Positions 1 through 53,434 of a stretch of DNA of 53,434 nucleotides are shown one piece after another; within the stretch, counting starts at the first letter, position 1, and each line of letters begins with the position of its first letter. A model generated the notes under the pieces. The model had not been told where the DNA came from, made no database searches, and saw only the letters and a program-made list of their open reading frames with translations. The DNA comes from a virus (lineage: Duplodnaviria; Heunggongvirae; Uroviricota; Caudoviricetes): IMG/VR virus record IMGVR_UViG_3300024265_000032. One strand, written 5' to 3'. The translations under genes were made by a program, and so were the position numbers.

Positions 1-527
1 AATATTTGACCCAAGGACACAACAGTTGCGCCTTGATCCATGATGTCTCCTGTGAATTCAAATATTGGTTCTTCGATGTTGGCTATGATCTCGTCAACAC
101 CTTCCGCTCCCGTAATGGCTTTCAGCCTGTGTTGGACCTTTTGTGCTGCCACATACCCACGACGAGCAAGAGACAATTTGTAGATAACTACGACTAGTTT
201 TCTTACGTTATCCTCAGACGAACCAACTTCTTCTGTGAGAGATAGCAAATATTCAGAATGCTTACCTCCACCTACGAAGTCTTCGAATCCCAGAATCTTG
301 GCTACCGCCTGTATGTTCGGCAAATCGAATGTTTTGGCGTCTTGGTTGTGAACAAGATGAGTCAAAATCGTGAAAAGTTCTTGATTGTACATCCAGTAAA
401 AATCTTTGACACTGAGTATATCTTCGACGCCAAAGAAACAGTCTGACCCGTGGGCAATTATGCCAGCCAAGACTGCTCGTTCCATGCCTGAGTCTTGTAG
501 AATAGCGTTCGACTTATTGCTAACCAT
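1..527 (-). CDS. dnaB: DnaB-like replicative helicase, N-terminal domain (partial, runs off the left edge; absent from ORF track)
   Basis: Manual translation from ATG at 527 stays open to the window edge: MVSNKSNAILQDSGMERAVLAGIIAHG...ILSVKDFYWMYNQELFTIL...; the E-x-AVL-x-GI / DFY / IF pattern resembles the DnaB N-terminal domain; lies downstream of recA and dCMP deaminase. Confidence 0.65.
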   Translation of the reverse strand, partial: MVSNKSNAILQDSGMERAVLAGIIAHGSDCFFGVEDILSVKDFYWMYNQELFTILTHLVHNQDAKTFDLPNIQAVAKILGFEDFVGGGKHSEYLLSLTEEVGSSEDNVRKLVVVIYKLSLARRGYVAAQKVQHRLKAITGAEGVDEIIANIEEPIFEFTGDIMDQGATVVSLGQI

Positions 528-1113
528 TAAATTGACTCTTTCTGCCATTTAGACATGATGGACATTTTTGTCCCATTTGACCAGTCTGTCTATTTGACTC
601 AAAATCTCGTAGGCATTCATTGCATTGGACCTTGTATGTTTTGGTTGGTCGTTTTTCAAAATGGGTTCGATCAGTTTTCGCCGCCTTTTCCTTATTCTTA
701 GCGATTTCTTCTGGATCAGGAACATTCGTAATGTGCTGTACGGTTCCAATATCTCTCGGTCCGGGTGTCCTCCTATTGCCTTCAAGTACGATAGAAGAAT
801 CTTCACCCTCTTTGGAAATGGTTTTTGCTTTCTTCTTTCCGGTCTTCTTGGTTTTCTTGACCTTCTTTCTCTTTCCACGTCTTCTCGTGGAAGTTGCGGA
901 TTCAACCTCGGCTTCCTCAAGGCAAATTTCTGCGTTTACATCTAATCCCAATGCCGTCTCTGCAATGTCATGAATTTTCTGCATGGCTTCTGGGGCATTC
1001 ATCTGACCAGGAACAGGCAAACACTGACCGGTCAATCTTTCAAATCCTTCGCAAACAGTTTTCCAATTGCCAGCAAGGATGCCTTCTCCGATATCATCTA
1101 TTGGACTGCTCAT
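520..1113 (-). CDS. hypothetical protein with Lys-rich linker and C-terminal Zn ribbon
   Basis: 197-aa ORF packed between neighbours; CNEC...CPSC pair near C-terminus. Confidence 0.6.
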   Translation of the reverse strand: MSSPIDDIGEGILAGNWKTVCEGFERLTGQCLPVPGQMNAPEAMQKIHDIAETALGLDVNAEICLEEAEVESATSTRRRGKRKKVKKTKKTGKKKAKTISKEGEDSSIVLEGNRRTPGPRDIGTVQHITNVPDPEEIAKNKEKAAKTDRTHFEKRPTKTYKVQCNECLRDFESNRQTGQMGQKCPSCLNGRKSQFNG

Positions 1114-1529
1114 CTGTTGTTCCCTTCGTTGTACCGGGCTCGAACAAGCCCACTTATGCTCTGACCAACCAATTCTATTCTTCTAGCCAGATAAGCTATT
1201 CGCTCTAACCTCAACTCTGCTTTTCTGACCCACGACACCAATTTCGTGCGATCTTCCCCTAACAAACGATTGGTAATCTGCTCTGACCATTTAAGAAACG
1301 TCTTACACTCGTTTGCTTTTTGCTGTAGGAACAATGCGTATTGAGCCAAGATAACAGTATCTTCAGACAAGTCCACAGATGATTGTTCCCTCAGCAACTC
1401 TCTTGTAAAACCAAGAATGGTTTCTATCTCTGAGTTTTTCGGTTGATATTTCGGCAAGCCCAGTGATTTTACCCACCGGTCTAGTTCTGCGGAGTATGTC
1501 TCGGATTCTTCTTTGAGGTTACTCATCAT
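1110..1529 (-). CDS. hypothetical helical protein, possibly UvsY-like recombination mediator
   Basis: 139 aa, predicted helical, downstream of RecA/UvsX; the UvsY idea rests on size and context only. Confidence 0.4.
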   Translation of the reverse strand: MMSNLKEESETYSAELDRWVKSLGLPKYQPKNSEIETILGFTRELLREQSSVDLSEDTVILAQYALFLQQKANECKTFLKWSEQITNRLLGEDRTKLVSWVRKAELRLERIAYLARRIELVGQSISGLVRARYNEGNNR

Positions 1530-1878
1530 AAATTTCTAACAAACGAAATCCATTTAGTTCGCACCAATCACGTTTTTTCTGATCCACATCTTGCTGGTTG
1601 TGAAACTCTTTTCTGGTTTTGTGAAAATGCTTAACGTGCTTTTTGTGTTGTCTGCCATGGCATTCCACAACTAGATCGAGAGACGGTATGAAAAAGTCTA
1701 ATATAAATCCATCACCCGGCACGATAACTTCTTCGAAAATAACGTCATGAGGATATTTCAGAACCAATTGCTGGCCAACTTCGTACTGAAATTGCGATTT
1801 CGATTTGCCTCTTGTCCTGATACGCTTGTTGTTAAGACGCAGCGTTATTTGTTTTCCTCTGAGAGAAAGAACTTCCAT
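1519..1878 (-). CDS. Vsr/DUF559-like PD-(D/E)xK endonuclease
   Basis: FEE...ILDFFIP...VVECHGRQH...DQKKRDWCELNGFRLLEI pattern typical of this family. Confidence 0.65.
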   Translation of the reverse strand: MEVLSLRGKQITLRLNNKRIRTRGKSKSQFQYEVGQQLVLKYPHDVIFEEVIVPGDGFILDFFIPSLDLVVECHGRQHKKHVKHFHKTRKEFHNQQDVDQKKRDWCELNGFRLLEIYDE

Positions 1879-1879
1879 G

Positions 1880-2458
1880 TTACACCGCTATGTCTTCGCC
1901 ATTGAATCTTGTGATTACACCAACCTCTCCGTCATACAAACAACACTCAACTCCAGCCTCGTTCATCATCTCCCATGCATTAACGATAGACTCTACCCAA
2001 GTGGTATGGCTACCAGCCAAGGCCATCAATTGAGCATGTCCCACTACCTTGATAATACCAGCCTGAATGATCGCCTTGGCACACTCAGAACATGCATAGA
2101 ATGGGCAATACAGGGTTGTCTCCCTAGTCGCATTGCCGTTCCTGGCCGCATTGAAGATAGCACCGTTCTCGGCATGAACAACCATTCTGTATTTGGTGGT
2201 CTTGTCTGTCAGGCGACTCTGGGTCTCTGCGACTCCGTCAGGAAACTTATTCACACCATAAGACAAGATTCCATGGTGGCAACTGACAAGAACCGAACCG
2301 TTTTTTGTGCTCGGATCAGGGCTTACAGAGTTCGCGTGTTCGTATGCCTTCTGTAGCATCTGTCGATGCAAATAATCATTTGTCACGGTAAACGGGTGCT
2401 TTAGCCACGCTAGTTCGTCTCTAACACTAATCATCTTTTTTTTCCTCCGGAAGCACAA
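1880..2458 (-). CDS. dCMP deaminase (cytidine deaminase-like Zn enzyme)
   Basis: HAE motif (VVHAENGAI) and C-x2-C motif (ACSECAKAIIQAGI). Confidence 0.9.
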   Translation of the reverse strand: MCFRRKKKMISVRDELAWLKHPFTVTNDYLHRQMLQKAYEHANSVSPDPSTKNGSVLVSCHHGILSYGVNKFPDGVAETQSRLTDKTTKYRMVVHAENGAIFNAARNGNATRETTLYCPFYACSECAKAIIQAGIIKVVGHAQLMALAGSHTTWVESIVNAWEMMNEAGVECCLYDGEVGVITRFNGEDIAV

Positions 2459-3488
2459 TGCCTCTAACTTCCCTTTCGAGTTTTTCCAATTTGTCGGGGT
2501 TTTCTTTTAGAAAATTCGACAATCTAGCCAGACCCTGAAACTTAGGCGGGTTTTTCTTTTTCTCTGCGAACATTGGTATAGAATACCATGCACCGGCTTT
2601 CTCAATGAGTCCCAAGTTCTCCGCAGTATTTACGATGTCCCTAATTCTGTCGATACCTATGCCGTATCTCAGAGGTAATACGCAAGGCAATAGTGGTCGT
2701 CCCATTGCGGAGGATTGAACAGTTATGTGCATATCATGTCCATCGGGAGCGTTGGTTTCTGTATTGCGATCCCATTGCTGGGTCCACGCAACCTTTAGCC
2801 AAACAGAACATGCATATTGGATGGCTATGCCGCCTTTTTCTGTCCACTTCGGACCACGAGGCTCGCGGTTCGTCATCATTTGAGATATGAAAATCAGAAT
2901 AACATCCTGGGCATCAACTATTTGTTGTGCGCGTCTGAAAAATGCAGACAACAATTTCGCAGGGCCAGCCATGTCTTTGTTGCTACCAATGTCTTCTTCT
3001 TGTTCTGTCATAGTAGAAAGTGCAGCGATGCTATCTACCACTACGACGGCCCTGTTCTGCGTCTTGGCAATTCTCTCGATGATATTCAGATAGTCTTCTG
3101 CTGTTAAAGCCTTCTCTACTTTATGAGGGACAACCTGTAGCTTAGAAGGATCAAGTCCTTGGATAGTTTCCAGAAGCGCAGGAGTACATCTTTTCTCGAT
3201 ATTGACGTAGAACGTCGGTCTATTTTCTATCTGGGCATTCCTGAGTATTTCCAAACATAATGTTGTCTTGCCACTCTTTGGCTTTCCAGTAATCAGACAA
3301 ATCGTTCCGTCAGGTATTCCACCGCTTAATGCTATGTCCAAAGAAAGAGGTGTGTGTAGCAACTCTCTAGATTGCGGAGGCAAAGCCTTGTCTGCCGTAG
3401 CAATAATGCCTTCGCCATGTATTCTGGTTAAAAAAGCATCCAAACTTTCGTTTTCAATCTTAGGTTTTCTTTTAACCATTTTCAGCAT
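2427..3488 (-). CDS. recA: RecA/UvsX-family recombinase
   Basis: LDIALSGGIP, Walker A GKPKSGKT, Walker B VVVVDSIAAL, IFISQ, GG-x-A-x-x-Y, IEKAGAWYS. Confidence 0.9.
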   Translation of the reverse strand: MLKMVKRKPKIENESLDAFLTRIHGEGIIATADKALPPQSRELLHTPLSLDIALSGGIPDGTICLITGKPKSGKTTLCLEILRNAQIENRPTFYVNIEKRCTPALLETIQGLDPSKLQVVPHKVEKALTAEDYLNIIERIAKTQNRAVVVVDSIAALSTMTEQEEDIGSNKDMAGPAKLLSAFFRRAQQIVDAQDVILIFISQMMTNREPRGPKWTEKGGIAIQYACSVWLKVAWTQQWDRNTETNAPDGHDMHITVQSSAMGRPLLPCVLPLRYGIGIDRIRDIVNTAENLGLIEKAGAWYSIPMFAEKKKNPPKFQGLARLSNFLKENPDKLEKLEREVRGIVLPEEKKDD

Positions 3489-3942
3489 CTCTTATCTTTG
3501 CAAGGACATTCTTTCTTCCCGTATCTACAAAAGTAGCATTTTTCTTGGAGTCGATTTTGGTTGGCTGCTTTTTATTGGACAGAGATTCTCTTTGGCTCAG
3601 CAGTTCTTGATAACACTTATGAGTCAACCTAACCACCCTCGCAACTGTTTTCTTAGAAACTAGCGCCTTGATGTAGTTGGTTTTGATCACCTTTATGAGT
3701 GCTACCTGAACGAGTGTGTCCCCCAAATCCAATTCTCTCCCAAGATTGGACATGCCTCGTATTTCTCTTCCGTATTTTGGCCCCCAGTATTTCCTGTCCG
3801 ACCAAAATCGCGGCCCTATTTTCTGGTTTACATTCAAGCAAACCATCTCTATGATGTAATCTCTAAATGCGATATAGAGTCCCGGCGTTGTCGGCGAGGC
3901 GTATGGATGTTTTTCACTTTGAGGCTGGTGTTTGATACCCAC
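3472..3942 (-). CDS. hypothetical protein
   Basis: 156-aa ORF abutting neighbours on the coding strand. Confidence 0.6.
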   Translation of the reverse strand: MGIKHQPQSEKHPYASPTTPGLYIAFRDYIIEMVCLNVNQKIGPRFWSDRKYWGPKYGREIRGMSNLGRELDLGDTLVQVALIKVIKTNYIKALVSKKTVARVVRLTHKCYQELLSQRESLSNKKQPTKIDSKKNATFVDTGRKNVLAKIRDAENG

Positions 3943-4379
3943 TATGGATTCCGTATCAAAAAGAAACCTGCATTTTCAACAGTTCGTTCTTCTGCTATCG
4001 CATGATCAAACTTGGGCTGTCGGTGCCAAATCACTTCGATTTTATTGCCATCGTAAAATCCAACCGCAACGTAATTATTTTGACCACCACCCCATACAGC
4101 CTGCTGTTTGTTGCCAAAAAAATATCCCTTTTGATTTGGTGGCATTTTGACATCTACACCGTTTGGACCCTGTAGTCTTATTCCGGTGATAGAAATGTTC
4201 GGATTGACTTCCATCCATTTTGCCAATCTTGCCCACGCTGCTCTTTCGTCTGGGCGATTGTCCTGGATTACAGTTCTCCCGTCCGAAAGAGATGCTAAAA
4301 ATCGGACAACAGGCGTTTTATTGGTTACAACAAACGCCAGTTGTTCATCGCCGACAGTGTCAATAGAATCGGTCATCAA
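3942..4379 (-). CDS. hypothetical protein
   Basis: 145-aa ORF, RBS GGGAG upstream, 1-nt overlap with next gene. Confidence 0.6.
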   Translation of the reverse strand: MMTDSIDTVGDEQLAFVVTNKTPVVRFLASLSDGRTVIQDNRPDERAAWARLAKWMEVNPNISITGIRLQGPNGVDVKMPPNQKGYFFGNKQQAVWGGGQNNYVAVGFYDGNKIEVIWHRQPKFDHAIAEERTVENAGFFLIRNP

Positions 4380-4380
4380 T

Positions 4381-4752
4381 CTACTCCCTATCTTTTTGTT
4401 CCTTGGCGTATGGAGAACGATTGAGTTCTTTGTCTGCCCTCTGAGACTCAGAACCGGTCATTGCCACAACACCCTTGCCAGCATCCAAAGCCCTTCTCTT
4501 GTCCTTCGGCTTCATACAAACAATACGGTCACTATCACTGGACTTCTCTTCTTTTTCCTTAACAACCTCAACAACCACTTTCTTACTATTTACGGTTTCA
4601 AAAGCCGTACACATAGACTCAATCTCCTTGAGGAACTCAGCCCTAGTCTTCGTACTTTTCCGACCAAGATTCACGGTTGAATTTTCCACAAACTTCAGAA
4701 GGTCTTTTTTGAATTTCTTAAAAGTCACTGCGAAATCTCCTTTGTGCCACAA
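4381..4752 (-). CDS. hypothetical protein
   Basis: 123-aa ORF on the coding strand; start uncertain. Confidence 0.55.
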   Translation of the reverse strand: MWHKGDFAVTFKKFKKDLLKFVENSTVNLGRKSTKTRAEFLKEIESMCTAFETVNSKKVVVEVVKEKEEKSSDSDRIVCMKPKDKRRALDAGKGVVAMTGSESQRADKELNRSPYAKEQKDRE

Positions 4753-5050
4753 TAAATGGCGTTCTGCTCTTGCTCCGTAAAAATTCTGTATACGAATCGT
4801 AACATTGTTTACTACACGCTTTCAGTCTCCAGAACATCCCTCCGCGCTCACGGTCTTTTTTGAATAAATTGTTGTTAGTGTCGAGTGTGTCAAATAAATC
4901 ACCCTCATTAGAAGCAAGAACAAAATACCTATCGTTACACCATTGCGCAAAGACATTGAAATTAGAGCACATCTTTACTGGCTCGTCGGGGCCATTAACA
5001 ATTTCATGCGGTGTGCCGCTCTCGTCGACCTGTATTATTTTGGTTCTCAT
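4718..5050 (-). CDS. hypothetical protein
   Basis: 110-aa ORF, 4-nt overlap with upstream gene. Confidence 0.6.
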   Translation of the reverse strand: MRTKIIQVDESGTPHEIVNGPDEPVKMCSNFNVFAQWCNDRYFVLASNEGDLFDTLDTNNNLFKKDRERGGMFWRLKACSKQCYDSYTEFLRSKSRTPFIVAQRRFRSDF

Positions 5051-5379
5051 TTTTTCCGCGCCTTAAAAAATATGTCAGCCTCAACCGGAGCGCCTTCACC
5101 ATCGTCAACATCGAAAATCATGTCGTCGTTAGGAGCACCCGGAGCAAATTGGCCAATGACTTGTTCTACGTCTGAATATGAACCACAAGTCCCACATTCT
5201 ACCACCACTCTCGACAACACCTTAGCTTTGGTGTTTCCTTTGATCGCAATCAGTTGCAAACACAGCAATTCTTGCCCACAACCATTACACTTGAAATAGA
5301 CACGACCATTGTCCACTAACCCCTTTAGCGGTCGATTTTCTCTACCGACTTGTTCTACCCGCAACTTAGGATTCTCCAT
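5047..5379 (-). CDS. Zn-finger hypothetical protein
   Basis: CNGC and CGTC pairs; RBS GGAG. Confidence 0.6.
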   Translation of the reverse strand: MENPKLRVEQVGRENRPLKGLVDNGRVYFKCNGCGQELLCLQLIAIKGNTKAKVLSRVVVECGTCGSYSDVEQVIGQFAPGAPNDDMIFDVDDGEGAPVEADIFFKARKK

Positions 5380-5795
5380 TACTCCACCTTTCCCTCTCGA
5401 ATGTATTTTCCTGGATTGTTCAATATCTTCTTGTCAATCTTGCCATCTCTCCAGAAAGGTTTACCACTTTTGTTCTTTCCTCGGCCTAGCTTGTCACCCA
5501 GCTTAGGTTTCCTTCGCTTGTCATTTTTGACCGTTCTTGTCCCACGACACGGATTCTCCGTACCCTTTACTACCACAGCCGCTCCTGGCCCTATCAACTT
5601 CATCAATTTGGATTTACCGCACTCTGGACAATCCTTGAGCGGTTCTGCTAACATCGAGTGAAAAGCCTCAAATTCGAACCCACATTCTTCACATTCGTAA
5701 TCGTAGGTTGGCGTGATGCACCCCCTTTGTAACGATCTTTTTGACTCCGGGATAGAACAACACGTCAGGAAGCTTCCTTCTCTTAAGCATAACAT
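5379..5795 (-). CDS. FmdB-family zinc-ribbon protein (start ambiguous, 5795 or 5714)
   Basis: PTYDYECEECG...F...HSM...PL..CPECG..KL.KLIG...VKG matches the FmdB pattern. Confidence 0.8.
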   Translation of the reverse strand: MLCLREGSFLTCCSIPESKRSLQRGCITPTYDYECEECGFEFEAFHSMLAEPLKDCPECGKSKLMKLIGPGAAVVVKGTENPCRGTRTVKNDKRRKPKLGDKLGRGKNKSGKPFWRDGKIDKKILNNPGKYIREGKVE

Positions 5796-5847
5796 TCCTT
5801 TTTTTCGTGTTTTCTGGGATCAGGATATCTATCATGATGATACCTCA

Positions 5848-6444
5848 TTATACGTCCAACTCGGCCTTTTGTGCCATAGAAATCGTATCTATTTCAAAAG
5901 TTTTTTTAGCAAATACCCCGAGACACTTACGATGTTTGTGGGTACAGCGGCCTTTTTTCACTTCTTCGTGTATCTGCTCTTTGATGGCATGTATAGTTTC
6001 GGGTGAACGTTTCCCAACCCTCTGAACGGCAGCGGTGATAAGACTGAGCATACTTCCTCGTCTCATGAAGGCGCGTATCAGGAGAAGTCCTGCGGCGACG
6101 AATATGAAGACTATGACACCGGTCCCAACAACCACCCATCCAGCCCCACCATAATTTATGGTTTCCGCTTGTACGCTTTTTCTCCATAGGGAGAGTTCTT
6201 CGGCAACTTGGTTGGTCTGTTCGATCCTATTGTTGACCTGTTCTATTTTTTCAGCAACAACTGAACTGTTGGCCTTCTGTTCGACAAGCTTCTCCATCTT
6301 TCCCATATCGTTGCGGATACCCTGGATGTCGGTCTTGATTGCGTCAGGAGCAACACACCCTGGCACGACGCAAAAGAGTAGGGCTAAGAAGATAGCCGCT
6401 TTCGCATTTCTTTGTTTCGTTGCTTTCTGGTTTTTTGCTCGCAC
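5848..6444 (-). CDS. predicted lipoprotein/membrane protein (signal + coiled coil + TM helix)
   Basis: GTG at 6444 with AAGGAG RBS; hydrophobic AAIFLALLFCVVPG-C; second hydrophobic span GWVVVGTGVIVFIFVAAGLLLI. Confidence 0.6.
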   Translation of the reverse strand: MRAKNQKATKQRNAKAAIFLALLFCVVPGCVAPDAIKTDIQGIRNDMGKMEKLVEQKANSSVVAEKIEQVNNRIEQTNQVAEELSLWRKSVQAETINYGGAGWVVVGTGVIVFIFVAAGLLLIRAFMRRGSMLSLITAAVQRVGKRSPETIHAIKEQIHEEVKKGRCTHKHRKCLGVFAKKTFEIDTISMAQKAELDV

Positions 6445-6848
6445 TTTTCCGCTCTCCTTTCGAATACTGCGTTGACCAAGGCATCTGCTCGTTTGTTTTG
6501 GTTCCGTGGTACCCATTTCAGAGTATAGAATTCGAATTTGTCCAACAGATCAAGAACATAGTCTCGATGCGCTCTTAGCTCTGTTTTGTCGGCTTTGAAT
6601 GCTCCTGTCAGTTGTTTGATCACAAGCTGGCTGTCTCCGATGATATGTATGATCTTGACGCCATGTTGAAGACTGCCTTTCAATCCAGCAATGAGCGCCC
6701 TGTATTCTGCAATGTTGGATGTTCCCGTACCACACGTTCTGTTGCCAGATTTTAACACTTCATTTTCGTCTAGCATATCCACAAGAAGATAGCCATAGGC
6801 CATCTGCCCTTTTCTAATTCCTCCGTCGAAGTACAGGGTCGCTTCCAT
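6384..6848 (-). CDS. rnhA: ribonuclease HI
   Basis: YFDGG, TSNIAEYRALIAGL, GDSQLVI, WVPR..N..ADAL: all four catalytic acidic residues present. Confidence 0.92.
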   Translation of the reverse strand: MEATLYFDGGIRKGQMAYGYLLVDMLDENEVLKSGNRTCGTGTSNIAEYRALIAGLKGSLQHGVKIIHIIGDSQLVIKQLTGAFKADKTELRAHRDYVLDLLDKFEFYTLKWVPRNQNKRADALVNAVFERRAEKCEQKTRKQRNKEMRKRLSS

Positions 6849-6851
6849 GTA

Positions 6852-7541
6852 CTATTTGACCCCCTTAATGTGTAGATGTGCAGTTTTGTGTACATTATTT
6901 TCTTGCATATAGACAACATTCTGGAAATGTGTTCCTATATCGTATCGTAGGTAGATAGAAAATCCATATCGTCCAAGGTAGTCTGAAAGTTCATTCTCTG
7001 ATGGTTCTCCTACTCGTCTCGGCTGAATACTTACTTCCAGATTGATCCATTTTACTCTCCCTGATCCTAGTAACTTGTGACCACCCTTGAGTGCTTCTAA
7101 CTCAGAACCTTCTATGTCCATCCACAGAAAAATATCTTCAGGAAACTTCAACACTTCATCAAGATGATCTAGTGTTGTGCAACAAACGATTCCTTTACTG
7201 CATGTTGTTTTTTGTTTGTATGACCACTTACCTACCCATCGATCGTCAGGAGCGAGCATACTGGATTTACCCTTGCTTTTTCTGACCATAGAAAGTATTT
7301 TGAGACATGGGGTACTCCATAATCCCCATGGGTATATTTTACCTGGATATTTAGAAGCTCTTTCTCTGAATATGTTTATATGTGGTTCAAGACCTATTAT
7401 TCTCATCTTCGGCCATCGAGCTTGAAATACTTCAGCCTCGTTGTGGGGTACAGGACCAACTCCAATGTTTAACAAAGTCTTTGGCTCAATTTCAGCACAA
7501 CTTTCCAACATTTCGTCTGTTGTCATTTTGTTCGTAGGCAT
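6852..7541 (-). CDS. FkbM-family SAM-dependent methyltransferase
   Basis: IG.G, LEP, TTLD, WMDIEGSELEALKGG, INLEV motifs. Confidence 0.8.
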   Translation of the reverse strand: MPTNKMTTDEMLESCAEIEPKTLLNIGVGPVPHNEAEVFQARWPKMRIIGLEPHINIFRERASKYPGKIYPWGLWSTPCLKILSMVRKSKGKSSMLAPDDRWVGKWSYKQKTTCSKGIVCCTTLDHLDEVLKFPEDIFLWMDIEGSELEALKGGHKLLGSGRVKWINLEVSIQPRRVGEPSENELSDYLGRYGFSIYLRYDIGTHFQNVVYMQENNVHKTAHLHIKGVK

Positions 7542-8494
7542 CAGAATGGAGTCTCATCGTCACCAATTTCAGTCTTGGCACCAGGGCACATTTCACGGAA
7601 GAAACATCTCGTACAGGCGTGTTCATTGTCTGTTCGTTGAAAGTAATCAGGATTGTCTTTGTTCTCAAAGGCTTCTGTCAACATTGGGTACTCACTCCTG
7701 ATTATACCCGCTTGTCTTTTCATATGCTGCATTGTCACTTCTAGGTATGGAGTAGCCCGATCGCCGAGTTCTGCATAAGTTGCTAGATAAACAGGTATGA
7801 TGATTATGTTCTCTGGTTTGTCGGTCCATCCTTGCTTGAGCGCATACATTGAATATGTCGTGAGTTGATCGATAACACTATCGCTAACGCGACCAGTTTT
7901 CCAATCCAAGAGATATATCTTACATTGATACCTGAAGCCACAGTCAATCTTAAGGGTAACTTCTTCCCCCGTATTGAGTTGGAATTTTTGGAAATCTTCT
8001 ATTGATAACCAGTCTTCTTTTTTGAGACCCCGAAGAATTTCAAACAAAGGCATTTCATAGAATGCCTTCAGTGATCGAAGAACTTTCTGTTTGAATTCTT
8101 TCAACCTTTTTGGATCGAGTTCTTCCTGGTAGAAGTGTTCTGCTAGATTGACATTTTTGGCGGGGCTATCTTGCCATCTTTTGTTTTTGGATTGCTTCCA
8201 CCCTCGCCTCAGTCGTTGCACAGCAGCTTCTTGTGCTTGTTTTAATGTCCACCATCGACCTGTATTTCTGCCATCGTGTATTACTTCTTCGATAGTGTCG
8301 TGGACAACGCTCCCTATAAACATGGGAAGATTGGTCATCTTCTTGAGCATGTATGCCCGTTGGCACTCTTGTGGGGCACTGCCAAGCCAGCCTTCCCAAC
8401 TTTGGAAGTACGTCAAATAGTATTGCCACGCACATTCTCTGAAAGTCTTGACTCTTGAGTTTGACCATGCGTAGGTCAGTTCAATTTTTCCCAT
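7541..8494 (-). CDS. PD-(D/E)xK (RecB/Cas4-like) exonuclease
   Basis: WSNSRVKTFREC, GSVVHDTIE, KIDCG...LLDWKTG, QLTTYSMY, C-terminal CTRCFFREMC. Confidence 0.85.
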   Translation of the reverse strand: MGKIELTYAWSNSRVKTFRECAWQYYLTYFQSWEGWLGSAPQECQRAYMLKKMTNLPMFIGSVVHDTIEEVIHDGRNTGRWWTLKQAQEAAVQRLRRGWKQSKNKRWQDSPAKNVNLAEHFYQEELDPKRLKEFKQKVLRSLKAFYEMPLFEILRGLKKEDWLSIEDFQKFQLNTGEEVTLKIDCGFRYQCKIYLLDWKTGRVSDSVIDQLTTYSMYALKQGWTDKPENIIIIPVYLATYAELGDRATPYLEVTMQHMKRQAGIIRSEYPMLTEAFENKDNPDYFQRTDNEHACTRCFFREMCPGAKTEIGDDETPF

Positions 8495-8506
8495 ATCTCA
8501 TCTCTC

Positions 8507-8758
8507 TTATTTACATTCTTGGCACGTAACTGTATGGTATTGTGTTCTGTTCTCTCCGCACGTAGCTTGTCTGTTAGATGCTTCTCTATCCGCCTCTTCA
8601 TGTCTACCTTTTCCCTTACATTTCTTACAGATAGCTTTGCGAAGCCTTTTCACACAATCAACACAAAAGTCATAAAGGCCAATGCCTGGAACAGTAAGTT
8701 CCACACTTGACTCTGGGTCTATGGTATTTTTGCACAAATCACAAACACAAGTTCTCAT
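8507..8758 (-). CDS. Zn-finger hypothetical protein
   Basis: CDLC, CVDC, CKKC, CQEC; start trimmed to ATG 8758 after AGGGG RBS. Confidence 0.55.
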   Translation of the reverse strand: MRTCVCDLCKNTIDPESSVELTVPGIGLYDFCVDCVKRLRKAICKKCKGKGRHEEADREASNRQATCGENRTQYHTVTCQECK

Positions 8759-8759
8759 T

Positions 8760-9950
8760 TTATTTCCCCTGTAGTCTTTCCCCGATACCATCACGGTTGA
8801 GGTAGTAGCCTCTGTCCCAGAACGGATAGAACTCAGGACAGAATCTTGTGATACTGCCGCCGATATCCTGCTGTAGTGTTACGATAACGAAACCGACATG
8901 AGCAGCCAGCTTTCTCTTGCGCATGAACCTAGTTTGGTCTTGCATACAACCAGCTTGGACGCAATGGACATTTCTAGGAAAGCAATACTCTGCTTTATGA
9001 TAGTGTCCGATGATACAAACTGCTGGCTTTTCTCCACCCTGGAATGATTCCACAAGCTTTTGGCTAGCATATGAATATGCGTATGAACTGCCACCACCCG
9101 CATGGATAACTTTGATCACAGCACTTCCCTTTGGTGCTTTGAGTTCAATGTCTGCTTCCATGTAACCCATGTAAACAAGATCGTCACGACCCTGTGATTG
9201 GGCTTCTAGCATCAGATATCTACCTATCTCTATGCCTTCTCGTTGCTGAAACCATCCTTCGTGATCGTCACCATCTACGAAATATGTTTTCATCCCTGGC
9301 TTGTGTGGCCAATGGTCGATCGCATATTGTACCTGATCGGCTATACCGTGTGCATACAATTCGTGCGTATTGAACCTGCATTCTCCGTCAATATAGTTGC
9401 CTGGACAGAAAACAGTTGTGATACCACGTTCTTCAAATGTGTCATATGCCGCCTGTAGAACATCCAATCTTTCGGACTTGCTACACATATGCATGTCTGC
9501 AACAATTCCGAATTCCACTGGCTTTTCGTGTAAATGATTTTCCATGATGATTTTGCCACTGGACAATTCAGCAGATTTGCCAACCTGAACCGTAGAACCT
9601 CGTCGCTGAATAATGTATCCACGTTCTTCCATGTCGCCAATAACAGCAAGTACTTCCTCTTCTGTCGAATGTAGTTGCTCTGCTATTTTTTTGGGTGTAA
9701 TAGCTTTCTTCATACGTCGCTGAATCTCTGATCGGAAAAGTGGATCGCTAGGGTCAATACCTACCTGTGGGATACCTGCCATCACCGTTTCTGTTTGTGT
9801 TATCAGCTTCCTGGCTTTCCAGACACTCACATTGAGAGATTCAGCAACAGCATCTCGAAGAGTTCCGATACCCCCTGCTCTGTTGTGTAGCCTAATCAGC
9901 TTGATAACGTCCTGCATTTGTTCAGTCAACCGGGGCTTTTCTTTCGCCAT
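8760..9950 (-). CDS. HTH + calcineurin-like metallophosphoesterase
   Basis: VADMH, GNYID, GDDH, IH.GG, GHYH motifs; N-terminal HTH-like repeats. Confidence 0.8.
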   Translation of the reverse strand: MAKEKPRLTEQMQDVIKLIRLHNRAGGIGTLRDAVAESLNVSVWKARKLITQTETVMAGIPQVGIDPSDPLFRSEIQRRMKKAITPKKIAEQLHSTEEEVLAVIGDMEERGYIIQRRGSTVQVGKSAELSSGKIIMENHLHEKPVEFGIVADMHMCSKSERLDVLQAAYDTFEERGITTVFCPGNYIDGECRFNTHELYAHGIADQVQYAIDHWPHKPGMKTYFVDGDDHEGWFQQREGIEIGRYLMLEAQSQGRDDLVYMGYMEADIELKAPKGSAVIKVIHAGGGSSYAYSYASQKLVESFQGGEKPAVCIIGHYHKAEYCFPRNVHCVQAGCMQDQTRFMRKRKLAAHVGFVIVTLQQDIGGSITRFCPEFYPFWDRGYYLNRDGIGERLQGK

Positions 9951-11735
9951 CTAACTACCACCTTTCGTAGTATCGCACACTCCACTTGGGCAATCATTCA
10001 CTGCCGCCTCTTCCGCCATTTGTTCCAAATATTCATTAGCTTCGGACAAGGGCAGTGGAATCAAAGGTGATTCGCCCTTACTCCCATCCTGGTACACCGT
10101 GATTCCCTTCAATTCGCCTATGTACTTCCTCATATCTCTCGACAACTGTTCGAAAGTATAGCCTTTCGGCAAATTGATTGTCTTAGAAATAGAATTATCT
10201 ATATGCTTTTGACAAACCGCTTGCATAGCAAGATGTGCTTCTGGTGAAATGTCATGAGCACCCTGAAAATGTTTTATAGACTTGCGTTTTGCCAAAAAGC
10301 TTTTCAACAATGGATGAACAACAACCTCCATGCTGCCAGTTTTAGAAACCTTATCATGAATATCTTTGTGTTCATTGAATCGTCTCTGATAAACAGGTTG
10401 AAACAACGGCTCTATACCAGAAGAACAACCAGCCACAATAGAAATTGTACCCGTTGGGGCAATCGTCAATAGGGCACAATTGCGAACACCATGTTCTTTG
10501 ATCAGTCTATGAAGTCTTCTTGTTAAGCATCTGCGAGCAAATCCAGTCTTGGTATGCTGATCAACATCAAATGCATGGAACGACCCCTTCTTAATAGCGA
10601 GAGATATGCTTGCGTGATAAGCCTGCTTTTTCACAAAATCCATCACCTTGTCGACAACGTTTCTAGCTGCTTGGCTAGAATATTTCAGATTAAGTTCCAA
10701 CAGCATGTCATGAAGTCCCATGACTCCCAAACCTATTCTACGAAACTTTTGACACGTCTCTTGGATTATGGGCATGGGATAATTGTTCTGGTCGAGTACG
10801 TTATCCAAAAACCTGACGCTCATCGCGACTGTTTCTTCGAGCAAATCCCAATCAATCTCTCCGTCTATTACGTGCGTATGGAGATTCACTGCCCCAAGAC
10901 AACAACAGTCGTATGGTGGCATCCAAATTTCACCACAGGGGTTAGTACTAACCAGTTCATGCCGATAGGATATCGTATTCATGACGTTCGCAAAACCTAT
11001 GTTCAACAATCCAGGGTCTCCATTCTTGAGGGCATTCTTAACGATTTTGTCCCAAATATCCTGAGCGGCTATTTTACCTCGTTCTTCACCTTGCCACTTG
11101 AAAACCACATCTTCTCCGTCGTCTAGTAGCTTCAAAAAGACATCATCTATCAGTACGGATATGTTGGCATTACTGAGTTCGTTGTTGTCTAGTTTCGCTT
11201 CTAAGAATTCCATCAAATCCGGGTGATCATATTTGAGACAAAACATGAGAGCCGATCTTCTGCCGCCGCCTTCTCTAAGTTCATTACAGACAGAGTTGAT
11301 TGCTCGCATGAGACTAACCGCGCCGGTAGCCTCACCCCCCGTACCACGGATAAGAGAACCTCTTGGACGTACTTTTGAAAAGTTGATTCCGACTCCACCA
11401 CCAGTACCAGAGATAATTGTAACTGCTCTGAGTGCATCTCCCCACCCCTCTCTAGAGTCTAAATCGTCTGTCCATACGAAACAATTCAACATCTGTCCCC
11501 TTCTGCGTCCTGCCCCTCTCCATATCCTTCCGCCAGGAGAAAAACGATTTGTCTGTAGGATATCTAGAAACCTAGCGCAATATTCATCTCTCTTGGTTCC
11601 CATTTCTGCGTCAGATATCGTCCTAGCAACTCGTTCGCACGCCTGTGTAAACGTTTCTTCAGCGTGAATAGCGTACCTATCACGAAAAATCTTCAGCGCA
11701 AATCCATGCGGTTCGTACTTCTGAACAACACTCAC
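9951..11735 (-). CDS. nrdJ: ribonucleotide reductase, probably class II (adenosylcobalamin-dependent)
   Basis: FSPGGRI, LNCFV, GGGVG.NFS..RP.G, TNPCGE catalytic loop, RRIGLGVMG, IAPTGTIS, SSGIEP, ISKTIN, C-terminal CPSGVC; no ATP cone and no nrdB nearby. Confidence 0.85.
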   Translation of the reverse strand: MSVVQKYEPHGFALKIFRDRYAIHAEETFTQACERVARTISDAEMGTKRDEYCARFLDILQTNRFSPGGRIWRGAGRRRGQMLNCFVWTDDLDSREGWGDALRAVTIISGTGGGVGINFSKVRPRGSLIRGTGGEATGAVSLMRAINSVCNELREGGGRRSALMFCLKYDHPDLMEFLEAKLDNNELSNANISVLIDDVFLKLLDDGEDVVFKWQGEERGKIAAQDIWDKIVKNALKNGDPGLLNIGFANVMNTISYRHELVSTNPCGEIWMPPYDCCCLGAVNLHTHVIDGEIDWDLLEETVAMSVRFLDNVLDQNNYPMPIIQETCQKFRRIGLGVMGLHDMLLELNLKYSSQAARNVVDKVMDFVKKQAYHASISLAIKKGSFHAFDVDQHTKTGFARRCLTRRLHRLIKEHGVRNCALLTIAPTGTISIVAGCSSGIEPLFQPVYQRRFNEHKDIHDKVSKTGSMEVVVHPLLKSFLAKRKSIKHFQGAHDISPEAHLAMQAVCQKHIDNSISKTINLPKGYTFEQLSRDMRKYIGELKGITVYQDGSKGESPLIPLPLSEANEYLEQMAEEAAVNDCPSGVCDTTKGGS

Positions 11736-12370
11736 TCTTCTTCGCCCCCTTTTATCTGTATGCCACCAATGACATCATTAGGTTCAAAATCCAATGGTTC
11801 AGAACTAGGTTGTCGTTCTAAATATGACACAACAGCCCTTCTGAATGGTTCTATCAGGTAATTTACATATCGTTGGTATCCACTATAAGAAGATGAATCA
11901 GCCATGCGCAACACAAACCAATTTTCAACATTGTCTTTTCCAACACTTGCCACAAACTTTCGAATGGTCTTGTCTTGTGTCACGTCTCTGATGTCAAACA
12001 TGTGGGTGGAGACGACACGGACTACACTATCTACTAAATCAGGGTTAGCTCCCCATTTTTCAAGTCTTGCTTTGGCTATTTCTGCCGACTTACCAGCGTG
12101 ACCAGGGAACTTCGAACGCGACGGATCATCCGTTGGGTCTATGTAGTACTTGCCCAGGTCATGGAATAGGCCAGACAGCAAAGTAGTGGGGTTTTTTACC
12201 GTCAGTGCGTCGAGTACTCGCATCGTGTGTTCCCATACAGATCGTCTGTCTCGTTGTTGTACTGAATGGCTATTCTCTAGCTCTGAAAAATATACGGTAG
12301 CGTCGTACCAATAGTCGCTTGGCTCGTTCACCGCCATCATACCGCGAATAATTTCCGTTACTTGATTCAA
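11732..12370 (-). CDS. HD-domain phosphohydrolase resembling the HD module of tRNA nucleotidyltransferases
   Basis: VWEHT, LFHDLGK, FPGHA..SAEIA, THM, LR.AD motifs; no polymerase head domain. Confidence 0.75.
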   Translation of the reverse strand: MNQVTEIIRGMMAVNEPSDYWYDATVYFSELENSHSVQQRDRRSVWEHTMRVLDALTVKNPTTLLSGLFHDLGKYYIDPTDDPSRSKFPGHAGKSAEIAKARLEKWGANPDLVDSVVRVVSTHMFDIRDVTQDKTIRKFVASVGKDNVENWFVLRMADSSSYSGYQRYVNYLIEPFRRAVVSYLERQPSSEPLDFEPNDVIGGIQIKGGEEE

Positions 12371-13131
12371 GGTAGTATTTCCGCATTTTCGTGTATCAGA
12401 TTCTTAACCGCCGATGTGGAGATGGCTTCGGCCAAGTGTGGTGCTACATGACCTTCCTCGATTAAACCAACACGGAATGGGATGCCTATTAGATAATAGT
12501 GATTGCCATATTCTTTGAACAAACCACCACCACTTGCGCCAGGGACAATCTGTGCCGTGTTGGCATAGATTATAACATCTACTTCTCCCATCAGTTCTGT
12601 ATGGATCAGAGATATAATACCGACTGTTGGTCCAGGAAAATCATCTTTCAGATTGCATCCTATAGCGAATACTTCGTCGAAAACACCTATTTTATCCAGC
12701 ATTTTTTGAGTTGCGAATTTTGCAACAGAAAGCACTTCTGAGGAACTGAAGGCCAACAACGATATGTCCACTTCTCTGTTTTCTACGATGACTGATGCTG
12801 GATATGATTCATAGCTATTCGCGGTGTGATCGAAAGTCCAGACTATGCATCCTTTGTCGACTTTTTTATTCGGCGACTTTGGGTAAATGACCCATCTACC
12901 TTTTGTGATGTGTTCGTTTGTCAACACGGAGTATCTGAAAACACCATTCATTTCGGTTGCGGTCTTGCCTATTATTGTCCCAGAGCCGTTCGTAGTTTCT
13001 GCCGAGACGAACACTGATGTGTAAAGCATCTCTCGACATTTCGTCTCACCATCAGATGCGTAGGAAGCTACTGAAACAAGACACAGCAACAAGATGCTAA
13101 CCAAGAAATTTGTTTTCGGCATAGGTAACAT
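12367..13131 (-). CDS. trypsin-like serine protease with signal peptide (copy 1)
   Basis: Triad motifs VLTNEH, DISLL, PGASGGGLF; hydrophobic N-terminus. Confidence 0.85.
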   Translation of the reverse strand: MLPMPKTNFLVSILLLCLVSVASYASDGETKCREMLYTSVFVSAETTNGSGTIIGKTATEMNGVFRYSVLTNEHITKGRWVIYPKSPNKKVDKGCIVWTFDHTANSYESYPASVIVENREVDISLLAFSSSEVLSVAKFATQKMLDKIGVFDEVFAIGCNLKDDFPGPTVGIISLIHTELMGEVDVIIYANTAQIVPGASGGGLFKEYGNHYYLIGIPFRVGLIEEGHVAPHLAEAISTSAVKNLIHENAEILP

Positions 13132-13134
13132 ATC

Positions 13135-13986
13135 TTACTCCTTGCTTACTCTGTTTTCTTCTAAGAAATTTTTTGCTGTAGATAGAGAAATTGCATTCGC
13201 TAAGTGTGGCATAATATGGTGATCCCGTGTTACTGCCGCTCGTAATATGATGCCTATAAGATAGTAATGTCCGTCATATTCCACGAAAAGCCCGCCGCCG
13301 CTTGAGCCAGAAGCGATTTGTGATGTTGTTCCATATAGCATCCATTTTACTTGTCTGGTGACTCCAGAAATAATATCAGATATGATACCAAATGTTGGCG
13401 TTGGACGCATTCCTAGTTGGCACCCTAATGCAAAAACGTTATCAAAAACTCTGATACTTTCTAGTATCTCATCCGTAGCTAATAAGGCGACTGTTATTGG
13501 GTCGTCTGTTTCAAAGGACAATATAGCCAAGTCTAAATAGGGATTTTCTGCAACAACTTTGACTACATATCTCTTTTGTTTCTGATTTTTGTGATCAAAT
13601 ACATCTATGCTGCATCCTGTGTCGATGGGTAATATGATTAGCTTTCCTGTCAAGAAATCAGCATCAGATGGAAACATCATTCTTGTCTGGGTTACGTGTT
13701 GGTTGGTCAATACTCTATATTCAAATAAGTTCTTTGTTCCTGTGTCGAGTTTTTCATATATAGTTCCAGAACCTAATGCTTGACGTGTTTCTACTCGGAC
13801 GATAGGGTCTCGCATTTCTCGTTGTTTTATTGCTATCTGATCAACTTTTTGGATTTCGTGTAAGTTACATTGTTTTTCTGGGACACTGGAAATTGCCGGT
13901 TTATTTTCTGCGGCGAGAAAGATAACTCCAACAAACAACATCAAGACCAAACAAATAGGGGTAATTCTACTCGGCAAAGAAACCAT
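13135..13986 (-). CDS. trypsin-like serine protease with signal/anchor (copy 2)
   Basis: VLTNQH, DLAIL, SGSSGGGLF; paralog of the adjacent gene. Confidence 0.85.
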   Translation of the reverse strand: MVSLPSRITPICLVLMLFVGVIFLAAENKPAISSVPEKQCNLHEIQKVDQIAIKQREMRDPIVRVETRQALGSGTIYEKLDTGTKNLFEYRVLTNQHVTQTRMMFPSDADFLTGKLIILPIDTGCSIDVFDHKNQKQKRYVVKVVAENPYLDLAILSFETDDPITVALLATDEILESIRVFDNVFALGCQLGMRPTPTFGIISDIISGVTRQVKWMLYGTTSQIASGSSGGGLFVEYDGHYYLIGIILRAAVTRDHHIMPHLANAISLSTAKNFLEENRVSKE

Positions 13987-14052
13987 TCATACCTCCAAAC
14001 TTCAAAAAAAAACGAGAGGGCGACCCAATCCGGATCGCCCCATCGAATTTTT

Positions 14053-14496
14053 TTACTTCGAGAATTCTTCGACTGCTTCAAGAGCGCCGTCTATTGCCGC
14101 AAAGATGATTCCGATAATGTCTTCTTGGTCTGCTGTGATATCAAGGTTGGCAGATGTCAAATACCTTTCTATCAGATTAATTATGGAGAAACCATAGACC
14201 TGATATTTCGTTGGCAAATCTCCGACAAGCATCTTAGCCCCATTGAAGTTGGGCTTGCCTGGGACGGCCAGCAAGTCTCGCAAAGCCACTAGATACCCCT
14301 TAATGACCCCAACATCTTCAGCCGACATATTTGCTTCGTGGAGCAGAAGCCTCGTGGCAATAATTGAGAACATCGCAACATCCTGCTTGAGTTGAGGGAC
14401 GTTGTCATTCCAATTGCCACCACCCGTAGTTGCACAGCCCGTGAGAGGGAGGGCCAATGCCACCAACAACATCAATACCGTAAACCATCGCTTCAT
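14053..14496 (-). CDS. predicted lipoprotein
   Basis: MKRWFTVLMLLVALALPLTG-C lipobox. Confidence 0.7.
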   Translation of the reverse strand: MKRWFTVLMLLVALALPLTGCATTGGGNWNDNVPQLKQDVAMFSIIATRLLLHEANMSAEDVGVIKGYLVALRDLLAVPGKPNFNGAKMLVGDLPTKYQVYGFSIINLIERYLTSANLDITADQEDIIGIIFAAIDGALEAVEEFSK

Positions 14497-14564
14497 TTTG
14501 TTCGCCTTTCAAATTTGGGAACAGAAGGTGAAACTACTAAGAGTTTATACACCTCAAAACACTA

Positions 14565-14885
14565 TTAAGACCTATCTCTGTCCATCTTTTTCTTACGACT
14601 TTGTTTCGCGTCTTTGTGCTCGGTAGATTCTTTTTGTTTACCGAATTTCCACCCCCTTTTGGGTCTCTTGGAACCCTTTCGACCAAGGTCTTTGCATTCG
14701 ACCTGATACAATTCACCACATTCTACTCGTCCTGAGTTGGAATTCGTGTGAGCTTCTCTGCACTTACCCTCACATATCTTTTGATGCCCACTACAACATG
14801 CGCACAAATCGAGACCAACAAATTTGATTAACCGTTCTGCTTTCTTCTGGCTGCTTTTCTCTTGTTTTCGACTTTTTCCTGCCAT
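14565..14885 (-). CDS. basic Cys-containing hypothetical protein
   Basis: 106 aa, RBS GAGGT, Cys cluster. Confidence 0.5.
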   Translation of the reverse strand: MAGKSRKQEKSSQKKAERLIKFVGLDLCACCSGHQKICEGKCREAHTNSNSGRVECGELYQVECKDLGRKGSKRPKRGWKFGKQKESTEHKDAKQSRKKKMDRDRS

Positions 14886-14896
14886 TGACTACCTCG

Positions 14897-15445
14897 CTAT
14901 ACCTTGCATTTGACCCTCATTTTTTCTAGTGCTTTGTTCTTAACCCTACATAGGGTTGATGGAGCAATTCCATTCTCACTAGATATTTGTCTCACAGTCT
15001 TATGGTTAAAAAACAGTTCCACGATAATACATCGTTCTTTTGCCGTAAGACACGAAAGACATTCCTCCACCATTATCCCAGTATCCATATTATATTCGCT
15101 GGTCAACGTGTCGCTCGTGTCCTCCAGAAACGATGTTTGTACCCTCCCGAACCTTTTTTCAACATCCCTCATGTGTCTAAAGGCACCCAGCAGTCTGTAA
15201 TGGAAAAATGTGATGAATGAACCAATATTCTGGTAACAAATCATACACTTCAACAATTCGACACGAGCCTGAGATAAGCATTCGTCCATCTGCGAGGGCT
15301 TTAGCCCGACCACCGAAGCCATTTTCTGAACCATTGGTTCGTATTGCTTGAGAGCTATCCTAAAATACGTATCTGTTATTCTTCGTTGCGGCACCATCAT
15401 TACATGAAACTCCTTGTCACAGCACGTTCTTTTTCTGCCGTCCAT
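14897..15445 (-). CDS. sigma-70-family (ECF-like) RNA polymerase sigma factor
   Basis: Region 2-like segment (DECLSQARVELLK...SFITF) and region 4 HTH (LTAKER.II.L.F...TVRQIS...GIAPSTL.RVK.KAL.KMR). Confidence 0.8.
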   Translation of the reverse strand: MDGRKRTCCDKEFHVMMVPQRRITDTYFRIALKQYEPMVQKMASVVGLKPSQMDECLSQARVELLKCMICYQNIGSFITFFHYRLLGAFRHMRDVEKRFGRVQTSFLEDTSDTLTSEYNMDTGIMVEECLSCLTAKERCIIVELFFNHKTVRQISSENGIAPSTLCRVKNKALEKMRVKCKV

Positions 15446-16053
15446 ATACCGTCGATGAGACCAATATTTACCGCCTGCTTAGGTTGCATCCATGTTGTTT
15501 CCGACATTATACCGGTAAGCTTCTTTTTGGTTATTCCCATCTTTCGAGCTAATACCGCTATCTTTTTGTCGTAATCTAATCGTGTATAATCAAACATCTT
15601 TTTGTGATGCTCTAGACAACTTGCTGGATCGTGTATTGTGACAGAATGCAACATCAAAGAAGAATTCGGTGTTGCATACCTATATCCCTTTGTACCGAAA
15701 GCAGCTATCATAGCTCCCATCGAATGTGCTGTCCCTCTGACGATAGTAACAACAGGTCCGGTACATGATAACATCTGATCTATGATTGCGTAACCAGCAT
15801 AAAGACTTCCACCTGGGCTGTTGATGTACATGTAGATTGGTTCGTTCATTATCGCAAATACTTGAAGACAGCTACAGATATTAGCAGAGGCTATATCGTC
15901 GATTTCACCAACAACTAAAATTCGACGAGTACGACGAAGGAAATCTTCAACCACAGCGTTGAGGCCCAACGGAAGATTCTGGTCTGGACACTGACATTCT
16001 TCTTCTTGAGGATCGATCGGTTCCTTTTTACCTTGCAGCATGTTCTTCTCCAA
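15400..16053 (-). CDS. clpP: ClpP-family protease subunit
   Basis: YINSPGG, HSMGA (Ser), MLH (His), GLID; the catalytic Asp position appears substituted. Confidence 0.85.
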   Translation of the reverse strand: MEKNMLQGKKEPIDPQEEECQCPDQNLPLGLNAVVEDFLRRTRRILVVGEIDDIASANICSCLQVFAIMNEPIYMYINSPGGSLYAGYAIIDQMLSCTGPVVTIVRGTAHSMGAMIAAFGTKGYRYATPNSSLMLHSVTIHDPASCLEHHKKMFDYTRLDYDKKIAVLARKMGITKKKLTGIMSETTWMQPKQAVNIGLIDGIWTAEKERAVTRSFM

Positions 16054-16909
16054 AAGGATGACAACGTTCGTGTAGACATTTCAATTTGTCTTGACTAACG
16101 CACAAGTACGACTGAGTTGTGGATAAATCTTGATGTCCAAGAAGAAATTGGATCAATTCTATGTCGACTCCGCGATCCATAAGGTCCGTAGCACAACTTC
16201 TACGAAGTAAATGGGGTGTGGTGTGTTTAACACCAGCAGTATTAGATGCTGCCCTTAACATATCCCCAACACTTCTTCGAGTAATTCTCGATCCATCAAG
16301 CTTGACGAAAACAGCATCAGTGTCCGAAACGCGATCAATATTGATGTAATCGCATATCGCCTTCATACATTTTTCGGTCGTTGGAACAATTCTTTCCACA
16401 CGACCTTTGCCCATGACAAGTATGTCTCTTCGACTTGTGTTTATATCTTTCAAATCAAGGTTGCACAATTCAGACACTCGCAGTCCACTCCGATACAAGA
16501 TCAATATAATAGCGATGTCGCGGCGAATGTTAACGGCTCTAGATGCTGGTAAACGCTTTTCCACAGCGGAAACAATAGCATCCACATCATCAGACTCAAT
16601 CGCATCAGGTGTTCTCCTGTCTATACGAATAGGATCGATCATCTTATGGATATTCTTATCAAGACGACCGATACCAACCATAAAATGACACAAACAACGG
16701 ACAGACATACACTTCCGACGCACGGTGGTAGCCTTCATTCCTTGTGACTGAAGACTTCGGATAAATGTATCGATCAATCGAGATGTCAACTGTTCGTCCC
16801 CGATAAAATCAAGAAATTCTTGTACATCTCTTTTGTACGCAGAAAGCGTCTCCGTGGACAGACCAAGCTCTGTGTTGACATATCTTTCGAAGTCGAGTAT
16901 TATGTTCAA
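16028..16909 (-). CDS. XerC/XerD-like tyrosine recombinase
   Basis: T..AY..D, YRSGLRVSE (R), GKG (K), PHLLRRS (H-x-x-R), LLGH, TTQSY (Y); TTG start with GGAAGG RBS. Confidence 0.9.
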   Translation of the reverse strand: MNIILDFERYVNTELGLSTETLSAYKRDVQEFLDFIGDEQLTSRLIDTFIRSLQSQGMKATTVRRKCMSVRCLCHFMVGIGRLDKNIHKMIDPIRIDRRTPDAIESDDVDAIVSAVEKRLPASRAVNIRRDIAIILILYRSGLRVSELCNLDLKDINTSRRDILVMGKGRVERIVPTTEKCMKAICDYINIDRVSDTDAVFVKLDGSRITRRSVGDMLRAASNTAGVKHTTPHLLRRSCATDLMDRGVDIELIQFLLGHQDLSTTQSYLCVSQDKLKCLHERCHPFGEEHAAR

Positions 16910-16929
16910 GATGTTGATCCTTCCTCTAC

Positions 16930-16955
16930 ATTATACGTCAGAAACAGGTCTTTGT
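16930..16955 (-). promoter_or_regulatory. bipartite promoter-like motif ACAA-N12-GACGTATAAT (copy 1)
   Basis: Intergenic, upstream of the recombinase; identical core and spacing at 30072 and 31544. Confidence 0.7.
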
Positions 16956-16976
16956 CCCACGAATTATCTTTTTTTA

Positions 16977-17834
16977 TTACACGCGACGATATTCGGAATT
17001 AACACCTTCCGTTTCGTCTTCCAGCCTTAAAACCTCCATCCCGTGAATCAAAAGTGGCGCTTTATCTTGCATGATACGGAATACTTTGACTGCCAATTTC
17101 CTTATCTCAACATCAGCGAATTTGCTCGCTCGCAACTCGATCAGATGACGAATAGCCCTTGCATTCAATGTGACGTATATCTTGGTTTCGGTAGCATTCG
17201 GAAGCACCGATCTGGCAGCTTGGCGAGCCATCTTACGACGCTCCAATCCACTTTCTACATCCGAATACATTTCAGACAATTTGCCGGTCAGTTTTTCGTA
17301 AAGCTGACGAGACTGTTCACAATGGCTGACCCACTCGCGGTAGCTATCTGGATCATTCTTAGCCAACTCTTGAATGGCAGGAGGTACAATAAAACACACG
17401 TTAGACGAATCGACGTACCGCTGAGACAACTGAGAGTAAGAGGCGATACGGTGACGTACCAACTCATGAGTCAGGCTTCGAGAAACATTCCACATGATAA
17501 AACTCATGTTACAATGCTCGATACACGCGCCATGCCCAACTTCAACGAGGTGCTTGATATGGTCTTCGTGACACCTACTCTTTATCGTCTCGCCCTCTTT
17601 GGCCCACGACATGTAACACAATCTAGCAGCCATCTCGACAAGCCATTCTCCATCGTCGTCCCCGAGTGATGTCATAGACGACAGTTTGTCTTCAAGTTCT
17701 GGCCAGACAAGACCGTGGTCCTCCAGGAACTTCATGACCCCACCAATTTCTATCACCGGCTTACCGACGAGTACGACTTCTGGTTCTGTTACAAATCCGT
17801 TCATTTCTGCTCCTTTTTTACAACTTTCCAACAC
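16977..17834 (-). CDS. thyX: FAD-dependent thymidylate synthase
   Basis: SRSLTHELVRHRIASYSQLSQRY, ARSVLPNATET, N.R...H.IELR, EIR. Confidence 0.95.
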   Translation of the reverse strand: MLESCKKGAEMNGFVTEPEVVLVGKPVIEIGGVMKFLEDHGLVWPELEDKLSSMTSLGDDDGEWLVEMAARLCYMSWAKEGETIKSRCHEDHIKHLVEVGHGACIEHCNMSFIMWNVSRSLTHELVRHRIASYSQLSQRYVDSSNVCFIVPPAIQELAKNDPDSYREWVSHCEQSRQLYEKLTGKLSEMYSDVESGLERRKMARQAARSVLPNATETKIYVTLNARAIRHLIELRASKFADVEIRKLAVKVFRIMQDKAPLLIHGMEVLRLEDETEGVNSEYRRV

Positions 17835-18379
17835 TGTTTATCCTTTCCCAAAACCAATTTCAATTGGTTGGTTTTCACAAAAGCATTCACGACTTCTCTT
17901 ACTTCCTGCCACTGGTAGTCGTGACCGCCCAAAGTTCCTCCGACCTTAATCTTTGGCCACCACGCATCTACATCCCGTCTTACGTCTTCTTTTGCATGAG
18001 AGGCATCTATGAAACAAAAATCTACCTCACCATCAACAAACAATTGCGATGACGCAGCGCTATCCAACTTGTGAATTTCTAGATAATCTAGAATATTCAT
18101 CGCCCTCATGTTATTTTCAAACACCTCTCGCATATTTCTCTTGCGTTGATTCCTTGTCGCTGGGTCTTTCGGGTCCGTTCCCCAAAAATTATCAATGACA
18201 CAATAGTTATTAACATTTTTCTTACAAACTGGAGCCATAGCCGCAGTAGACTTACCAGCATAACACCCTAGTTCCACAACGATTCCTTCGTGGATTCCTT
18301 CACATACAGCTACCACGAAATCTACATCATACTGAGAGAACCAACCTTCGATTTCTTGCCATCTCATTTTACTTACCAT
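17801..18379 (-). CDS. class I SAM-dependent methyltransferase (Methyltransf_24-like)
   Basis: VELGCYAGKST, FCFIDASH, D...WWPK.K.GG...GHDY. Confidence 0.85.
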   Translation of the reverse strand: MVSKMRWQEIEGWFSQYDVDFVVAVCEGIHEGIVVELGCYAGKSTAAMAPVCKKNVNNYCVIDNFWGTDPKDPATRNQRKRNMREVFENNMRAMNILDYLEIHKLDSAASSQLFVDGEVDFCFIDASHAKEDVRRDVDAWWPKIKVGGTLGGHDYQWQEVREVVNAFVKTNQLKLVLGKDKQCWKVVKKEQK

Positions 18380-19829
18380 CCTCTATCTCGTAGGACAATT
18401 TTACACCTTTGAATTCAGAAGGCAATATAACAGCTAACTGATCAATAACCCTCTGCCTAAGATCAACAGCTATGTCAAGAACGGTTTTCAATTCTTCTGC
18501 CTCAACAGTCATCGAGGTTCTGTGTGGGAACACCAATTTCAACAATCCTGATCCTATCCTTAGAAGAGAACGTTGATTACGCTGTGACATATCTCCGAAT
18601 GTAACGTTGTGTAAAATTACATTTGTGTAATTCTTGTCTCTCATCCGATGCATAATTTCGCTTATGTAGTCAGCCATGAATCCATGCCCTTTGGCTAATT
18701 TCGATTCACGAATTTGAGGAATCCTCCACCCCGGAATAAAACCATGGATACGGTCCAAGAATGCGCGATCTCTACTGACCGCTTCCGGCAATGGCTGAAA
18801 CAGATTTCTATACCGAGCCGATACCGTTCCCTTGCCCCTATCACAATCAATATTACCTGCAAACATTATTGAGCAACCAGACGCGAACTCAGCGGTACCT
18901 CTTCCAAATCGACCAGAGTTCATAAAGTCTTTCAACATATCGATCAAATCGCCGTGGCCAGACCACTTGTTTCCTACCCTACTATTTGCGAACTCATCGA
19001 ACATAACGCAATCTCGATATCCGACCAAACCCAGTTGTCTTCGTAATTTGTCATAGAACAGAGATGCGACAGTAGTTTGTCCACCGGATATTACAAATCC
19101 ATGAGAACTAAGAGACTGGTATGCAAAAGTCTTCCCTGTTTCGGGAGGCCCTAGCTCTACCAAATTGACATTAGATTCGACGAACGGGACCAATCGTACA
19201 ACGTACAACATTTTTTCTTCTAGTGAAAGCTGACCTGGATCGAATCCGATACTGGTAATCATTAGGTCCAACCATTCATCGTGACTAAACTGTACTCGAC
19301 GATCTATCCATGAATCTAGGTCTATCGTTGTGATCTGGATAGGCTTAAACTCCGTTATGACAAACGGGTACAATTTATTCCTCATAATGAAAGAATCGTC
19401 GTAAGCGATTTTGAATACACCCCAAGCACCCGTCGTTAACAGAACCTCTCCGTATTCTTCTATTAAAATCGGGTCAATTCTGATAAACTGATTGCCCAGT
19501 GACGTAACATCTACCCAATATTCATCTCGCCCCTCATCAAGACGACAACGAATGCGACCAATCAAGGTATACTCGCCATCTTCCCTGATCCGACTTTTGA
19601 TCCACTCCTTCTTGTCTGAGTCCATAAAGTGATCATCCAGAAGTTTGCCGATCCTCTCTAAGCCAACGCTCGGATTGGATACATCTACCATCTCGGCAAC
19701 CAGATAATCGATAACAAACGTCGGAAGCTTACGGAACTGTTCGTTGAGATAGGCAATACTTTTATCTATCACAACCCCATGTTCGCTGAAGACACTCAAA
19801 ATCTTCTGTTTTGTATCAACTTCGGCCAT
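18369..19829 (-). CDS. brxL: BrxL-like MCM-type AAA+ protein lacking the C-terminal Lon protease domain
   Basis: W.DL...SIG..P, RLVPFVE.N.NLVELGP..TGKT, T.A.LFY, V.FDE, LK.FM.SG.F.RG, AFLDRIHGFIPGW.IP, HG...DY.SE..H: BrxL/TIGR02688 pattern. Confidence 0.8.
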   Translation of the reverse strand: MAEVDTKQKILSVFSEHGVVIDKSIAYLNEQFRKLPTFVIDYLVAEMVDVSNPSVGLERIGKLLDDHFMDSDKKEWIKSRIREDGEYTLIGRIRCRLDEGRDEYWVDVTSLGNQFIRIDPILIEEYGEVLLTTGAWGVFKIAYDDSFIMRNKLYPFVITEFKPIQITTIDLDSWIDRRVQFSHDEWLDLMITSIGFDPGQLSLEEKMLYVVRLVPFVESNVNLVELGPPETGKTFAYQSLSSHGFVISGGQTTVASLFYDKLRRQLGLVGYRDCVMFDEFANSRVGNKWSGHGDLIDMLKDFMNSGRFGRGTAEFASGCSIMFAGNIDCDRGKGTVSARYRNLFQPLPEAVSRDRAFLDRIHGFIPGWRIPQIRESKLAKGHGFMADYISEIMHRMRDKNYTNVILHNVTFGDMSQRNQRSLLRIGSGLLKLVFPHRTSMTVEAEELKTVLDIAVDLRQRVIDQLAVILPSEFKGVKLSYEIEDGK

Positions 19830-19962
19830 CTGTGGCTCCCTTCGTTATATGGATGATGATTCCATTACATTTGTTACACCACACCCATGAGGTGTGAAAA
19901 GTCCAGAATTTCCAATGAAAAAACCGACAAATCCATTTTGGCATATTAAACTCCCACTTCAT
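19816..19962 (-). CDS. small Trp/Cys-rich protein (48 aa, absent from ORF track)
   Basis: Manual translation MKWEFNMPKWICRFFHWKFWTFHTSWVWCNKC...; overlaps the brxL start. Confidence 0.4.
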   Translation of the reverse strand: MKWEFNMPKWICRFFHWKFWTFHTSWVWCNKCNGIIIHITKGATDGRS

Positions 19963-20017
19963 CCATTACTCATTCCATAATACTGTTTACTGTTGGCTCG
20001 CTTTTACCAACTCTTTT

Positions 20018-20257
20018 TTATTTGAAGAGCGATAACGCATCTGACCTTTCCACAACAGCCTCTACAACACCCGTATTTGACGTTCTCGCCGCGTCTCCTG
20101 AACTTTGAAGACATTCTAGATGGATGACACCATCTACTCTGTTTGCGCCAATTTGGTGGATTATATCATCCGCACATGGGCCATTATACACCGCTTCGGT
20201 AATCAGAAGTACAGAATCGTTTTGACGAATTTCAAGACCACAAACTAGGCATTCCAT
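20018..20257 (-). CDS. small Zn-finger-like hypothetical protein
   Basis: CLVC...H.EC; RBS GGAG. Confidence 0.55.
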   Translation of the reverse strand: MECLVCGLEIRQNDSVLLITEAVYNGPCADDIIHQIGANRVDGVIHLECLQSSGDAARTSNTGVVEAVVERSDALSLFK

Positions 20258-20631
20258 TCCATTTTCTCCGAACGAACCGACCCAGATTTCAATTAAACAC
20301 AGTTGTTCTCAACCTAAACTTTTTCTTCTTTTGTTGAATATGTTAAAGAGTTTCTACGAAGCTGTAACCTTCGAGAAACAAAACCTTCAACAAATCAATG
20401 GTAATAATTGCCAGACAGAAAATAGTACGTTAGGTGGAAAACTCAAAAGTATTCATGTCGTGAAGTTGTCGATGATTGTCGCGGTTCGGAATTCTATTAC
20501 GCTGTATGAACCGGCTAGTTAGCAAACTACTATATTACTACAAATATAGACAGTGCAAAAAAGACAAAAGCGCTCGCGCAAAATGAAAAAAAATGAAAAT
20601 AATCAAAATCAGCAAGTCCCTCTGTATTTTA

Positions 20632-21132
20632 TCAACCGTCGAACGTTTTTAATAATCGTCTTAGTGTACACTTGTTTAAGCTAGTCTCTTCTTTTGTCAT
20701 GTTGTCGATGATCAATTTTCCGTCCAGATGATCTATTTCGTGTTGCCAAATCCGAGTCGTGTGTGTGTCTCCGATAAATTGTATCGGCAGGTTGTTGATA
20801 CCTATCCCCGTCAAGATAGAAGACGTACCTCTAGTCATCGTGACCGAGACACCAGGAAGAGAAAGACATCCTTCTATTGATGGTTGTTGTCCGCTGACAC
20901 TTTTCAATACTGGATTCCATATGATTTGGCAGAATCCATGCTCTTTCCAGGCGAACATTCTGACGTTCATTCCAACCTGTGGTGCTGCTAATCCTACTCC
21001 ATTGTGTCTTTCGAGAATTCGGAACATCTCTGCTCGCATTATCCTTCGTTTCTTAATGCTCTCTTTGATTGAAGAATCGTACTCCTGACATCTCATAAGA
21101 AGTCTTGGGTCCGGATAATACACTAATTGCAT
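20632..21132 (-). CDS. def: peptide deformylase
   Basis: GVGLAAPQVG, EGCLS, QHEIDHLDG. Confidence 0.95.
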   Translation of the reverse strand: MQLVYYPDPRLLMRCQEYDSSIKESIKKRRIMRAEMFRILERHNGVGLAAPQVGMNVRMFAWKEHGFCQIIWNPVLKSVSGQQPSIEGCLSLPGVSVTMTRGTSSILTGIGINNLPIQFIGDTHTTRIWQHEIDHLDGKLIIDNMTKEETSLNKCTLRRLLKTFDG

Positions 21133-21410
21133 TTTACCCGCCCCTTCGTTAGAGACCAGTCTAGAATCCCCAATGACTCATCGGGATACGTTGATGATCT
21201 ATAGATATCCAACCATTTTGAGAACTGATCATCTGACCCTTTTGTGTCTGGCAACTCAAATTCTGTCGCTGGTTCAAACATAGATGTTCTGAAAATATCA
21301 GGTATCGGTCCATGACACACATCTATTGGAATGGTTCCCATACGATTGGCCCAGAATCTAACGACTATCGGCATTTGTGTTCTCATTCTTGGTCTCCTTC
21401 TACTTTCCAT
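21123..21410 (-). CDS. hypothetical protein
   Basis: ORF on the coding strand; probable internal start at MRTQ after GGAG. Confidence 0.5.
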   Translation of the reverse strand: MESRRRPRMRTQMPIVVRFWANRMGTIPIDVCHGPIPDIFRTSMFEPATEFELPDTKGSDDQFSKWLDIYRSSTYPDESLGILDWSLTKGRVKCN

Positions 21411-21646
21411 TCTGTAATCAACAAATTATCTTTCCACGCTTCAAGAGGATCATATTCTGGATTTGGTTTCTGTTGGCCACAACCACCACACTTGATGGTC
21501 TCTACGACTACTCCTGGTCTGATATATTCTTCTGCTGCTTGTTTTGTGAAGAACACACCTCGCACCCTACCTCCTGTTCTTGTGTTGTGAGTCACTACGA
21601 ACACTTTCATCTTCATCTTTTTCTTTCCTTTTAAGAAGTGGACCAC
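21383..21646 (-). CDS. hypothetical protein
   Basis: ORF on the coding strand, CGGC motif. Confidence 0.5.
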   Translation of the reverse strand: MVHFLKGKKKMKMKVFVVTHNTRTGGRVRGVFFTKQAAEEYIRPGVVVETIKCGGCGQQKPNPEYDPLEAWKDNLLITEWKVEGDQE

Positions 21647-21823
21647 TGATTCGTTTCGCCGCGCTGCCGATCAGCCTCTTACTTATCGGACCATGGACCT
21701 TGATTGTTTCTCGTAATCCATGGATAATGATGCTGTTGATTATTTGCCTTTCTGTTTTCTTTTTCTTCACCCTACTACTCCATTTCAAAACACATACAGA
21801 CCAAACTGGCCTGACTTTCAAGA

Positions 21824-21979
21824 CTACAGTGCAGTACAGATAAGAAGAATAACAACCCCTATGCCAGCTATACCAAGTAGGCCGACAAAAATACCTGCAA
21901 CGATGGGACCGTAACCTCTCCATGTGGGGTCTTCTGGCCACTTGTCTTCATCAGTATAACTACCACCGCATCCAGCCAT
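21824..21979 (-). CDS. small single-pass membrane protein (51 aa, absent from ORF track)
   Basis: AGGAG RBS, MAGCGG...IVAGIFVGLLGIAGIGVVILLICTAL. Confidence 0.55.
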   Translation of the reverse strand: MAGCGGSYTDEDKWPEDPTWRGYGPIVAGIFVGLLGIAGIGVVILLICTAL

Positions 21980-21989
21980 GTTTTTCTCC

Positions 21990-22184
21990 TTATGGATTGA
22001 ATGTCTTACCGATAGTTGGGTGTGTCATAATATCATCCTCAATCATGATCCTTAATCTGGCTTCATAATTATCTAGAGCCCTTTTACTGATACGAGTCAG
22101 TTTGTCTTCCATCCCCGGCCTCATGGCTGCAAGTTTGGCTCTTATAAACACTTTGATCTGACTTCTATTAAGAAGATTGGACAT
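21990..22184 (-). CDS. small basic hypothetical protein
   Basis: 64 aa, abuts the DUF2997 gene. Confidence 0.55.
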   Translation of the reverse strand: MSNLLNRSQIKVFIRAKLAAMRPGMEDKLTRISKRALDNYEARLRIMIEDDIMTHPTIGKTFNP

Positions 22185-22390
22185 TATATTCCTCCGCGTT
22201 GAGTGTTTCTTTCTCTGGTCACGCGACGTTGTCGATATTCTGGCTTGTCTGTGTGAGACACATCTGTTCCCAAAACTTCTTCTATCTCAGATAGAAATTT
22301 GGCACATTCTGGTCCCACAAACCCCTTACCTTCTATGGAACAATTACCATCGGGGTCGATATTAATAATGACTTCTTTTTGTCCTCTCAT
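22184..22390 (-). CDS. DUF2997-family protein
   Basis: I.IDPDG...IEGKGF.G..C......IEE.LG......KPEY pattern. Confidence 0.8.
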   Translation of the reverse strand: MRGQKEVIINIDPDGNCSIEGKGFVGPECAKFLSEIEEVLGTDVSHTDKPEYRQRRVTRERNTQRGGI

Positions 22391-22992
22391 CGTTTTTTCT
22401 CCGCTTCACAAAGTAGTTCTTCGAAGTACTCGGCTTTCTCTGAAGATGTTACACGACCCTTGAGTTTCTTTTTCCTCTTGTTTTCTAGGGCCAATTTATC
22501 ACTCATTAGGCACAACCAGTCAATTGCTGTTTTGAATCGCCCAAGTTCTGATTGTATTTGATCTAGGGCGTAGACATTCTTTAATCTGCCTCCTGATAAA
22601 TCGATGTCTGTGATTTCTGTATCGATACTTGTGTCAGACAACCATTGTGCTGTTATTTGTACACCTCGGTTACCCCAAATTCGAAATCGGTAGATTCTCT
22701 GTTTGAGTAGCCGACGTAGTTCTAAGACAGCAAGTGCCCTAGTCATATCTGATGATCTACCTACTGGAGCAAAACACCTATGGGACTCACAGTTGTGGTC
22801 TTCTTTTTTCTCACAAAGACGACATCTGTTCTCCAGTTTCGGGTTCTGGTGGAAATCACAATCGATCGTGGTTATCTTACCACTACAGACTGTAGTGATC
22901 GCTTGATGATTACCAGAGATATGCCATACGCGATGCCATTTACCTCTTGTTTTCAGAGACTGACGGTACCAACCCCTAAACATCTTCACCAT
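22387..22992 (-). CDS. hypothetical protein
   Basis: 201 aa, GGAGGT RBS. Confidence 0.55.
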   Translation of the reverse strand: MVKMFRGWYRQSLKTRGKWHRVWHISGNHQAITTVCSGKITTIDCDFHQNPKLENRCRLCEKKEDHNCESHRCFAPVGRSSDMTRALAVLELRRLLKQRIYRFRIWGNRGVQITAQWLSDTSIDTEITDIDLSGGRLKNVYALDQIQSELGRFKTAIDWLCLMSDKLALENKRKKKLKGRVTSSEKAEYFEELLCEAEKKR

Positions 22993-23004
22993 AAACCTCC
23001 TTCT

Positions 23005-23166
23005 CTACCTGATAACCTCGACACTCTTGACTGTCACATCCTGAACGTCTACCTCGTCGCAATCGTCTGGCCAAAATTCCATACCTTCAAGTTCCTCTAC
23101 TCCGTCGACATTGTCTGTCTCGGTCGTGGTTACTTCAAGTGTGATTTTATAGTGTCCTTTTTTCAT
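23005..23166 (-). CDS. small acidic protein (53 aa, absent from ORF track)
   Basis: GGAGGT RBS; MKKGHYKITLEVTT... Confidence 0.5.
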   Translation of the reverse strand: MKKGHYKITLEVTTTETDNVDGVEELEGMEFWPDDCDEVDVQDVTVKSVEVIR

Positions 23167-23410
23167 AGTGCGTACCTCCTGGCGAAAATGCCTCTATTTC
23201 CCACTCAATTGCCTTTTCCCTGTTGGGATTCGTGTGAAGGACTTTACCGTTCAAAGACAATACTTCCCACGTTTGCTCTGTCTCGTTGAATTCTACGTTC
23301 GACGCCTTGTGGATATCCGTCACTAGACCGATCGCGAACAGATTGACATCGTCTGTGTATAGACAATGGACATCTCCGTTCTGATCGATATCAAGTGTTA
23401 TCGTTTTCAT
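23147..23410 (-). CDS. conserved-looking small protein (I..DG.V..LY.D...L..G......AS.VE pattern)
   Basis: Start trimmed to 23410; recalled as a neighbour of DUF2997/DUF1257 genes (unverified). Confidence 0.55.
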   Translation of the reverse strand: MKTITLDIDQNGDVHCLYTDDVNLFAIGLVTDIHKASNVEFNETEQTWEVLSLNGKVLHTNPNREKAIEWEIEAFSPGGTHYEKRTL

Positions 23411-23411
23411 G

Positions 23412-23699
23412 TTAGTTCCTGGAACATCGACTTGCATCTTCTTTTATTTCCTTTCTTACTCTCGCGACAGCTTCTGCGATTGAACCTGCTGTTGGTTTTT
23501 TCTTTTGCTTGTCTTTTTCTATGAGATAGAGGACTCTGGCTTTGAAGCACCAATAGATTATTGATGCGACCCAAGAACAACCCCAGACACAGAATACGCC
23601 CAGTGCTATCTTCCAAGACAAGATAAGACACCCTAGACTGATCACAAAGCCGCCACCGAAAAGCCAGAATGCCAACATATACTGTCCAATCTTCTTCAT
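23412..23699 (-). CDS. two-TM membrane protein
   Basis: Two hydrophobic spans followed by a basic tail. Confidence 0.6.
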   Translation of the reverse strand: MKKIGQYMLAFWLFGGGFVISLGCLILSWKIALGVFCVWGCSWVASIIYWCFKARVLYLIEKDKQKKKPTAGSIAEAVARVRKEIKEDASRCSRN

Positions 23700-23701
23700 C
23701 T

Positions 23702-24712
23702 CTACGATCCCCTTGGTAAGGTTTCCTCTATCGACAAAGGACTAACGAGTACGTAGTCCACATTCTCACGTAAGTCAACAAAATTCATCGCACCACCCAT
23801 GGCGAGACCAGACTTGATTCCCATAACGTAGTCCTCAATGACCTTTTCTGTCCTGCCTTTGTCCTCCATCTCTATCTCGATACCTTCTGGTGCTATATCC
23901 GGCCTACCAGAAGCCGCACGGCTACTCATGCCTCGATAGAGACGTTTATCCCCAATCCTTGGGGTTGCTCGTGTACCAGCCAACATGTATCCGATCATAC
24001 ACGCATCAGCGCCAGCCCATATTGATTTTACCATGTCTCCACTGGTTCGCAATCCTCCGTCTGCAATAATTGAAACTCCATATTGGCCACTTACTACTTT
24101 GCATGTTTCTTGTATTGCAGAAAATTGTGGGACGCCGAATCCTGTGACTATTCGTGTGGTGCAAGCAGCGCCTGGGCCGATACCAACCTTGATCGCATCG
24201 ACTCCGTGTTGGGCGAATTTGATTGCTGCTTCGGGAGTGCAGACATTACCAGCCATGAGTGTGAACGGATATTTCTCTCTCACCCTAGATAGAGAATCGA
24301 TAGTTTCGTACATTTTTACGTGGTCGCCGTGTGCCACGTCGATACAGATGACGTTGCAGCCAATATCTGCCAGCATCTTTACTTTGTAAGGTATTTCTCC
24401 TTTCAACCCTATTGCGCATCCAACGTTTTTGGCACCCTGGTCACGAGCCCATTTGATTTCTTTCATTTGGGTGTCTAGTTCTGTACGGTCGTCCAGGTTG
24501 ATATGTCGGGTCAGGATACCTAGACCGCCCATCTTATCCATGACTACCAACATGTATTTTCCTGTAATAGAATCCATAGCCGCAGAGATGAGTGGTATTT
24601 TTAGCTCCACTGATCCTATCTTGGTTGCAGTACTTGGTGAAGTTCTAGACCCAAGGGTTGAGTAGTGCGGGACAAGCAAGATATCATTGAAACACAGTTT
24701 GCGCTCTTTCAC
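23702..24712 (-). CDS. IMP dehydrogenase / GMP reductase family (no CBS domains)
   Basis: D.LLVP, PL.SAAMD, IDVAHG, AGNV.T, KVGIGPGAACTTR..TG.GVPQ, IIADGG, YRGM.S. Confidence 0.92.
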   Translation of the reverse strand: MKERKLCFNDILLVPHYSTLGSRTSPSTATKIGSVELKIPLISAAMDSITGKYMLVVMDKMGGLGILTRHINLDDRTELDTQMKEIKWARDQGAKNVGCAIGLKGEIPYKVKMLADIGCNVICIDVAHGDHVKMYETIDSLSRVREKYPFTLMAGNVCTPEAAIKFAQHGVDAIKVGIGPGAACTTRIVTGFGVPQFSAIQETCKVVSGQYGVSIIADGGLRTSGDMVKSIWAGADACMIGYMLAGTRATPRIGDKRLYRGMSSRAASGRPDIAPEGIEIEMEDKGRTEKVIEDYVMGIKSGLAMGGAMNFVDLRENVDYVLVSPLSIEETLPRGS

Positions 24713-24721
24713 TGACTTCTC

Positions 24722-25102
24722 CTAGAGTTGTACCCGTCTAACAGACGAATGCCTTCTTTTTTCATTGGAATTTTTATTGATTGGCTTTGGCTTGGTTATG
24801 TAAACCCGACTTATGTTATCTACGGTATTTGAGAGTGTTTGGTTTTTACACATTTCGAAAAATTGTTCTGGACTTATCAGGTCTATGTCCATTTCTCGGG
24901 CCTTTTCTGCTTTTTGAGACTTGCTGTTCGCATCAGCTATCACCAAGATTGTTGTGGATTTTGTTATGGATGCTGTTATTGAGGCTCCAGCCTGTACTGC
25001 TATGGCCGTCATTTGGTCACGAGGTTTTGGAGACTTGCCAGTGAAACAGAATACTGCGCTTTTCAAATCTCCAGTATCTTCGTTTAGGAATTGAAGTGCC
25101 AT
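24722..25102 (-). CDS. stand-alone BRCT-domain protein (NAD-ligase C-terminal type)
   Basis: FCFTG...R......A...G......ITK.T..LV......S.K..KA....I..IS..QF. Confidence 0.85.
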   Translation of the reverse strand: MALQFLNEDTGDLKSAVFCFTGKSPKPRDQMTAIAVQAGASITASITKSTTILVIADANSKSQKAEKAREMDIDLISPEQFFEMCKNQTLSNTVDNISRVYITKPKPINKNSNEKRRHSSVRRVQL

Positions 25103-25103
25103 A

Positions 25104-25628
25104 TCAACGATACCCCGTTACTCTGATGGTTTGGTGTCCATTTGCTTCTCGAACTCTAGCGACAGTACGACCATAAGCCGCCATTTCTTTTTCGACAGCA
25201 TAAAACGCACAGCTTCCCTTGAGGTGACCTATCCATTGAGCGCCATATTTGTCAGAATCGAATTCTGAAATCAGAGCCTCATAAGTTCCGTCATCTTTCT
25301 TCACGAATCCAATATCATTAGCGCTATTGCCTACATATACTCGACGGATGATGATGTGGGCTACTTCTGCTCGTTGATCTCCGTGGTAACCGAATAAGTG
25401 CTGTGGGTCGCTGTGGACTTCTATCTGGGCTTCTGTCCAGTTCCCCGTCTCCATCAGAGCCTTGAATAGTGAGCTACCATCTTTGAACTGCGTCTTTACT
25501 GTGCAATAGCGTGAGATAACTTTCTCCTTCATTTTTGTATGGGTGTTGTCAATGATTTTCGCACTGACCATCCCAGAGTGACCAATCTGTGCCATAGGGC
25601 TTTCTGACCTATGTTTGTTTCCCACCAC
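25104..25628 (-). CDS. DUF1257 (Ycf35-like) protein; true start probably internal
   Basis: S.Y..VKT.F.D...L..AL...G...E....L.GY.G..R.....I........DIGF....DG.YE..I pattern. Confidence 0.75.
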   Translation of the reverse strand: MVGNKHRSESPMAQIGHSGMVSAKIIDNTHTKMKEKVISRYCTVKTQFKDGSSLFKALMETGNWTEAQIEVHSDPQHLFGYHGDQRAEVAHIIIRRVYVGNSANDIGFVKKDDGTYEALISEFDSDKYGAQWIGHLKGSCAFYAVEKEMAAYGRTVARVREANGHQTIRVTGYR

Positions 25629-25653
25629 CTCTTACTGTTTTTCTTTTTCCGCA

Positions 25654-25739
25654 GTCGCACAGACATAACCAACGAGCATTATCTACATACTCTATCACCG
25701 TAAGTCTGGTGAATTTTTGTCCAGTTATGTCTACGCGAC
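25654..25739 (-). ncRNA. candidate structured RNA (three-way junction) in the DUF1257 leader
   Basis: 16-bp closing stem whose two mismatches are G-U pairs only on the minus strand, enclosing two hairpins. Confidence 0.5.
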
Positions 25740-25748
25740 ACTTGGCCA

Positions 25749-25937
25749 CTAAGATTCCTCCTTTATTACAAACTGGAACCTCATTCCATTACCAGTGTCG
25801 AATTCGTCAGGTAAACCATTTTCCAATTGTTCCTGGAGATTTTGAATCAACTTACCTGCCTCTTTCTTGCTCATGAAGACTTTTGTCAACGGTGTGAAGA
25901 TGGTTTTTATGCCGTTCTGGAATATTTCTACTTTCAT
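25749..25937 (-). CDS. small hypothetical protein
   Basis: 62 aa, ATGA overlap with upstream gene. Confidence 0.55.
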   Translation of the reverse strand: MKVEIFQNGIKTIFTPLTKVFMSKKEAGKLIQNLQEQLENGLPDEFDTGNGMRFQFVIKEES

Positions 25938-26911
25938 CGACTACACGCTTTTAACCATCTTGCACGAGCGAATGCATTCATAGGACGAAAAGTCTGATAG
26001 ACATTTTCGTCGTCAAATTCATCGGTATCGATATCAGGATCGCCCATACATCCACCACTCGTAGCGAGGCAATCACAGTCGGTGCATATTTCCTGACATT
26101 GGGTACAGTAGCCATCTTCGTCCCAGCATCCACATGTGGTCGAGTCCATACCGCATCGAAGACAGTCGTCGTCGTCGAGATCATCATCTTCGTTGCAGAT
26201 ACAGCAACTGTTTTTCTCGCAACATGTCAAACAATTATCATAGATATCTTCGTCGTCGTCGTCGTCGTCGCAAACACAGTCAAAGCCATGACAATTCTCG
26301 CACATGTTTTCACATGTACAGTTTCCGTACAGATTGCAACACCCGTCACAATATGTATTTTCTGTGTCTTCACCTATGATTCTGACTGCCGCCAATTCTA
26401 CAATAAAACGAGGAACGTCTAGTTGCGGGAATTCTGATGGATGTCTTTTAAGAGCAGCCTGAGCACCACCTTCTATTCTGTTATCTAGGCATGTGAATAG
26501 TTTGTCGTCTAGTTCTATTTCGTTATGGTTAGTCCTGTATCCTAGACAATACGCCCTGCCACTGTGATAGCAACCTCCAAGTTTGACCTTAGACGTATCT
26601 ACTTCGATACTCAGACATAATGCGGCCATGTTTTCTTTTGTTGCTGGTACTACATCGTCAATGGTTAGTTTACAGAATTCGCCACCGAGGAAGAATAGTT
26701 CTTTTCCAGGTTTTGGAGCGGCGCTTACAACTCGACCTTTTGGAAGGATATAGTCGTACATGAATGTACCATTTGATTGATGTTCCCAATACACGAATTT
26801 TGTTGTTGACTTATCGCGGCCAGTGACAAAACAAACATGTTCTTCCCACTTTTTGCTCTTGTCGTCTGAATCAAATCTAGCGATAGCTAGTTCACAATTC
26901 TTTGCATTCAT
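25934..26911 (-). CDS. hypothetical protein with Cys/Asp-rich repeat C-terminus
   Basis: 325 aa; five C-x2-C...C-x-C units separated by poly-Asp. Confidence 0.65.
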   Translation of the reverse strand: MNAKNCELAIARFDSDDKSKKWEEHVCFVTGRDKSTTKFVYWEHQSNGTFMYDYILPKGRVVSAAPKPGKELFFLGGEFCKLTIDDVVPATKENMAALCLSIEVDTSKVKLGGCYHSGRAYCLGYRTNHNEIELDDKLFTCLDNRIEGGAQAALKRHPSEFPQLDVPRFIVELAAVRIIGEDTENTYCDGCCNLYGNCTCENMCENCHGFDCVCDDDDDDEDIYDNCLTCCEKNSCCICNEDDDLDDDDCLRCGMDSTTCGCWDEDGYCTQCQEICTDCDCLATSGGCMGDPDIDTDEFDDENVYQTFRPMNAFARARWLKACSR

Positions 26912-26923
26912 TTCATTTTTCTC

Positions 26924-27934
26924 CTAGAGAATTACTCTACGTTTCAGTTCGCCAATAAATTTCGATCCGCTTTCACCTTCTGCCGCAGCTTTGCTCCTGA
27001 TTGCCTCTAAGGCATCGGATACACTATTCTTAACCGTAGCAGACTCAAAGTCTTGTGGACGGATACCTTCGTCAAGGAATGTGTTTCTGAAGTCAGACAG
27101 CATCTTTTCGATATCTTCGTCCTCGAATATGTTCATGGAACGGAATCTGTCGACATACTTTCGGAAACATGAGATAGATTTTGGAGTCAACTGCTTGCTT
27201 TCTTCTTCGTCTCCGAATGGTTGTCCGTTGATTCTGGCAGTCATTAACTCACAGAATCGAACGGTTTCGTCTCTCATGGACGTTACGTAGTCTCCGACAA
27301 ATTCTCCAACGGCGTCTCTCATCTGAATACGTAGTTCTGTTTCTCTTTCTGTCTGCACCTTTTGCTTGGCAACCACCTCTTCGACGCTGGTTTCTTCTAT
27401 AGACCCAAGACCTGCTATCTGGAATGTGTACCAATCAAACTTGAAATGTTCTCTCAGGGCTTTCGGATTGCGGGGATAGTGACCTTTCAAACACTTATCC
27501 CAAAAATCTGGGTGTGCCGATTTGACAGCTTGTGTCAGGTCGTCGAACCGCAAGATGAAGCTGTCGACCCTCTTGAAGAATTCTTCTTTTAGTTCTTCTA
27601 TTTCCTGCTCTACGCTCAGCAACATGGTGGATGGAACAAAGTGTGCGTTTGCTATCCCGAACGGCACACTCCATCGTTCGAGCGCCTTACGAGCACGTTG
27701 TTCAATCTGGGTCAGAGCCTGAAGTTCCGTCTTTGGAACCATCAATTTCCTTCCTAGATTGACAATTTCTTTGGGGAGTGCATCCGGATCATATCCGACA
27801 CGGACAAGATCGGCGCGGGTCAACATTTTCCTTCCGCTCCACATTTTTATACTCAGGTTGACTAGACAACCAACGTCGAAAAGATTGATAGTGTCTTTAT
27901 CAACCTTTGGTTGGTCTTTGGTCACTGTAGCCAT
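26924..27934 (-). CDS. DUF3150-like protein
   Basis: LV.L.I..WSG.K.L...D......LP......LG.K...P...L..L..I..RAR..L...S.PF....FVP pattern. Confidence 0.65.
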   Translation of the reverse strand: MATVTKDQPKVDKDTINLFDVGCLVNLSIKMWSGRKMLTRADLVRVGYDPDALPKEIVNLGRKLMVPKTELQALTQIEQRARKALERWSVPFGIANAHFVPSTMLLSVEQEIEELKEEFFKRVDSFILRFDDLTQAVKSAHPDFWDKCLKGHYPRNPKALREHFKFDWYTFQIAGLGSIEETSVEEVVAKQKVQTERETELRIQMRDAVGEFVGDYVTSMRDETVRFCELMTARINGQPFGDEEESKQLTPKSISCFRKYVDRFRSMNIFEDEDIEKMLSDFRNTFLDEGIRPQDFESATVKNSVSDALEAIRSKAAAEGESGSKFIGELKRRVIL

Positions 27935-27952
27935 CTTTTTCTCCTTTTCAGC

Positions 27953-29509
27953 TTAGCTTAATACGACCTTCCGTTTGTTTGCTTGCGAATTCTCTTCCGA
28001 ACACGGATTGGCGGGTTTGGCATGTAGCTTGCACCATTCCCTGATAATCTCGATACGTTGTGCCTCTGTTTTGGATAGAGGAACAATCTCTGAAGTAGCT
28101 TGAGCTATGTGTTTTCCTGCTAACTCAACATTGTTCGCGAATGACATTTTGAGTGCGAGTTTGATGATTTGTTCGATATCTGCTCCCGTATATCCATCGG
28201 TAAGTTTGGCGACTTTGGTGATGTCGTAATTTTCGGGTTTTCTGTCCCTCCGAGATAGATGGATACGAAAGATTTCTTCTCGTTCATCAATTCTCGGAAC
28301 ATCTAACCCAAATATCTCATCGAATCTACCTTTGCGACAGAATTCGGGTGGCAAGGATTGTACTTGATTGGCGGTGGCGACAACGTAGACAGGAGAATTC
28401 CTATCGCTTAGCCATTTGAGGAACGTTCCGAATAACCGTTTAGACGATCCACCGTCATGATCTCCAGAGCCGCCGAAACCTTTTTCAACCTCGTCGAGTT
28501 GCAAGACGCAAGGAGCTATGCCTTCCATCATCTTAATGGCTTCTCTCATGTTCTTTTCTGACTCACCAACGAATTTGTTCATAAGATTGCCAACGTCCAT
28601 GGCAATAAGGGGAAGTCCTAGTTCGGATGCAATCGCTACAGACAGTAGTGTTTTTCCGCACCCAGGTATTCCGACCAATAAAATTCCTCGTGGGAATTCT
28701 ATTCCGTAATCTCTTGCTTTTTGTGTGAAGCACGGTTTGTCTAGAGAGATGTGTTGTTTTAGCGCGTCGTATCCTCCGACATTATCCATACCACCTTCTG
28801 GGGGTTCTATATATGTCAATAATTCTGATGCACGAATAATCCCAGCTTTTTCGTCGACTATCGTTTGAACCGCATCTAAGTTCAAGTCTTTATGTTTACG
28901 GAGAGCTAGTGCCACGCGGTCGGTTGTTTGTTGTGATGTCATACCCCTACAGGCATCTACCACTTGTGGAACGATATCTTCGTCGAGTTCGAAGTCTGAA
29001 CCATCGGATTTCTCAACACCATCACACACAAACTCAATGCGTTCTTTGATTTGATCGCCATCCGGTAAATCAAACTCAATTCGTGTTATATCGTGCAGTA
29101 GTGGCTTCGGTGTGTCAAAGTCTGGTCCGACGAAGACGATTGTTTGGTTAACTGACGATACGATTTTCCGTAGTTGATCCAACCAGCTTATCACAACATC
29201 ATAAGTTGGATAAGTTTCGTGTTTCAGGTATCCGCCAAAGTCGTTAAGGATAAGGATTATGTCGTTGGGGAATTTCATGATTGCTTCAAGGTGTTTTTCG
29301 ACCGATGCTTCAGGCTTCAAGTCGCAAACAGATACTTGATTTTTATCAACCCATCCCTGCGCAATTGTCCAGATGTAAATTTGTCGGTCTATGTTTTGCG
29401 CAACTTCTTCGATGGAAGCTATAGCCCTGTCTTTTTCGAATGTATCTACTCGTAGCAGTGCATGGCCAGAGCAGATGTAATTGCTAATTGCCTCATTGAA
29501 ATTTTGCAT
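27953..29509 (-). CDS. Ycf46-like AAA+ ATPase
   Basis: Start trimmed to ATG 29509 (AAGGAG RBS); GGYDALK, RGILLVGIPGCGKT, LDEVEKGFG, ATAN....LPPE..RKGRFDEIF, YTGADIEQ. Confidence 0.9.
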   Translation of the reverse strand: MQNFNEAISNYICSGHALLRVDTFEKDRAIASIEEVAQNIDRQIYIWTIAQGWVDKNQVSVCDLKPEASVEKHLEAIMKFPNDIILILNDFGGYLKHETYPTYDVVISWLDQLRKIVSSVNQTIVFVGPDFDTPKPLLHDITRIEFDLPDGDQIKERIEFVCDGVEKSDGSDFELDEDIVPQVVDACRGMTSQQTTDRVALALRKHKDLNLDAVQTIVDEKAGIIRASELLTYIEPPEGGMDNVGGYDALKQHISLDKPCFTQKARDYGIEFPRGILLVGIPGCGKTLLSVAIASELGLPLIAMDVGNLMNKFVGESEKNMREAIKMMEGIAPCVLQLDEVEKGFGGSGDHDGGSSKRLFGTFLKWLSDRNSPVYVVATANQVQSLPPEFCRKGRFDEIFGLDVPRIDEREEIFRIHLSRRDRKPENYDITKVAKLTDGYTGADIEQIIKLALKMSFANNVELAGKHIAQATSEIVPLSKTEAQRIEIIREWCKLHAKPANPCSEENSQANKRKVVLS

Positions 29510-29510
29510 C

Positions 29511-29780
29511 TTAACTCCTTTTTTTGTTGAGGGATTCCATTTTTTCGACGGTAGTAGCCAAGTTGTCCACAATGTGTCGAGGGACCATGACGAAAGCTGT
29601 AGGAATAGAAGGATTGTAATCTTCGACACCAAGCAAAGAATGAGCTATGGCAAGAAGCTTTTCTCGTTCTCTCCATATACAACTTGGGCATCTCCAACCT
29701 TCTCCATACATATAAAGTCCACATACAACTGTACAAGTATCGCACTTGATGTTTTTGACTTCATCAGGATGCATCTTCAT
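29511..29780 (-). CDS. Zn-finger hypothetical protein
   Basis: CDTC and CPSC pairs; AAGGA RBS. Confidence 0.55.
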   Translation of the reverse strand: MKMHPDEVKNIKCDTCTVVCGLYMYGEGWRCPSCIWREREKLLAIAHSLLGVEDYNPSIPTAFVMVPRHIVDNLATTVEKMESLNKKRS

Positions 29781-29841
29781 TCCTTTCCTTTGGTTTCCTG
29801 TCGGCGATAACCAAATGACCTATAAAATAAAGGCGTGAGTG

Positions 29842-30066
29842 TTACTCAGAGTCTTCTTCTAGAAGGTTGCGAACCTGGAACAGTTCGCTACGTGTAGCCT
29901 GCACGTTGAATCTTAAATCTGCAATCAAAAGCGATACATGCTGCAACAACACAGAAACATCGCTGTCGTGTTTTGACGACTTCTTTCTATTGAGAATACC
30001 ATTAGCCTCAACATCTTCTCTGTCGAGTATCTTTCGTAGAACGGCGATTATCTCTTTCTTCTCCAT
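29842..30066 (-). CDS. small helical protein, paralog of 32592-32843
   Basis: Shared L..LI.D...V.ATR.E motif. Confidence 0.6.
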   Translation of the reverse strand: MEKKEIIAVLRKILDREDVEANGILNRKKSSKHDSDVSVLLQHVSLLIADLRFNVQATRSELFQVRNLLEEDSE

Positions 30067-30071
30067 ACCCT

Positions 30072-30097
30072 ATTATACGTCTCGCTAGGTAGTTTGT
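30072..30097 (-). promoter_or_regulatory. bipartite promoter-like motif ACAA-N12-GACGTATAAT (copy 2)
   Basis: Intergenic; TATAAT ends 5 nt before the ATG at 30066. Confidence 0.7.
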
Positions 30098-30108
30098 GCC
30101 AAAGAAAA

Positions 30109-30303
30109 TCATTTTTCTTCGCTGGTTATAGGGCGTACCGCTCCACCTTCGCCTCTTGTCAGACCTATCTTCTTCAATAGCCTCTTTTCTGTCTTGCTAT
30201 CGGACCCACAAAGCTGATTCCAGTGGATGCTGCAAATTTCATGCCCGATATATCCCAAATCAGGAAAATTTCTGCATCTCGGGAAATTGCATTGATCTGC
30301 CAT
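30109..30303 (-). CDS. small Cys/His hypothetical protein
   Basis: C..PRC...C..HW motif. Confidence 0.55.
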   Translation of the reverse strand: MADQCNFPRCRNFPDLGYIGHEICSIHWNQLCGSDSKTEKRLLKKIGLTRGEGGAVRPITSEEK

Positions 30304-31118
30304 TATGTCATTTCCAATTCTTTCTCTGAGATGCCATACGACACACTCACAGAGGGGGAATCAGCGTCTGTTTTGCATTTGTCTAGAATCATTTGCGTCA
30401 TATTTACTTTTCTTTTCCTCATGAATACTTGAAGATTGTGTCTGACCATATAGCAATCGCCTTTGTTGCACGCTCTCCTTATGTGACTCCAACACCATTC
30501 ATTGTCATGGTGTCCACGCTCTATCATAGACAAATATGCCCACTTCATGAGTCGATGATAAAACCCATAAGGAAGTCTTCCTATTCTTTTGTTCTCGTTT
30601 ACTGCATCCAGAATCTCATTCCACCACAGATCATTCAAATGTTTCTTGTTGTTGTGGTTAGGAAGATGGTATTTCTTGAATGCCAATAATTCTTCAATGA
30701 GGCCGGTGACACACATATCCAAGACTAGTGCGATAAACTTTTTGCAGTACCTGTCTACTTCTCTTTTTGTTTTACAAGCGTAAGACAGAGGAATCTTCTC
30801 GCCCACGACTACGCCGTCATGTCCAACGAGCATACCGTCTTGGAAAAAAGAATCTCCAATAGACCACAGACCATTTTGTTGCTTAACGACACACGGTAGA
30901 ACATGATTCATTCTACGTTTTGTTGTAGTTGTTCTTAACCCTCCGGTATTGATCCTGTAAGTACCATCTGGACGTATGATCACAATATCTGTGTTGTATA
31001 GACGGACTGCACAAGACCTACCTCTCATATGTATATGGGTTTTGTGGGCAAGCAAGTATCCGCGACTTTTGTTTCTGCATTCGTCGAATAGAGATTTTGC
31101 TTCTTTGTGAGTTAACAT
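30303..31118 (-). CDS. hypothetical protein
   Basis: 271 aa, GGAG RBS. Confidence 0.6.
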   Translation of the reverse strand: MLTHKEAKSLFDECRNKSRGYLLAHKTHIHMRGRSCAVRLYNTDIVIIRPDGTYRINTGGLRTTTTKRRMNHVLPCVVKQQNGLWSIGDSFFQDGMLVGHDGVVVGEKIPLSYACKTKREVDRYCKKFIALVLDMCVTGLIEELLAFKKYHLPNHNNKKHLNDLWWNEILDAVNENKRIGRLPYGFYHRLMKWAYLSMIERGHHDNEWCWSHIRRACNKGDCYMVRHNLQVFMRKRKVNMTQMILDKCKTDADSPSVSVSYGISEKELEMT

Positions 31119-31183
31119 GATATCTCCAAAAAAAAGGGGCCGTGCCTATAGAAAGACACGACCCCGACGTGCGACCTATCGTA

Positions 31184-31483
31184 CTATCCAGCGTCTGGTG
31201 CGTCGTTGAGAACGATTTCTGGATCGATATCGGTTTCTCCGACATCTCCACCGTACTGGATGTCCCCACATTCAGCAAGAACGTATCCCATCTTGCGGAC
31301 AATGCTGGCACCCTTGCGCCGGTTACTGGTGTTTTTTAGCTGATTAGCCAAAGCACCCATGATGCCCTTTTGGACGATGATAACAGTTTCGCCCGTTGCG
31401 AGATTGACTTCGTCGACCCTGAACGCTGGATCGTTACGAACCTCTTCGACCTGTTCGACGTTTTCTGTTTGCTGCATCTTCAC
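31184..31483 (-). CDS. hypothetical protein
   Basis: 99 aa, AGGAG RBS, downstream of motif copy 3. Confidence 0.6.
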   Translation of the reverse strand: MKMQQTENVEQVEEVRNDPAFRVDEVNLATGETVIIVQKGIMGALANQLKNTSNRRKGASIVRKMGYVLAECGDIQYGGDVGETDIDPEIVLNDAPDAG

Positions 31484-31543
31484 GACTCCTATTGTTTGAG
31501 AAACCTCGATGATCGATCATACGTAATCGATCTCGTATATTCC

Positions 31544-31569
31544 ATTATACGTCAAACCAGACAGCTTGT
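31544..31569 (-). promoter_or_regulatory. bipartite promoter-like motif ACAA-N12-GACGTATAAT (copy 3)
   Basis: Intergenic, same spacing as copies 1 and 2. Confidence 0.7.
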
Positions 31570-31839
31570 TCGACGAATTTTTGAAATTTATTGTTCAATC
31601 GGCAAGAATTCTAATTCATCTGCCGGATAATCGCTTACGCCACCATCATCCCACAGGACGGATATTACTGGACTCTTTGTGTCTAGATGGATTACTAGTA
31701 TCTCACCCACACCAAGGGCGGGGTGTTCTACTACGATACCTAGTGACATTTCGTGTCTCCGTTTCTTATGAAAAACCCTGCAATCTCGCCCAGATTGGCC
31801 TTTCTTGGTGTATAACCTATTGTACGAAAGGAGATTGTT

Positions 31840-32058
31840 ATGCGAAAAAGCTTTGTAACGTTGATGTTGGTCGTAGGTCTACTGGTCGGAACTTCCGGTT
31901 GTGCCATTGTCACCAAGGGTAATGGTTCTTGGGAGGCATTTTGCGGTATCCGAACAGAAAAGATCAGCGAAGAACCAGCTTCCGTTGGTATCGAATCGGA
32001 CGTTCTTGAACGGCTGATCGACAACCTGACAGACGGTGAAGTCACAGAAGCTGAATGA
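31840..32058 (+). CDS. small lipoprotein; the only convincing plus-strand gene
   Basis: AAGGAG RBS, MRKSFVTLMLVVGLLVGTSG-C lipobox, TATAAC just upstream, sits in a gap between minus-strand genes. Confidence 0.8.
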   Translation: MRKSFVTLMLVVGLLVGTSGCAIVTKGNGSWEAFCGIRTEKISEEPASVGIESDVLERLIDNLTDGEVTEAE

Positions 32059-32151
32059 AAGCTAATCTTCAAAGTCCTATGGTATTCAGTCCAATGGTAC
32101 TTTGAGATTCCCGGCTTACTAGACTTGATCTAGTAAGCTTCTTTTGCGCGC

Positions 32152-32385
32152 CTAATCCCACGTCCCAGGAAGCTGACGATCCAATCTTCCTTCTCTGAGC
32201 CATCGTTCGTAGTCGCAGATGTAGACACCCAAAGTCCCATCCTCCATTGTCAGTCCCGTTTGGCCTGAATACCACTCTGAAAATACCACCAAATCTTCTG
32301 GCGTGTGGTGTCTGTTGAAGAGTTCGATGGTGACAACCTTCATCCCTTGAGATTCTACATACTCTTCTTCTGGAATTCTTGCCAT
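32152..32385 (-). CDS. hypothetical protein
   Basis: 77-aa ORF on the coding strand. Confidence 0.55.
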   Translation of the reverse strand: MARIPEEEYVESQGMKVVTIELFNRHHTPEDLVVFSEWYSGQTGLTMEDGTLGVYICDYERWLREGRLDRQLPGTWD

Positions 32386-32388
32386 TAC

Positions 32389-32595
32389 TTAGTACCTTTC
32401 CGATACCTCCTTGATATCTCTGAACGGAATTGTTACAACAGGACGAATTTCGTTGAATTTCCCAGTCTGACGATTACGTTTCGATCCGGCGAAATATGTG
32501 ATCGTAATGCTGGTTTTTCCAATATTAACCACTTCACACGGAGAGAAAATTGCATTCTCCGTGGTGAGGATCAAAGCACTTCCTTTTTGTATCAT
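32389..32595 (-). CDS. hypothetical protein
   Basis: 68 aa, ATGA overlap. Confidence 0.55.
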   Translation of the reverse strand: MIQKGSALILTTENAIFSPCEVVNIGKTSITITYFAGSKRNRQTGKFNEIRPVVTIPFRDIKEVSERY

Positions 32596-32843
32596 TCCTG
32601 ATCTCCTAGTTGGGTCATCAACCTGTCTCTTTCTCTTCTGGTCGCCTCTACGTCTAATATGAGGTACTTAATGACGATTCGCAAGATGCTATAGGAATCG
32701 TCCAGATTCTTCGTTAGCAATTCCAAGTCCTTTATCCTTGGGTGGCTTCGGGCCAATTTTCTTGCGAGACATATGTGCTCGCCGTTTTCTCCTATCTTTT
32801 CCATTAACTCAGCCAATAGGATGGAAAATTGGTCTTCTGTCAT
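32592..32843 (-). CDS. small helical protein, paralog of 29842-30066
   Basis: LRIVIKYLILDVEATRRE motif. Confidence 0.6.
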   Translation of the reverse strand: MTEDQFSILLAELMEKIGENGEHICLARKLARSHPRIKDLELLTKNLDDSYSILRIVIKYLILDVEATRRERDRLMTQLGDQE

Positions 32844-33121
32844 TCTTTTACCCCCTGACTATCTGCGGGATCGGGATACTGTGATTTCCACGGTGTCTGC
32901 TTGAAGATTGTGCCGTCGAACTTCTCGGTATACCGAAACGTATTGTTTTCCAGTGGATTTCCATATTCCTTTCCAAGTAATTCCATATCCTTGTCTAGGA
33001 AAGAAGTGAATACCACCTTCGAACAATCACACTCACAAGACGAAGTGAAAAGAGGTACTTGGCCGGTACCTTTGCACCATCTACACTTCGGGTCTGGTTC
33101 CCCGATCAATGACATCACCAC
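32840..33121 (-). CDS. hypothetical protein with N-terminal C-x-WC-x-G-x-G Zn motif
   Basis: PDPKCRWCKGTGQVPLFTSSCECDC. Confidence 0.55.
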   Translation of the reverse strand: MVMSLIGEPDPKCRWCKGTGQVPLFTSSCECDCSKVVFTSFLDKDMELLGKEYGNPLENNTFRYTEKFDGTIFKQTPWKSQYPDPADSQGVKE

Positions 33122-33350
33122 CTTCCTGAGTTGGACATCCTTGTCGATACGCTATTGCTAAAGCCCTCCACGCCGTAAACAGAACAACTACGTCTGCCGT
33201 TGCGACTTTGAGATGTTCCGACAATTCGACAGCCCAATCGGGAGTGTCCCACACTCCTTTGTTATACAATTCTCGTATGCTGTCATGAACTATCTCGGCC
33301 TCATCCAAGGACAAGATGTATTCTCCGATGATCTTCTCGCCGATGGTCAT
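33081..33350 (-). CDS. hypothetical protein
   Basis: 89-aa ORF with RBS. Confidence 0.5.
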   Translation of the reverse strand: MTIGEKIIGEYILSLDEAEIVHDSIRELYNKGVWDTPDWAVELSEHLKVATADVVVLFTAWRALAIAYRQGCPTQEGGDVIDRGTRPEV

Positions 33351-33359
33351 GTCGCCCCC

Positions 33360-33638
33360 TTACTCTCCGATGAGTTCTTTGAGTCGAGTCGCAATCTTAA
33401 CTGCACGATCAGAAGCCTTCTCCAAAAAGCTGTGTCGTGTAGTTAGTGTTGACATCTGCTCCTGGATTGCTGCACAATCAGAATCACAATCACAAGAACC
33501 TGAATCAAGTTCTTCAATCATCGTACCGAATTGACCTAAGACCTTGTTGATAAGATCGACACCACGTACTACCTTAGCTTCCTTTTTTCCAAATCCAAAC
33601 ATTTCATTCTCCTTCTGGATTAGACTTCCTCTGACCAC
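33360..33638 (-). CDS. coiled-coil hypothetical protein (probable start MFGFG at ~33602)
   Basis: AGGAG RBS before the internal ATG. Confidence 0.55.
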   Translation of the reverse strand: MVRGSLIQKENEMFGFGKKEAKVVRGVDLINKVLGQFGTMIEELDSGSCDCDSDCAAIQEQMSTLTTRHSFLEKASDRAVKIATRLKELIGE

Positions 33639-34338
33639 AATCTACTTCTTTAACGGTATATGCACCGTCTTGTATTACCAATGCTCTCAACTTTCCTCCT
33701 TCGTAGGCACCGCCGTCGATACAGAAGGCGTATCTACATGGGTGAACATTGTCTGTCCTAATGTGCCCACTGATGACGATGTAATCTCCTGTCAACGTTT
33801 TCCACCACGGGATACCATGTTCGTCGAAAAAGTCTTTGCCGTCCAGATACCTTGCGTACAGACAGGTTTCTATTCGTTGACTCTCTATCGGTTTGCGACC
33901 ATCAACCCCTGCGTGAACGACATAGACTGGCTTGCCTTTCCTGTCTGCTAGACGAATCATATGGGGCCAGTTGCCCATCCACTTAGACAATTCTGCTCTC
34001 GTTTCATCGCTGATGGCATCCGTTTGCTCTATGGTCATGTCTAGGCCATTGATTATCTTGACAGGGTTGCCCTTCCAATACCTTATGACCTTATTGTCGT
34101 GATTTCCCATGACAGAAAACGTGTTGGACGTGATATAGAACCACGCAAGCACTTCTCTGATTTTTGGGCCTCGGTCTACCAAGTCTCCGGTTGCGACCAC
34201 TATGTCCATGTCGTTGTAATCGCATTCTTTGAGCAGCGACATGAATTCATCAAAGCACCCGTGAATGTCTCCGACGACAATGACCTTCCTGTGCTTGCAT
34301 ATGCCGCTTATGTCCAGCGTGTGACTGTATCCTTTCAT
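33604..34338 (-). CDS. metallophosphoesterase (Ser/Thr phosphatase / Pnkp phosphatase-like)
   Basis: GDIHG, GDLVDRGP, GNHD, HAG, SGH, IDGG. Confidence 0.9.
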   Translation of the reverse strand: MKGYSHTLDISGICKHRKVIVVGDIHGCFDEFMSLLKECDYNDMDIVVATGDLVDRGPKIREVLAWFYITSNTFSVMGNHDNKVIRYWKGNPVKIINGLDMTIEQTDAISDETRAELSKWMGNWPHMIRLADRKGKPVYVVHAGVDGRKPIESQRIETCLYARYLDGKDFFDEHGIPWWKTLTGDYIVISGHIRTDNVHPCRYAFCIDGGAYEGGKLRALVIQDGAYTVKEVDCGQRKSNPEGE

Positions 34339-34344
34339 TTGGAT

Positions 34345-34641
34345 TCAATCCTCCATTTTGGTGTATTCGCCGATCATACTGCGTTCGCTAAGATAATCAT
34401 ACAGTTTTTCCATAGTGAAAGCAAACACATGACGACATTTTTGACATGCAAATCCAGCGTCTATACCCCCCCCATGGGCATGTCCAGATAACATTGGCAC
34501 GAGATCGGTGCTACTTGGGTCGAGAGGGTGTCTAACCATAGAATCTACTCGTGATGATACTATCACATGAGTCTTTATGTGAATGATTCTGTTGTGTCCA
34601 CATGTTTCACATTTGAAGTAGATGTTTGTTTCAAGGCTCAT
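34345..34641 (-). CDS. Zn-ribbon hypothetical protein
   Basis: CETC and CQKC pairs. Confidence 0.55.
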   Translation of the reverse strand: MSLETNIYFKCETCGHNRIIHIKTHVIVSSRVDSMVRHPLDPSSTDLVPMLSGHAHGGGIDAGFACQKCRHVFAFTMEKLYDYLSERSMIGEYTKMED

Positions 34642-34644
34642 GAG

Positions 34645-34965
34645 CTATTTCATCCATCTTTCGTCTTGGAGAAACTTTCGTAGACTTTCCTGGAACACCG
34701 CTACTAATTGTGGAAGCTTAGCAAGATCATAGCCGAACTCAACTGTTACCCAGTTCTGCATATTCAGACATACTTCTTTCACCCCTTCGAGTGCAAACAG
34801 GCCATCAAGCATGGGGTTTTCATCTCTATAGCCCTTTACTTGTCCTGCCCAGACATGACCTGAGTCATAATATGTCTTGACTTCCTTCTCGAATCTTGCG
34901 TCACCCGCCCACTCAGGAAGAGTAAAGGTCAGTTCGATTAGCTGAATTTCTCCCGACATGGTCAT
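34645..34965 (-). CDS. hypothetical protein, weak resemblance to the Nfu/NifU N-terminal domain
   Basis: P.L..LF..EGV..V......VTV motif. Confidence 0.4.
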   Translation of the reverse strand: MTMSGEIQLIELTFTLPEWAGDARFEKEVKTYYDSGHVWAGQVKGYRDENPMLDGLFALEGVKEVCLNMQNWVTVEFGYDLAKLPQLVAVFQESLRKFLQDERWMK

Positions 34966-35036
34966 TTAACCTCCAATTGAACAAGTGTTGGCAATTTTGT
35001 CGTCTTTTACACTATTTGCCGATTCTGTACATCGGG

Positions 35037-35696
35037 TTACTTTGCCCCCATCTCATTTGTGAGCAGATTCAAATCGATATCTTTGTCGACCGGATACCCA
35101 CGAAGCCATTGGGCGAATTGTGACACCATGATTCCTGCTGCGACATTGGAACAGTAGATAGTCGACTTGGCCGTACATGGGCCTTGGTACGCTTCTGACG
35201 AGGGGAACAGTGTAGTGGAATAGTGTTCGCGAGATGCATCGTCGTGAACAGTCAGGACTCTGAGATACTCTGCACTCATCCTACCATCGACGAAAAAGTC
35301 TGCCCTTTCGATGATTGAATTGAAGATTTGCTTTCGAGTCTCTATTCCATCGACACAGCAGAAAAACGCACCGACTGTAAACTGCAATGACCTAAACTTT
35401 CGATTTGCAGTATACACCTCGATGTCTGGGTTGATAGCTCGACATACGTCGGCCACGGCTTCGACCTTGGGTGTACCAATGTCTGCCGGATAGAAGCCCT
35501 GTGGGGCAAGATTTTCCACCTCCACGGTGTCGAAATCTATGAGTTGAATACTCGGAGCGCCGATAGCTGCAAGCTGCAATGCTACTTGACGACCAATAGC
35601 GCCAACACCCACCACCGTAGCTGGCATCTCCAACAGCTTATCTGGCGGAACCAATTCCCTTTGTCTCACATCTCTGTCTGCAAGATCATTCGTCAT
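35037..35696 (-). CDS. ThiF/E1-like ubiquitin-like-protein activating enzyme
   Basis: R.RQ arginine-finger region, GVGAIG, DFD.V...NL..Q, K77, CCVD, DGR, candidate catalytic Cys174 (GPCT); lacks ThiF/MoeB CxxC Zn motifs and a rhodanese domain. Confidence 0.92.
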   Translation of the reverse strand: MTNDLADRDVRQRELVPPDKLLEMPATVVGVGAIGRQVALQLAAIGAPSIQLIDFDTVEVENLAPQGFYPADIGTPKVEAVADVCRAINPDIEVYTANRKFRSLQFTVGAFFCCVDGIETRKQIFNSIIERADFFVDGRMSAEYLRVLTVHDDASREHYSTTLFPSSEAYQGPCTAKSTIYCSNVAAGIMVSQFAQWLRGYPVDKDIDLNLLTNEMGAK

Positions 35697-35919
35697 TGTT
35701 ATCCCCTTTCTCGTCTGTCACCTCTACTTCAACGTAATCCCCGAAGTTCCTTTTTGCTATTAGGAAGTTATCGTCTGGCCATTGGCGGACAATGATCATA
35801 TCCCCATCTTTGGCGAACTGACCTGCTTCCACCATTTCCCCGTCTTCTGCTGGACGAATTTTCAATAAGTCTGTCTTTTGCACCCACTTCTTCGCCATTA
35901 TGCTGTCGCCTTTCTCCAC
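35686..35919 (-). CDS. small hypothetical protein within the Ubl operon
   Basis: Overlaps both the JAB and ThiF genes. Confidence 0.6.
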   Translation of the reverse strand: MEKGDSIMAKKWVQKTDLLKIRPAEDGEMVEAGQFAKDGDMIIVRQWPDDNFLIAKRNFGDYVEVEVTDEKGDNNDE

Positions 35920-36878
35920 TCAGGGCGACAATACGCATTCTTTTTTGCCCAATACCTGATCTTTTTGTCAAGTCCTTCTTTGTCTGGAGAAGCACAAGGC
36001 TGGAAGTCATCTTCACTTTCTAGTTGCCATGTGTCGTTGTCCGGATTGTAATAGTATGAACAATCTTCTCCCTTGTTGGCGATAAAGCATACCACATCAC
36101 CATCTAAATCCCAGTAACAATCCATCTCGTCGATCATCTCGTTGAACTCTAGCTTCTGCTTTTCTTCTGGCGTGACAGAAATCCATGCAGAATCGTAGTC
36201 ATCCCACCACTGAGAGCTATTGCCCGACCCAGTTTGACGGGTAGCTCCCAATTCTTCTTCGAAAATGTCGAGAAGAGGGGCATCCGGAATAAGACGCTTT
36301 CTTTTTCCTTCTGCGCCAGTCATATGGAAGCTCGTCTTCTTGGAGACCTTTGCTTTGTACTCATTTTCCCATTCTGTAGGATTTGAGCCGTTGAACGGAA
36401 CTCCATATTCTATTACCACATCTAATAGACTAATAGTGCCCGGCCCTGTGTTCATCTTCAGGCGACAGTACGCGCTGCCATCTTGGCCAATGATCAACAT
36501 GATCGCCCAGTTAGGATGAGAAAACGCTTTTTCGAAGTTTTTCTCATCGACGAAAGATGGGTCTGTAGAATTCCCTGGATGGGTGTGTGCAAGAATGTTC
36601 ATACATTGCCATGGTGCGAGACCTTCGTCCATCATGCGCTCTACGTATTCTGCGCTATCGTCTGAATCAAGATCGAATGTGACTATGGTACATTCTTGTT
36701 TGATCAAGACGAAGTCTGTGATCAACAGGGGGTCAGATGTTTCTGTGACACAATATCCAGCGACTTCTGTGTTGCCCTTGTCCCTCATCCAGATAAGTTT
36801 TGCCCAGGCATATGGCGTCAACTTCAGTTGCTTGCCAAACGTAAGTCGCGGTTTGCAAAATTCCTGTTCTTTTCCCAC
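35898..36878 (-). CDS. JAB/JAMM (MPN+) metallopeptidase with acidic C-terminal extension
   Basis: E38, H98-x-H100-x7-S108-x2-D111: exact JAMM spacing. Confidence 0.9.
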   Translation of the reverse strand: MGKEQEFCKPRLTFGKQLKLTPYAWAKLIWMRDKGNTEVAGYCVTETSDPLLITDFVLIKQECTIVTFDLDSDDSAEYVERMMDEGLAPWQCMNILAHTHPGNSTDPSFVDEKNFEKAFSHPNWAIMLIIGQDGSAYCRLKMNTGPGTISLLDVVIEYGVPFNGSNPTEWENEYKAKVSKKTSFHMTGAEGKRKRLIPDAPLLDIFEEELGATRQTGSGNSSQWWDDYDSAWISVTPEEKQKLEFNEMIDEMDCYWDLDGDVVCFIANKGEDCSYYYNPDNDTWQLESEDDFQPCASPDKEGLDKKIRYWAKKNAYCRPEWRKATA

Positions 36879-36894
36879 ATCGTTACCTTTCGTT

Positions 36895-38232
36895 TTAGTT
36901 GTTTACTTCTGCCAGCAAACAGTTGTGCTCTTCTTTGCATGACGAACACATAGACACACCACAATGATCACACGAGTTATCGATACAGTTTGAACACATT
37001 TCTTTGTCACATGATGGACAGTGCTTCAGGCACAAACTACAAGCATGTTCTCCACATTCTTCACATATTGTGAGACAATTATCACAATGTGAGTCTCCAC
37101 AATGGCAACATTCCCCGAGGCACTCATGACACACTTCGTCGTCACACTCACAAGACGTAGAGCATTCTTGACAAGAACGATTACTGCATTGAGCACATTC
37201 TTTTGTGCACTTTTTGCAATAGGAGTTTTGGCAACAACTACAAGATACGGTACATGATTTACACATTGACTCACCACAGCCGTTACATCCATTCATACAC
37301 TCATCACAATGCCACTCATCGCAACTGCTGCATTCGTCGATGGTGCCACAATCTCGACATCGACTGACTCCACACCCAGAACAATAGTAGATGATTTCGT
37401 CTGAATACCATTCTTCACATATGTCGCAAAGTGATTGACCATCTCTGTCTGGATCGTACCAGTCGTTAAGTGGCTCATAAGGAGAATCCTCGTTGTATGT
37501 GCGGACGATTGCTTCGACTATCCGAAAGTAATCTTCAAGCCTTCCTTGTCTTAGGGCGAGTTGCATTATGTCGCCGCCATCACCCTCGCAGAGTTGACCA
37601 TCTTTTACATGAGGATGACAGTATCCACTATTTCCTTCTATTGGACAGACAGCCTCTACGAGAAGCCCATAAATCAGACGATCGTCGTCCTGAACCCCTT
37701 TGCCCATAGGATCGTCAAGGTTGACACGCAAGATGAAATCGCCAAGGTCTACTGCTTCAGTGCCGTCGTCGAGAGACACATTGCCAATGTTTACGGATAA
37801 AACCCCCTCTCGGTATGTGACTTTATCCCATGCATCATTGATAATAGTCAGTTCCTGAATTGCTTCCTTGACTCCGAGTGGTTCACAAACTTCGTCGCTC
37901 ACCATAGATTCCATTAAGGCTGTGCATTTGTCCAGGGCGACTACCATGGTGTTTCTTAGGTCTGGAATCATTTCGTTGGCTATGTCGGCATACACCTTTG
38001 GGTTCGGAGTACCAATATGCCTTGCGGTCATTGCCCCTACTTCGACCTGAACACGAGGTGTCATCCCCGCCATGAAACGCTTGGTCCATTTCCCAAAAAT
38101 CCTTGACCTTACTTCGAGCCATTCTGTGTAGTTTGCTATCCTTTCTCGATATTCAGATATTGGCTCAAGAGCATTTTTGTGCATCCAATTGCGGTAATGA
38201 TTGGCGGCACGAACTACAAGTTTATCCTTCAT
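36895..38232 (-). CDS. E2-like (UBC-fold) conjugating enzyme fused to a tandem Cys/Zn repeat array
   Basis: HPHV-x2-G-x2-C215 mirrors the UBC HPN..G.IC active-site motif; ten C-x2-C-x4-C-x2-C units at the C-terminus; lies between Ubl and JAB. Confidence 0.75.
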   Translation of the reverse strand: MKDKLVVRAANHYRNWMHKNALEPISEYRERIANYTEWLEVRSRIFGKWTKRFMAGMTPRVQVEVGAMTARHIGTPNPKVYADIANEMIPDLRNTMVVALDKCTALMESMVSDEVCEPLGVKEAIQELTIINDAWDKVTYREGVLSVNIGNVSLDDGTEAVDLGDFILRVNLDDPMGKGVQDDDRLIYGLLVEAVCPIEGNSGYCHPHVKDGQLCEGDGGDIMQLALRQGRLEDYFRIVEAIVRTYNEDSPYEPLNDWYDPDRDGQSLCDICEEWYSDEIIYYCSGCGVSRCRDCGTIDECSSCDEWHCDECMNGCNGCGESMCKSCTVSCSCCQNSYCKKCTKECAQCSNRSCQECSTSCECDDEVCHECLGECCHCGDSHCDNCLTICEECGEHACSLCLKHCPSCDKEMCSNCIDNSCDHCGVSMCSSCKEEHNCLLAEVNN

Positions 38233-38314
38233 GGTTGATTCCTTGTGTCAGTCCACCCATTTCGGCTTGTTTGGTTGCGAATTTTTCTTCTGTCATCGGA
38301 AGAACCTCTCGCGG

Positions 38315-38346
38315 AAAAAAGGAGGGGGACATTTCTGCCCCCCTCC
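38315..38346 (-). terminator. Rho-independent terminator after the Ubl gene
   Basis: GGAGGGGGGCA-GAAA-TGTCCCCCTCC (11 bp, one G-U, GNRA loop) followed by TTTTTT. Confidence 0.85.
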
Positions 38347-38366
38347 TAGCACGTAGCACCACCTGA

Positions 38367-38600
38367 TTAGGCTCCGTCAACCTTCACAGGTGCAAGACTT
38401 ACACGATCACCTTCGCAGAGAACGTAATCCCGGTGTGCCTCGACCGAGGTTCCATTCGCTCGTATACGAATCGTGAACTCATCCGGGTCACCATCGAAGG
38501 CAATCTCCAGGAACTTCTCCAGGGTCGTACCTTCTACGACTGGAGTCTTGACTGGTAGCCCAGCGCCCCCATTATGAACCAAAGTCACGTTAATCATCAT
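38367..38600 (-). CDS. ubiquitin-like (beta-grasp, ThiS/MoaD-like) protein ending ...PVKVDG-A
   Basis: 77 aa from ATG 38600 (GGGAG RBS); G.TL..FL, IR.NG, L.EGD.VSL.P pattern; penultimate Gly. Confidence 0.85.
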   Translation of the reverse strand: MMINVTLVHNGGAGLPVKTPVVEGTTLEKFLEIAFDGDPDEFTIRIRANGTSVEAHRDYVLCEGDRVSLAPVKVDGA

Positions 38601-38658
38601 GATCTCCCTAAAAATTGGACTATTGTCCATTCCTCAAATCGGGACAGATGAACACCAT

Positions 38659-39132
38659 CTATCCTATTGTTCCCGCATGAAGTTGTGCATGATGTCTTTT
38701 GCACAACCATCTAACATCCAACGGTTTTGAATAATCTTCGTGGTGGGCGTCAGTTTCTTCTTTGTCGCAAATTTCACACGGTTGGCGTATCAACCTACCA
38801 GTATGTATGGCCCATTCAACCTTGTCGTGTGCTGATGCTTTTTCCTTGTTGTTTACTCTATAGCAGTAAAAACACCGCCAACCCTGTTTGCGTCCGTATT
38901 CAAAGTGTTGTTTTCTGTCACGTCCACACTTCGGGCAAATGACATAATTTTTTTCTTGTTTGATGATAGGTGGAAGATTATTCTTTGCTCGTTCTTTGTT
39001 TTCTGCTCGTCTAGACCTTCGTAGTCTATTTTCACACGAACGGCATCTCCATCCGCGACCCCTGTTGTGTTTATCCCTTCGTTGTTTACGATTTCCTCCG
39101 CATTTGGGACACACTGATTTGTTCTTAGACAT
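38659..39132 (-). CDS. HNH-type (His-Cys) putative homing endonuclease with N-terminal Zn fingers
   Basis: A...V..AI..G.L.RQPCEIC.....DAHHEDYSKPLDVRWLC..HH...H. Confidence 0.8.
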   Translation of the reverse strand: MSKNKSVCPKCGGNRKQRRDKHNRGRGWRCRSCENRLRRSRRAENKERAKNNLPPIIKQEKNYVICPKCGRDRKQHFEYGRKQGWRCFYCYRVNNKEKASAHDKVEWAIHTGRLIRQPCEICDKEETDAHHEDYSKPLDVRWLCKRHHAQLHAGTIG

Positions 39133-39144
39133 AACACAACATCT

Positions 39145-39387
39145 TTACATATGAGCTATTAGCTCCCATTCTTTGTCGGTGATTTTTCGTGTCACCGAAT
39201 TCCAATCCATGGGCAATCCAACGCAAGCGCATTCTAGTGCTTTTTCATGTGTACTCCCCCTTCCGTAAGAACATAGACCTTTAGGAGAAAAACGCACCAT
39301 CACATTGAACGTATAGTTCATCTGATTAGGTGGAACATCCTCGCATGTCATTCCGACAAACGCAATTTTCTGAGCCCATGTGACCAT
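39145..39387 (-). CDS. hypothetical protein
   Basis: 80-aa ORF on the coding strand. Confidence 0.5.
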   Translation of the reverse strand: MVTWAQKIAFVGMTCEDVPPNQMNYTFNVMVRFSPKGLCSYGRGSTHEKALECACVGLPMDWNSVTRKITDKEWELIAHM

Positions 39388-39396
39388 TGTTTACCC

Positions 39397-39783
39397 CTAA
39401 CTCTCTATGAACTTAGACACAGCAAGCTTGATACTGGGAAGAACGTCTGGTCCGCATGTGTTGCAAAATTCTCCAGCGACGCACTCGCAAGACACAGTAG
39501 CCACCCATAAATGACCTAAGTCTGTCCGGTTTCCTTCGATTTGCTGCTCGTTCAGAGCATTGCCGAACATATTCACACCTCTTCGAAGATGTGCTTCCTC
39601 GATTTTGCCCTCCACATAGTTAGAGACTGCGTGTAGTTTCTCAGACAACTCAGTAAGTGAGTCAGCAAGATTCGAAAGGTCTTCGGTAAATTCGGTCTGA
39701 TTTTTCCCTGCTACATCTGCCATTTCTTGACCGATCTTCCTATCTAACGCATCTGCTGTCTCGATATCTAACTTCATGTTCAT
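39397..39783 (-). CDS. hypothetical protein
   Basis: 128 aa, ATGA overlap, GGAG RBS. Confidence 0.55.
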   Translation of the reverse strand: MNMKLDIETADALDRKIGQEMADVAGKNQTEFTEDLSNLADSLTELSEKLHAVSNYVEGKIEEAHLRRGVNMFGNALNEQQIEGNRTDLGHLWVATVSCECVAGEFCNTCGPDVLPSIKLAVSKFIES

Positions 39784-40034
39784 TTGTCTCTCCTTCTTGT
39801 TCGTGGTTTGGGTTTCGCCTTGGGCTTAACCTTCTTGTCAATCTCGGTCTTGGCCTCTTGACGTATCCTTTTGCGTCCTGCGTCGATCGCCTCATTCCAC
39901 CTGCGACGAGTCTTGTCGGCTGCATACAGGTAGCCGTTCCCTTCGGCATACAGAGCCAGCAACTCTTCATTAGTTGTTGCACTCTTGATGCGGTCCAGAA
40001 GACTGACAGGTTTGAAGTCAACAGCGTTCACCAT
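39780..40034 (-). CDS. basic hypothetical protein
   Basis: 84 aa, AAGGAG RBS. Confidence 0.55.
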   Translation of the reverse strand: MVNAVDFKPVSLLDRIKSATTNEELLALYAEGNGYLYAADKTRRRWNEAIDAGRKRIRQEAKTEIDKKVKPKAKPKPRTRRRDK

Positions 40035-40037
40035 AAT

Positions 40038-40268
40038 TTACTCCTTTATGTCGCCTAGTATTGCAACGTTGGCCATCAGCCGACCACATAGTACGTCAAT
40101 GCTGGTACTCTCTAGCTGAATTTCTCCAAGAGAATTGATATCAGACATATCGCTTGATGATAATCTCATCAATCTTTCCCCCAAGATTTTACATCTTTGG
40201 GAAAGTTCACGTTTGTCTCCATCAACGCGAATTTTGAGTTTCAATTGCAAATTTTCCATTGCTATCAT
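40038..40268 (-). CDS. coiled-coil hypothetical protein
   Basis: Start trimmed to 40268. Confidence 0.5.
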   Translation of the reverse strand: MIAMENLQLKLKIRVDGDKRELSQRCKILGERLMRLSSSDMSDINSLGEIQLESTSIDVLCGRLMANVAILGDIKE

Positions 40269-40269
40269 G

Positions 40270-40476
40270 TCAATTGCCTTTTTTCTTGTAAAAGAAGAAT
40301 GCATTAATAGCATCGACACCGAGACTGAACACCCACGCCACTGTCATTGTGATCAACGTTCCATTCTCCGACATGATGGTTTGTGCTTGACTTCCGTATT
40401 CAAGCTCTAAGAAGCCAAACGCAAGTATCACGAGCATAGTGAGTGCCAAAACGATCGGGAACCAAGCTGTCATCAT
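40270..40476 (-). CDS. small two-TM membrane protein
   Basis: AAGGAG RBS, two hydrophobic spans. Confidence 0.55.
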   Translation of the reverse strand: MMTAWFPIVLALTMLVILAFGFLELEYGSQAQTIMSENGTLITMTVAWVFSLGVDAINAFFFYKKKGN

Positions 40477-40533
40477 TATCTCCTTTTAGACACAGGTCAA
40501 ACCGGATTACGCTCGACTATCCCGTTGCAGTAG

Positions 40534-40992
40534 CTACAACCCGCACATTTCCATCATGTCTTGTTTGCAATCAGGACATACGCACGCTTTGTCGTCGGGG
40601 TCGGTTATATACGTGTGATAACATTGATCTCCATGGCATTCACGAATGTCTATTTCTCCATGGATAAACCTCTCCACTAGGTCAACGAAGCTATCTCTAG
40701 TTAGATGGGGATCGTTAAACAACGCATCCGCCACTGACTGAGAGATATCAAGGTACTTGGCCAGATAGAATGTATTGATGTGCCACGTTTTCTTGCAATG
40801 ATTTGCGTGTCTCATCGCTTCAGACGTTACTTTGAGTAGATCAGCCAACTCAGGGTGACGAGTGATGTAATGGCCTATTGGACACATAGTTATCACACCA
40901 TCTTTATCACACCACCACGTATTGAAACGCAGAGATTCATCTGGTATCTCTTTCGATTCCTCGACGATCTGCATGATAAGTTCAGCGTTCAT
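40534..40992 (-). CDS. hypothetical protein with C-terminal Cys cluster
   Basis: Start trimmed to 40992 (GAGGGGAG RBS, ATGA overlap). Confidence 0.55.
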   Translation of the reverse strand: MNAELIMQIVEESKEIPDESLRFNTWWCDKDGVITMCPIGHYITRHPELADLLKVTSEAMRHANHCKKTWHINTFYLAKYLDISQSVADALFNDPHLTRDSFVDLVERFIHGEIDIRECHGDQCYHTYITDPDDKACVCPDCKQDMMEMCGL

Positions 40993-41540
40993 ACAACACT
41001 CCCCTCGGTTGTTAATATACCCAAGTCTTTCAGCGTTACGAGTTTTTCGAACTGCAATTGTCCTCCATAAGATGCGTACTCTGGGCACACAGCATCGCGG
41101 ACTACATCAATTTCGACCACGTCGCTGTTTTCAAATAGACCTCGTACCGTTGCCGCCACACAGTTAGGTCCATAGACACCACAAACAAGTAGGTTTGTAG
41201 ACCATGCTGGATGTGATTCTATACACGCGATAACCTGTCTGCCACCATCGCAATCATGTTTGGTTACAGTGTCTTTGTGCGGGTATCCCCGAAGTGCTTG
41301 TGTGATTTCTTGATCGGTCTCCCCCGACCCAGAATATTCCACCACGATGATCGCCCATTTCTTGGCAATTGCGTGTCTTATCATCGCTATGATGTTTGGA
41401 ATGATTTTCTCTTCGTCTGCTTCGATGAACAATTCCTGCATGTCGATGATGACTAGTGTCTGTTCTGGTTCAAATTCGATCTGATGTTCGTGGAGACGGA
41501 ACACTGCTTTTCTTTTCGCTGCTCTTGCAAATGCATTCAT
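40989..41540 (-). CDS. isochorismatase/cysteine-hydrolase family protein
   Basis: LVIIDMQ (Asp), TK (Lys), VCGVYGPNCV..T (Cys). Confidence 0.8.
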   Translation of the reverse strand: MNAFARAAKRKAVFRLHEHQIEFEPEQTLVIIDMQELFIEADEEKIIPNIIAMIRHAIAKKWAIIVVEYSGSGETDQEITQALRGYPHKDTVTKHDCDGGRQVIACIESHPAWSTNLLVCGVYGPNCVAATVRGLFENSDVVEIDVVRDAVCPEYASYGGQLQFEKLVTLKDLGILTTEGSVV

Positions 41541-41549
41541 GGTTATTTC

Positions 41550-41828
41550 CTAGTGGGTTGGTGATTCGATTTCGTCTTCGCGCCCTTCCATCAACAACGC
41601 GATGTTGTTTGATATTTCCTCCATCCTCTCGATGTGCCTTTGGACGACCGACATTGCGTCGTCGATCAGTTCATCTGGTGTCAACCGGTGGTCACCTTTG
41701 CACACTATCCTTCGCTGATTCGCACCAGAGTTGACCATGGTCATCCACTTCATGGCATACAGATCGCACATCCTGAGTGCTGTTTGCATCCGAACCAGTC
41801 GAGCTTCTTGTTTTTGTGTTAAAGCCAT
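41550..41828 (-). CDS. hypothetical protein
   Basis: 92 aa, AGGAG RBS. Confidence 0.55.
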   Translation of the reverse strand: MALTQKQEARLVRMQTALRMCDLYAMKWMTMVNSGANQRRIVCKGDHRLTPDELIDDAMSVVQRHIERMEEISNNIALLMEGREDEIESPTH

Positions 41829-41962
41829 TCTGAATTACTCCTGATTGAGACAGGCATTGATCGCCGTTTGTACACCTTCAACGTATTTGGCGTCTTCCAC
41901 GTCCACTCCACCACAGGCGTGCGCCAACACGAGACTTTCTATGCCATCGACAAGTGTGTGTA

Positions 41963-42208
41963 TCATGACTTATCTCTTTTTCTTGCCTCGGAGAAGCCCT
42001 CTAGTTGTTCCAGTTCGTGACGCAAAGGGCCTAGTGCCAATTGCCACCTTGCCCCTCTACCTTCCAAGTAGGCCAGAGTAAGTCTCTTGGCTTTGATCAT
42101 GAGTTTAAGTTCCTCATTACTGTGTGCGAATGCTTCCCCAAGAGTACCAACAGTGATTCCCTCTTCGAGTTCCCCAGCCCGTTTGAATTCTTCTTCTGTG
42201 ATTCTCAT
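41963..42208 (-). CDS. hypothetical protein
   Basis: 81 aa. Confidence 0.55.
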   Translation of the reverse strand: MRITEEEFKRAGELEEGITVGTLGEAFAHSNEELKLMIKAKRLTLAYLEGRGARWQLALGPLRHELEQLEGFSEARKRDKS

Positions 42209-42212
42209 GGGT

Positions 42213-42524
42213 TCATCTTCCTTTCGGTGGGTCAGGACGAAAATATTCCTTTTCGCTATCTACTAGTTCATCTTCGAGAGCAGTGCCGATGAACCCGTCT
42301 ACAAACTCAATTTCATATGCTATCGGATGCCCAGTCTCGCCTCTTTCTTTCAAGGTTTGAATATTCCACCCGTCGTTGTCTACGAATTTCAACACAGTGA
42401 CCTTCTGATGGGAATGATACCACAACTCAGCATCACAAGACGATGCGGATTCTTCACAGTGATATTCGAAGAACAACTCTTGACCGATCGTTCTGACATC
42501 TTCTGTTGTTGGTAATGGGATCAT
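42213..42524 (-). CDS. hypothetical protein
   Basis: 103 aa, ATGA overlap. Confidence 0.55.
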   Translation of the reverse strand: MIPLPTTEDVRTIGQELFFEYHCEESASSCDAELWYHSHQKVTVLKFVDNDGWNIQTLKERGETGHPIAYEIEFVDGFIGTALEDELVDSEKEYFRPDPPKGR

Positions 42525-42790
42525 GATTGTTTCCTCTTAACTACTAACCACCATCCGGGATTTTTCCCTTGTATAATCCATGCTTCCGCCACCATGTTTT
42601 CCGTTTTACATGTGGGATAGTAAAAACACCATGCTCCAACACAACCCTGTTTGTATGCGCCAGGATAGCTTTCTCTGACAATGCGTAATGCATCCTCAAT
42701 GGTGTTTACTCGTTGTTTTTTGCCGTCTAGGTTAAAGATTTCTCGCATAGGCCCTTCCCGATTCTGTGACTGAAAACCCGCCATCTCCAT
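42521..42790 (-). CDS. hypothetical protein, paralog of 51355-51567
   Basis: YP...G.W.F...VA.AW...WW.VVK motif; probable start MREIF. Confidence 0.55.
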   Translation of the reverse strand: MEMAGFQSQNREGPMREIFNLDGKKQRVNTIEDALRIVRESYPGAYKQGCVGAWCFYYPTCKTENMVAEAWIIQGKNPGWWLVVKRKQS

Positions 42791-43169
42791 CTGATATTAG
42801 GAAACCCCTATGGCGAAGAGTCATTACGTCGTCCTCGTTGGCCACCCTTGCAGAGCCCCACCAGCAAAATTCTCCGTTGTGTTCGCGTACTGTGTTTTCG
42901 TTGCTGAACTCTTCCAGCATCTGTTTGGCAGCAGACGACAGGGGTAGATGTCTTTCTGTGAATTCGTATACGGTGAGTGGAGATTGTATCTCTTGTTGGA
43001 TATCGAAACACTTGCCACACGCCTCTGCGCCGATCCATTCTCCAGACCAATCGTTGGGTAGTATCATACCTGCATGGACAGGTATTCCCTTGCTGTTGTC
43101 TGTGTAAACGCCACACACATAGCACTTTGCCGTCCGACACTGAAGATCGATTACAAGAATGTCTGACAT
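42732..43169 (-). CDS. Zn-finger + winged-helix-like hypothetical protein
   Basis: CYVC, CGKC, L..RGFL......F.VTE.G. Confidence 0.5.
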   Translation of the reverse strand: MSDILVIDLQCRTAKCYVCGVYTDNSKGIPVHAGMILPNDWSGEWIGAEACGKCFDIQQEIQSPLTVYEFTERHLPLSSAAKQMLEEFSNENTVREHNGEFCWWGSARVANEDDVMTLRHRGFLISDGDGGFSVTESGRAYARNL

Positions 43170-43260
43170 GATGTTCTCCAGTTGTTTTGGCCCACAATTT
43201 GTTTACACACCATTTACCACAGCGGCGGGCTACTGCGTCATGTGGTGAATCTTTAACCAT

Positions 43261-43333
43261 TGCCCCTGCGGAGATTCGAACTCCGGTTTGTGGCTTGAAG
43301 GGCCACCGTCCTGGTCCACTAGACGACAGGGGC
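43261..43333 (-). tRNA. trnE: tRNA-Glu(UUC), CCA not encoded, C at position 33
   Basis: Cloverleaf GCCCCTG/CAGGGGC, anticodon stem GTGGC/GCCAC with loop CCTTCAA, T-loop TTCGAAT. Confidence 0.88.
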
Positions 43334-43404
43334 TAAGTGGACTGAAGGTACAATTACATGTACGCCGTTACCCCTGTGTCGATTCACAGAGCACAGTCCT
43401 ACTA

Positions 43405-43551
43405 TCACGATTTTCTCTTTCCTTGGTTTTCGGATGACGCTTTGACCGCATCAAGTGCCGCTCTGTATTGACAGACACACAGAGAGTAGCCGACTTTGTA
43501 GCCTACAAGGTATCCTATGACGATGCTTACTATGGATATTGTAATCATCAT
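43405..43551 (-). CDS. small single-pass membrane protein (48 aa, absent from ORF track)
   Basis: ATGA overlap with upstream stop; MMITISIVSIVIGYLVGYKVG... Confidence 0.55.
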   Translation of the reverse strand: MMITISIVSIVIGYLVGYKVGYSLCVCQYRAALDAVKASSENQGKRKS

Positions 43552-43994
43552 TTTGAAATCTCCGGGATTACCATACTAAACAAAGCGCCAGGCTGTACTC
43601 TATTGTCTACATCAATGTCCCCGACCACTGATCCACACACTTCACACCATCTGATAGTCGTGATATCCGCTCCTGATGGTCCAGAGATGTTGTCTCCACA
43701 ATACGTGGCCACTATTTTCAGACGATGATTACCCTTCCGACAATCAGCCATTCTGTCTTCAAAGCTGTTGTTATCGGGCTCAGGTAATTCATAATCGTCA
43801 AGTGGCATCAACATTCCTAGACGAATCATTAGTGGTGTGGAGCTAAACACAAGTGCCCTGATGGTTTTTGGCCACTCATCCATCATGTGGACAAAGTTCT
43901 CAGAGCCACGATACTTATTAATCAACGACTGAAGCTTCATCAACAACTCTCGCTTTGATCTACACACCGCAAGTCTCCTTTTCAGTGCGCTCAC
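43548..43994 (-). CDS. hypothetical protein (probable start ~43940)
   Basis: ORF on the coding strand, C...H...C..C motif. Confidence 0.5.
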   Translation of the reverse strand: MSALKRRLAVCRSKRELLMKLQSLINKYRGSENFVHMMDEWPKTIRALVFSSTPLMIRLGMLMPLDDYELPEPDNNSFEDRMADCRKGNHRLKIVATYCGDNISGPSGADITTIRWCEVCGSVVGDIDVDNRVQPGALFSMVIPEISK

Positions 43995-44436
43995 TCATTA
44001 CGATTTCTTCTATGTCGCAGGCCAGACAGATCAGAGGGATGTTTGGATGATCATTCAGCGTGTCACCGCGATGGAATTTTGTATCTTGGTAAAAAATAAT
44101 ACCCACACACTCATGGCTCGACATCGTAGCTATGATGCTGGATATAGTCATGCCCGAATCGGTAAAGTCATCGACAATGACATACCTTTGACCGTTTTGA
44201 AGATATCTTGTTCCGCCAGTCTCGACAGTCCTACTAGAATGAGTTCCGCTTTTATCTTTACGGATAGCGCCAAACGGTAAACCAGATTGCAAATGGATAG
44301 CGGAAAGCAGTAGTGTGCCGCTGAATCCTATACCCACAACTAAATCTACTTTTCCTAGTTTCGGGTTTTTTAGCTCGTGGCAGATGGCATCAACGGTGAT
44401 TTGAGTTTTTTGTGTTGCGTTGTCAAAGTAACACAT
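43960..44436 (-). CDS. type I phosphoribosyltransferase (OPRT/APRT-like fold)
   Basis: VVGIGFSG, IRK, PRPP loop VIVDDFTDSGMT. Confidence 0.85.
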   Translation of the reverse strand: MCYFDNATQKTQITVDAICHELKNPKLGKVDLVVGIGFSGTLLLSAIHLQSGLPFGAIRKDKSGTHSSRTVETGGTRYLQNGQRYVIVDDFTDSGMTISSIIATMSSHECVGIIFYQDTKFHRGDTLNDHPNIPLICLACDIEEIVMSERTEKETCGV

Positions 44437-44460
44437 AGAAAAATCCTCTGGATTTTACAG

Positions 44461-44685
44461 TTAATCCGCATTTCTCATAAAAGCCGCTATGCCGTCTGCG
44501 CCATGCCAAGAACCAGAATCATCCTGGAGAAACGGGAAATCTACCCATTCGCTTGTAGACAATGGGCACACCTTGATAACGGGGTCGTATCCCAACCACT
44601 TAAGGCCGTACTCGACGAATTCATTAACTTCTTTTTGACTGGCGATGATGAACATTTGCACTTTAGGAAACCGCTGTTTTTGCAT
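44461..44685 (-). CDS. small hypothetical protein
   Basis: Start trimmed to MQKQ at 44685 to avoid a long overlap. Confidence 0.45.
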   Translation of the reverse strand: MQKQRFPKVQMFIIASQKEVNEFVEYGLKWLGYDPVIKVCPLSTSEWVDFPFLQDDSGSWHGADGIAAFMRNAD

Positions 44686-44689
44686 TATT

Positions 44690-45313
44690 TTATTTCCTTG
44701 TTTCACACATCCGCCTACACCAACTACCCTGCCAATCACATCGTCGTCCATACTTGCGATGAAGCTTGTGCATCTCCGGTAGATTATCTGCGCAGATATC
44801 ATTCCAAATGTCGTGCCATACGACGCGATATCGTTGGCCCTTTGGCGGTTTCCAATCGAATGCATCCGCACACACTACAATTAACCTGTCTCCATACCGA
44901 CACTTGTAGTGTCCACTAACTAGGGCTATTACATCCTCTGATTTTTCTATGACAGTCAGAGAATCTACTGTTGGTTCGTCCAGTATAGCCTGTGCCACCA
45001 CACCCAAACCCAAGCCGTTGACCAGGACATGATTCGGATATTCTGGATCACCTCTATCATCCCTTGTGCGTCTTGCCGGTTCCCGGTGGTCTCGCAATTC
45101 CGCTAGCGTATCAGACATAACGATCTTGCCACGATGAGTCAATTTCGTGTAAACGCCAGCTTCCATGAATCTATAAGTACGATGAATACGTTCGCGAAGG
45201 TTGTGTAGTCTAATGTCTTCCTCTGTAGCTTCGAATCTGGAGACTTCCCAATCCCCACTTTTGCCTTCCGGGACATCAACCTTCCTCAACAGTTCCCTTT
45301 TTCCTTTGGGCAT
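44690..45313 (-). CDS. spermidine-synthase-like SAM-dependent methyltransferase fold protein
   Basis: MSDT..E, VLVNGLGLG, VIEKS.DVI.LV, DAF.W, HDIW. Confidence 0.75.
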   Translation of the reverse strand: MPKGKRELLRKVDVPEGKSGDWEVSRFEATEEDIRLHNLRERIHRTYRFMEAGVYTKLTHRGKIVMSDTLAELRDHREPARRTRDDRGDPEYPNHVLVNGLGLGVVAQAILDEPTVDSLTVIEKSEDVIALVSGHYKCRYGDRLIVVCADAFDWKPPKGQRYRVVWHDIWNDICADNLPEMHKLHRKYGRRCDWQGSWCRRMCETRK

Positions 45314-45415
45314 ATTCCAATCCCCTAGAACAAATACGTAGGTTCAAGGCATTCGGCGCACTCATCGCACAAGCTTTCGTCGTTTTCCCCGACTGGATCA
45401 CCGCACAAGACGCAC

Positions 45416-45670
45416 TTACCACTTACCATGATTTCCTCCAGGACTACAGTCAAGCTCTTCCAGAGGTGTTTCTAAGATGGTTGACAACTCTCCCAACCCA
45501 TCGAATCCTACCACAGTAATTCCGACAGGACCACCTCCGAGTTTGTCTCCGATGAATCCACTCCCATCTTCGTAAAGTTCGAGGTAGGCATACCTGCCGA
45601 ATTTCTCAGCGATCTTATCTAGAATCCTCCGAAACGCGCAGGTCTCTGTTTTGGTCATTCCTACTATCAT
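45416..45670 (-). CDS. hypothetical protein
   Basis: 84 aa, AGGAG RBS. Confidence 0.5.
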   Translation of the reverse strand: MIVGMTKTETCAFRRILDKIAEKFGRYAYLELYEDGSGFIGDKLGGGPVGITVVGFDGLGELSTILETPLEELDCSPGGNHGKW

Positions 45671-45702
45671 TACTTTCTCCTACCCATCTGACATCTAACA
45701 GA

Positions 45703-45984
45703 CTACCCGACGAAGTTGATGAGTGCTTCTTCAATAGAACGAAATGCGCTGTTGATTCTTTTCTCACCTTGGTTGGTCAGACACAATTCAATAAGCGCCG
45801 CCAAACCACCCATCGTCTGAGTTGTAACGGTCACCGTACCCGCGTGCCCGGTAACGACACAACCCTCGACTCGTTCGAGGATAAGCATTGTCTCATTGCC
45901 CTCTACGTCCTGAATGACATGCATGAATTCTCGCTTCATCTTCATATCCATTTCGTTTTCCCTTCGAAAAGTTACACCCAACAA
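45703..45984 (-). CDS. hypothetical protein (probable start MDMK)
   Basis: ORF on the coding strand. Confidence 0.5.
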   Translation of the reverse strand: MLGVTFRRENEMDMKMKREFMHVIQDVEGNETMLILERVEGCVVTGHAGTVTVTTQTMGGLAALIELCLTNQGEKRINSAFRSIEEALINFVG

Positions 45985-46775
45985 TCAACGCAAGGTTTAC
46001 TGGAAGTAAACAACACGAGTTCCCCCGATCCTCCACACCATTGGCAATTCGGGTTCGGTCCATCCAATCTCAAGTCGCACTCCCTTACCTTGCCATTGAA
46101 AATCGACTGGTGTTGACATGAGGATACTTCCACGTCACTGTACTGAGTCACGATCGCATACCAATGATGGCGGTATGAGAAGTAAGATTCTTCTGACTCA
46201 TTCGCCAACCCAACCACCGTTGCTTGAAGCCATTCGTTGTTGTGTCTGACAAGAACTTTTTGGCCATCATGGAATTGTCGGAATGGCGCTAGATTGCTTT
46301 CACACACCGACTTGAACTGATTGCCACCATCTACGGCGATGCGGTATTTCAGCCACAATCCCGGCCAACTATTCTCTACATCCCACTCAACAACGGTTGC
46401 CGTGTAAATGGGATAGTTCGTGTGGCCAAATCCGTAGTGGTAGTCATGCGCCATCACCCTTGTCCCTATTGGATAGGCACGTCTACTTTCGTGGATTACG
46501 CCCGCCAGTTCCCTACCGGCTTTGATGGTTGCGAGTGTCGGCCCGAACTTAGGGTTATCGTGTGGCATAAACCCCATGTGGTTCATGGAACACATGGCAT
46601 AGTGCTCGTTTTCAGGGTCACATATAGGGCACACATGATCATACGACATACCCATTGTGTTCATGGTTCTTTGGCACTTGTCGCACCAATGACCTTCAAA
46701 CCCTGGCCAATTATTCCAAGTGAGTATGCCATTTGCTATTCTGTCTGGCGTCCACTCGTATGTCTCTGCCATCAC
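45972..46775 (-). CDS. multi-domain hypothetical protein (Zn finger, SH3/Tudor-like repeats, C-terminal C-x-WC motif)
   Basis: CDKC..CPIC; two G..V....W..ATVV-type segments; C-terminus shared with 32840-33121. Confidence 0.55.
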   Translation of the reverse strand: MMAETYEWTPDRIANGILTWNNWPGFEGHWCDKCQRTMNTMGMSYDHVCPICDPENEHYAMCSMNHMGFMPHDNPKFGPTLATIKAGRELAGVIHESRRAYPIGTRVMAHDYHYGFGHTNYPIYTATVVEWDVENSWPGLWLKYRIAVDGGNQFKSVCESNLAPFRQFHDGQKVLVRHNNEWLQATVVGLANESEESYFSYRHHWYAIVTQYSDVEVSSCQHQSIFNGKVRECDLRLDGPNPNCQWCGGSGELVLFTSSKPCVDCWV

Positions 46776-46783
46776 ACCGACTC

Positions 46784-47464
46784 CTAAGAACTAACTTTCA
46801 CAAAGACACGGTGCTGTCCAGCGAGGAAATCATCGATCTGCGGAATCTCACGAATTTCGTGGAGTTCTACCATCCTGTCGACACAGGCGAGACATTCCCA
46901 ATCGCCACCGCTGAGAATATTTTCCATCATGAATGCTCCTGATGTTTTCAGGAGAGCGAAGACTTTGTCCCGAATGGCCAGAAATTTTCTCTGGCCTTCA
47001 TCTGTGAAAAGCCACTCTTTTTGATCTTCGTATTTGTACGACATTCCATTCTCCAAGTTAGTAGGACACAAACAGACACAGGGCAAACTAACTTCACAAC
47101 CACGGCGACGATGCAGTTTCTTGAGTGCCACCCTAGCTCTAGCGGCTTGTTGTTCTGCCAGAGCTACGTCCCACGGACAAGGTGGTCCATCATTGTATCG
47201 AGGTGGTGTCACGATCATATCGATGTTGCATGGGTTTTCTGATACCTTCGGTACTGCTGAGAGAAATGGATCGAGCCATTCAAACCCAGATGGTACATGG
47301 CCGCACAGGACAAGTTCCGCTATTGTCGAACAACGGTCGGTTTCTACGCCTGAACCGACCACCACTCCGATAGAGGAATGTCCTCCAAAACATCGCTTGA
47401 CGCTAAAGAGTTGGTGTACTAGGTGGTTCTGCCTCGTCACATCCTCTATTTCGCTCAGCAACAT
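46784..47464 (-). CDS. hypothetical protein; possible independent internal start at 47044
   Basis: GGAG RBS before MSYKYEDQ at 47044. Confidence 0.5.
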   Translation of the reverse strand: MLLSEIEDVTRQNHLVHQLFSVKRCFGGHSSIGVVVGSGVETDRCSTIAELVLCGHVPSGFEWLDPFLSAVPKVSENPCNIDMIVTPPRYNDGPPCPWDVALAEQQAARARVALKKLHRRRGCEVSLPCVCLCPTNLENGMSYKYEDQKEWLFTDEGQRKFLAIRDKVFALLKTSGAFMMENILSGGDWECLACVDRMVELHEIREIPQIDDFLAGQHRVFVKVSS

Positions 47465-47476
47465 ATCGATCTCCGA

Positions 47477-47734
47477 TCAACGATTGCCGCAACGAGCAAC
47501 CGTCTTTTTGTGATGCGCCCCTTCTAGATGGTTGATGCTACGAATGCGATGACCACAACTACACCTCGTGCCAATTGTGAGTTTGATGTCATCGCCGTTA
47601 TCGTCAGTTCCGACAGCAACCGTTTCGCCATAGCGATGGCTGGTTCCATGTTGACGACTGTGGGCCTCATGTAGTATTTCGCCTCGCGGGGTGATTTTGT
47701 CTTCGAGCTTCTTCTTTGCTTTTTCTTTCTTCAT
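47477..47734 (-). CDS. basic hypothetical protein
   Basis: 85 aa, AAGGA RBS, C-S-C..H..H..C. Confidence 0.55.
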   Translation of the reverse strand: MKKEKAKKKLEDKITPRGEILHEAHSRQHGTSHRYGETVAVGTDDNGDDIKLTIGTRCSCGHRIRSINHLEGAHHKKTVARCGNR

Positions 47735-47872
47735 CGATCTTGTCCTTTCGTGGTTAGGGTAGTCAAAAGGGGGAGATGACGAAGTGCGAGGAATGGTTCC
47801 ACCGTCCAGTCAACGGCTACCACCAACAGACTGGCTGCTCACACTTCTCGTTATCCTCCCCCTTAAGACATC

Positions 47873-48193
47873 TCAAAAGCCATTGTTGCAATCACAGTCC
47901 TGATCATCACAACCAAACTCTTCGTTGTTGTAGTCACACTCATCTGCCGGATCGAGTACGGGTGGTTGGCTCTTTGTCCAAGAGAGAGTGCCGTGAGGGC
48001 CTTCTAGCGTTGCTTTCTGGATGTCAGAACTTCTGACGGCAGTCATCATACAGGCCAGGGCATTGGCCTCGATTACTATGTTGAAGCTGTCTGTGCCGTG
48101 CTGCCTGACGAAAGAGTTTTGGTTGAAGTTTGTGCTCGTTCGATTCCAGATGGTTATCTTGTACATGATTTCTCCCTTTCGCTTTGTAGACAC
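47873..48193 (-). CDS. hypothetical protein (probable start MYKI)
   Basis: GGGAG RBS before the internal ATG. Confidence 0.5.
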   Translation of the reverse strand: MSTKRKGEIMYKITIWNRTSTNFNQNSFVRQHGTDSFNIVIEANALACMMTAVRSSDIQKATLEGPHGTLSWTKSQPPVLDPADECDYNNEEFGCDDQDCDCNNGF

Positions 48194-48549
48194 GACTCTA
48201 TAATCGAGTCGACATGGTAACTTGGTTCGTACCCGTCAAAAAGACCAAGGTGAAGTCCAGCATGTATCCAACGCTGAACGAGATCAGCCCCTTTGTCTGT
48301 CATGCGACACCACATTGTTGACCCATGACGGAAATTGACCCAGGTCATCAACCCAGCGTTCACAACTGTTTGGTAATCAGACTGTGTTCCAACTCCTGTC
48401 CAGATGCCGGTCATTGTCTTTTCGTTGTTTCCCAACATGAAAGTATGACGAGCTTCGACATTGGAGTAAAGAAACCGTGTCTCCAAGAGCCATCGCCTAG
48501 CCGCCTCAAGCATCAACATCCTTTGCCTTTTGCCTAGCTTTCTGTGCAC
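48154..48549 (-). CDS. hypothetical protein
   Basis: 131 aa, GTG start. Confidence 0.5.
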   Translation of the reverse strand: MHRKLGKRQRMLMLEAARRWLLETRFLYSNVEARHTFMLGNNEKTMTGIWTGVGTQSDYQTVVNAGLMTWVNFRHGSTMWCRMTDKGADLVQRWIHAGLHLGLFDGYEPSYHVDSIIESCLQSEREKSCTR

Positions 48550-48552
48550 GAT

Positions 48553-48714
48553 TTATAATCCCTTGTTGTGTTCATCGACAATCGATATCGCGTCTTGTTC
48601 TTCATACACAGTAGCTATTGGTTGCTCCTGTATATTCCCATTGGACGATCCATCAAAGGGCCGTATTGTAAAATATCCATACGCGTCGTTGCTTTTGTCC
48701 ACTTGCCATTTCAT
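48553..48714 (-). CDS. small hypothetical protein (53 aa, absent from ORF track)
   Basis: AGGAG RBS; MKWQVDKSND... Confidence 0.5.
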   Translation of the reverse strand: MKWQVDKSNDAYGYFTIRPFDGSSNGNIQEQPIATVYEEQDAISIVDEHNKGL

Positions 48715-48737
48715 AGCAATCTCCTATGGGGGTGGAA

Positions 48738-48810
48738 TGGGGGCTGTGGGACTCGAACCCACGACTTGAAGGTTATGAGTCTTCTACTCTACCAACTGAG
48801 TTAAGCCCCC
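48738..48810 (-). tRNA. tRNA with CAU anticodon (elongator Met or Ile2), CCA not encoded
   Basis: GGGGGCT/AGCCCCC acceptor, ACTC/GAGT D-stem, loop CTCATAA, T-loop TTCGAGT; paired G1-C72 excludes initiator. Confidence 0.9.
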
Positions 48811-49389
48811 TCAGTCTATTCGTTCGTTCTTGTCTTCTTCACACAAATCTGCCCCACATGTACAGTTGTCGTTCATACGCAAACACTCTGGACACTGGTA
48901 TATAGGGCACGTCGGCCCCTCATTTTGGCCCCACTCGGTGACTCTCACGATTTTATCAAAACCTTCGTCGTTTTCTCCAGTTGGGGGCTTGAATCGATTT
49001 GCCATTTCTTCGATAACATGGGCAGGCACTTTTCTTTTTCTGCCAGCATTCCTTGCCAGACAGACAGACGTTGCCACATCCATCCACACGCAACTGACAG
49101 GAGCGCTACACTTCACAGCTAAGTCGATCCACTTGAGTCTACTCTTGACTGTGAGACTTGTCATGTCTATGACTACGGGCATGGATCGTTTTAGTAGAAC
49201 TTCGACAGTTGTCGAGACCATCAGATAGATCATATGTTCAGCAGATAGGTCGAAATCTTTACCTGTGTAGACCTTCCTGAATTCGTCAGCACAAATGATT
49301 ATGTGTGAGTCTCCCCACTCTTTCTTTGCGTATGTGCTTTTTCCACTACCAGGGAGACCACACAGAACGATCAGTTCTTTACCACCCAC
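48811..49389 (-). CDS. polynucleotide kinase-like P-loop protein (AAA_33)
   Basis: LCGLPGSGKSTYA, ADE.R, VVID.T......R..W, C..RN..R.R.VP..VI. Confidence 0.85.
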   Translation of the reverse strand: MGGKELIVLCGLPGSGKSTYAKKEWGDSHIIICADEFRKVYTGKDFDLSAEHMIYLMVSTTVEVLLKRSMPVVIDMTSLTVKSRLKWIDLAVKCSAPVSCVWMDVATSVCLARNAGRKRKVPAHVIEEMANRFKPPTGENDEGFDKIVRVTEWGQNEGPTCPIYQCPECLRMNDNCTCGADLCEEDKNERID

Positions 49390-49403
49390 AGCAACCTCCA
49401 GAC

Positions 49404-49748
49404 TTAGATCAACAGACTGACGACGACAGAGATGATCGTAGACATGAGACAGATGCCGATCATGACTACTTTCGCCCCAATTTTTTGGGCTTTAACCTGT
49501 ATCTCTCCCGCATTTCTCATGGTTTCTTGCCATTCATCGTGTCGACGACGAGCACCTTCGTTTGCTCGGTTGGACTCTTTGACCAGATTTTCAACATGAC
49601 CACACAGCATACCAAGCAAGATGTTGGTCGACTCGTGTGCCTCGTGGGGGGATAAAATTTTCCTTGGCTTTGGCGCTTCGTTACACATATTGCCAATAGG
49701 TCCATCGTTGTCTGCGTGCATGTGGCCCGAAGGCCCCTCGTCTCTCAT
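49404..49748 (-). CDS. hypothetical protein with C-terminal TM helix
   Basis: Coiled coil plus hydrophobic C-terminus. Confidence 0.55.
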   Translation of the reverse strand: MRDEGPSGHMHADNDGPIGNMCNEAPKPRKILSPHEAHESTNILLGMLCGHVENLVKESNRANEGARRRHDEWQETMRNAGEIQVKAQKIGAKVVMIGICLMSTIISVVVSLLI

Positions 49749-49761
49749 CGTTAATCTCCTT

Positions 49762-50187
49762 TTATGAAGCTGTCATGACAAGCCATGTCCCGAACTCGTT
49801 TTCATCCCACAATCCGAGATTCGACATGGCGGTTTTGATTCTTTCCCTGACAAACTCTTCACGCACTTCTGTGTGGTTGAACCTCTTAAAACCATCCTCG
49901 TCTCCGTCGAGTTTGGTTTCGCAATGCATACCACACACAAACACGAAGTCGTCGTATTGGGATCGGATAACACCGATCCCTCCAAGCGTTTCTTTGCATG
50001 GGTCAAATTCTTTACGGTAGCCTGTTTCTTCTACCCATATTTCTTCCCCACACTGCGAACAATACTCAGCATCGCTTGTTTCGCCTGGGTGAACGTGGTC
50101 GCAACCCCTTATCATTTCTCTGGTGATAATTGCCGATTTTGGTAGTCTCAGACCAACGATCACATGTGCATAGTATGTTGTACTCAT
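49762..50187 (-). CDS. hypothetical protein
   Basis: 141 aa, GGGA RBS, C.H...CSQCG. Confidence 0.6.
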   Translation of the reverse strand: MSTTYYAHVIVGLRLPKSAIITREMIRGCDHVHPGETSDAEYCSQCGEEIWVEETGYRKEFDPCKETLGGIGVIRSQYDDFVFVCGMHCETKLDGDEDGFKRFNHTEVREEFVRERIKTAMSNLGLWDENEFGTWLVMTAS

Positions 50188-50310
50188 ATTTTCCCTTTCT
50201 TATCCAAGCCGAAAGCCCACCCTAGTCGGCAATGACTACATTGGCCATGGATCAGATGGCTGTAGTCCCCGTCACATACGTTTGCGACCCTCATCATTTC
50301 AGTAGTGTAT

Positions 50311-50404
50311 CTCGCAGGATGGGATTCGAACCCACAACCAACCCTTCCGGGTTATTACAGATAGGAATGACCTACCTAAGCTCTTCCAATTGAGCTACAT
50401 GCGA
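50311..50404 (-). ncRNA. aberrant tRNA-like element 1 (94 nt, long variable arm, non-canonical anticodon arm)
   Basis: Acceptor TCGCATG/CCTGCGA (one mismatch), D-arm GCTC/GAGC, T-arm GTGGG-TTCGAAT-CCCAT; 44-nt middle with two hairpins. Confidence 0.7.
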
Positions 50405-50409
50405 TCTTT

Positions 50410-50501
50410 GACAGCGTAACAAGAAATCCCCGACTCATAACGTACACTAGCACCATTAGGCATACGGGTAATACGCATCAGGGACTTCTTATCACGCTGT
50501 C
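50410..50501 (-). ncRNA. structured RNA element A (21-bp closing stem)
   Basis: GACAGCGTGATAAGAAGTCCC pairs with GGGATTTCTTGTTACGCTGTC; all three mismatches are G-U pairs on the minus strand. Confidence 0.65.
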
Positions 50502-50596
50502 GGGTGTGGAAGACTTATAGCTTCGGACTTTATGCATACCCCGATACTTTGGGACCGGCTTCGTTCGACCACGTTTTACCCCGACAACGCGACAAA

Positions 50597-50677
50597 GGTT
50601 ACGGGTGGGATTCGAACCCACGACCTTCTGGCCCCAAAGGGGTCTCGCAGACGCTCTACCACTGAGCTACCGCTTCC
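50597..50677 (-). ncRNA. aberrant tRNA-like element 2 (Pro-UGG-like loop with 8-nt insertion, degenerate acceptor)
   Basis: Intact D-arm and T-arm; anticodon arm TCTGCGAGACCCCTTTGGGGCCAGA (25 nt rather than 17). Confidence 0.7.
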
Positions 50678-50682
50678 ATCAG

Positions 50683-50773
50683 ATTCGTGGTGGCTTCGCC
50701 CTACACTTTCCCTAGTCTTCGGGACGCCTGTAGCGGTTGATCGAAGCTCTTATCCAAGGGACGGACCACGAAT
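50683..50773 (-). ncRNA. structured RNA element B (9-bp closing stem, multibranch)
   Basis: ATTCGTGGT/ACCACGAAT enclosing CTACA/TGTAG + TCCC/GGGA and GGC-GAA-GCC hairpins. Confidence 0.5.
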
Positions 50774-50833
50774 TATCTACCAAACGATATAGGGATCGTT
50801 TCCCAATCGTCTGAAGTTTCCATTTTGTCTTCT

Positions 50834-51382
50834 TTAGGCTGCAATAGACCTTTTCCATCCACGGGCCGCACCACGATTACGATTTCTGGCACGCAGACTT
50901 TTTTTCTCGACAGCTTTCTTCTCAGCTACCACCATCGGATCACGATTGGCATCAGACACCTCTACACGAGACGCCAAACTCCATTTACTACCATCAACCC
51001 TCCGCGCCCTTCTATTAGTCGATGCTCTCGCCGACTTGTTCCGAACCAACGTGTGCCTCTTCTTCTTGAATTGTTCGTCTAGTCCGATTTCCATCTTGAC
51101 TTCGTCGACCTGCCCTTTACGTCTTGTCGAGAACCCCATGGTTCCATCGCCGCATTTGACCTTTTGCCACAAAGGTCCGCTGAATTTCTTGCCGCCCCTG
51201 ACCGACACACAATACTCGGACCGAGCGAACAGATTGTCTTCCGCCCACTGGCGAGAGTCACCCTCAAGTCGATTGAATCCATACCCTTCCGCTCCAGTTT
51301 TGTTTGGTTTCTTTTGGTCTTTGCAACATGAACAAGGTTTCATGATCAAATTCCTTACAGAGGTTTCACAACAACCCACCAC
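50834..51382 (-). CDS. very basic hypothetical protein
   Basis: Arg/Lys-rich; probable start MKPCSCC. Confidence 0.5.
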   Translation of the reverse strand: MVGCCETSVRNLIMKPCSCCKDQKKPNKTGAEGYGFNRLEGDSRQWAEDNLFARSEYCVSVRGGKKFSGPLWQKVKCGDGTMGFSTRRKGQVDEVKMEIGLDEQFKKKRHTLVRNKSARASTNRRARRVDGSKWSLASRVEVSDANRDPMVVAEKKAVEKKSLRARNRNRGAARGWKRSIAA

Positions 51383-51567
51383 GTATCATCTTCTTTGACC
51401 CAAGCTTGTGCTACCAACTTTTGTTCTTCGAAGAAGTTCCACACACCTTGGAATCTTAACCTTGTGGTTTCTGGGTACCTTCTCGCAATGACGTTCTGGA
51501 CATTATCGAAACCGACGATACACCCAGTGTCACCACTCATCGGAGTGAAATCTTTTGTCTCACACAT
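51355..51567 (-). CDS. hypothetical protein, paralog of 42521-42790
   Basis: RYP...G.WNF...VAQAW...WWVVVK. Confidence 0.55.
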   Translation of the reverse strand: MCETKDFTPMSGDTGCIVGFDNVQNVIARRYPETTRLRFQGVWNFFEEQKLVAQAWVKEDDTWWVVVKPL

Positions 51568-51765
51568 GGCAACTTTCTACTCCAGCAGGCGACGACGGAA
51601 TTGTTCCCACCTGGCGTATGTGGTGGTACATCCCATAATGGCACCAGATACCCACATACTCGTGTCTCCCAGAAAATTGCAGATAACCAAGTGGAGTACC
51701 ACTAGGCACGCCATTCAAAGTGTTAGATCAATGATGAGAAGAATCGTTTTCATTTTTTCACTCCG

Positions 51766-52152
51766 CTATTTGCCTAGAAGATGTACCGCCTCGTGGTAAG
51801 ACATTCCTGCTCGCATCAAATCGTTGTGATTCAATCCTTCGATGTCGATCAGCACACCAAGAACGGCTGTCCCGGCAAAGTCCATGACCTTGGCGTTCCC
51901 AACTCTGTCTGGGAATTGCGACTGCATGAATTCGACCACCTCGTCATTTGCTCGAACCCGAACTTGTTTTACTTCTTTCTTTTCCACCACCTTGACAGCC
52001 GCGATGAAGTCTGAGTCGAAGTCTATGGACAGTGTTGTCTTATGAGACATCGCTTGAACCATAGTGAAATTCTCATAAGCCCTGATCGTGAGAGTTTCAC
52101 CATTCTCTTGTGCGATCGTAGCCGTATCACCCGGTTTCAGTTCGTAGTTCAT
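51766..52152 (-). CDS. KPGD-motif protein, type B copy 2
   Basis: LKPGDT...Q.NG..L.I. Confidence 0.6.
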   Translation of the reverse strand: MNYELKPGDTATIAQENGETLTIRAYENFTMVQAMSHKTTLSIDFDSDFIAAVKVVEKKEVKQVRVRANDEVVEFMQSQFPDRVGNAKVMDFAGTAVLGVLIDIEGLNHNDLMRAGMSYHEAVHLLGK

Positions 52153-52475
52153 GTGAAGTAACCTCTCAGAAGTGCATCCCGTTTTTGTCTTAGAGACTTC
52201 TCCAAATCCATAGGAGTATCGTTTACGATACTCGGAGTTGAAACGCCTTTACCCTTGCGCTTCACTATCTTGTAATATTCTCTTGTCCAGTATGACAGAC
52301 AACCATTTGAGTTTTTATGCCACGCACATCCTGGTGGATTATGCTTTGCATTATCTGGGCATTCTACCACCACATACTGACGACCAGTCGAGTATTCCGA
52401 ATGTGTGATTTCGATGGTATCTCCAGGCTGAGCATACTCGGTATTCATGTTGCCTGGATTGGCTTGTCTATTCAT
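52149..52475 (-). CDS. PGDTI/PGCAW protein, type A copy 2
   Basis: YAQPGDTI...PGCAW...SL...RD..LR..F. Confidence 0.65.
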   Translation of the reverse strand: MNRQANPGNMNTEYAQPGDTIEITHSEYSTGRQYVVVECPDNAKHNPPGCAWHKNSNGCLSYWTREYYKIVKRKGKGVSTPSIVNDTPMDLEKSLRQKRDALLRGYFT

Positions 52476-52675
52476 CTCAGACCTTTCAAAGAGATGTCAC
52501 GATCGTGATAAAGACAGCCAAAAGAAACATGACAATCAGACACGTTCTCAACGACGGGTTATACATGGTATTACCTCTCAGATTTTCTGGCACACACGAA
52601 GCGTGAACAGGAGGAAGAAGACGATTGCAGTAGCCACCAACGCGATGTAGATTATTACGCCTCGCAACATCTGTT

Positions 52676-52855
52676 TTACCCTTTTTCAGCCCTGACACGC
52701 ATTGAGAAACTTGCTGGTCTGTCTATATCAAGACGCGAATCAGCACTGGCTGAAGTAATTATCAGTTCGTTTTCGCCGACAGACATCACGATGAGTTGTC
52801 CATTACTTTGTTCAAGCCTTAGTATGTCCCCAGGTTTCACTGTTATCGTCGACAT
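52676..52855 (-). CDS. KPGD-motif protein, type B copy 1 (59 aa, absent from ORF track)
   Basis: GGGAG RBS; MSTITVKPGDILRLEQSNGQLIV... Confidence 0.6.
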   Translation of the reverse strand: MSTITVKPGDILRLEQSNGQLIVMSVGENELIITSASADSRLDIDRPASFSMRVRAEKG

Positions 52856-52866
52856 TTCATTCTCCC

Positions 52867-53196
52867 TTAGAAACCGAAAGCGTGCCTCAAGTTATTGTCT
52901 CTTTGTTTTTTCAGAGAAGCGTCCACGTCTAACTCTAAATCCACACCTACCACGCGATGGACTTTTCCAGCACGCTCCACAACTGTGTAGTTCTTTGGTC
53001 TGAGAAAAAACGCATGTCCGGAACTTGATCTAAACCAAGCACACCCAGGTTCGTCGTCGGCGATGCCTACCTGATCTGCTGGGCGATCAATGACCAACAT
53101 GCGACTAACTTTGCTCGCATTCGTATTCCGAGACACGATCGTATCCCCAGGTTTCGCGTAGGCGATATCGGACATTTGACCCTCCTTCCACACCAC
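52867..53196 (-). CDS. PGDTI/PGCAW protein, type A copy 1 (probable start MSDIA)
   Basis: YAKPGDTI...PGCAW...SL...RD..LR..F. Confidence 0.65.
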   Translation of the reverse strand: MVWKEGQMSDIAYAKPGDTIVSRNTNASKVSRMLVIDRPADQVGIADDEPGCAWFRSSSGHAFFLRPKNYTVVERAGKVHRVVGVDLELDVDASLKKQRDNNLRHAFGF

Positions 53197-53434
53197 ACAG
53201 TACAGCGAGACATCCCCGACAGTAACACACGGTTACGCCTTAGAGGCAATGACTCATGTGCGCCAGGGACATCTCGCCATACTATCGTATTACACGACAG
53301 CATAACGAGCGTTTAATTTTAGCCGTTTCTATGCATTTCGGGCTTACCAATAGGCTCCCGACATGCCAATACGACGCAGGCCACCTCTGCTCGCTCTTTG
53401 ATTGCTCACAACAATGGAGTTATCCCCACCGATT

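What the first reader, a model, noticed from the sequence alone, without database searches (positions are those of the whole stretch)
35037..38600. Complete phage-encoded ubiquitin-like conjugation cascade (Ubl - E2 - JAB - small ORF - E1)
Seen: five co-oriented, tightly packed genes. They are a 77-aa beta-grasp protein ending DG-A; a protein with HPHV-x2-G-x2-C215 resembling the UBC/E2 active site; a JAB peptidase with exact JAMM spacing (E38, H98, H100, S108, D111); a 77-aa unknown; and a ThiF/E1 with an intact adenylation site and Cys174 but no Zn CxxC or rhodanese. Established: Ubl+E1+E2+JAB is the architecture of bacterial protein-conjugation systems (Bil/Bub antiphage ubiquitination, CBASS Cap2/Cap3), whereas ThiS/MoaD sulfur relays do not use an E2. 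Inference: here the cascade sits among early/middle genes of a phage. The virus may therefore ubiquitylate host or viral proteins itself, for example to disable defences, compete with host Bil/CBASS conjugation or mark substrates for degradation. I recall similar clusters in Planctomycetota chromosomes annotated as molybdopterin converting factor/ThiF (unverified). I know of no characterised function for a phage-borne version, but novelty needs a literature check.
Basis: partly seen in the sequence, partly recalled or inferred. Interest (0 to 1): 0.95.

Follow-up and report, generated by a model that had tools for sequence, protein, structure and literature searches.

The report
Phage ubiquitin-like tagging gene cassette
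An uncultured phage of about 165 kb carries genes for a small ubiquitin-like tag, a minimal activating enzyme, an unusual transfer enzyme with a long zinc-finger-like tail and a trimming protease; the same undescribed kit is common in Planctomycetota genomes, so it looks like a new branch of bacterial ubiquitin-type tagging whose targets are unknown.

Summary
On the minus strand lie a 76-77 aa beta-grasp protein ending KVDG-A, a 445-aa protein with invariant HPH206-208 and Cys215, a JAMM peptidase with every motif residue invariant, a small ORF, and a 219-aa ThiF-type E1 with invariant Cys174.

The record is a phage (large terminase, portal). The order Ubl-E2-like-JAB-E1 is kept in 12 of the 13 viral or metagenomic loci examined, and in 33 of 71 genome loci, mostly Planctomycetota.

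The E2 call rests on structure-level evidence only. The AF2 topology fits. Foldseek gives E 4.6e-6 to an AlphaFold DB cluster named "UBC core domain-containing". No sequence profile links it to known E2s.

- The E2-like protein has an N-terminal helical hairpin and 20 CxxC motifs at its C-terminus.
- A strong terminator follows the Ubl gene.
- An AAA+/DUF3150/DUF1257/DUF2997 module recurs nearby in distant relatives.

The small ORF occurs only in the closest relatives.

The closest known system is Bil (BilABCD). The gene content and Ubl tail match, but the HMMs and the E1 and E2 architectures do not. The biological role is unknown. This scan has flagged similar phage cassettes many times on other DNA. 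I class it as a new variant of a known kind, of moderate to high interest.

The parts
38367..38600 (-). Ubl precursor, 76-77 aa, beta-grasp fold. It ends K-V-D-G followed by one removable Ala.
   Evidence: ORF. AF2 pLDDT 82 with beta-beta-alpha-beta-beta-beta order. Foldseek probability 1.0 to Urm1, SUMO, ubiquitin, MoaD, SAMP1 and BilA. The 60 homologues found are 69-96% identical. Gly75 is nearly invariant and is followed by 1-5 variable residues, or by an 83-aa extension in L009.
38320..38347 (-). Intrinsic-terminator-like hairpin (12-bp stem, 8 GC pairs) plus a T-run, between the Ubl gene and the E2-like gene.
   Evidence: and the sequence. Similar hairpins (-22 to -26 kcal/mol) with T-runs follow the Ubl gene in L003, L009, L010 and L020.
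37900..38232 (-). E2-like protein, N-terminal long helical hairpin (aa 1-111).
   Evidence: AF2 model: helices 3-57 and 78-111. Fold searches match only generic helical hairpins.
37447..37899 (-). E2-like core (aa 112-262) with an alpha, four-strand, loop, alpha, alpha order. HPH206-208 lies at 37609-37617 and Cys215 at 37588-37590.
   Evidence: H206, H208, C215, G217, D234, Y246 and W258 are invariant across 38 distant members. Foldseek against AFDB clusters gives E 4.6e-6 to a 'UBC core domain-containing protein'. Atlas TM is 0.50 to an FHA+UQ_con cluster. The family has 2106 representatives and no Pfam model.
36895..37446 (-). Cys-rich tail of the E2-like protein (aa 263-445). It has 20 CxxC motifs spaced 7-8 residues apart, giving about ten C-x2-C-x4-C-x2-C units. 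It is presumably a zinc-binding array.
   Evidence: 25% Cys. The Cys columns are conserved. Atlas structural neighbours carry FYVE, LIM or zinc-ribbon labels. AFDB relatives are auto-named RING-type or 4Fe-4S-type. Metal binding was not tested.
35898..36878 (-). JAMM/MPN+ metallopeptidase (JAB) with a C-terminal extension of about 150 aa.
   Evidence: E38, H98, H100, S108 and D111 are invariant in 14 sequences. Pfam Prok-JAB scores E 1e-3, below its cut-off. PADLOC JAB models score 6e-5. The NCBIfam Cap3 hit is weak.
35686..35898 (-). Small ORF of 70 aa (from ATG 35898), overlapping both neighbouring genes. It is restricted to the closest relatives and its function is unknown.
   Evidence: It is 62% identical to the ORF at the same position in L051. 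An ORF of 68 aa sits at the same position in another close contig. The other 13 loci have no homologue. No family hit.
35037..35696 (-). Minimal ThiF-type E1 of 219 aa, consisting of an adenylation domain only. Invariant Cys174 lies at 35175-35177.
   Evidence: Pfam ThiF E 3e-25. PDB sequence hits to MoeB, UBA7, UBA5, NAE1 and BubCD. G30xG32xxG35, D116, R139 and C174-T175 are invariant in 13 sequences. It is 42-69% identical across the loci.
22184..29632 (-). Possibly linked module, not shown to act with the cassette: AAA+ ATPase (27953-29632), DUF3150 (26924-27934), DUF1257 (25104-25628) and DUF2997 (22184-22390).
   Evidence: Pfam hits. The same module lies beside or within 3-9 kb of the cassette in a distant 169-kb phage contig (L020), an ENA contig, clade relatives and 12 of 71 genome loci, mostly Planctomycetota.

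Best explanation
This is a working-looking ubiquitin-like protein-conjugation cassette. It belongs to an undescribed family related in layout to the bacterial Bil systems. It is carried as a conserved early or middle gene block by a clade of phages of about 165 kb and is also resident in many Planctomycetota genomes.

**Proposed mechanism**

Shown by sequence or fold: all parts are present and every catalytic residue is conserved.

Inferred steps:
1. The Ubl is made as a precursor. A terminator that follows the gene in about half of the phage relatives checked may let it be made in excess over the enzymes.
2. The JAMM peptidase removes the variable residues after the conserved Gly, and probably also reverses conjugates.
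3. The minimal E1, presumably a dimer like other ThiF/MoeB enzymes, adenylates that Gly. It may hold it as a thioester on invariant Cys174.
4. The Ubl passes to invariant Cys215, which sits 9 residues after the HPH motif of the E2-like core.
5. The Cys-rich tail fused to the E2-like core acts as a built-in adaptor or E3-like part that selects targets.

The targets and the benefit to the phage are unknown. Given the recurrent AAA+/DUF3150/DUF1257/DUF2997 neighbours, the conjugates may be read by that ATPase.
For: - **Gene set and motifs:**
- **Ubl:** beta-grasp fold. A conserved Gly is followed by a variable tail or a long extension. Chambers et al. report the same feature for type II BilA (PMC10557695, read).
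- **JAB:** the JAMM residues are invariant.
- **E1:** ThiF at 3e-25, with the adenylation residues and Cys174 invariant.
- **E2-like core:** UBC-like order of elements at pLDDT 81. Foldseek gives E 4.6e-6 to a cluster named UBC core domain-containing, and a weaker hit to an RWD-named cluster. Atlas TM is 0.50 to a UQ_con cluster. The only hhalign match places HPH-Cys on the HPN-Cys of a UQ_con family. H206, H208 and C215 are invariant over a family of 2106 representatives.
- **Order kept:** in 12 of 13 viral or metagenome loci and in 33 genome loci.
- **Phage identity:**
- **Tight coupling:** the genes from E2-like to E1 have overlapping or 16-nt junctions.
Against: - No sequence profile ties the 445-aa protein to any E2 family. 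Pfam, PADLOC, NCBIfam and PHROGs give nothing, a PDB profile search gives no hit at E<=10, and hhalign probability is 2-4%.
- Searches against solved structures returned only helical-hairpin matches, so the UBC fold is not confirmed against an experimental E2.
- The E1 lacks the CYS domain, the zinc site and any E2-recruiting domain found in BilD and eukaryotic E1s.
- JAB plus ThiF plus a small beta-grasp protein also occurs in sulfur-carrier pathways.
- There is no expression or biochemical evidence.
Confidence: 0.65

Rival explanations
1. The biochemistry is the same, but the cassette is cargo defence. It would be a Bil-like anti-phage or superinfection-exclusion system that Planctomycetota use against viruses, and that this phage clade carries to exclude competing phages rather than to run its own infection.
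For: All characterised bacterial Ubl-E1-E2-JAB systems (Bil, type II CBASS, and by context Bub) act in anti-phage immunity (PMC10557695, PMC11601603, PMC11601596). The cassette is common and sometimes multi-copy in Planctomycetota genomes. The AAA+ neighbour gives partial hits to the IetA defence ATPase models.
Against: PADLOC Bil models do not recognise the Ubl, E2-like or JAB proteins. All three relatives at 97-100% completeness that were checked keep the cassette in the same block. The one relative without it ends at that point. It also occurs in distant large phages (L019, L020). That pattern looks more like a core phage function than a sporadic accessory gene.
Confidence: 0.2
2. It is a sulfur-carrier relay and not protein conjugation. 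The beta-grasp protein would be trimmed by the JAB, as CysO is by Mec and QbsE by QbsD. The ThiF enzyme would adenylate it and it would be converted to a thiocarboxylate. The Cys-rich 445-aa protein would serve as a sulfur or metal-cluster acceptor, for example for thiolating nucleotides or cofactors.
For: The best NCBIfam hits of the E1 are ThiF and MoeB models, all far below their cut-offs. A distant Ubl homologue gives a weak Pfam ThiS hit (E 9e-4). The tail is 25% Cys, and one AFDB relative is auto-named 4Fe-4S ferredoxin-type. From established knowledge, JAB trimming of sulfur carriers is known.
Against: The ORFs scanned on either side of the cassette (33604-34965 and 38659-39132) gave no rhodanese, cysteine desulfurase or thiamine/molybdopterin gene. 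The Ubl ends in a single Gly after Asp or Glu, not in Gly-Gly. The Cys spacing C-x2-C-x4-C-x2-C does not follow the ferredoxin pattern. The HPH-x6-Cys loop in an E2-like topology is invariant.
Confidence: 0.1
3. The 445-aa protein is not a transfer enzyme but a zinc-binding scaffold or substrate. The E1 would then attach the Ubl directly, or only adenylate it. The HPH/Cys site would bind metal or have another activity.
For: There is no significant sequence link to E2s. His-x-His plus Cys could be a metal site. Some bacterial E1s work without a canonical thioester relay (Bub uses oxyesters, PMC11601596).
Against: There is structure-level similarity to clusters named UBC core and RWD. The gene always sits between the Ubl and JAB genes.
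Confidence: 0.05

Closest known systems
Bil (BilABCD, bacterial ISG15-like) systems, especially type II (Chambers et al., PMC10557695; Hör et al., bioRxiv 10.1101/2023.09.04.556158)
   Same: It has four genes in the same order: Ubl, E2, JAB deubiquitinase, E1. The Ubl has a single beta-grasp domain. A conserved Gly is followed by a short non-conserved tail; here it is G-A, as in the Ensifer aridi BilA (Gly97-Ala98).
   Different: The PADLOC Bil models miss the Ubl, E2-like and JAB proteins and touch the E1 only weakly (E 5.8e-5). The E1 here is 219 aa with a single adenylation domain. BilD has inactive and active adenylation domains, a CYS domain and a zinc site. The E2-like protein is 445 aa with a helical hairpin and about ten Cys4 units. 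It is encoded by a phage, and its role is unknown.
Bub (bacterial ubiquitination-like) operons, types I and II (Ye et al., PMC11601596)
   Same: It has a ThiF-type E1 (the PDB sequence hit to Citrobacter BubCD is E 3e-4), an E2-like partner, a Ubl and a peptidase.
   Different: Bub proteins are fusions (Ubl-E2, JAB-E1 or E2-E1). They include a DUF6527 serine protease and work through oxyester intermediates without a catalytic Cys. Here the genes are separate, no DUF6527 was seen, and the Cys residues are invariant.
Type II CBASS Cap2/Cap3
   Same: It has E1 and E2 chemistry plus a JAB isopeptidase. PADLOC E1-E2 models hit the E1 (E 6e-13), and PADLOC JAB and NCBIfam Cap3 models hit the JAB weakly.
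   Different: Cap2 is an E2-E1 fusion, and the conjugated protein is the CD-NTase, not a free Ubl. No CD-NTase or effector is present here.
ThiS/MoaD-ThiF/MoeB sulfur-carrier pairs, and their JAB-trimmed versions (CysO/Mec, QbsE/QbsD; from established knowledge)
   Same: A beta-grasp carrier is adenylated by a small ThiF-type enzyme, and a JAB trims the C-terminus.
   Different: The ORFs scanned on either side gave no sulfur-transfer partner. The Ubl has no Gly-Gly end. An extra conserved E2-like gene is present.
Eukaryote-like Ub/E1/E2/RING operon of Caldiarchaeum subterraneum (PMC5654768, PMC3082918; seen only as titles and abstracts)
   Same: It is a complete cascade with a metal-binding E3-type element and an Rpn11-like JAB.
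   Different: There the E2 and the RING are separate proteins that standard profiles recognise. Here the Cys array is fused to the E2-like core and is a regular repeat, not a cross-brace RING.

Membership tests
Bil (BilABCD) | Operon of Ubl, E2, JAB peptidase and E1 | tested here: met
   Searches show the same content and order.
Bil (BilABCD) | Proteins recognised by the BilA-D profile models (PADLOC) | tested here: not met
   One search gives only a partial BilD hit (E 5.8e-5, 19.9 bits). The Ubl, E2-like and JAB proteins hit no Bil model.
Bil (BilABCD) | E1 with inactive and active adenylation domains, an inserted CYS domain and a Cys4 zinc site (PMC10557695) | tested here: not met
   The E1 is 219 aa with one ThiF domain and no CxxC pair.
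Bil (BilABCD) | Ubl with a conserved Gly followed by a short non-conserved tail | tested here: met
Bil (BilABCD) | Protects the host against phage by tagging a virion protein | not testable with these tools
   This needs infection assays.
UBC/E2 superfamily | Match to UQ_con or Prok-E2 profiles | tested here: not met
   Searches show no Pfam family in 38 members. The PDB profile search gives no hit. hhalign against a UQ_con family gives 2-4% probability.
UBC/E2 superfamily | UBC fold: helix, four-stranded antiparallel sheet, active-site loop, two or more helices | tested here: inconclusive
   The AF2 order of elements fits. Foldseek gives E 4.6e-6 to a cluster named UBC core, Atlas TM is 0.50 to a UQ_con cluster and the ITT1 RWD domain scores E 0.29. 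Searches of solved structures were filled by the helical hairpin.
UBC/E2 superfamily | HPN-type motif about 8-10 residues before the catalytic Cys | tested here: met
   HPH206-208 and C215 are invariant.
UBC/E2 superfamily | Forms a Ubl thioester | not testable with these tools
   This needs biochemistry.
ThiF/MoeB/E1 superfamily | PF00899 above its cut-off, a nucleotide-binding GxGxxG and a conserved Asp and Arg in the adenylation site | tested here: met
   (89 bits against a cut-off of 28).
JAMM/MPN+ peptidases | The motif E...HxHx7Sx2D | tested here: met
   It is invariant in 14 sequences.
JAMM/MPN+ peptidases | Pfam Prok-JAB or JAB above the gathering score | tested here: not met
   One search gives 19.4 bits against a cut-off of 25. 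The homologue in L016 reaches 26.1 bits.
Ubiquitin-like beta-grasp modifiers | Beta-grasp fold with a flexible C-terminal tail ending in Gly | tested here: met
ThiS/MoaD sulfur carriers | C-terminal Gly-Gly and a linked sulfur-transfer or cofactor-synthesis gene | tested here: not met
   The Ubl ends (D/E)-G plus a tail. The ORFs scanned on either side (33604-34965 and 38659-39132) gave no such gene.
RING-type E3 | Cross-brace C3HC4-type binuclear zinc site that binds an E2 | tested here: inconclusive
   The tail is a regular C-x2-C-x4-C-x2-C repeat. AFDB relatives carry an automatic RING-type name. The tail was not folded here.

The most novel reading that the evidence does not exclude
The cassette and the recurrent AAA+ (Ycf46-like)/DUF3150/DUF1257/DUF2997 module form one pathway. 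An E2 with a built-in zinc-array adaptor tags chosen host or phage proteins with a highly conserved Ubl. The AAA+ ATPase then recognises and unfolds or extracts the tagged proteins. That would be a ubiquitin-plus-unfoldase system, analogous to ubiquitin with Cdc48 or the proteasome, run by phages and Planctomycetota elements.
Probability: 0.15. Interest if true: 0.9.

Novelty: new variant of a known kind. Interest (0 to 1): 0.6.

Why it matters
Ubiquitin-type conjugation in bacteria is so far characterised only as host anti-phage immunity (Bil, type II CBASS, probably Bub).

Here a distinct family has a very small E1, an E2-like enzyme fused to a long Cys4 repeat, and a Ubl that is as constrained as ubiquitin. 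It is a conserved gene block of large phages and is abundant in Planctomycetota, and no model in Pfam, PADLOC, NCBIfam or PHROGs recognises its Ubl or E2-like protein.

If active, it would show three things:
- Viruses of bacteria run their own tagging cascade.
- An E1 of only 219 aa, with no CYS domain and no zinc site, can serve such a cascade.
- An E2 can carry a built-in adaptor.

The link to an AAA+ ATPase makes the question of what the tag is for directly testable.

Tried and rejected
- **Complex prediction** of E1 + Ubl + E2-like(1-268): the verdict was 'no answer', score 0.00. It counts neither way.
- **Solved-structure searches with the 1-268 model:** Foldseek PDB, VIA-align wide and the VIA second look were all filled by generic helical hairpins. 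No E2 was listed and the core was barely tested.
- **Swiss-Prot Foldseek**: prefoldin-type helices, plus one weak RWD hit (ITT1).
- **Sequence and profile searches for the E2-like protein:** Pfam, PADLOC, PHROGs, NCBIfam, phmmer against PDB and a profile against PDB found nothing. hhalign against a cyanobacterial UQ_con family aligned only the active-site motif, at 2-4% probability.
- **Pfam, PADLOC, PHROGs and NCBIfam for the Ubl and the small ORF:** no Pfam, PHROGs or NCBIfam hit for either. PADLOC gave only one weak chance-level hit for the small ORF (Csx19, E 0.014). The Atlas gave no usable hit for the small ORF.
- **blastn and tblastn** of the cassette and of the E2-like protein against GenBank phages and PLSDB plasmids: no match.
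- **Cultured-phage check:** the E1 alone finds crAss-like and Xanthomonas or Erwinia jumbo phages, where it is annotated 'thiamine biosynthesis protein'. My E2-like, JAB and Ubl profiles did not hit the neighbouring genes in the two records checked, a Xanthomonas jumbo phage and the uncultured Bajarodcaudo virus 1.
A degenerate DNA pattern was used instead.
- **A 96%-complete relative (G001)** has no cassette, but its AAA gene lies 3.8 kb from the contig end. The cassette would fall off the end, so this is not informative.
- **Sequencing runs:** one DNA holder (subsurface metagenome) and no RNA holder listed.
- **Papers:** the two comparative-genomics papers of Burroughs et al. (PMC2732565, PMC5938088) are not held. 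I could not check whether they already describe this family.
- **Literature searches** found no paper on a phage-borne cascade.

Full report
**What is there**

All genes of the finding lie on the minus strand.

In the direction of transcription they are:
- The Ubl (38600-38367).
- A 134-nt gap.
- The 445-aa E2-like protein (38232-36895).
- The JAB peptidase (36878-35898).
- A small ORF (35919 or 35898 to 35686).
- The E1 (35696-35037).

The junctions from E2-like to E1 are 16 nt or overlapping, so those four genes are probably translated from one message. The gap after the Ubl gene holds a 12-bp GC-rich hairpin followed by a T-run (38347-38320). Hairpins of -22 to -26 kcal/mol with T-runs follow the Ubl gene in four other phage loci, one of them only distantly related. 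This suggests the tag is made in excess over its enzymes. That reading is inference.

**Is it a phage?**

The window is bases 40-53473 of an IMG/VR virus record of 119,625 bases, estimated 72% complete. The rest of the record encodes a large terminase and a portal protein. The window itself holds a UvsX-like recombinase, ribonucleotide reductase, exonucleases, an integrase, a NinI-like phosphatase and an HNH endonuclease. Relatives are contigs of 160-181 kb, and one has direct terminal repeats. The single DNA run that holds the stretch is a subsurface metagenome.

**The parts**

*Ubl.*
- The 60 homologues found are 69-96% identical.
- Among the phage-clade loci the Ubl is 51-83% identical to the window's, against 33-42% for the E2-like protein.
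- The AF2 model (pLDDT 82) has the beta-grasp order of elements.
- It matches Urm1, SUMO, ubiquitin, MoaD, SAMP1 and a bacterial Ubl bound to its deubiquitinase, at Foldseek probability 1.0 and TM 0.5-0.67.
- The sequence ends P-x-K-(V/I)-(D/E)-G, followed by 1-5 variable residues. In L009 an 83-aa extension follows instead.
- That pattern is what a tag looks like when its Gly must be exposed by a peptidase. Chambers et al. describe it for type II BilA, whose example also ends Gly-Ala (PMC10557695).

*JAB.*
- E38, H98, H100, S108 and D111 fit E...HxHx7Sx2D.
- They are invariant in 14 sequences.
- The Pfam and PADLOC scores are weak.

*E1.*
- It is 219 aa and hits ThiF at E 3e-25.
- Its nearest solved relatives by sequence are MoeB, UBA7, UBA5, the NEDD8 E1, ThiF and BubCD.
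- GxGxxG, D116, R139 and C174-T175 are invariant in 13 sequences.
- It has no CxxC zinc site, no rhodanese domain, no CYS domain and no ubiquitin-fold domain.

*E2-like protein.*
- The N-terminal 268 residues fold at pLDDT 81. There is a long helical hairpin (aa 3-111), then a helix, four strands, a loop carrying HPH206-208 and Cys215, and two helices. That is the order of elements in the UBC fold.
- Searches against solved structures were swamped by the hairpin.
- Against AlphaFold DB clusters, the best hits are family members from Planctomycetota-type entries. Some are auto-named RING-type or 4Fe-4S-type, presumably because of the Cys tail. Next comes a cluster named 'UBC core domain-containing protein' at E 4.6e-6, and further down an RWD-named cluster.
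- The ESM Atlas model of residues 112-268 gives TM 0.77 to a Planctomycetota cluster of 2546 members, and TM 0.50 to a cluster with FHA and UQ_con domains.
- At the sequence level nothing is significant. Pfam, PADLOC, NCBIfam, PHROGs and PDB profile searches found nothing. hhalign against a cyanobacterial UQ_con family aligned only HPH...C with HPN...C, at 2-4% probability.
- A profile of the core finds 2106 representatives at E<=1e-3 among 1.8 billion. In 38 sampled members no Pfam family is present. H206, H208, C215, G217, D234, Y246 and W258 are invariant.
- I read this as a probable, very divergent member of the E2/RWD fold class (about 75%). It is not proven.

*Cys tail.*
- Residues 269-432 hold 20 CxxC motifs spaced 7-8 residues apart. 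That makes about ten C-x2-C-x4-C-x2-C units, and the tail is 25% Cys.
- The Cys columns are conserved, but the number of units varies. Phage forms are about 410-460 aa and bacterial forms about 330-400 aa.
- Atlas structural neighbours carry FYVE, LIM and zinc-ribbon labels.
- A zinc-binding adaptor fused to the E2 is the simplest reading. It was not tested.

*Small ORF.*
- It is 62% identical to an ORF at the same position in a close relative. An ORF of similar size sits there in another.
- The other 13 loci have no counterpart.
- It belongs to a sub-lineage, not to the system.

**Distribution**

- Eleven IMG/VR loci were found with the E2-like profile, and three more metagenome or MAG loci were added. 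Twelve of the 13 examined keep E2-like, JAB and E1 in that order (the thirteenth ends inside the cluster), and 12 have a detectable Ubl.
- Relatives found through the terminase include one near-complete contig without the cassette. That contig ends just where the cassette should be.
The 80 loci listed are overwhelmingly Planctomycetota, including Gimesia, Zavarzinella formosa, Blastopirellula, Pirellulales and Phycisphaerae, and some genomes have several copies.
- Of the 80 loci, 71 carry the core and 33 have all four genes within the 8-kb window, in the same order.
- Among GenBank phages only the E1 is detectably related. It occurs in crAss-like phages and in Xanthomonas and Erwinia jumbo phages, annotated as 'thiamine biosynthesis protein'. 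BFVD lists a weak structural look-alike of the E2-like protein in the crAss-like phage cr128_1.

**A recurrent neighbour**

The window encodes an AAA+ ATPase, DUF3150, DUF1257 and DUF2997 on the same strand, 5-13 kb downstream.

The same set turns up elsewhere:
- Next to the cassette on an ENA contig.
- 3-9 kb downstream in a distant 169-kb phage contig whose E2-like protein is only 28% identical.
- 2.3-6.5 kb from the E1 in clade relatives.
- In 12 of 71 genome loci, mostly Planctomycetota. In a Gimesia MAG the order is AAA, DUF3150, Ubl, E2-like, JAB, E1.

This is suggestive of a functional link. No background rate was computed.

**Most likely mechanism, and rivals**

The best-supported reading (0.65) is a true Ubl conjugation cascade:
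1. The JAB trims the precursor.
2. The mini-E1 adenylates the Gly and perhaps holds it on Cys174.
3. The Ubl passes to Cys215 of the E2-like core.
4. The Cys array selects targets.

Only the presence and conservation of the parts is shown. Every transfer step is inference.

The rivals are:
- The same chemistry used as cargo defence (0.2).
- A sulfur-carrier relay (0.1).
- A non-catalytic E2-like protein (0.05).

**Comparison with known systems, and novelty**

Bil is the closest known system in layout and in the Ubl tail. However, the Bil profiles do not recognise these proteins, and the E1 and E2 architectures differ. The Bub and CBASS systems differ in their fusions and partners. I therefore do not file it as a Bil member. 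I call it a new variant of the known kind 'bacterial ubiquitin-like conjugation system'.

No paper in the held library describes a phage-borne cascade. The two most relevant comparative-genomics papers could not be read.

This scan has noted such phage cassettes many times on other DNA: 174 notes in at least 164 genomes. One of them, e1-3113803, appears to describe the same E2-like family. The complex-prediction job gave no verdict.

Noticed in passing
window 22184-29632 (-): An AAA+ ATPase (559 aa, phrog_8638, partial IetA-model hits), DUF3150, DUF1257 and DUF2997 lie 5-13 kb downstream. They recur beside the Ubl cassette in distant phages and in Planctomycetota loci. No background rate was computed.
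   Followed up: partly
window 38320-38347 (-): A strong terminator-like hairpin directly follows the Ubl gene. Similar hairpins follow the Ubl gene in L003, L009, L010 and L020.
   Followed up: partly
L009:5043-5519 (+): In this relative the Ubl ORF continues for 83 residues after the conserved Gly. It resembles a ubiquitin-fusion precursor that would need cleavage.
   Followed up: no
window 24722-25102 (-): A small BRCT-domain protein (Pfam E 4e-11) also hits the PADLOC candidate defence model PDC-S48. It sits inside the AAA/DUF block.
   Followed up: no
window 23702-24712 (-): An IMPDH/GMP-reductase family enzyme (Pfam E 5e-80) lies among the early genes.
   Followed up: no
window 16028-16909 (-): A tyrosine integrase-like gene (phrog_1, E 1e-39) is present in a phage of about 165 kb that otherwise looks lytic.
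   Followed up: no
window 38659-39132 (-): An HNH endonuclease with two zinc-ribbon-like CxxC pairs (phrog_2340, E 1e-20) lies immediately upstream of the Ubl gene. The 13 related loci have no counterpart, so it is probably a mobile insertion.
   Followed up: partly
L017 (Crinalium epipsammum plasmid NC_019754.1, 38825-42302): A separate cyanobacterial plasmid cluster holds ThiF (389 aa), two small ORFs, a UQ_con-type E2 and a Mov34/JAB protein next to a conjugative-transfer gene. It was used here only as an E2 reference.
   Followed up: no
L052, L065, L069 (one Planctomycetaceae MAG): Three separate contigs of the same MAG each carry the HPH-CEGDG pattern, and L052 and L065 hold the full cassette. 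This suggests multi-copy mobile elements.
   Followed up: no

Follow-up and report, generated by a model that had tools for sequence, protein, structure and literature searches.

In an uncultured marine-sediment phage, two genes are separated by 646 bases that, read on the minus strand, are best explained as an array of RNA modules, each independent of the others and closed by its own stem, which would be transcribed together within a series of minus-strand genes. This gap lies near one end of a stretch of 53,434 nucleotides, referred to below as the window. The observations behind this explanation are the structures themselves, their pattern of conservation and the gain and loss of whole modules. 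The comparative set consisted of nine related metagenome contigs, and the relatives were located by using the downstream 141-aa gene as the query. Read 5' to 3' along the minus strand, the features are as follows.

50834–51382, minus strand: upstream gene, 182 aa with a basic C-terminus (ORF list).
50684–50772, minus strand: element B, an 89-nt branched RNA with the 8-bp closing stem UUCGUGGU/ACCACGAA.
50597–50676, minus strand: tRNA-like T2, Rfam tRNA score 44.5 bits, with normal D and T arms.
50494–50592 (core 50499–50585), minus strand: element C, a structured RNA that is conserved and closed by a stem of 10 bp.
50410–50501, minus strand: element A, a 92-nt hairpin that is almost perfectly paired; its lower stem measures ∼31 bp, and several of the pairs are G-U.
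50311–50404, minus strand: tRNA-like T1, 94 nt, Rfam tRNA score 37.5 bits, with normal D and T arms.
50188–50310, minus strand: structured leader, comprising a conserved AUGAUGAG box (50290–50297), three hairpins and the ribosome-binding region of the next gene.
50271–50288, 50234–50267 and 50208–50230, minus strand: the leader hairpins, kept in seven loci.
49762–50187, minus strand: downstream gene, 141 aa and Cys-rich (ORF list).

Every feature picked out by an earlier sequence-only reading of this DNA was recovered on the minus strand where that reading had placed it. Folding energies compared with dinucleotide shuffles, a control proposed there, gave z = −9.8 for A, −4.0 for T1, −2.3 for B, −2.1 for C and −3.5 for the whole 646 nt, which thus folds beyond its shuffles. 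Conservation and covariation among the related contigs, also proposed there, were found for the T2 scaffold, C and the leader hairpins, all of which covary. For the upstream 182-aa protein no Pfam or PHROG family was found, and a family search with the downstream 141-aa protein gave no match. Comparison of the locus and its neighbours with GenBank phages revealed no DNA or protein match, and neither flanking protein had a relative in IMG/VR. Homologues of the upstream gene precede the array in the relatives, with 81–85% nucleotide identity in L037 and L040–L043; they are also present in two complete relatives, G001 and G002, in which the array is absent downstream, and this absence marks the array as accessory. 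A simple scan of the interval for a sigma-70 promoter and a terminator gave no match, and there was no RNA run among the public sequencing runs listed with the locus.

Element B is 98–100% identical in eight loci (the window, L037, L039–L043 and L066), and the borders of this conservation fall exactly at the closing stem at both ends. In the same comparison tRNA-Met is 81% identical and genes and ORFs are 78–86% identical, which argues that B is under stronger selection than a true tRNA. Because B is too conserved to covary, covariation is nil and its fold is predicted from energy (minimum free energy −32.8 kcal/mol, with the z-score given above); three of its four substitutions are of the G-U type and fold-compatible, the strand preference being judged by eye. 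In every locus B begins 0–12 nt past a small-ORF stop codon, and it is always followed, after 6–9 nt, by a module with an acceptor-like closing stem, namely T2 in the window, L039 and L042, module D in L040, L043 and L066, and module E in L037. B is likely to be the main cargo of the array. Searches with models found no second copy of B or of C in the genome, where B is single-copy, and no match in five related IMG/VR records, two of which are complete genomes (168 and 180 kb), or around distant homologues of the 141-aa and 50-aa proteins. No Rfam match was found for B, and its exact patterns gave no match in IMG/VR. Base pairing between B and C was considered and rejected: they have 7 nt of complementarity, but the duplex energies of the whole RNAs are no better than those of shuffles and there is no compensation in L037.

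The presence of two tRNA-like elements, claimed in the sequence-only reading, was borne out, as both T2 and T1 exceed the gathering score of the Rfam tRNA family (RF00005; 29 bits); no match to GOLLD or ROOL was found in the Rfam search. The T2 orthologues in six relatives score 40–48 bits, and the true tRNAs of the phage group score 60–75 bits (63–75 bits for those in these loci). In the window, the T2 anticodon arm is replaced by an extended stem with a 3-nt loop, and the acceptor carries tandem A.A mismatches at 2:71 and 3:70. These two pairs are purine-purine in all six orthologues, so that the 7-bp acceptor of Watson–Crick and G-U pairs is not formed. The acceptor, D and T stems together are 89% paired, with seven pairs changed on both sides among six orthologues and two paralogues, and none of 500 shuffles equalled the observed covariation; pair 4:69 alone occurs as G.U, G-C, C-G, A-U and U-A. 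The D and T stems are 100% paired, and the D-loop GG and the T-loop UUCGAAU are invariant. The anticodon arm takes six forms in seven loci, from 3–5-nt loops to 24–61-nt inserts, and is well paired throughout. Such freedom of the anticodon arm on a conserved scaffold is the pattern expected if only the elbow and acceptor matter. T2 also has an acceptor stacked on a canonical T arm and a D-loop/T-loop elbow, independent of the anticodon, as is characteristic of t-elements and of the mascRNA type. ARAGORN without relaxed or intron settings called T1 and left T2 uncalled. In its intron mode it proposed an 8-nt intron in T2 (Pro-UGG); this was rejected, since removal of the inserts from the orthologues leaves no common mature arm. 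Exact-pattern scans of IMG/VR for T2 features gave no match.

T1 has an anticodon stem of 8 bp with a 5-nt loop, or, in an alternative and irregular CAU reading, U37 and a 3-nt junction; ARAGORN reports it as 'Asp GTC' with G33. It has a long variable arm capped by GGAA, a G discriminator and one U.C mismatch in the acceptor. Its paralogue is an odd 93-nt tRNA (genome 116608–116700) with 80% mean column identity, including a covarying variable-arm stem. Kinship with class II tRNAs was rejected, as a search with a pattern based on the variable arm of T1 returned only ordinary tRNA-Ser and tRNA-Leu. Neither T2 nor T1 has a 5-bp anticodon stem that carries a loop of seven nucleotides with U33 and a purine at position 37; with loops of 3 and 5 nt, respectively, they have no usable anticodon loop and therefore cannot decode.

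Element C occupies the stretch 50494–50592, which had been passed over as a linker and is in fact a conserved structured RNA with covariation. RNAalifold gave 22 pairs, five of which have changes on both sides; 96% of cells are paired, compared with 32–48% when the partner is slid, and none of 500 shuffles equalled the covariation score. In relatives, C lies between a 50-aa ORF and a terminator-like hairpin. Element A overlaps the closing stem of C by 3 nt. Its stem consists of 25 consecutive pairs (G-U pairs included), a bulge and six further pairs, and the strand asymmetry of its G-U pairs, to which the first analysis had drawn attention, is clear from the energies (−50.1 kcal/mol on the minus strand and −25.7 kcal/mol on the plus strand). 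A diverged copy of A occurs on a contig from run X8; its stem has five substitutions, all of which preserve the pairing and one of which is a double change. A is absent from L037, L039, L040, L042, L043 and L066. With about two turns or more of uninterrupted double-stranded RNA, A resembles RNase III substrates of the T7 early-region type, and its predicted fold makes it a candidate double-strand-RNA processing site or 3'-end cap. In the leader, 97% of cells in the hairpins are paired, compared with 22–46% when the partner is slid, with two double changes in hairpin 1; the two hairpins that had already been noticed, at 50234–50267 and 50271–50288, are among those kept. The leader is present in L034–L037, L039, L040, L042, L043 and L066 and precedes the first gene of the next block, whatever that gene is. 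A recurrent leader or promoter family was excluded, as no second copy of the AUGAUGAG box with its hairpins occurs in the genome.

Comparison of the relatives shows how freely these units are exchanged. A 50-aa Cys-rich ORF lies between T2 and C in L037, L039, L040, L042, L043 and L066 and is cleanly absent from the window, where B, T2 and C are intact; the earlier statement that the interval holds no credible ORF is thus correct for the window and fails for these six relatives. Modules D or E are placed between B and T2 in some relatives, and the slot of A and T1 is taken by a terminator-like hairpin or a small ORF; in four relatives the slot is occupied by a GC-rich hairpin (−27 to −30 kcal/mol) with a short U/A-rich tail behind it. 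Nested or truncated tRNA-like pieces occur as a remnant of D in L037 and a nested element in L039, extra T-arm-like hairpins occur in module E of L037 and in the insert of L039, and the modules have the joints GACAGCG/CGCUGUC in common. To judge from these comparisons, the array is modular and not one large RNA. The proposal of two repeated units (B with T2 and A with T1) was not sustained: B and A have a layout in common, that of a closed stem, a short spacer and a tRNA-like element, but they are without similarity in sequence or fold. Of the 5-nt spacers described for both, that between A and T1 is indeed 5 nt, whereas that between B and T2 is 7 nt.

RNase P and RNase Z recognize the elbow formed by the acceptor, T arm and D arm. 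In T2 and T1 of the window, and in modules D and E of relatives, the anticodon arm is closed up or has been replaced; these elements are non-decoding and yet keep the elbow, which points to processing handles. Our tentative preference, to which we give somewhat less than an even chance, is that the tRNA-shaped elements would be RNase P/Z handles and that B and C would be their cargo. That the array is transcribed as a single precursor and cut by RNase P/Z is our inference from the arrangement, as is whatever function B and C may have. An RNase P-type cut at the 5' end of T2, 7 nt past B, would leave an upstream RNA ending in folded B, and a cut at the 5' end of T1, 5 nt past A, would leave an RNA ending in the long hairpin A, which could cap the 3' end or offer a site to a double-strand-RNA nuclease. 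A cut 3' of T2 would free C. B and C might then be functional cargo, whether as stable small RNAs in free form or as ends that protect the flanking messages, and with A and T1 in the slot of the terminator hairpin a 3' end would be generated by processing and not by termination. The earlier suggestion of tRNA-like punctuation that releases ∼90-nt RNAs appears to fit the comparative data, in which the T2 elbow and acceptor covary, the anticodon arm is free and B is followed within 6–9 nt by an acceptor-like stem.

Several observations weigh against processing handles. The purine-purine mismatches lie beside the presumed RNase P site and could weaken cleavage, and the fact that 2:71 and 3:70 are so strictly conserved is a hint that a different, specific ligand is involved. 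Furthermore, RNase P and RNase Z need no more than a minihelix, so that the stable anticodon-arm helices and the extra T-arm hairpins are left unexplained by processing alone. The family of odd tRNAs to which T1 belongs may have a job of its own; B is without covariation, and the array is accessory.

The use of tRNA-like elements as processing marks is known in organelles, in a few long RNAs of mammals and in a herpesvirus. In plant mitochondria, t-elements guide RNase P/Z to cleave at the ends of mRNAs (Forner et al., 2007; PMC1920247). They resemble the array in their non-canonical cloverleaf shape, in which the T arm is conserved, and in lying next to other RNAs within long transcripts; cuts by RNase P and RNase Z at the ends of the element form the 5' or 3' end of the neighbouring RNA, with a short spacer, which in t-elements is trimmed, between that end and the element (PMC1920247). 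However, t-elements act on organelle mRNAs and their cleavage has been mapped, whereas the array belongs to a phage and is described here from its sequence, its neighbours are structured non-coding RNAs and T2 has conserved purine-purine acceptor mismatches. The 3' end of MALAT1 is likewise made by RNase P at the tRNA-like mascRNA, beside a stabilizing structure, and MALAT1 and MEN-beta have the order of the array, with a protective structure, a few nucleotides and a tRNA-like element with a stunted anticodon arm (PMC8457004). In these RNAs RNase P cleavage replaces termination in forming a stable 3' end, and in the window A and T1 fill the slot of the relatives' terminator-like hairpin. However, MALAT1 and MEN-beta are eukaryotic, nuclear and protected by a triple helix, of which there is no sign here, B and A being predicted to form ordinary stems and junctions.

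In T4, the stable RNAs C and D sit within the tRNA gene cluster and mature with its tRNAs. They are small phage RNAs whose function is still unknown (PMC9697503). Their neighbours are true decoding tRNAs, unlike those in the array, which is accessory in its phage group; this comparison is one of descriptions. RNase III sites are found between T7 early genes and in the closing stems of rRNA operons, the T7 sites being shorter and having a characteristic internal loop. Element A, known from its predicted fold, is like the T7 sites in being a long, near-perfect double-stranded hairpin between transcription units. YrlA (RF02553) has a tRNA-like T arm, as has T2, and ends at the anticodon-stem side, whereas T2 ends at the acceptor. 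It was rejected as a candidate, with a weak match over 50532–50646 (19.7 bits against a threshold of 69) and no TROVE match in the 119.6-kb record, although control genomes matched. A retron or other reverse-transcriptase-linked non-coding RNA was also set aside, as the record (∼72% complete) has no RVT_1 match.

It is possible, if on balance unlikely, that the tRNA-shaped RNAs are themselves the effectors, as non-decoding mimics that sequester or divert a host factor with affinity for the elbow or acceptor of tRNAs (for example, a tRNA-cutting or tRNA-modifying defence toxin, or T-arm-binding enzymes), with B and C as unrelated companion small RNAs. A conserved scaffold whose anticodon arm changes fast and is still well paired in every phage would suit such a role, as would the accumulation of extra T-arm-like hairpins (module E of L037 and the insert of L039) and the strict purine pairs at 2:71 and 3:70, which are expected of a specific recognition or anti-aminoacylation feature. 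The phage also carries RNA repair and replacement genes, with a polynucleotide-kinase-like gene 1 kb away, its own tmRNA and several tRNAs. A GUC triplet is kept in a closed 5-nt loop in L042, L043, L066 and a paralogue at genome 60303–60373, but is wholly lost from T2 of the window. Mimicry would also leave the ultraconservation of B and its fixed place just upstream unexplained, and the array is missing from complete relatives.

Distinctly unlikely, in our assessment, is that B, C, A and the leader hairpins are cis-acting UTR elements of the flanking small genes (stability caps, translational operators or processing sites) and that the tRNA-likes are incidental tRNA-derived spacers. The positions would agree with this, with B close behind a small-ORF stop codon in every locus, C between the 50-aa ORF and the terminator-like hairpin in relatives and the leader always ahead of the first gene of the next block; in addition, B and the ribosome-binding region of the window have in common the 11-nt string CUUGGAUAAGA, read directly from the sequences. 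However, the window keeps B, T2 and C intact without the 50-aa ORF, 100% identity over 89 nt far exceeds what a stability hairpin needs and the covariation of the T2 scaffold argues that T2 is selected and not incidental.

It is improbable that the interval, as part of a hypervariable region, is a functionless graveyard of tRNA genes in decay and of scars left by recombination. The appearance and loss of modules between close relatives, the nested and truncated tRNA-like pieces, the absence of the array from G001 and G002 and the common joints, which suggest recombination, all point that way; however, pseudogene decay would alter the D and T arms and break stems, whereas the scaffolds covary, B is invariant, C and the leader covary and the pairing of A survives five substitutions. 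Still less probable is conservation at the DNA level, with B or T2 as the site of a DNA-binding or recombination protein, such as an attachment site that corresponds to a tRNA gene of the host. The conservation of B extends to the single base and stops sharply at an inverted repeat, and a tyrosine recombinase is encoded (window ∼16028–16909), but this sole tyrosine recombinase lies at a distance of 34 kb, only one half of a tRNA is retained in attachment sites whereas in T2 the two acceptor strands (5' and 3') covary, most substitutions in B are fold-compatible and two exact 20–21-mers of B are absent from the 185,579 species genomes of GTDB. The other proposal of the sequence-only reading, that the interval forms one large ornate ncRNA comparable to GOLLD or ROOL, is hardly credible despite the z-score of the whole interval, because no large RNA in Rfam matches (E up to 10), every module closes on itself and the gain, loss and swapping of whole modules between close relatives, even with a protein-coding cassette between T2 and C, do not fit a single integrated fold.

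Processing handles with B and C as cargo thus remain our preferred explanation. The array is limited to one narrow group of uncultured marine-sediment phages, seen so far through their sequences, and no comparable phage example was found. Its interest lies in a selection that keeps the tRNA elbow and acceptor and frees the anticodon arm, a natural counterpart of the engineered tRNA scaffold, in the strictly conserved tandem purine-purine acceptor pairs and in a companion 89-nt RNA that is held more strictly than a real tRNA and has no Rfam family. In engineered tRNA scaffolds, used for recombinant RNA in E. coli (Ponchon and Dardel; PMC3753655), foreign RNA takes the place of the anticodon arm and the chassis supplies folding, processing and stability. 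T2 of L037, T2 of L039 and module D resemble natural versions, with inserts of 24, 61 and ∼95 nt; the method is man-made, and the natural inserts could be cargo or neutral filler. On a speculative view, to which we attach a low probability, this phage lineage would use natural tRNA scaffolds, together with the ultraconserved 89-nt B as a new class of RNA, as an RNA counter-defence or host-takeover module, which may for instance act as a decoy or sponge that captures a tRNA-binding defence factor of the host. In such scaffolds the closed anticodon arm may prevent decoding, the tandem purine-purine acceptor may prevent charging and the position of the anticodon arm may carry interchangeable RNA cargo. 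Should B and C turn out to be stable small RNAs, they would lengthen the short list of known phage-encoded non-coding RNAs and would provide a handle on the organization of non-coding transcripts in large phages.

The window spans bases 40-53473 within an IMG/VR virus record of 119.6 kb (∼72% complete). Besides several tRNAs and a tmRNA, the phage has genes for ribonucleotide reductase, a RecA-like protein and a BrxL-like protease. At window ∼16028-16909 (minus strand) it also encodes a tyrosine recombinase (Phage_integrase, 137 bits), although it is a large phage of otherwise lytic appearance. All genes close to the locus are carried by the minus strand, and neither of the genes flanking it matched a known family. 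The features of the locus are as follows, in window coordinates.

50834-51382, minus: 182-aa gene, upstream border of the interval 50188-50833
50684-50772, minus: B, branched RNA
50597-50676, minus: T2, tRNA-like
50494-50592, minus: C, structured RNA
50410-50501, minus: A, 92-nt near-perfect hairpin
50311-50404, minus: T1, tRNA-like
50208-50288, minus: leader, three hairpins
49762-50187, minus: 141-aa gene, downstream border of the interval

The coordinates proposed in the sequence-only reading were all borne out by Rfam, ARAGORN and folding. T2 and T1 matched tRNA in Rfam with 44.5 and 37.5 bits, respectively, and nothing else in the interval was significant (YrlA reached 19.7 bits, the threshold being 69). 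ARAGORN assigned 'Asp GTC' to T1, which has G33 and 24 nt in its variable region; T2 was called in intron or relaxed mode only. The pairing of A was strand-specific, as had been claimed (minus, -50.1 kcal/mol, z -9.8; plus, -25.7 kcal/mol), and the z-scores of T1, B and C, the last of which had been taken for a linker, were -4.0, -2.3 and -2.1. The proposal that B and A are repeated units failed, as they have in common only stem closure and an adjacent tRNA-like element.

A search of GenBank phages and IMG/VR returned no relative at the locus. Two routes led to related contigs (L034-L043, L065 and L066), namely homology to the 141-aa gene product and a search of JGI metagenomes for an exact 23-mer of B. 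At the DNA level, the genes on these contigs share 78-86% identity with the window. Block mapping gave the array order as a small ORF, B, an optional module D or E, T2, a 50-aa ORF, C, a variable slot, the conserved three-hairpin leader and the next genes. The 50-aa Cys-rich ORF is present in all relatives with T2 and C (L037, L039, L040, L042, L043 and L066) and is cleanly missing from the window; its distant homologues (55-65% identity) lie among ordinary rows of phage genes that have no such RNA array. An example is as follows.

L042:449-601, minus: 50-aa four-cysteine ORF (zinc-ribbon-like) in the T2-C gap, with its own ribosome-binding site

A and T1 occupy the variable slot in the window; its occupant in L037 is a small ORF of membrane type, and in L039, L040, L042, L043 and L066 it is a GC-rich terminator-like hairpin (-27 to -30 kcal/mol, z -3.7 to -5.4). 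In metagenome contigs from four runs, B was identical or nearly identical in all four, and D-type and E-type neighbours of B were seen again. B and C were not found in two complete relatives (168 and 180 kb, RecA 76-81% identical), in one of which the 182-aa homologue runs directly into the next gene; it follows that the array is an accessory feature, limited to a narrow subgroup.

B is an 89-nt element, single-copy in the genome, and the borders of its conserved stretch coincide exactly with its 8-bp closing stem. Its identity across eight loci is 98-100%, compared with 81% for the true tRNA-Met, 80-84% for C and 91-100% for the T2 halves. Just four sites vary in B, too few for a covariation analysis: two show G-U-type changes compatible with the predicted fold, one is a loop site and one breaks a predicted pair, where an alternative register fits. 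So strong a constraint suggests a conserved partner that contacts B along most of its length. B has no Rfam match, and its exact 20-21-mers were not found in species genomes. The TAA of a 39-aa ORF (50773-50892, minus) directly abuts B, and the last codons of this ORF are homologous to the C-termini of longer small ORFs in relatives, which stop 0-12 nt upstream of B; thus, B always directly follows a stop codon, the frame not being fixed. On the 3' side, the acceptor-like closing stem of the next module always lies 6-9 nt away. The apical loop of B (GAAGACU, 50714-50720) is perfectly complementary to an invariant AGUCUUC in C (50509-50515, minus); the whole-RNA duplex test of this pairing was not significant and L037 showed no compensation. 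Strings similar to GAAGAC and AAGUC also occur in module D.

Both sides have changed in five of the 22 predicted pairs of C, with 96% of cells paired and a covariation score reached by none of 500 shuffles. The leader hairpins are 97% paired across seven loci, with two double changes, and several of their pairs are G-U in most sequences. By our reading these pairs would be mismatches on the opposite strand, so that selection would act on the minus-strand RNA.

Covariation of T2 was measured on six orthologues together with two paralogues. Pairing in the acceptor, D and T stems reached 89%, against 36-48% with a slid partner, and both-side pair changes numbered seven, matched in 0/500 shuffles; at 4:69 alone, five types of pair occur. 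In all orthologues 2:71 and 3:70 are A.A, G.A or A.G, so the non-Watson-Crick character of these two pairs is conserved. A good helix is always present in the anticodon arm, its form differing in nearly every phage.

Window: 3-nt loop on a stem
L042, L043 and L066: 5-bp stem and 5-nt loop with GUC, the same arm as in the paralogue at genome 60303-60373
L040: tetraloop on a 6-bp stem
L037: extra hairpin capped by a GNRA tetraloop (GUAA)
L039: 61-nt insert, itself tRNA-like

Selection on T2 keeps the acceptor/T/D elbow and ignores the anticodon. An intron is unlikely, because the arms share no common mature form once the inserts are removed. The paralogue at genome 60303-60373 (L046:204-274, minus; outside the window) is a tRNA-Asp-like gene of 71 nt, scoring 45.7 bits in Rfam, with A33 and the closed anticodon arm UCCCC-AGUCG-GGGGA of the L043 orthologue; the ∼230 nt upstream of it appear to hold no convincing gene. 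Two further tRNA-derived modules occur in relatives.

L040:683-826, L043:2546-2686 (minus) and L066:145-285: module D, 141-144-nt closed-stem RNA
L037:876-981: module E, closed by GACAGCG/CGCUGUC

At its two ends D looks like a tRNA split into a 5' and a 3' part by a ∼95-nt insert, and in a remnant (L037:982-1004) the closing stem alone persists as a short hairpin. E shares its closing stem with A of the window and contains a pair of T-arm-like hairpins (GGUUCGAAUCC); of these, the 3' hairpin stacks on the closing stem as in an acceptor/T-arm minihelix. None of the T2 forms, D or E is capable of decoding.

T1 aligns with an odd 93-nt tRNA (genome 116608-116700) at 80% mean column identity, and the alignment takes in a TAGG/CCTA stem as well as a variable-arm stem that covaries. 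T1 is therefore a second member of the family of that odd tRNA, the copy here adjoining A. Upstream of the tRNA cluster that contains the odd tRNA, and outside the window, is the tmRNA (L047:176-526, genome 113875-114225), which scores 137 bits in Rfam and has the tag GESQFRMAA. T1 starts 5 nt after A, in the slot that elsewhere holds the terminator-like hairpin. One contig from run X8, of low depth so that single differences could be errors, carries a diverged A joined to C, with pairing kept at 5/5 stem substitutions (U-A to C-G, two to or from G-U in adjacent pairs, and C-G to U.G) and a double change from G-C to A-U in the closing stem of C.

A polynucleotide-kinase-like P-loop kinase (AAA_33/KTI12, PHROG 505; 48738-49389, minus) is encoded 1 kb downstream of the locus. 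The end of this gene is the exact start of a tRNA-Met, a pairing also found in L034-L036, L043 and L065, and the two seem to belong to a set for repairing and replacing RNA.

In the most economical reading, which we favour tentatively, the tRNA-shaped modules would serve as processing handles that mark cuts in a polycistronic transcript, after which structured ends would remain on the neighbouring RNAs. The acceptor/T/D elbow is recognized by RNase P and RNase Z (see also PMC4919913), and parallels are found in plant-mitochondrial t-elements (PMC1920247) and the MALAT1-mascRNA junction (PMC8457004); among phages, companion RNAs without an explanation have a precedent in the stable RNAs C and D of T4 (PMC9697503). 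The earlier suggestion of tRNA-like punctuation releasing ∼90-nt RNAs fits the selected elbow and ignored anticodon of T2. Processing handles leave three features unexplained, namely the conservation of the purine-purine acceptor pairs, the maintenance of the anticodon-arm helices and the extra T-arm hairpins. These features fit better with the main rival, in which tRNA mimics act as effectors or decoys in a conflict over host tRNAs; this accords with the kinase, tmRNA and tRNA genes of the phage, and we nevertheless consider it rather unlikely. That B and C act in cis as untranslated-region elements is less probable again. Non-functional tRNA-gene decay with recombination scars is improbable, its simple form apparently being ruled out by the conservation pattern, and a DNA-level site is more doubtful still. 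One large ornate RNA, the other earlier suggestion, is the least credible, since the gain and loss of modules among relatives rules out an integrated fold.

All of these conclusions derive from comparative sequence analysis of one narrow group of uncultured phages. As a principle, tRNA-like punctuation is already known from other systems. On the present comparison, B and C, with no Rfam match, would be new RNA families, and T2 would represent a tRNA-like element of a new kind, in which the anticodon arm is closed or bears cargo and the acceptor stem has tandem purine-purine pairs.
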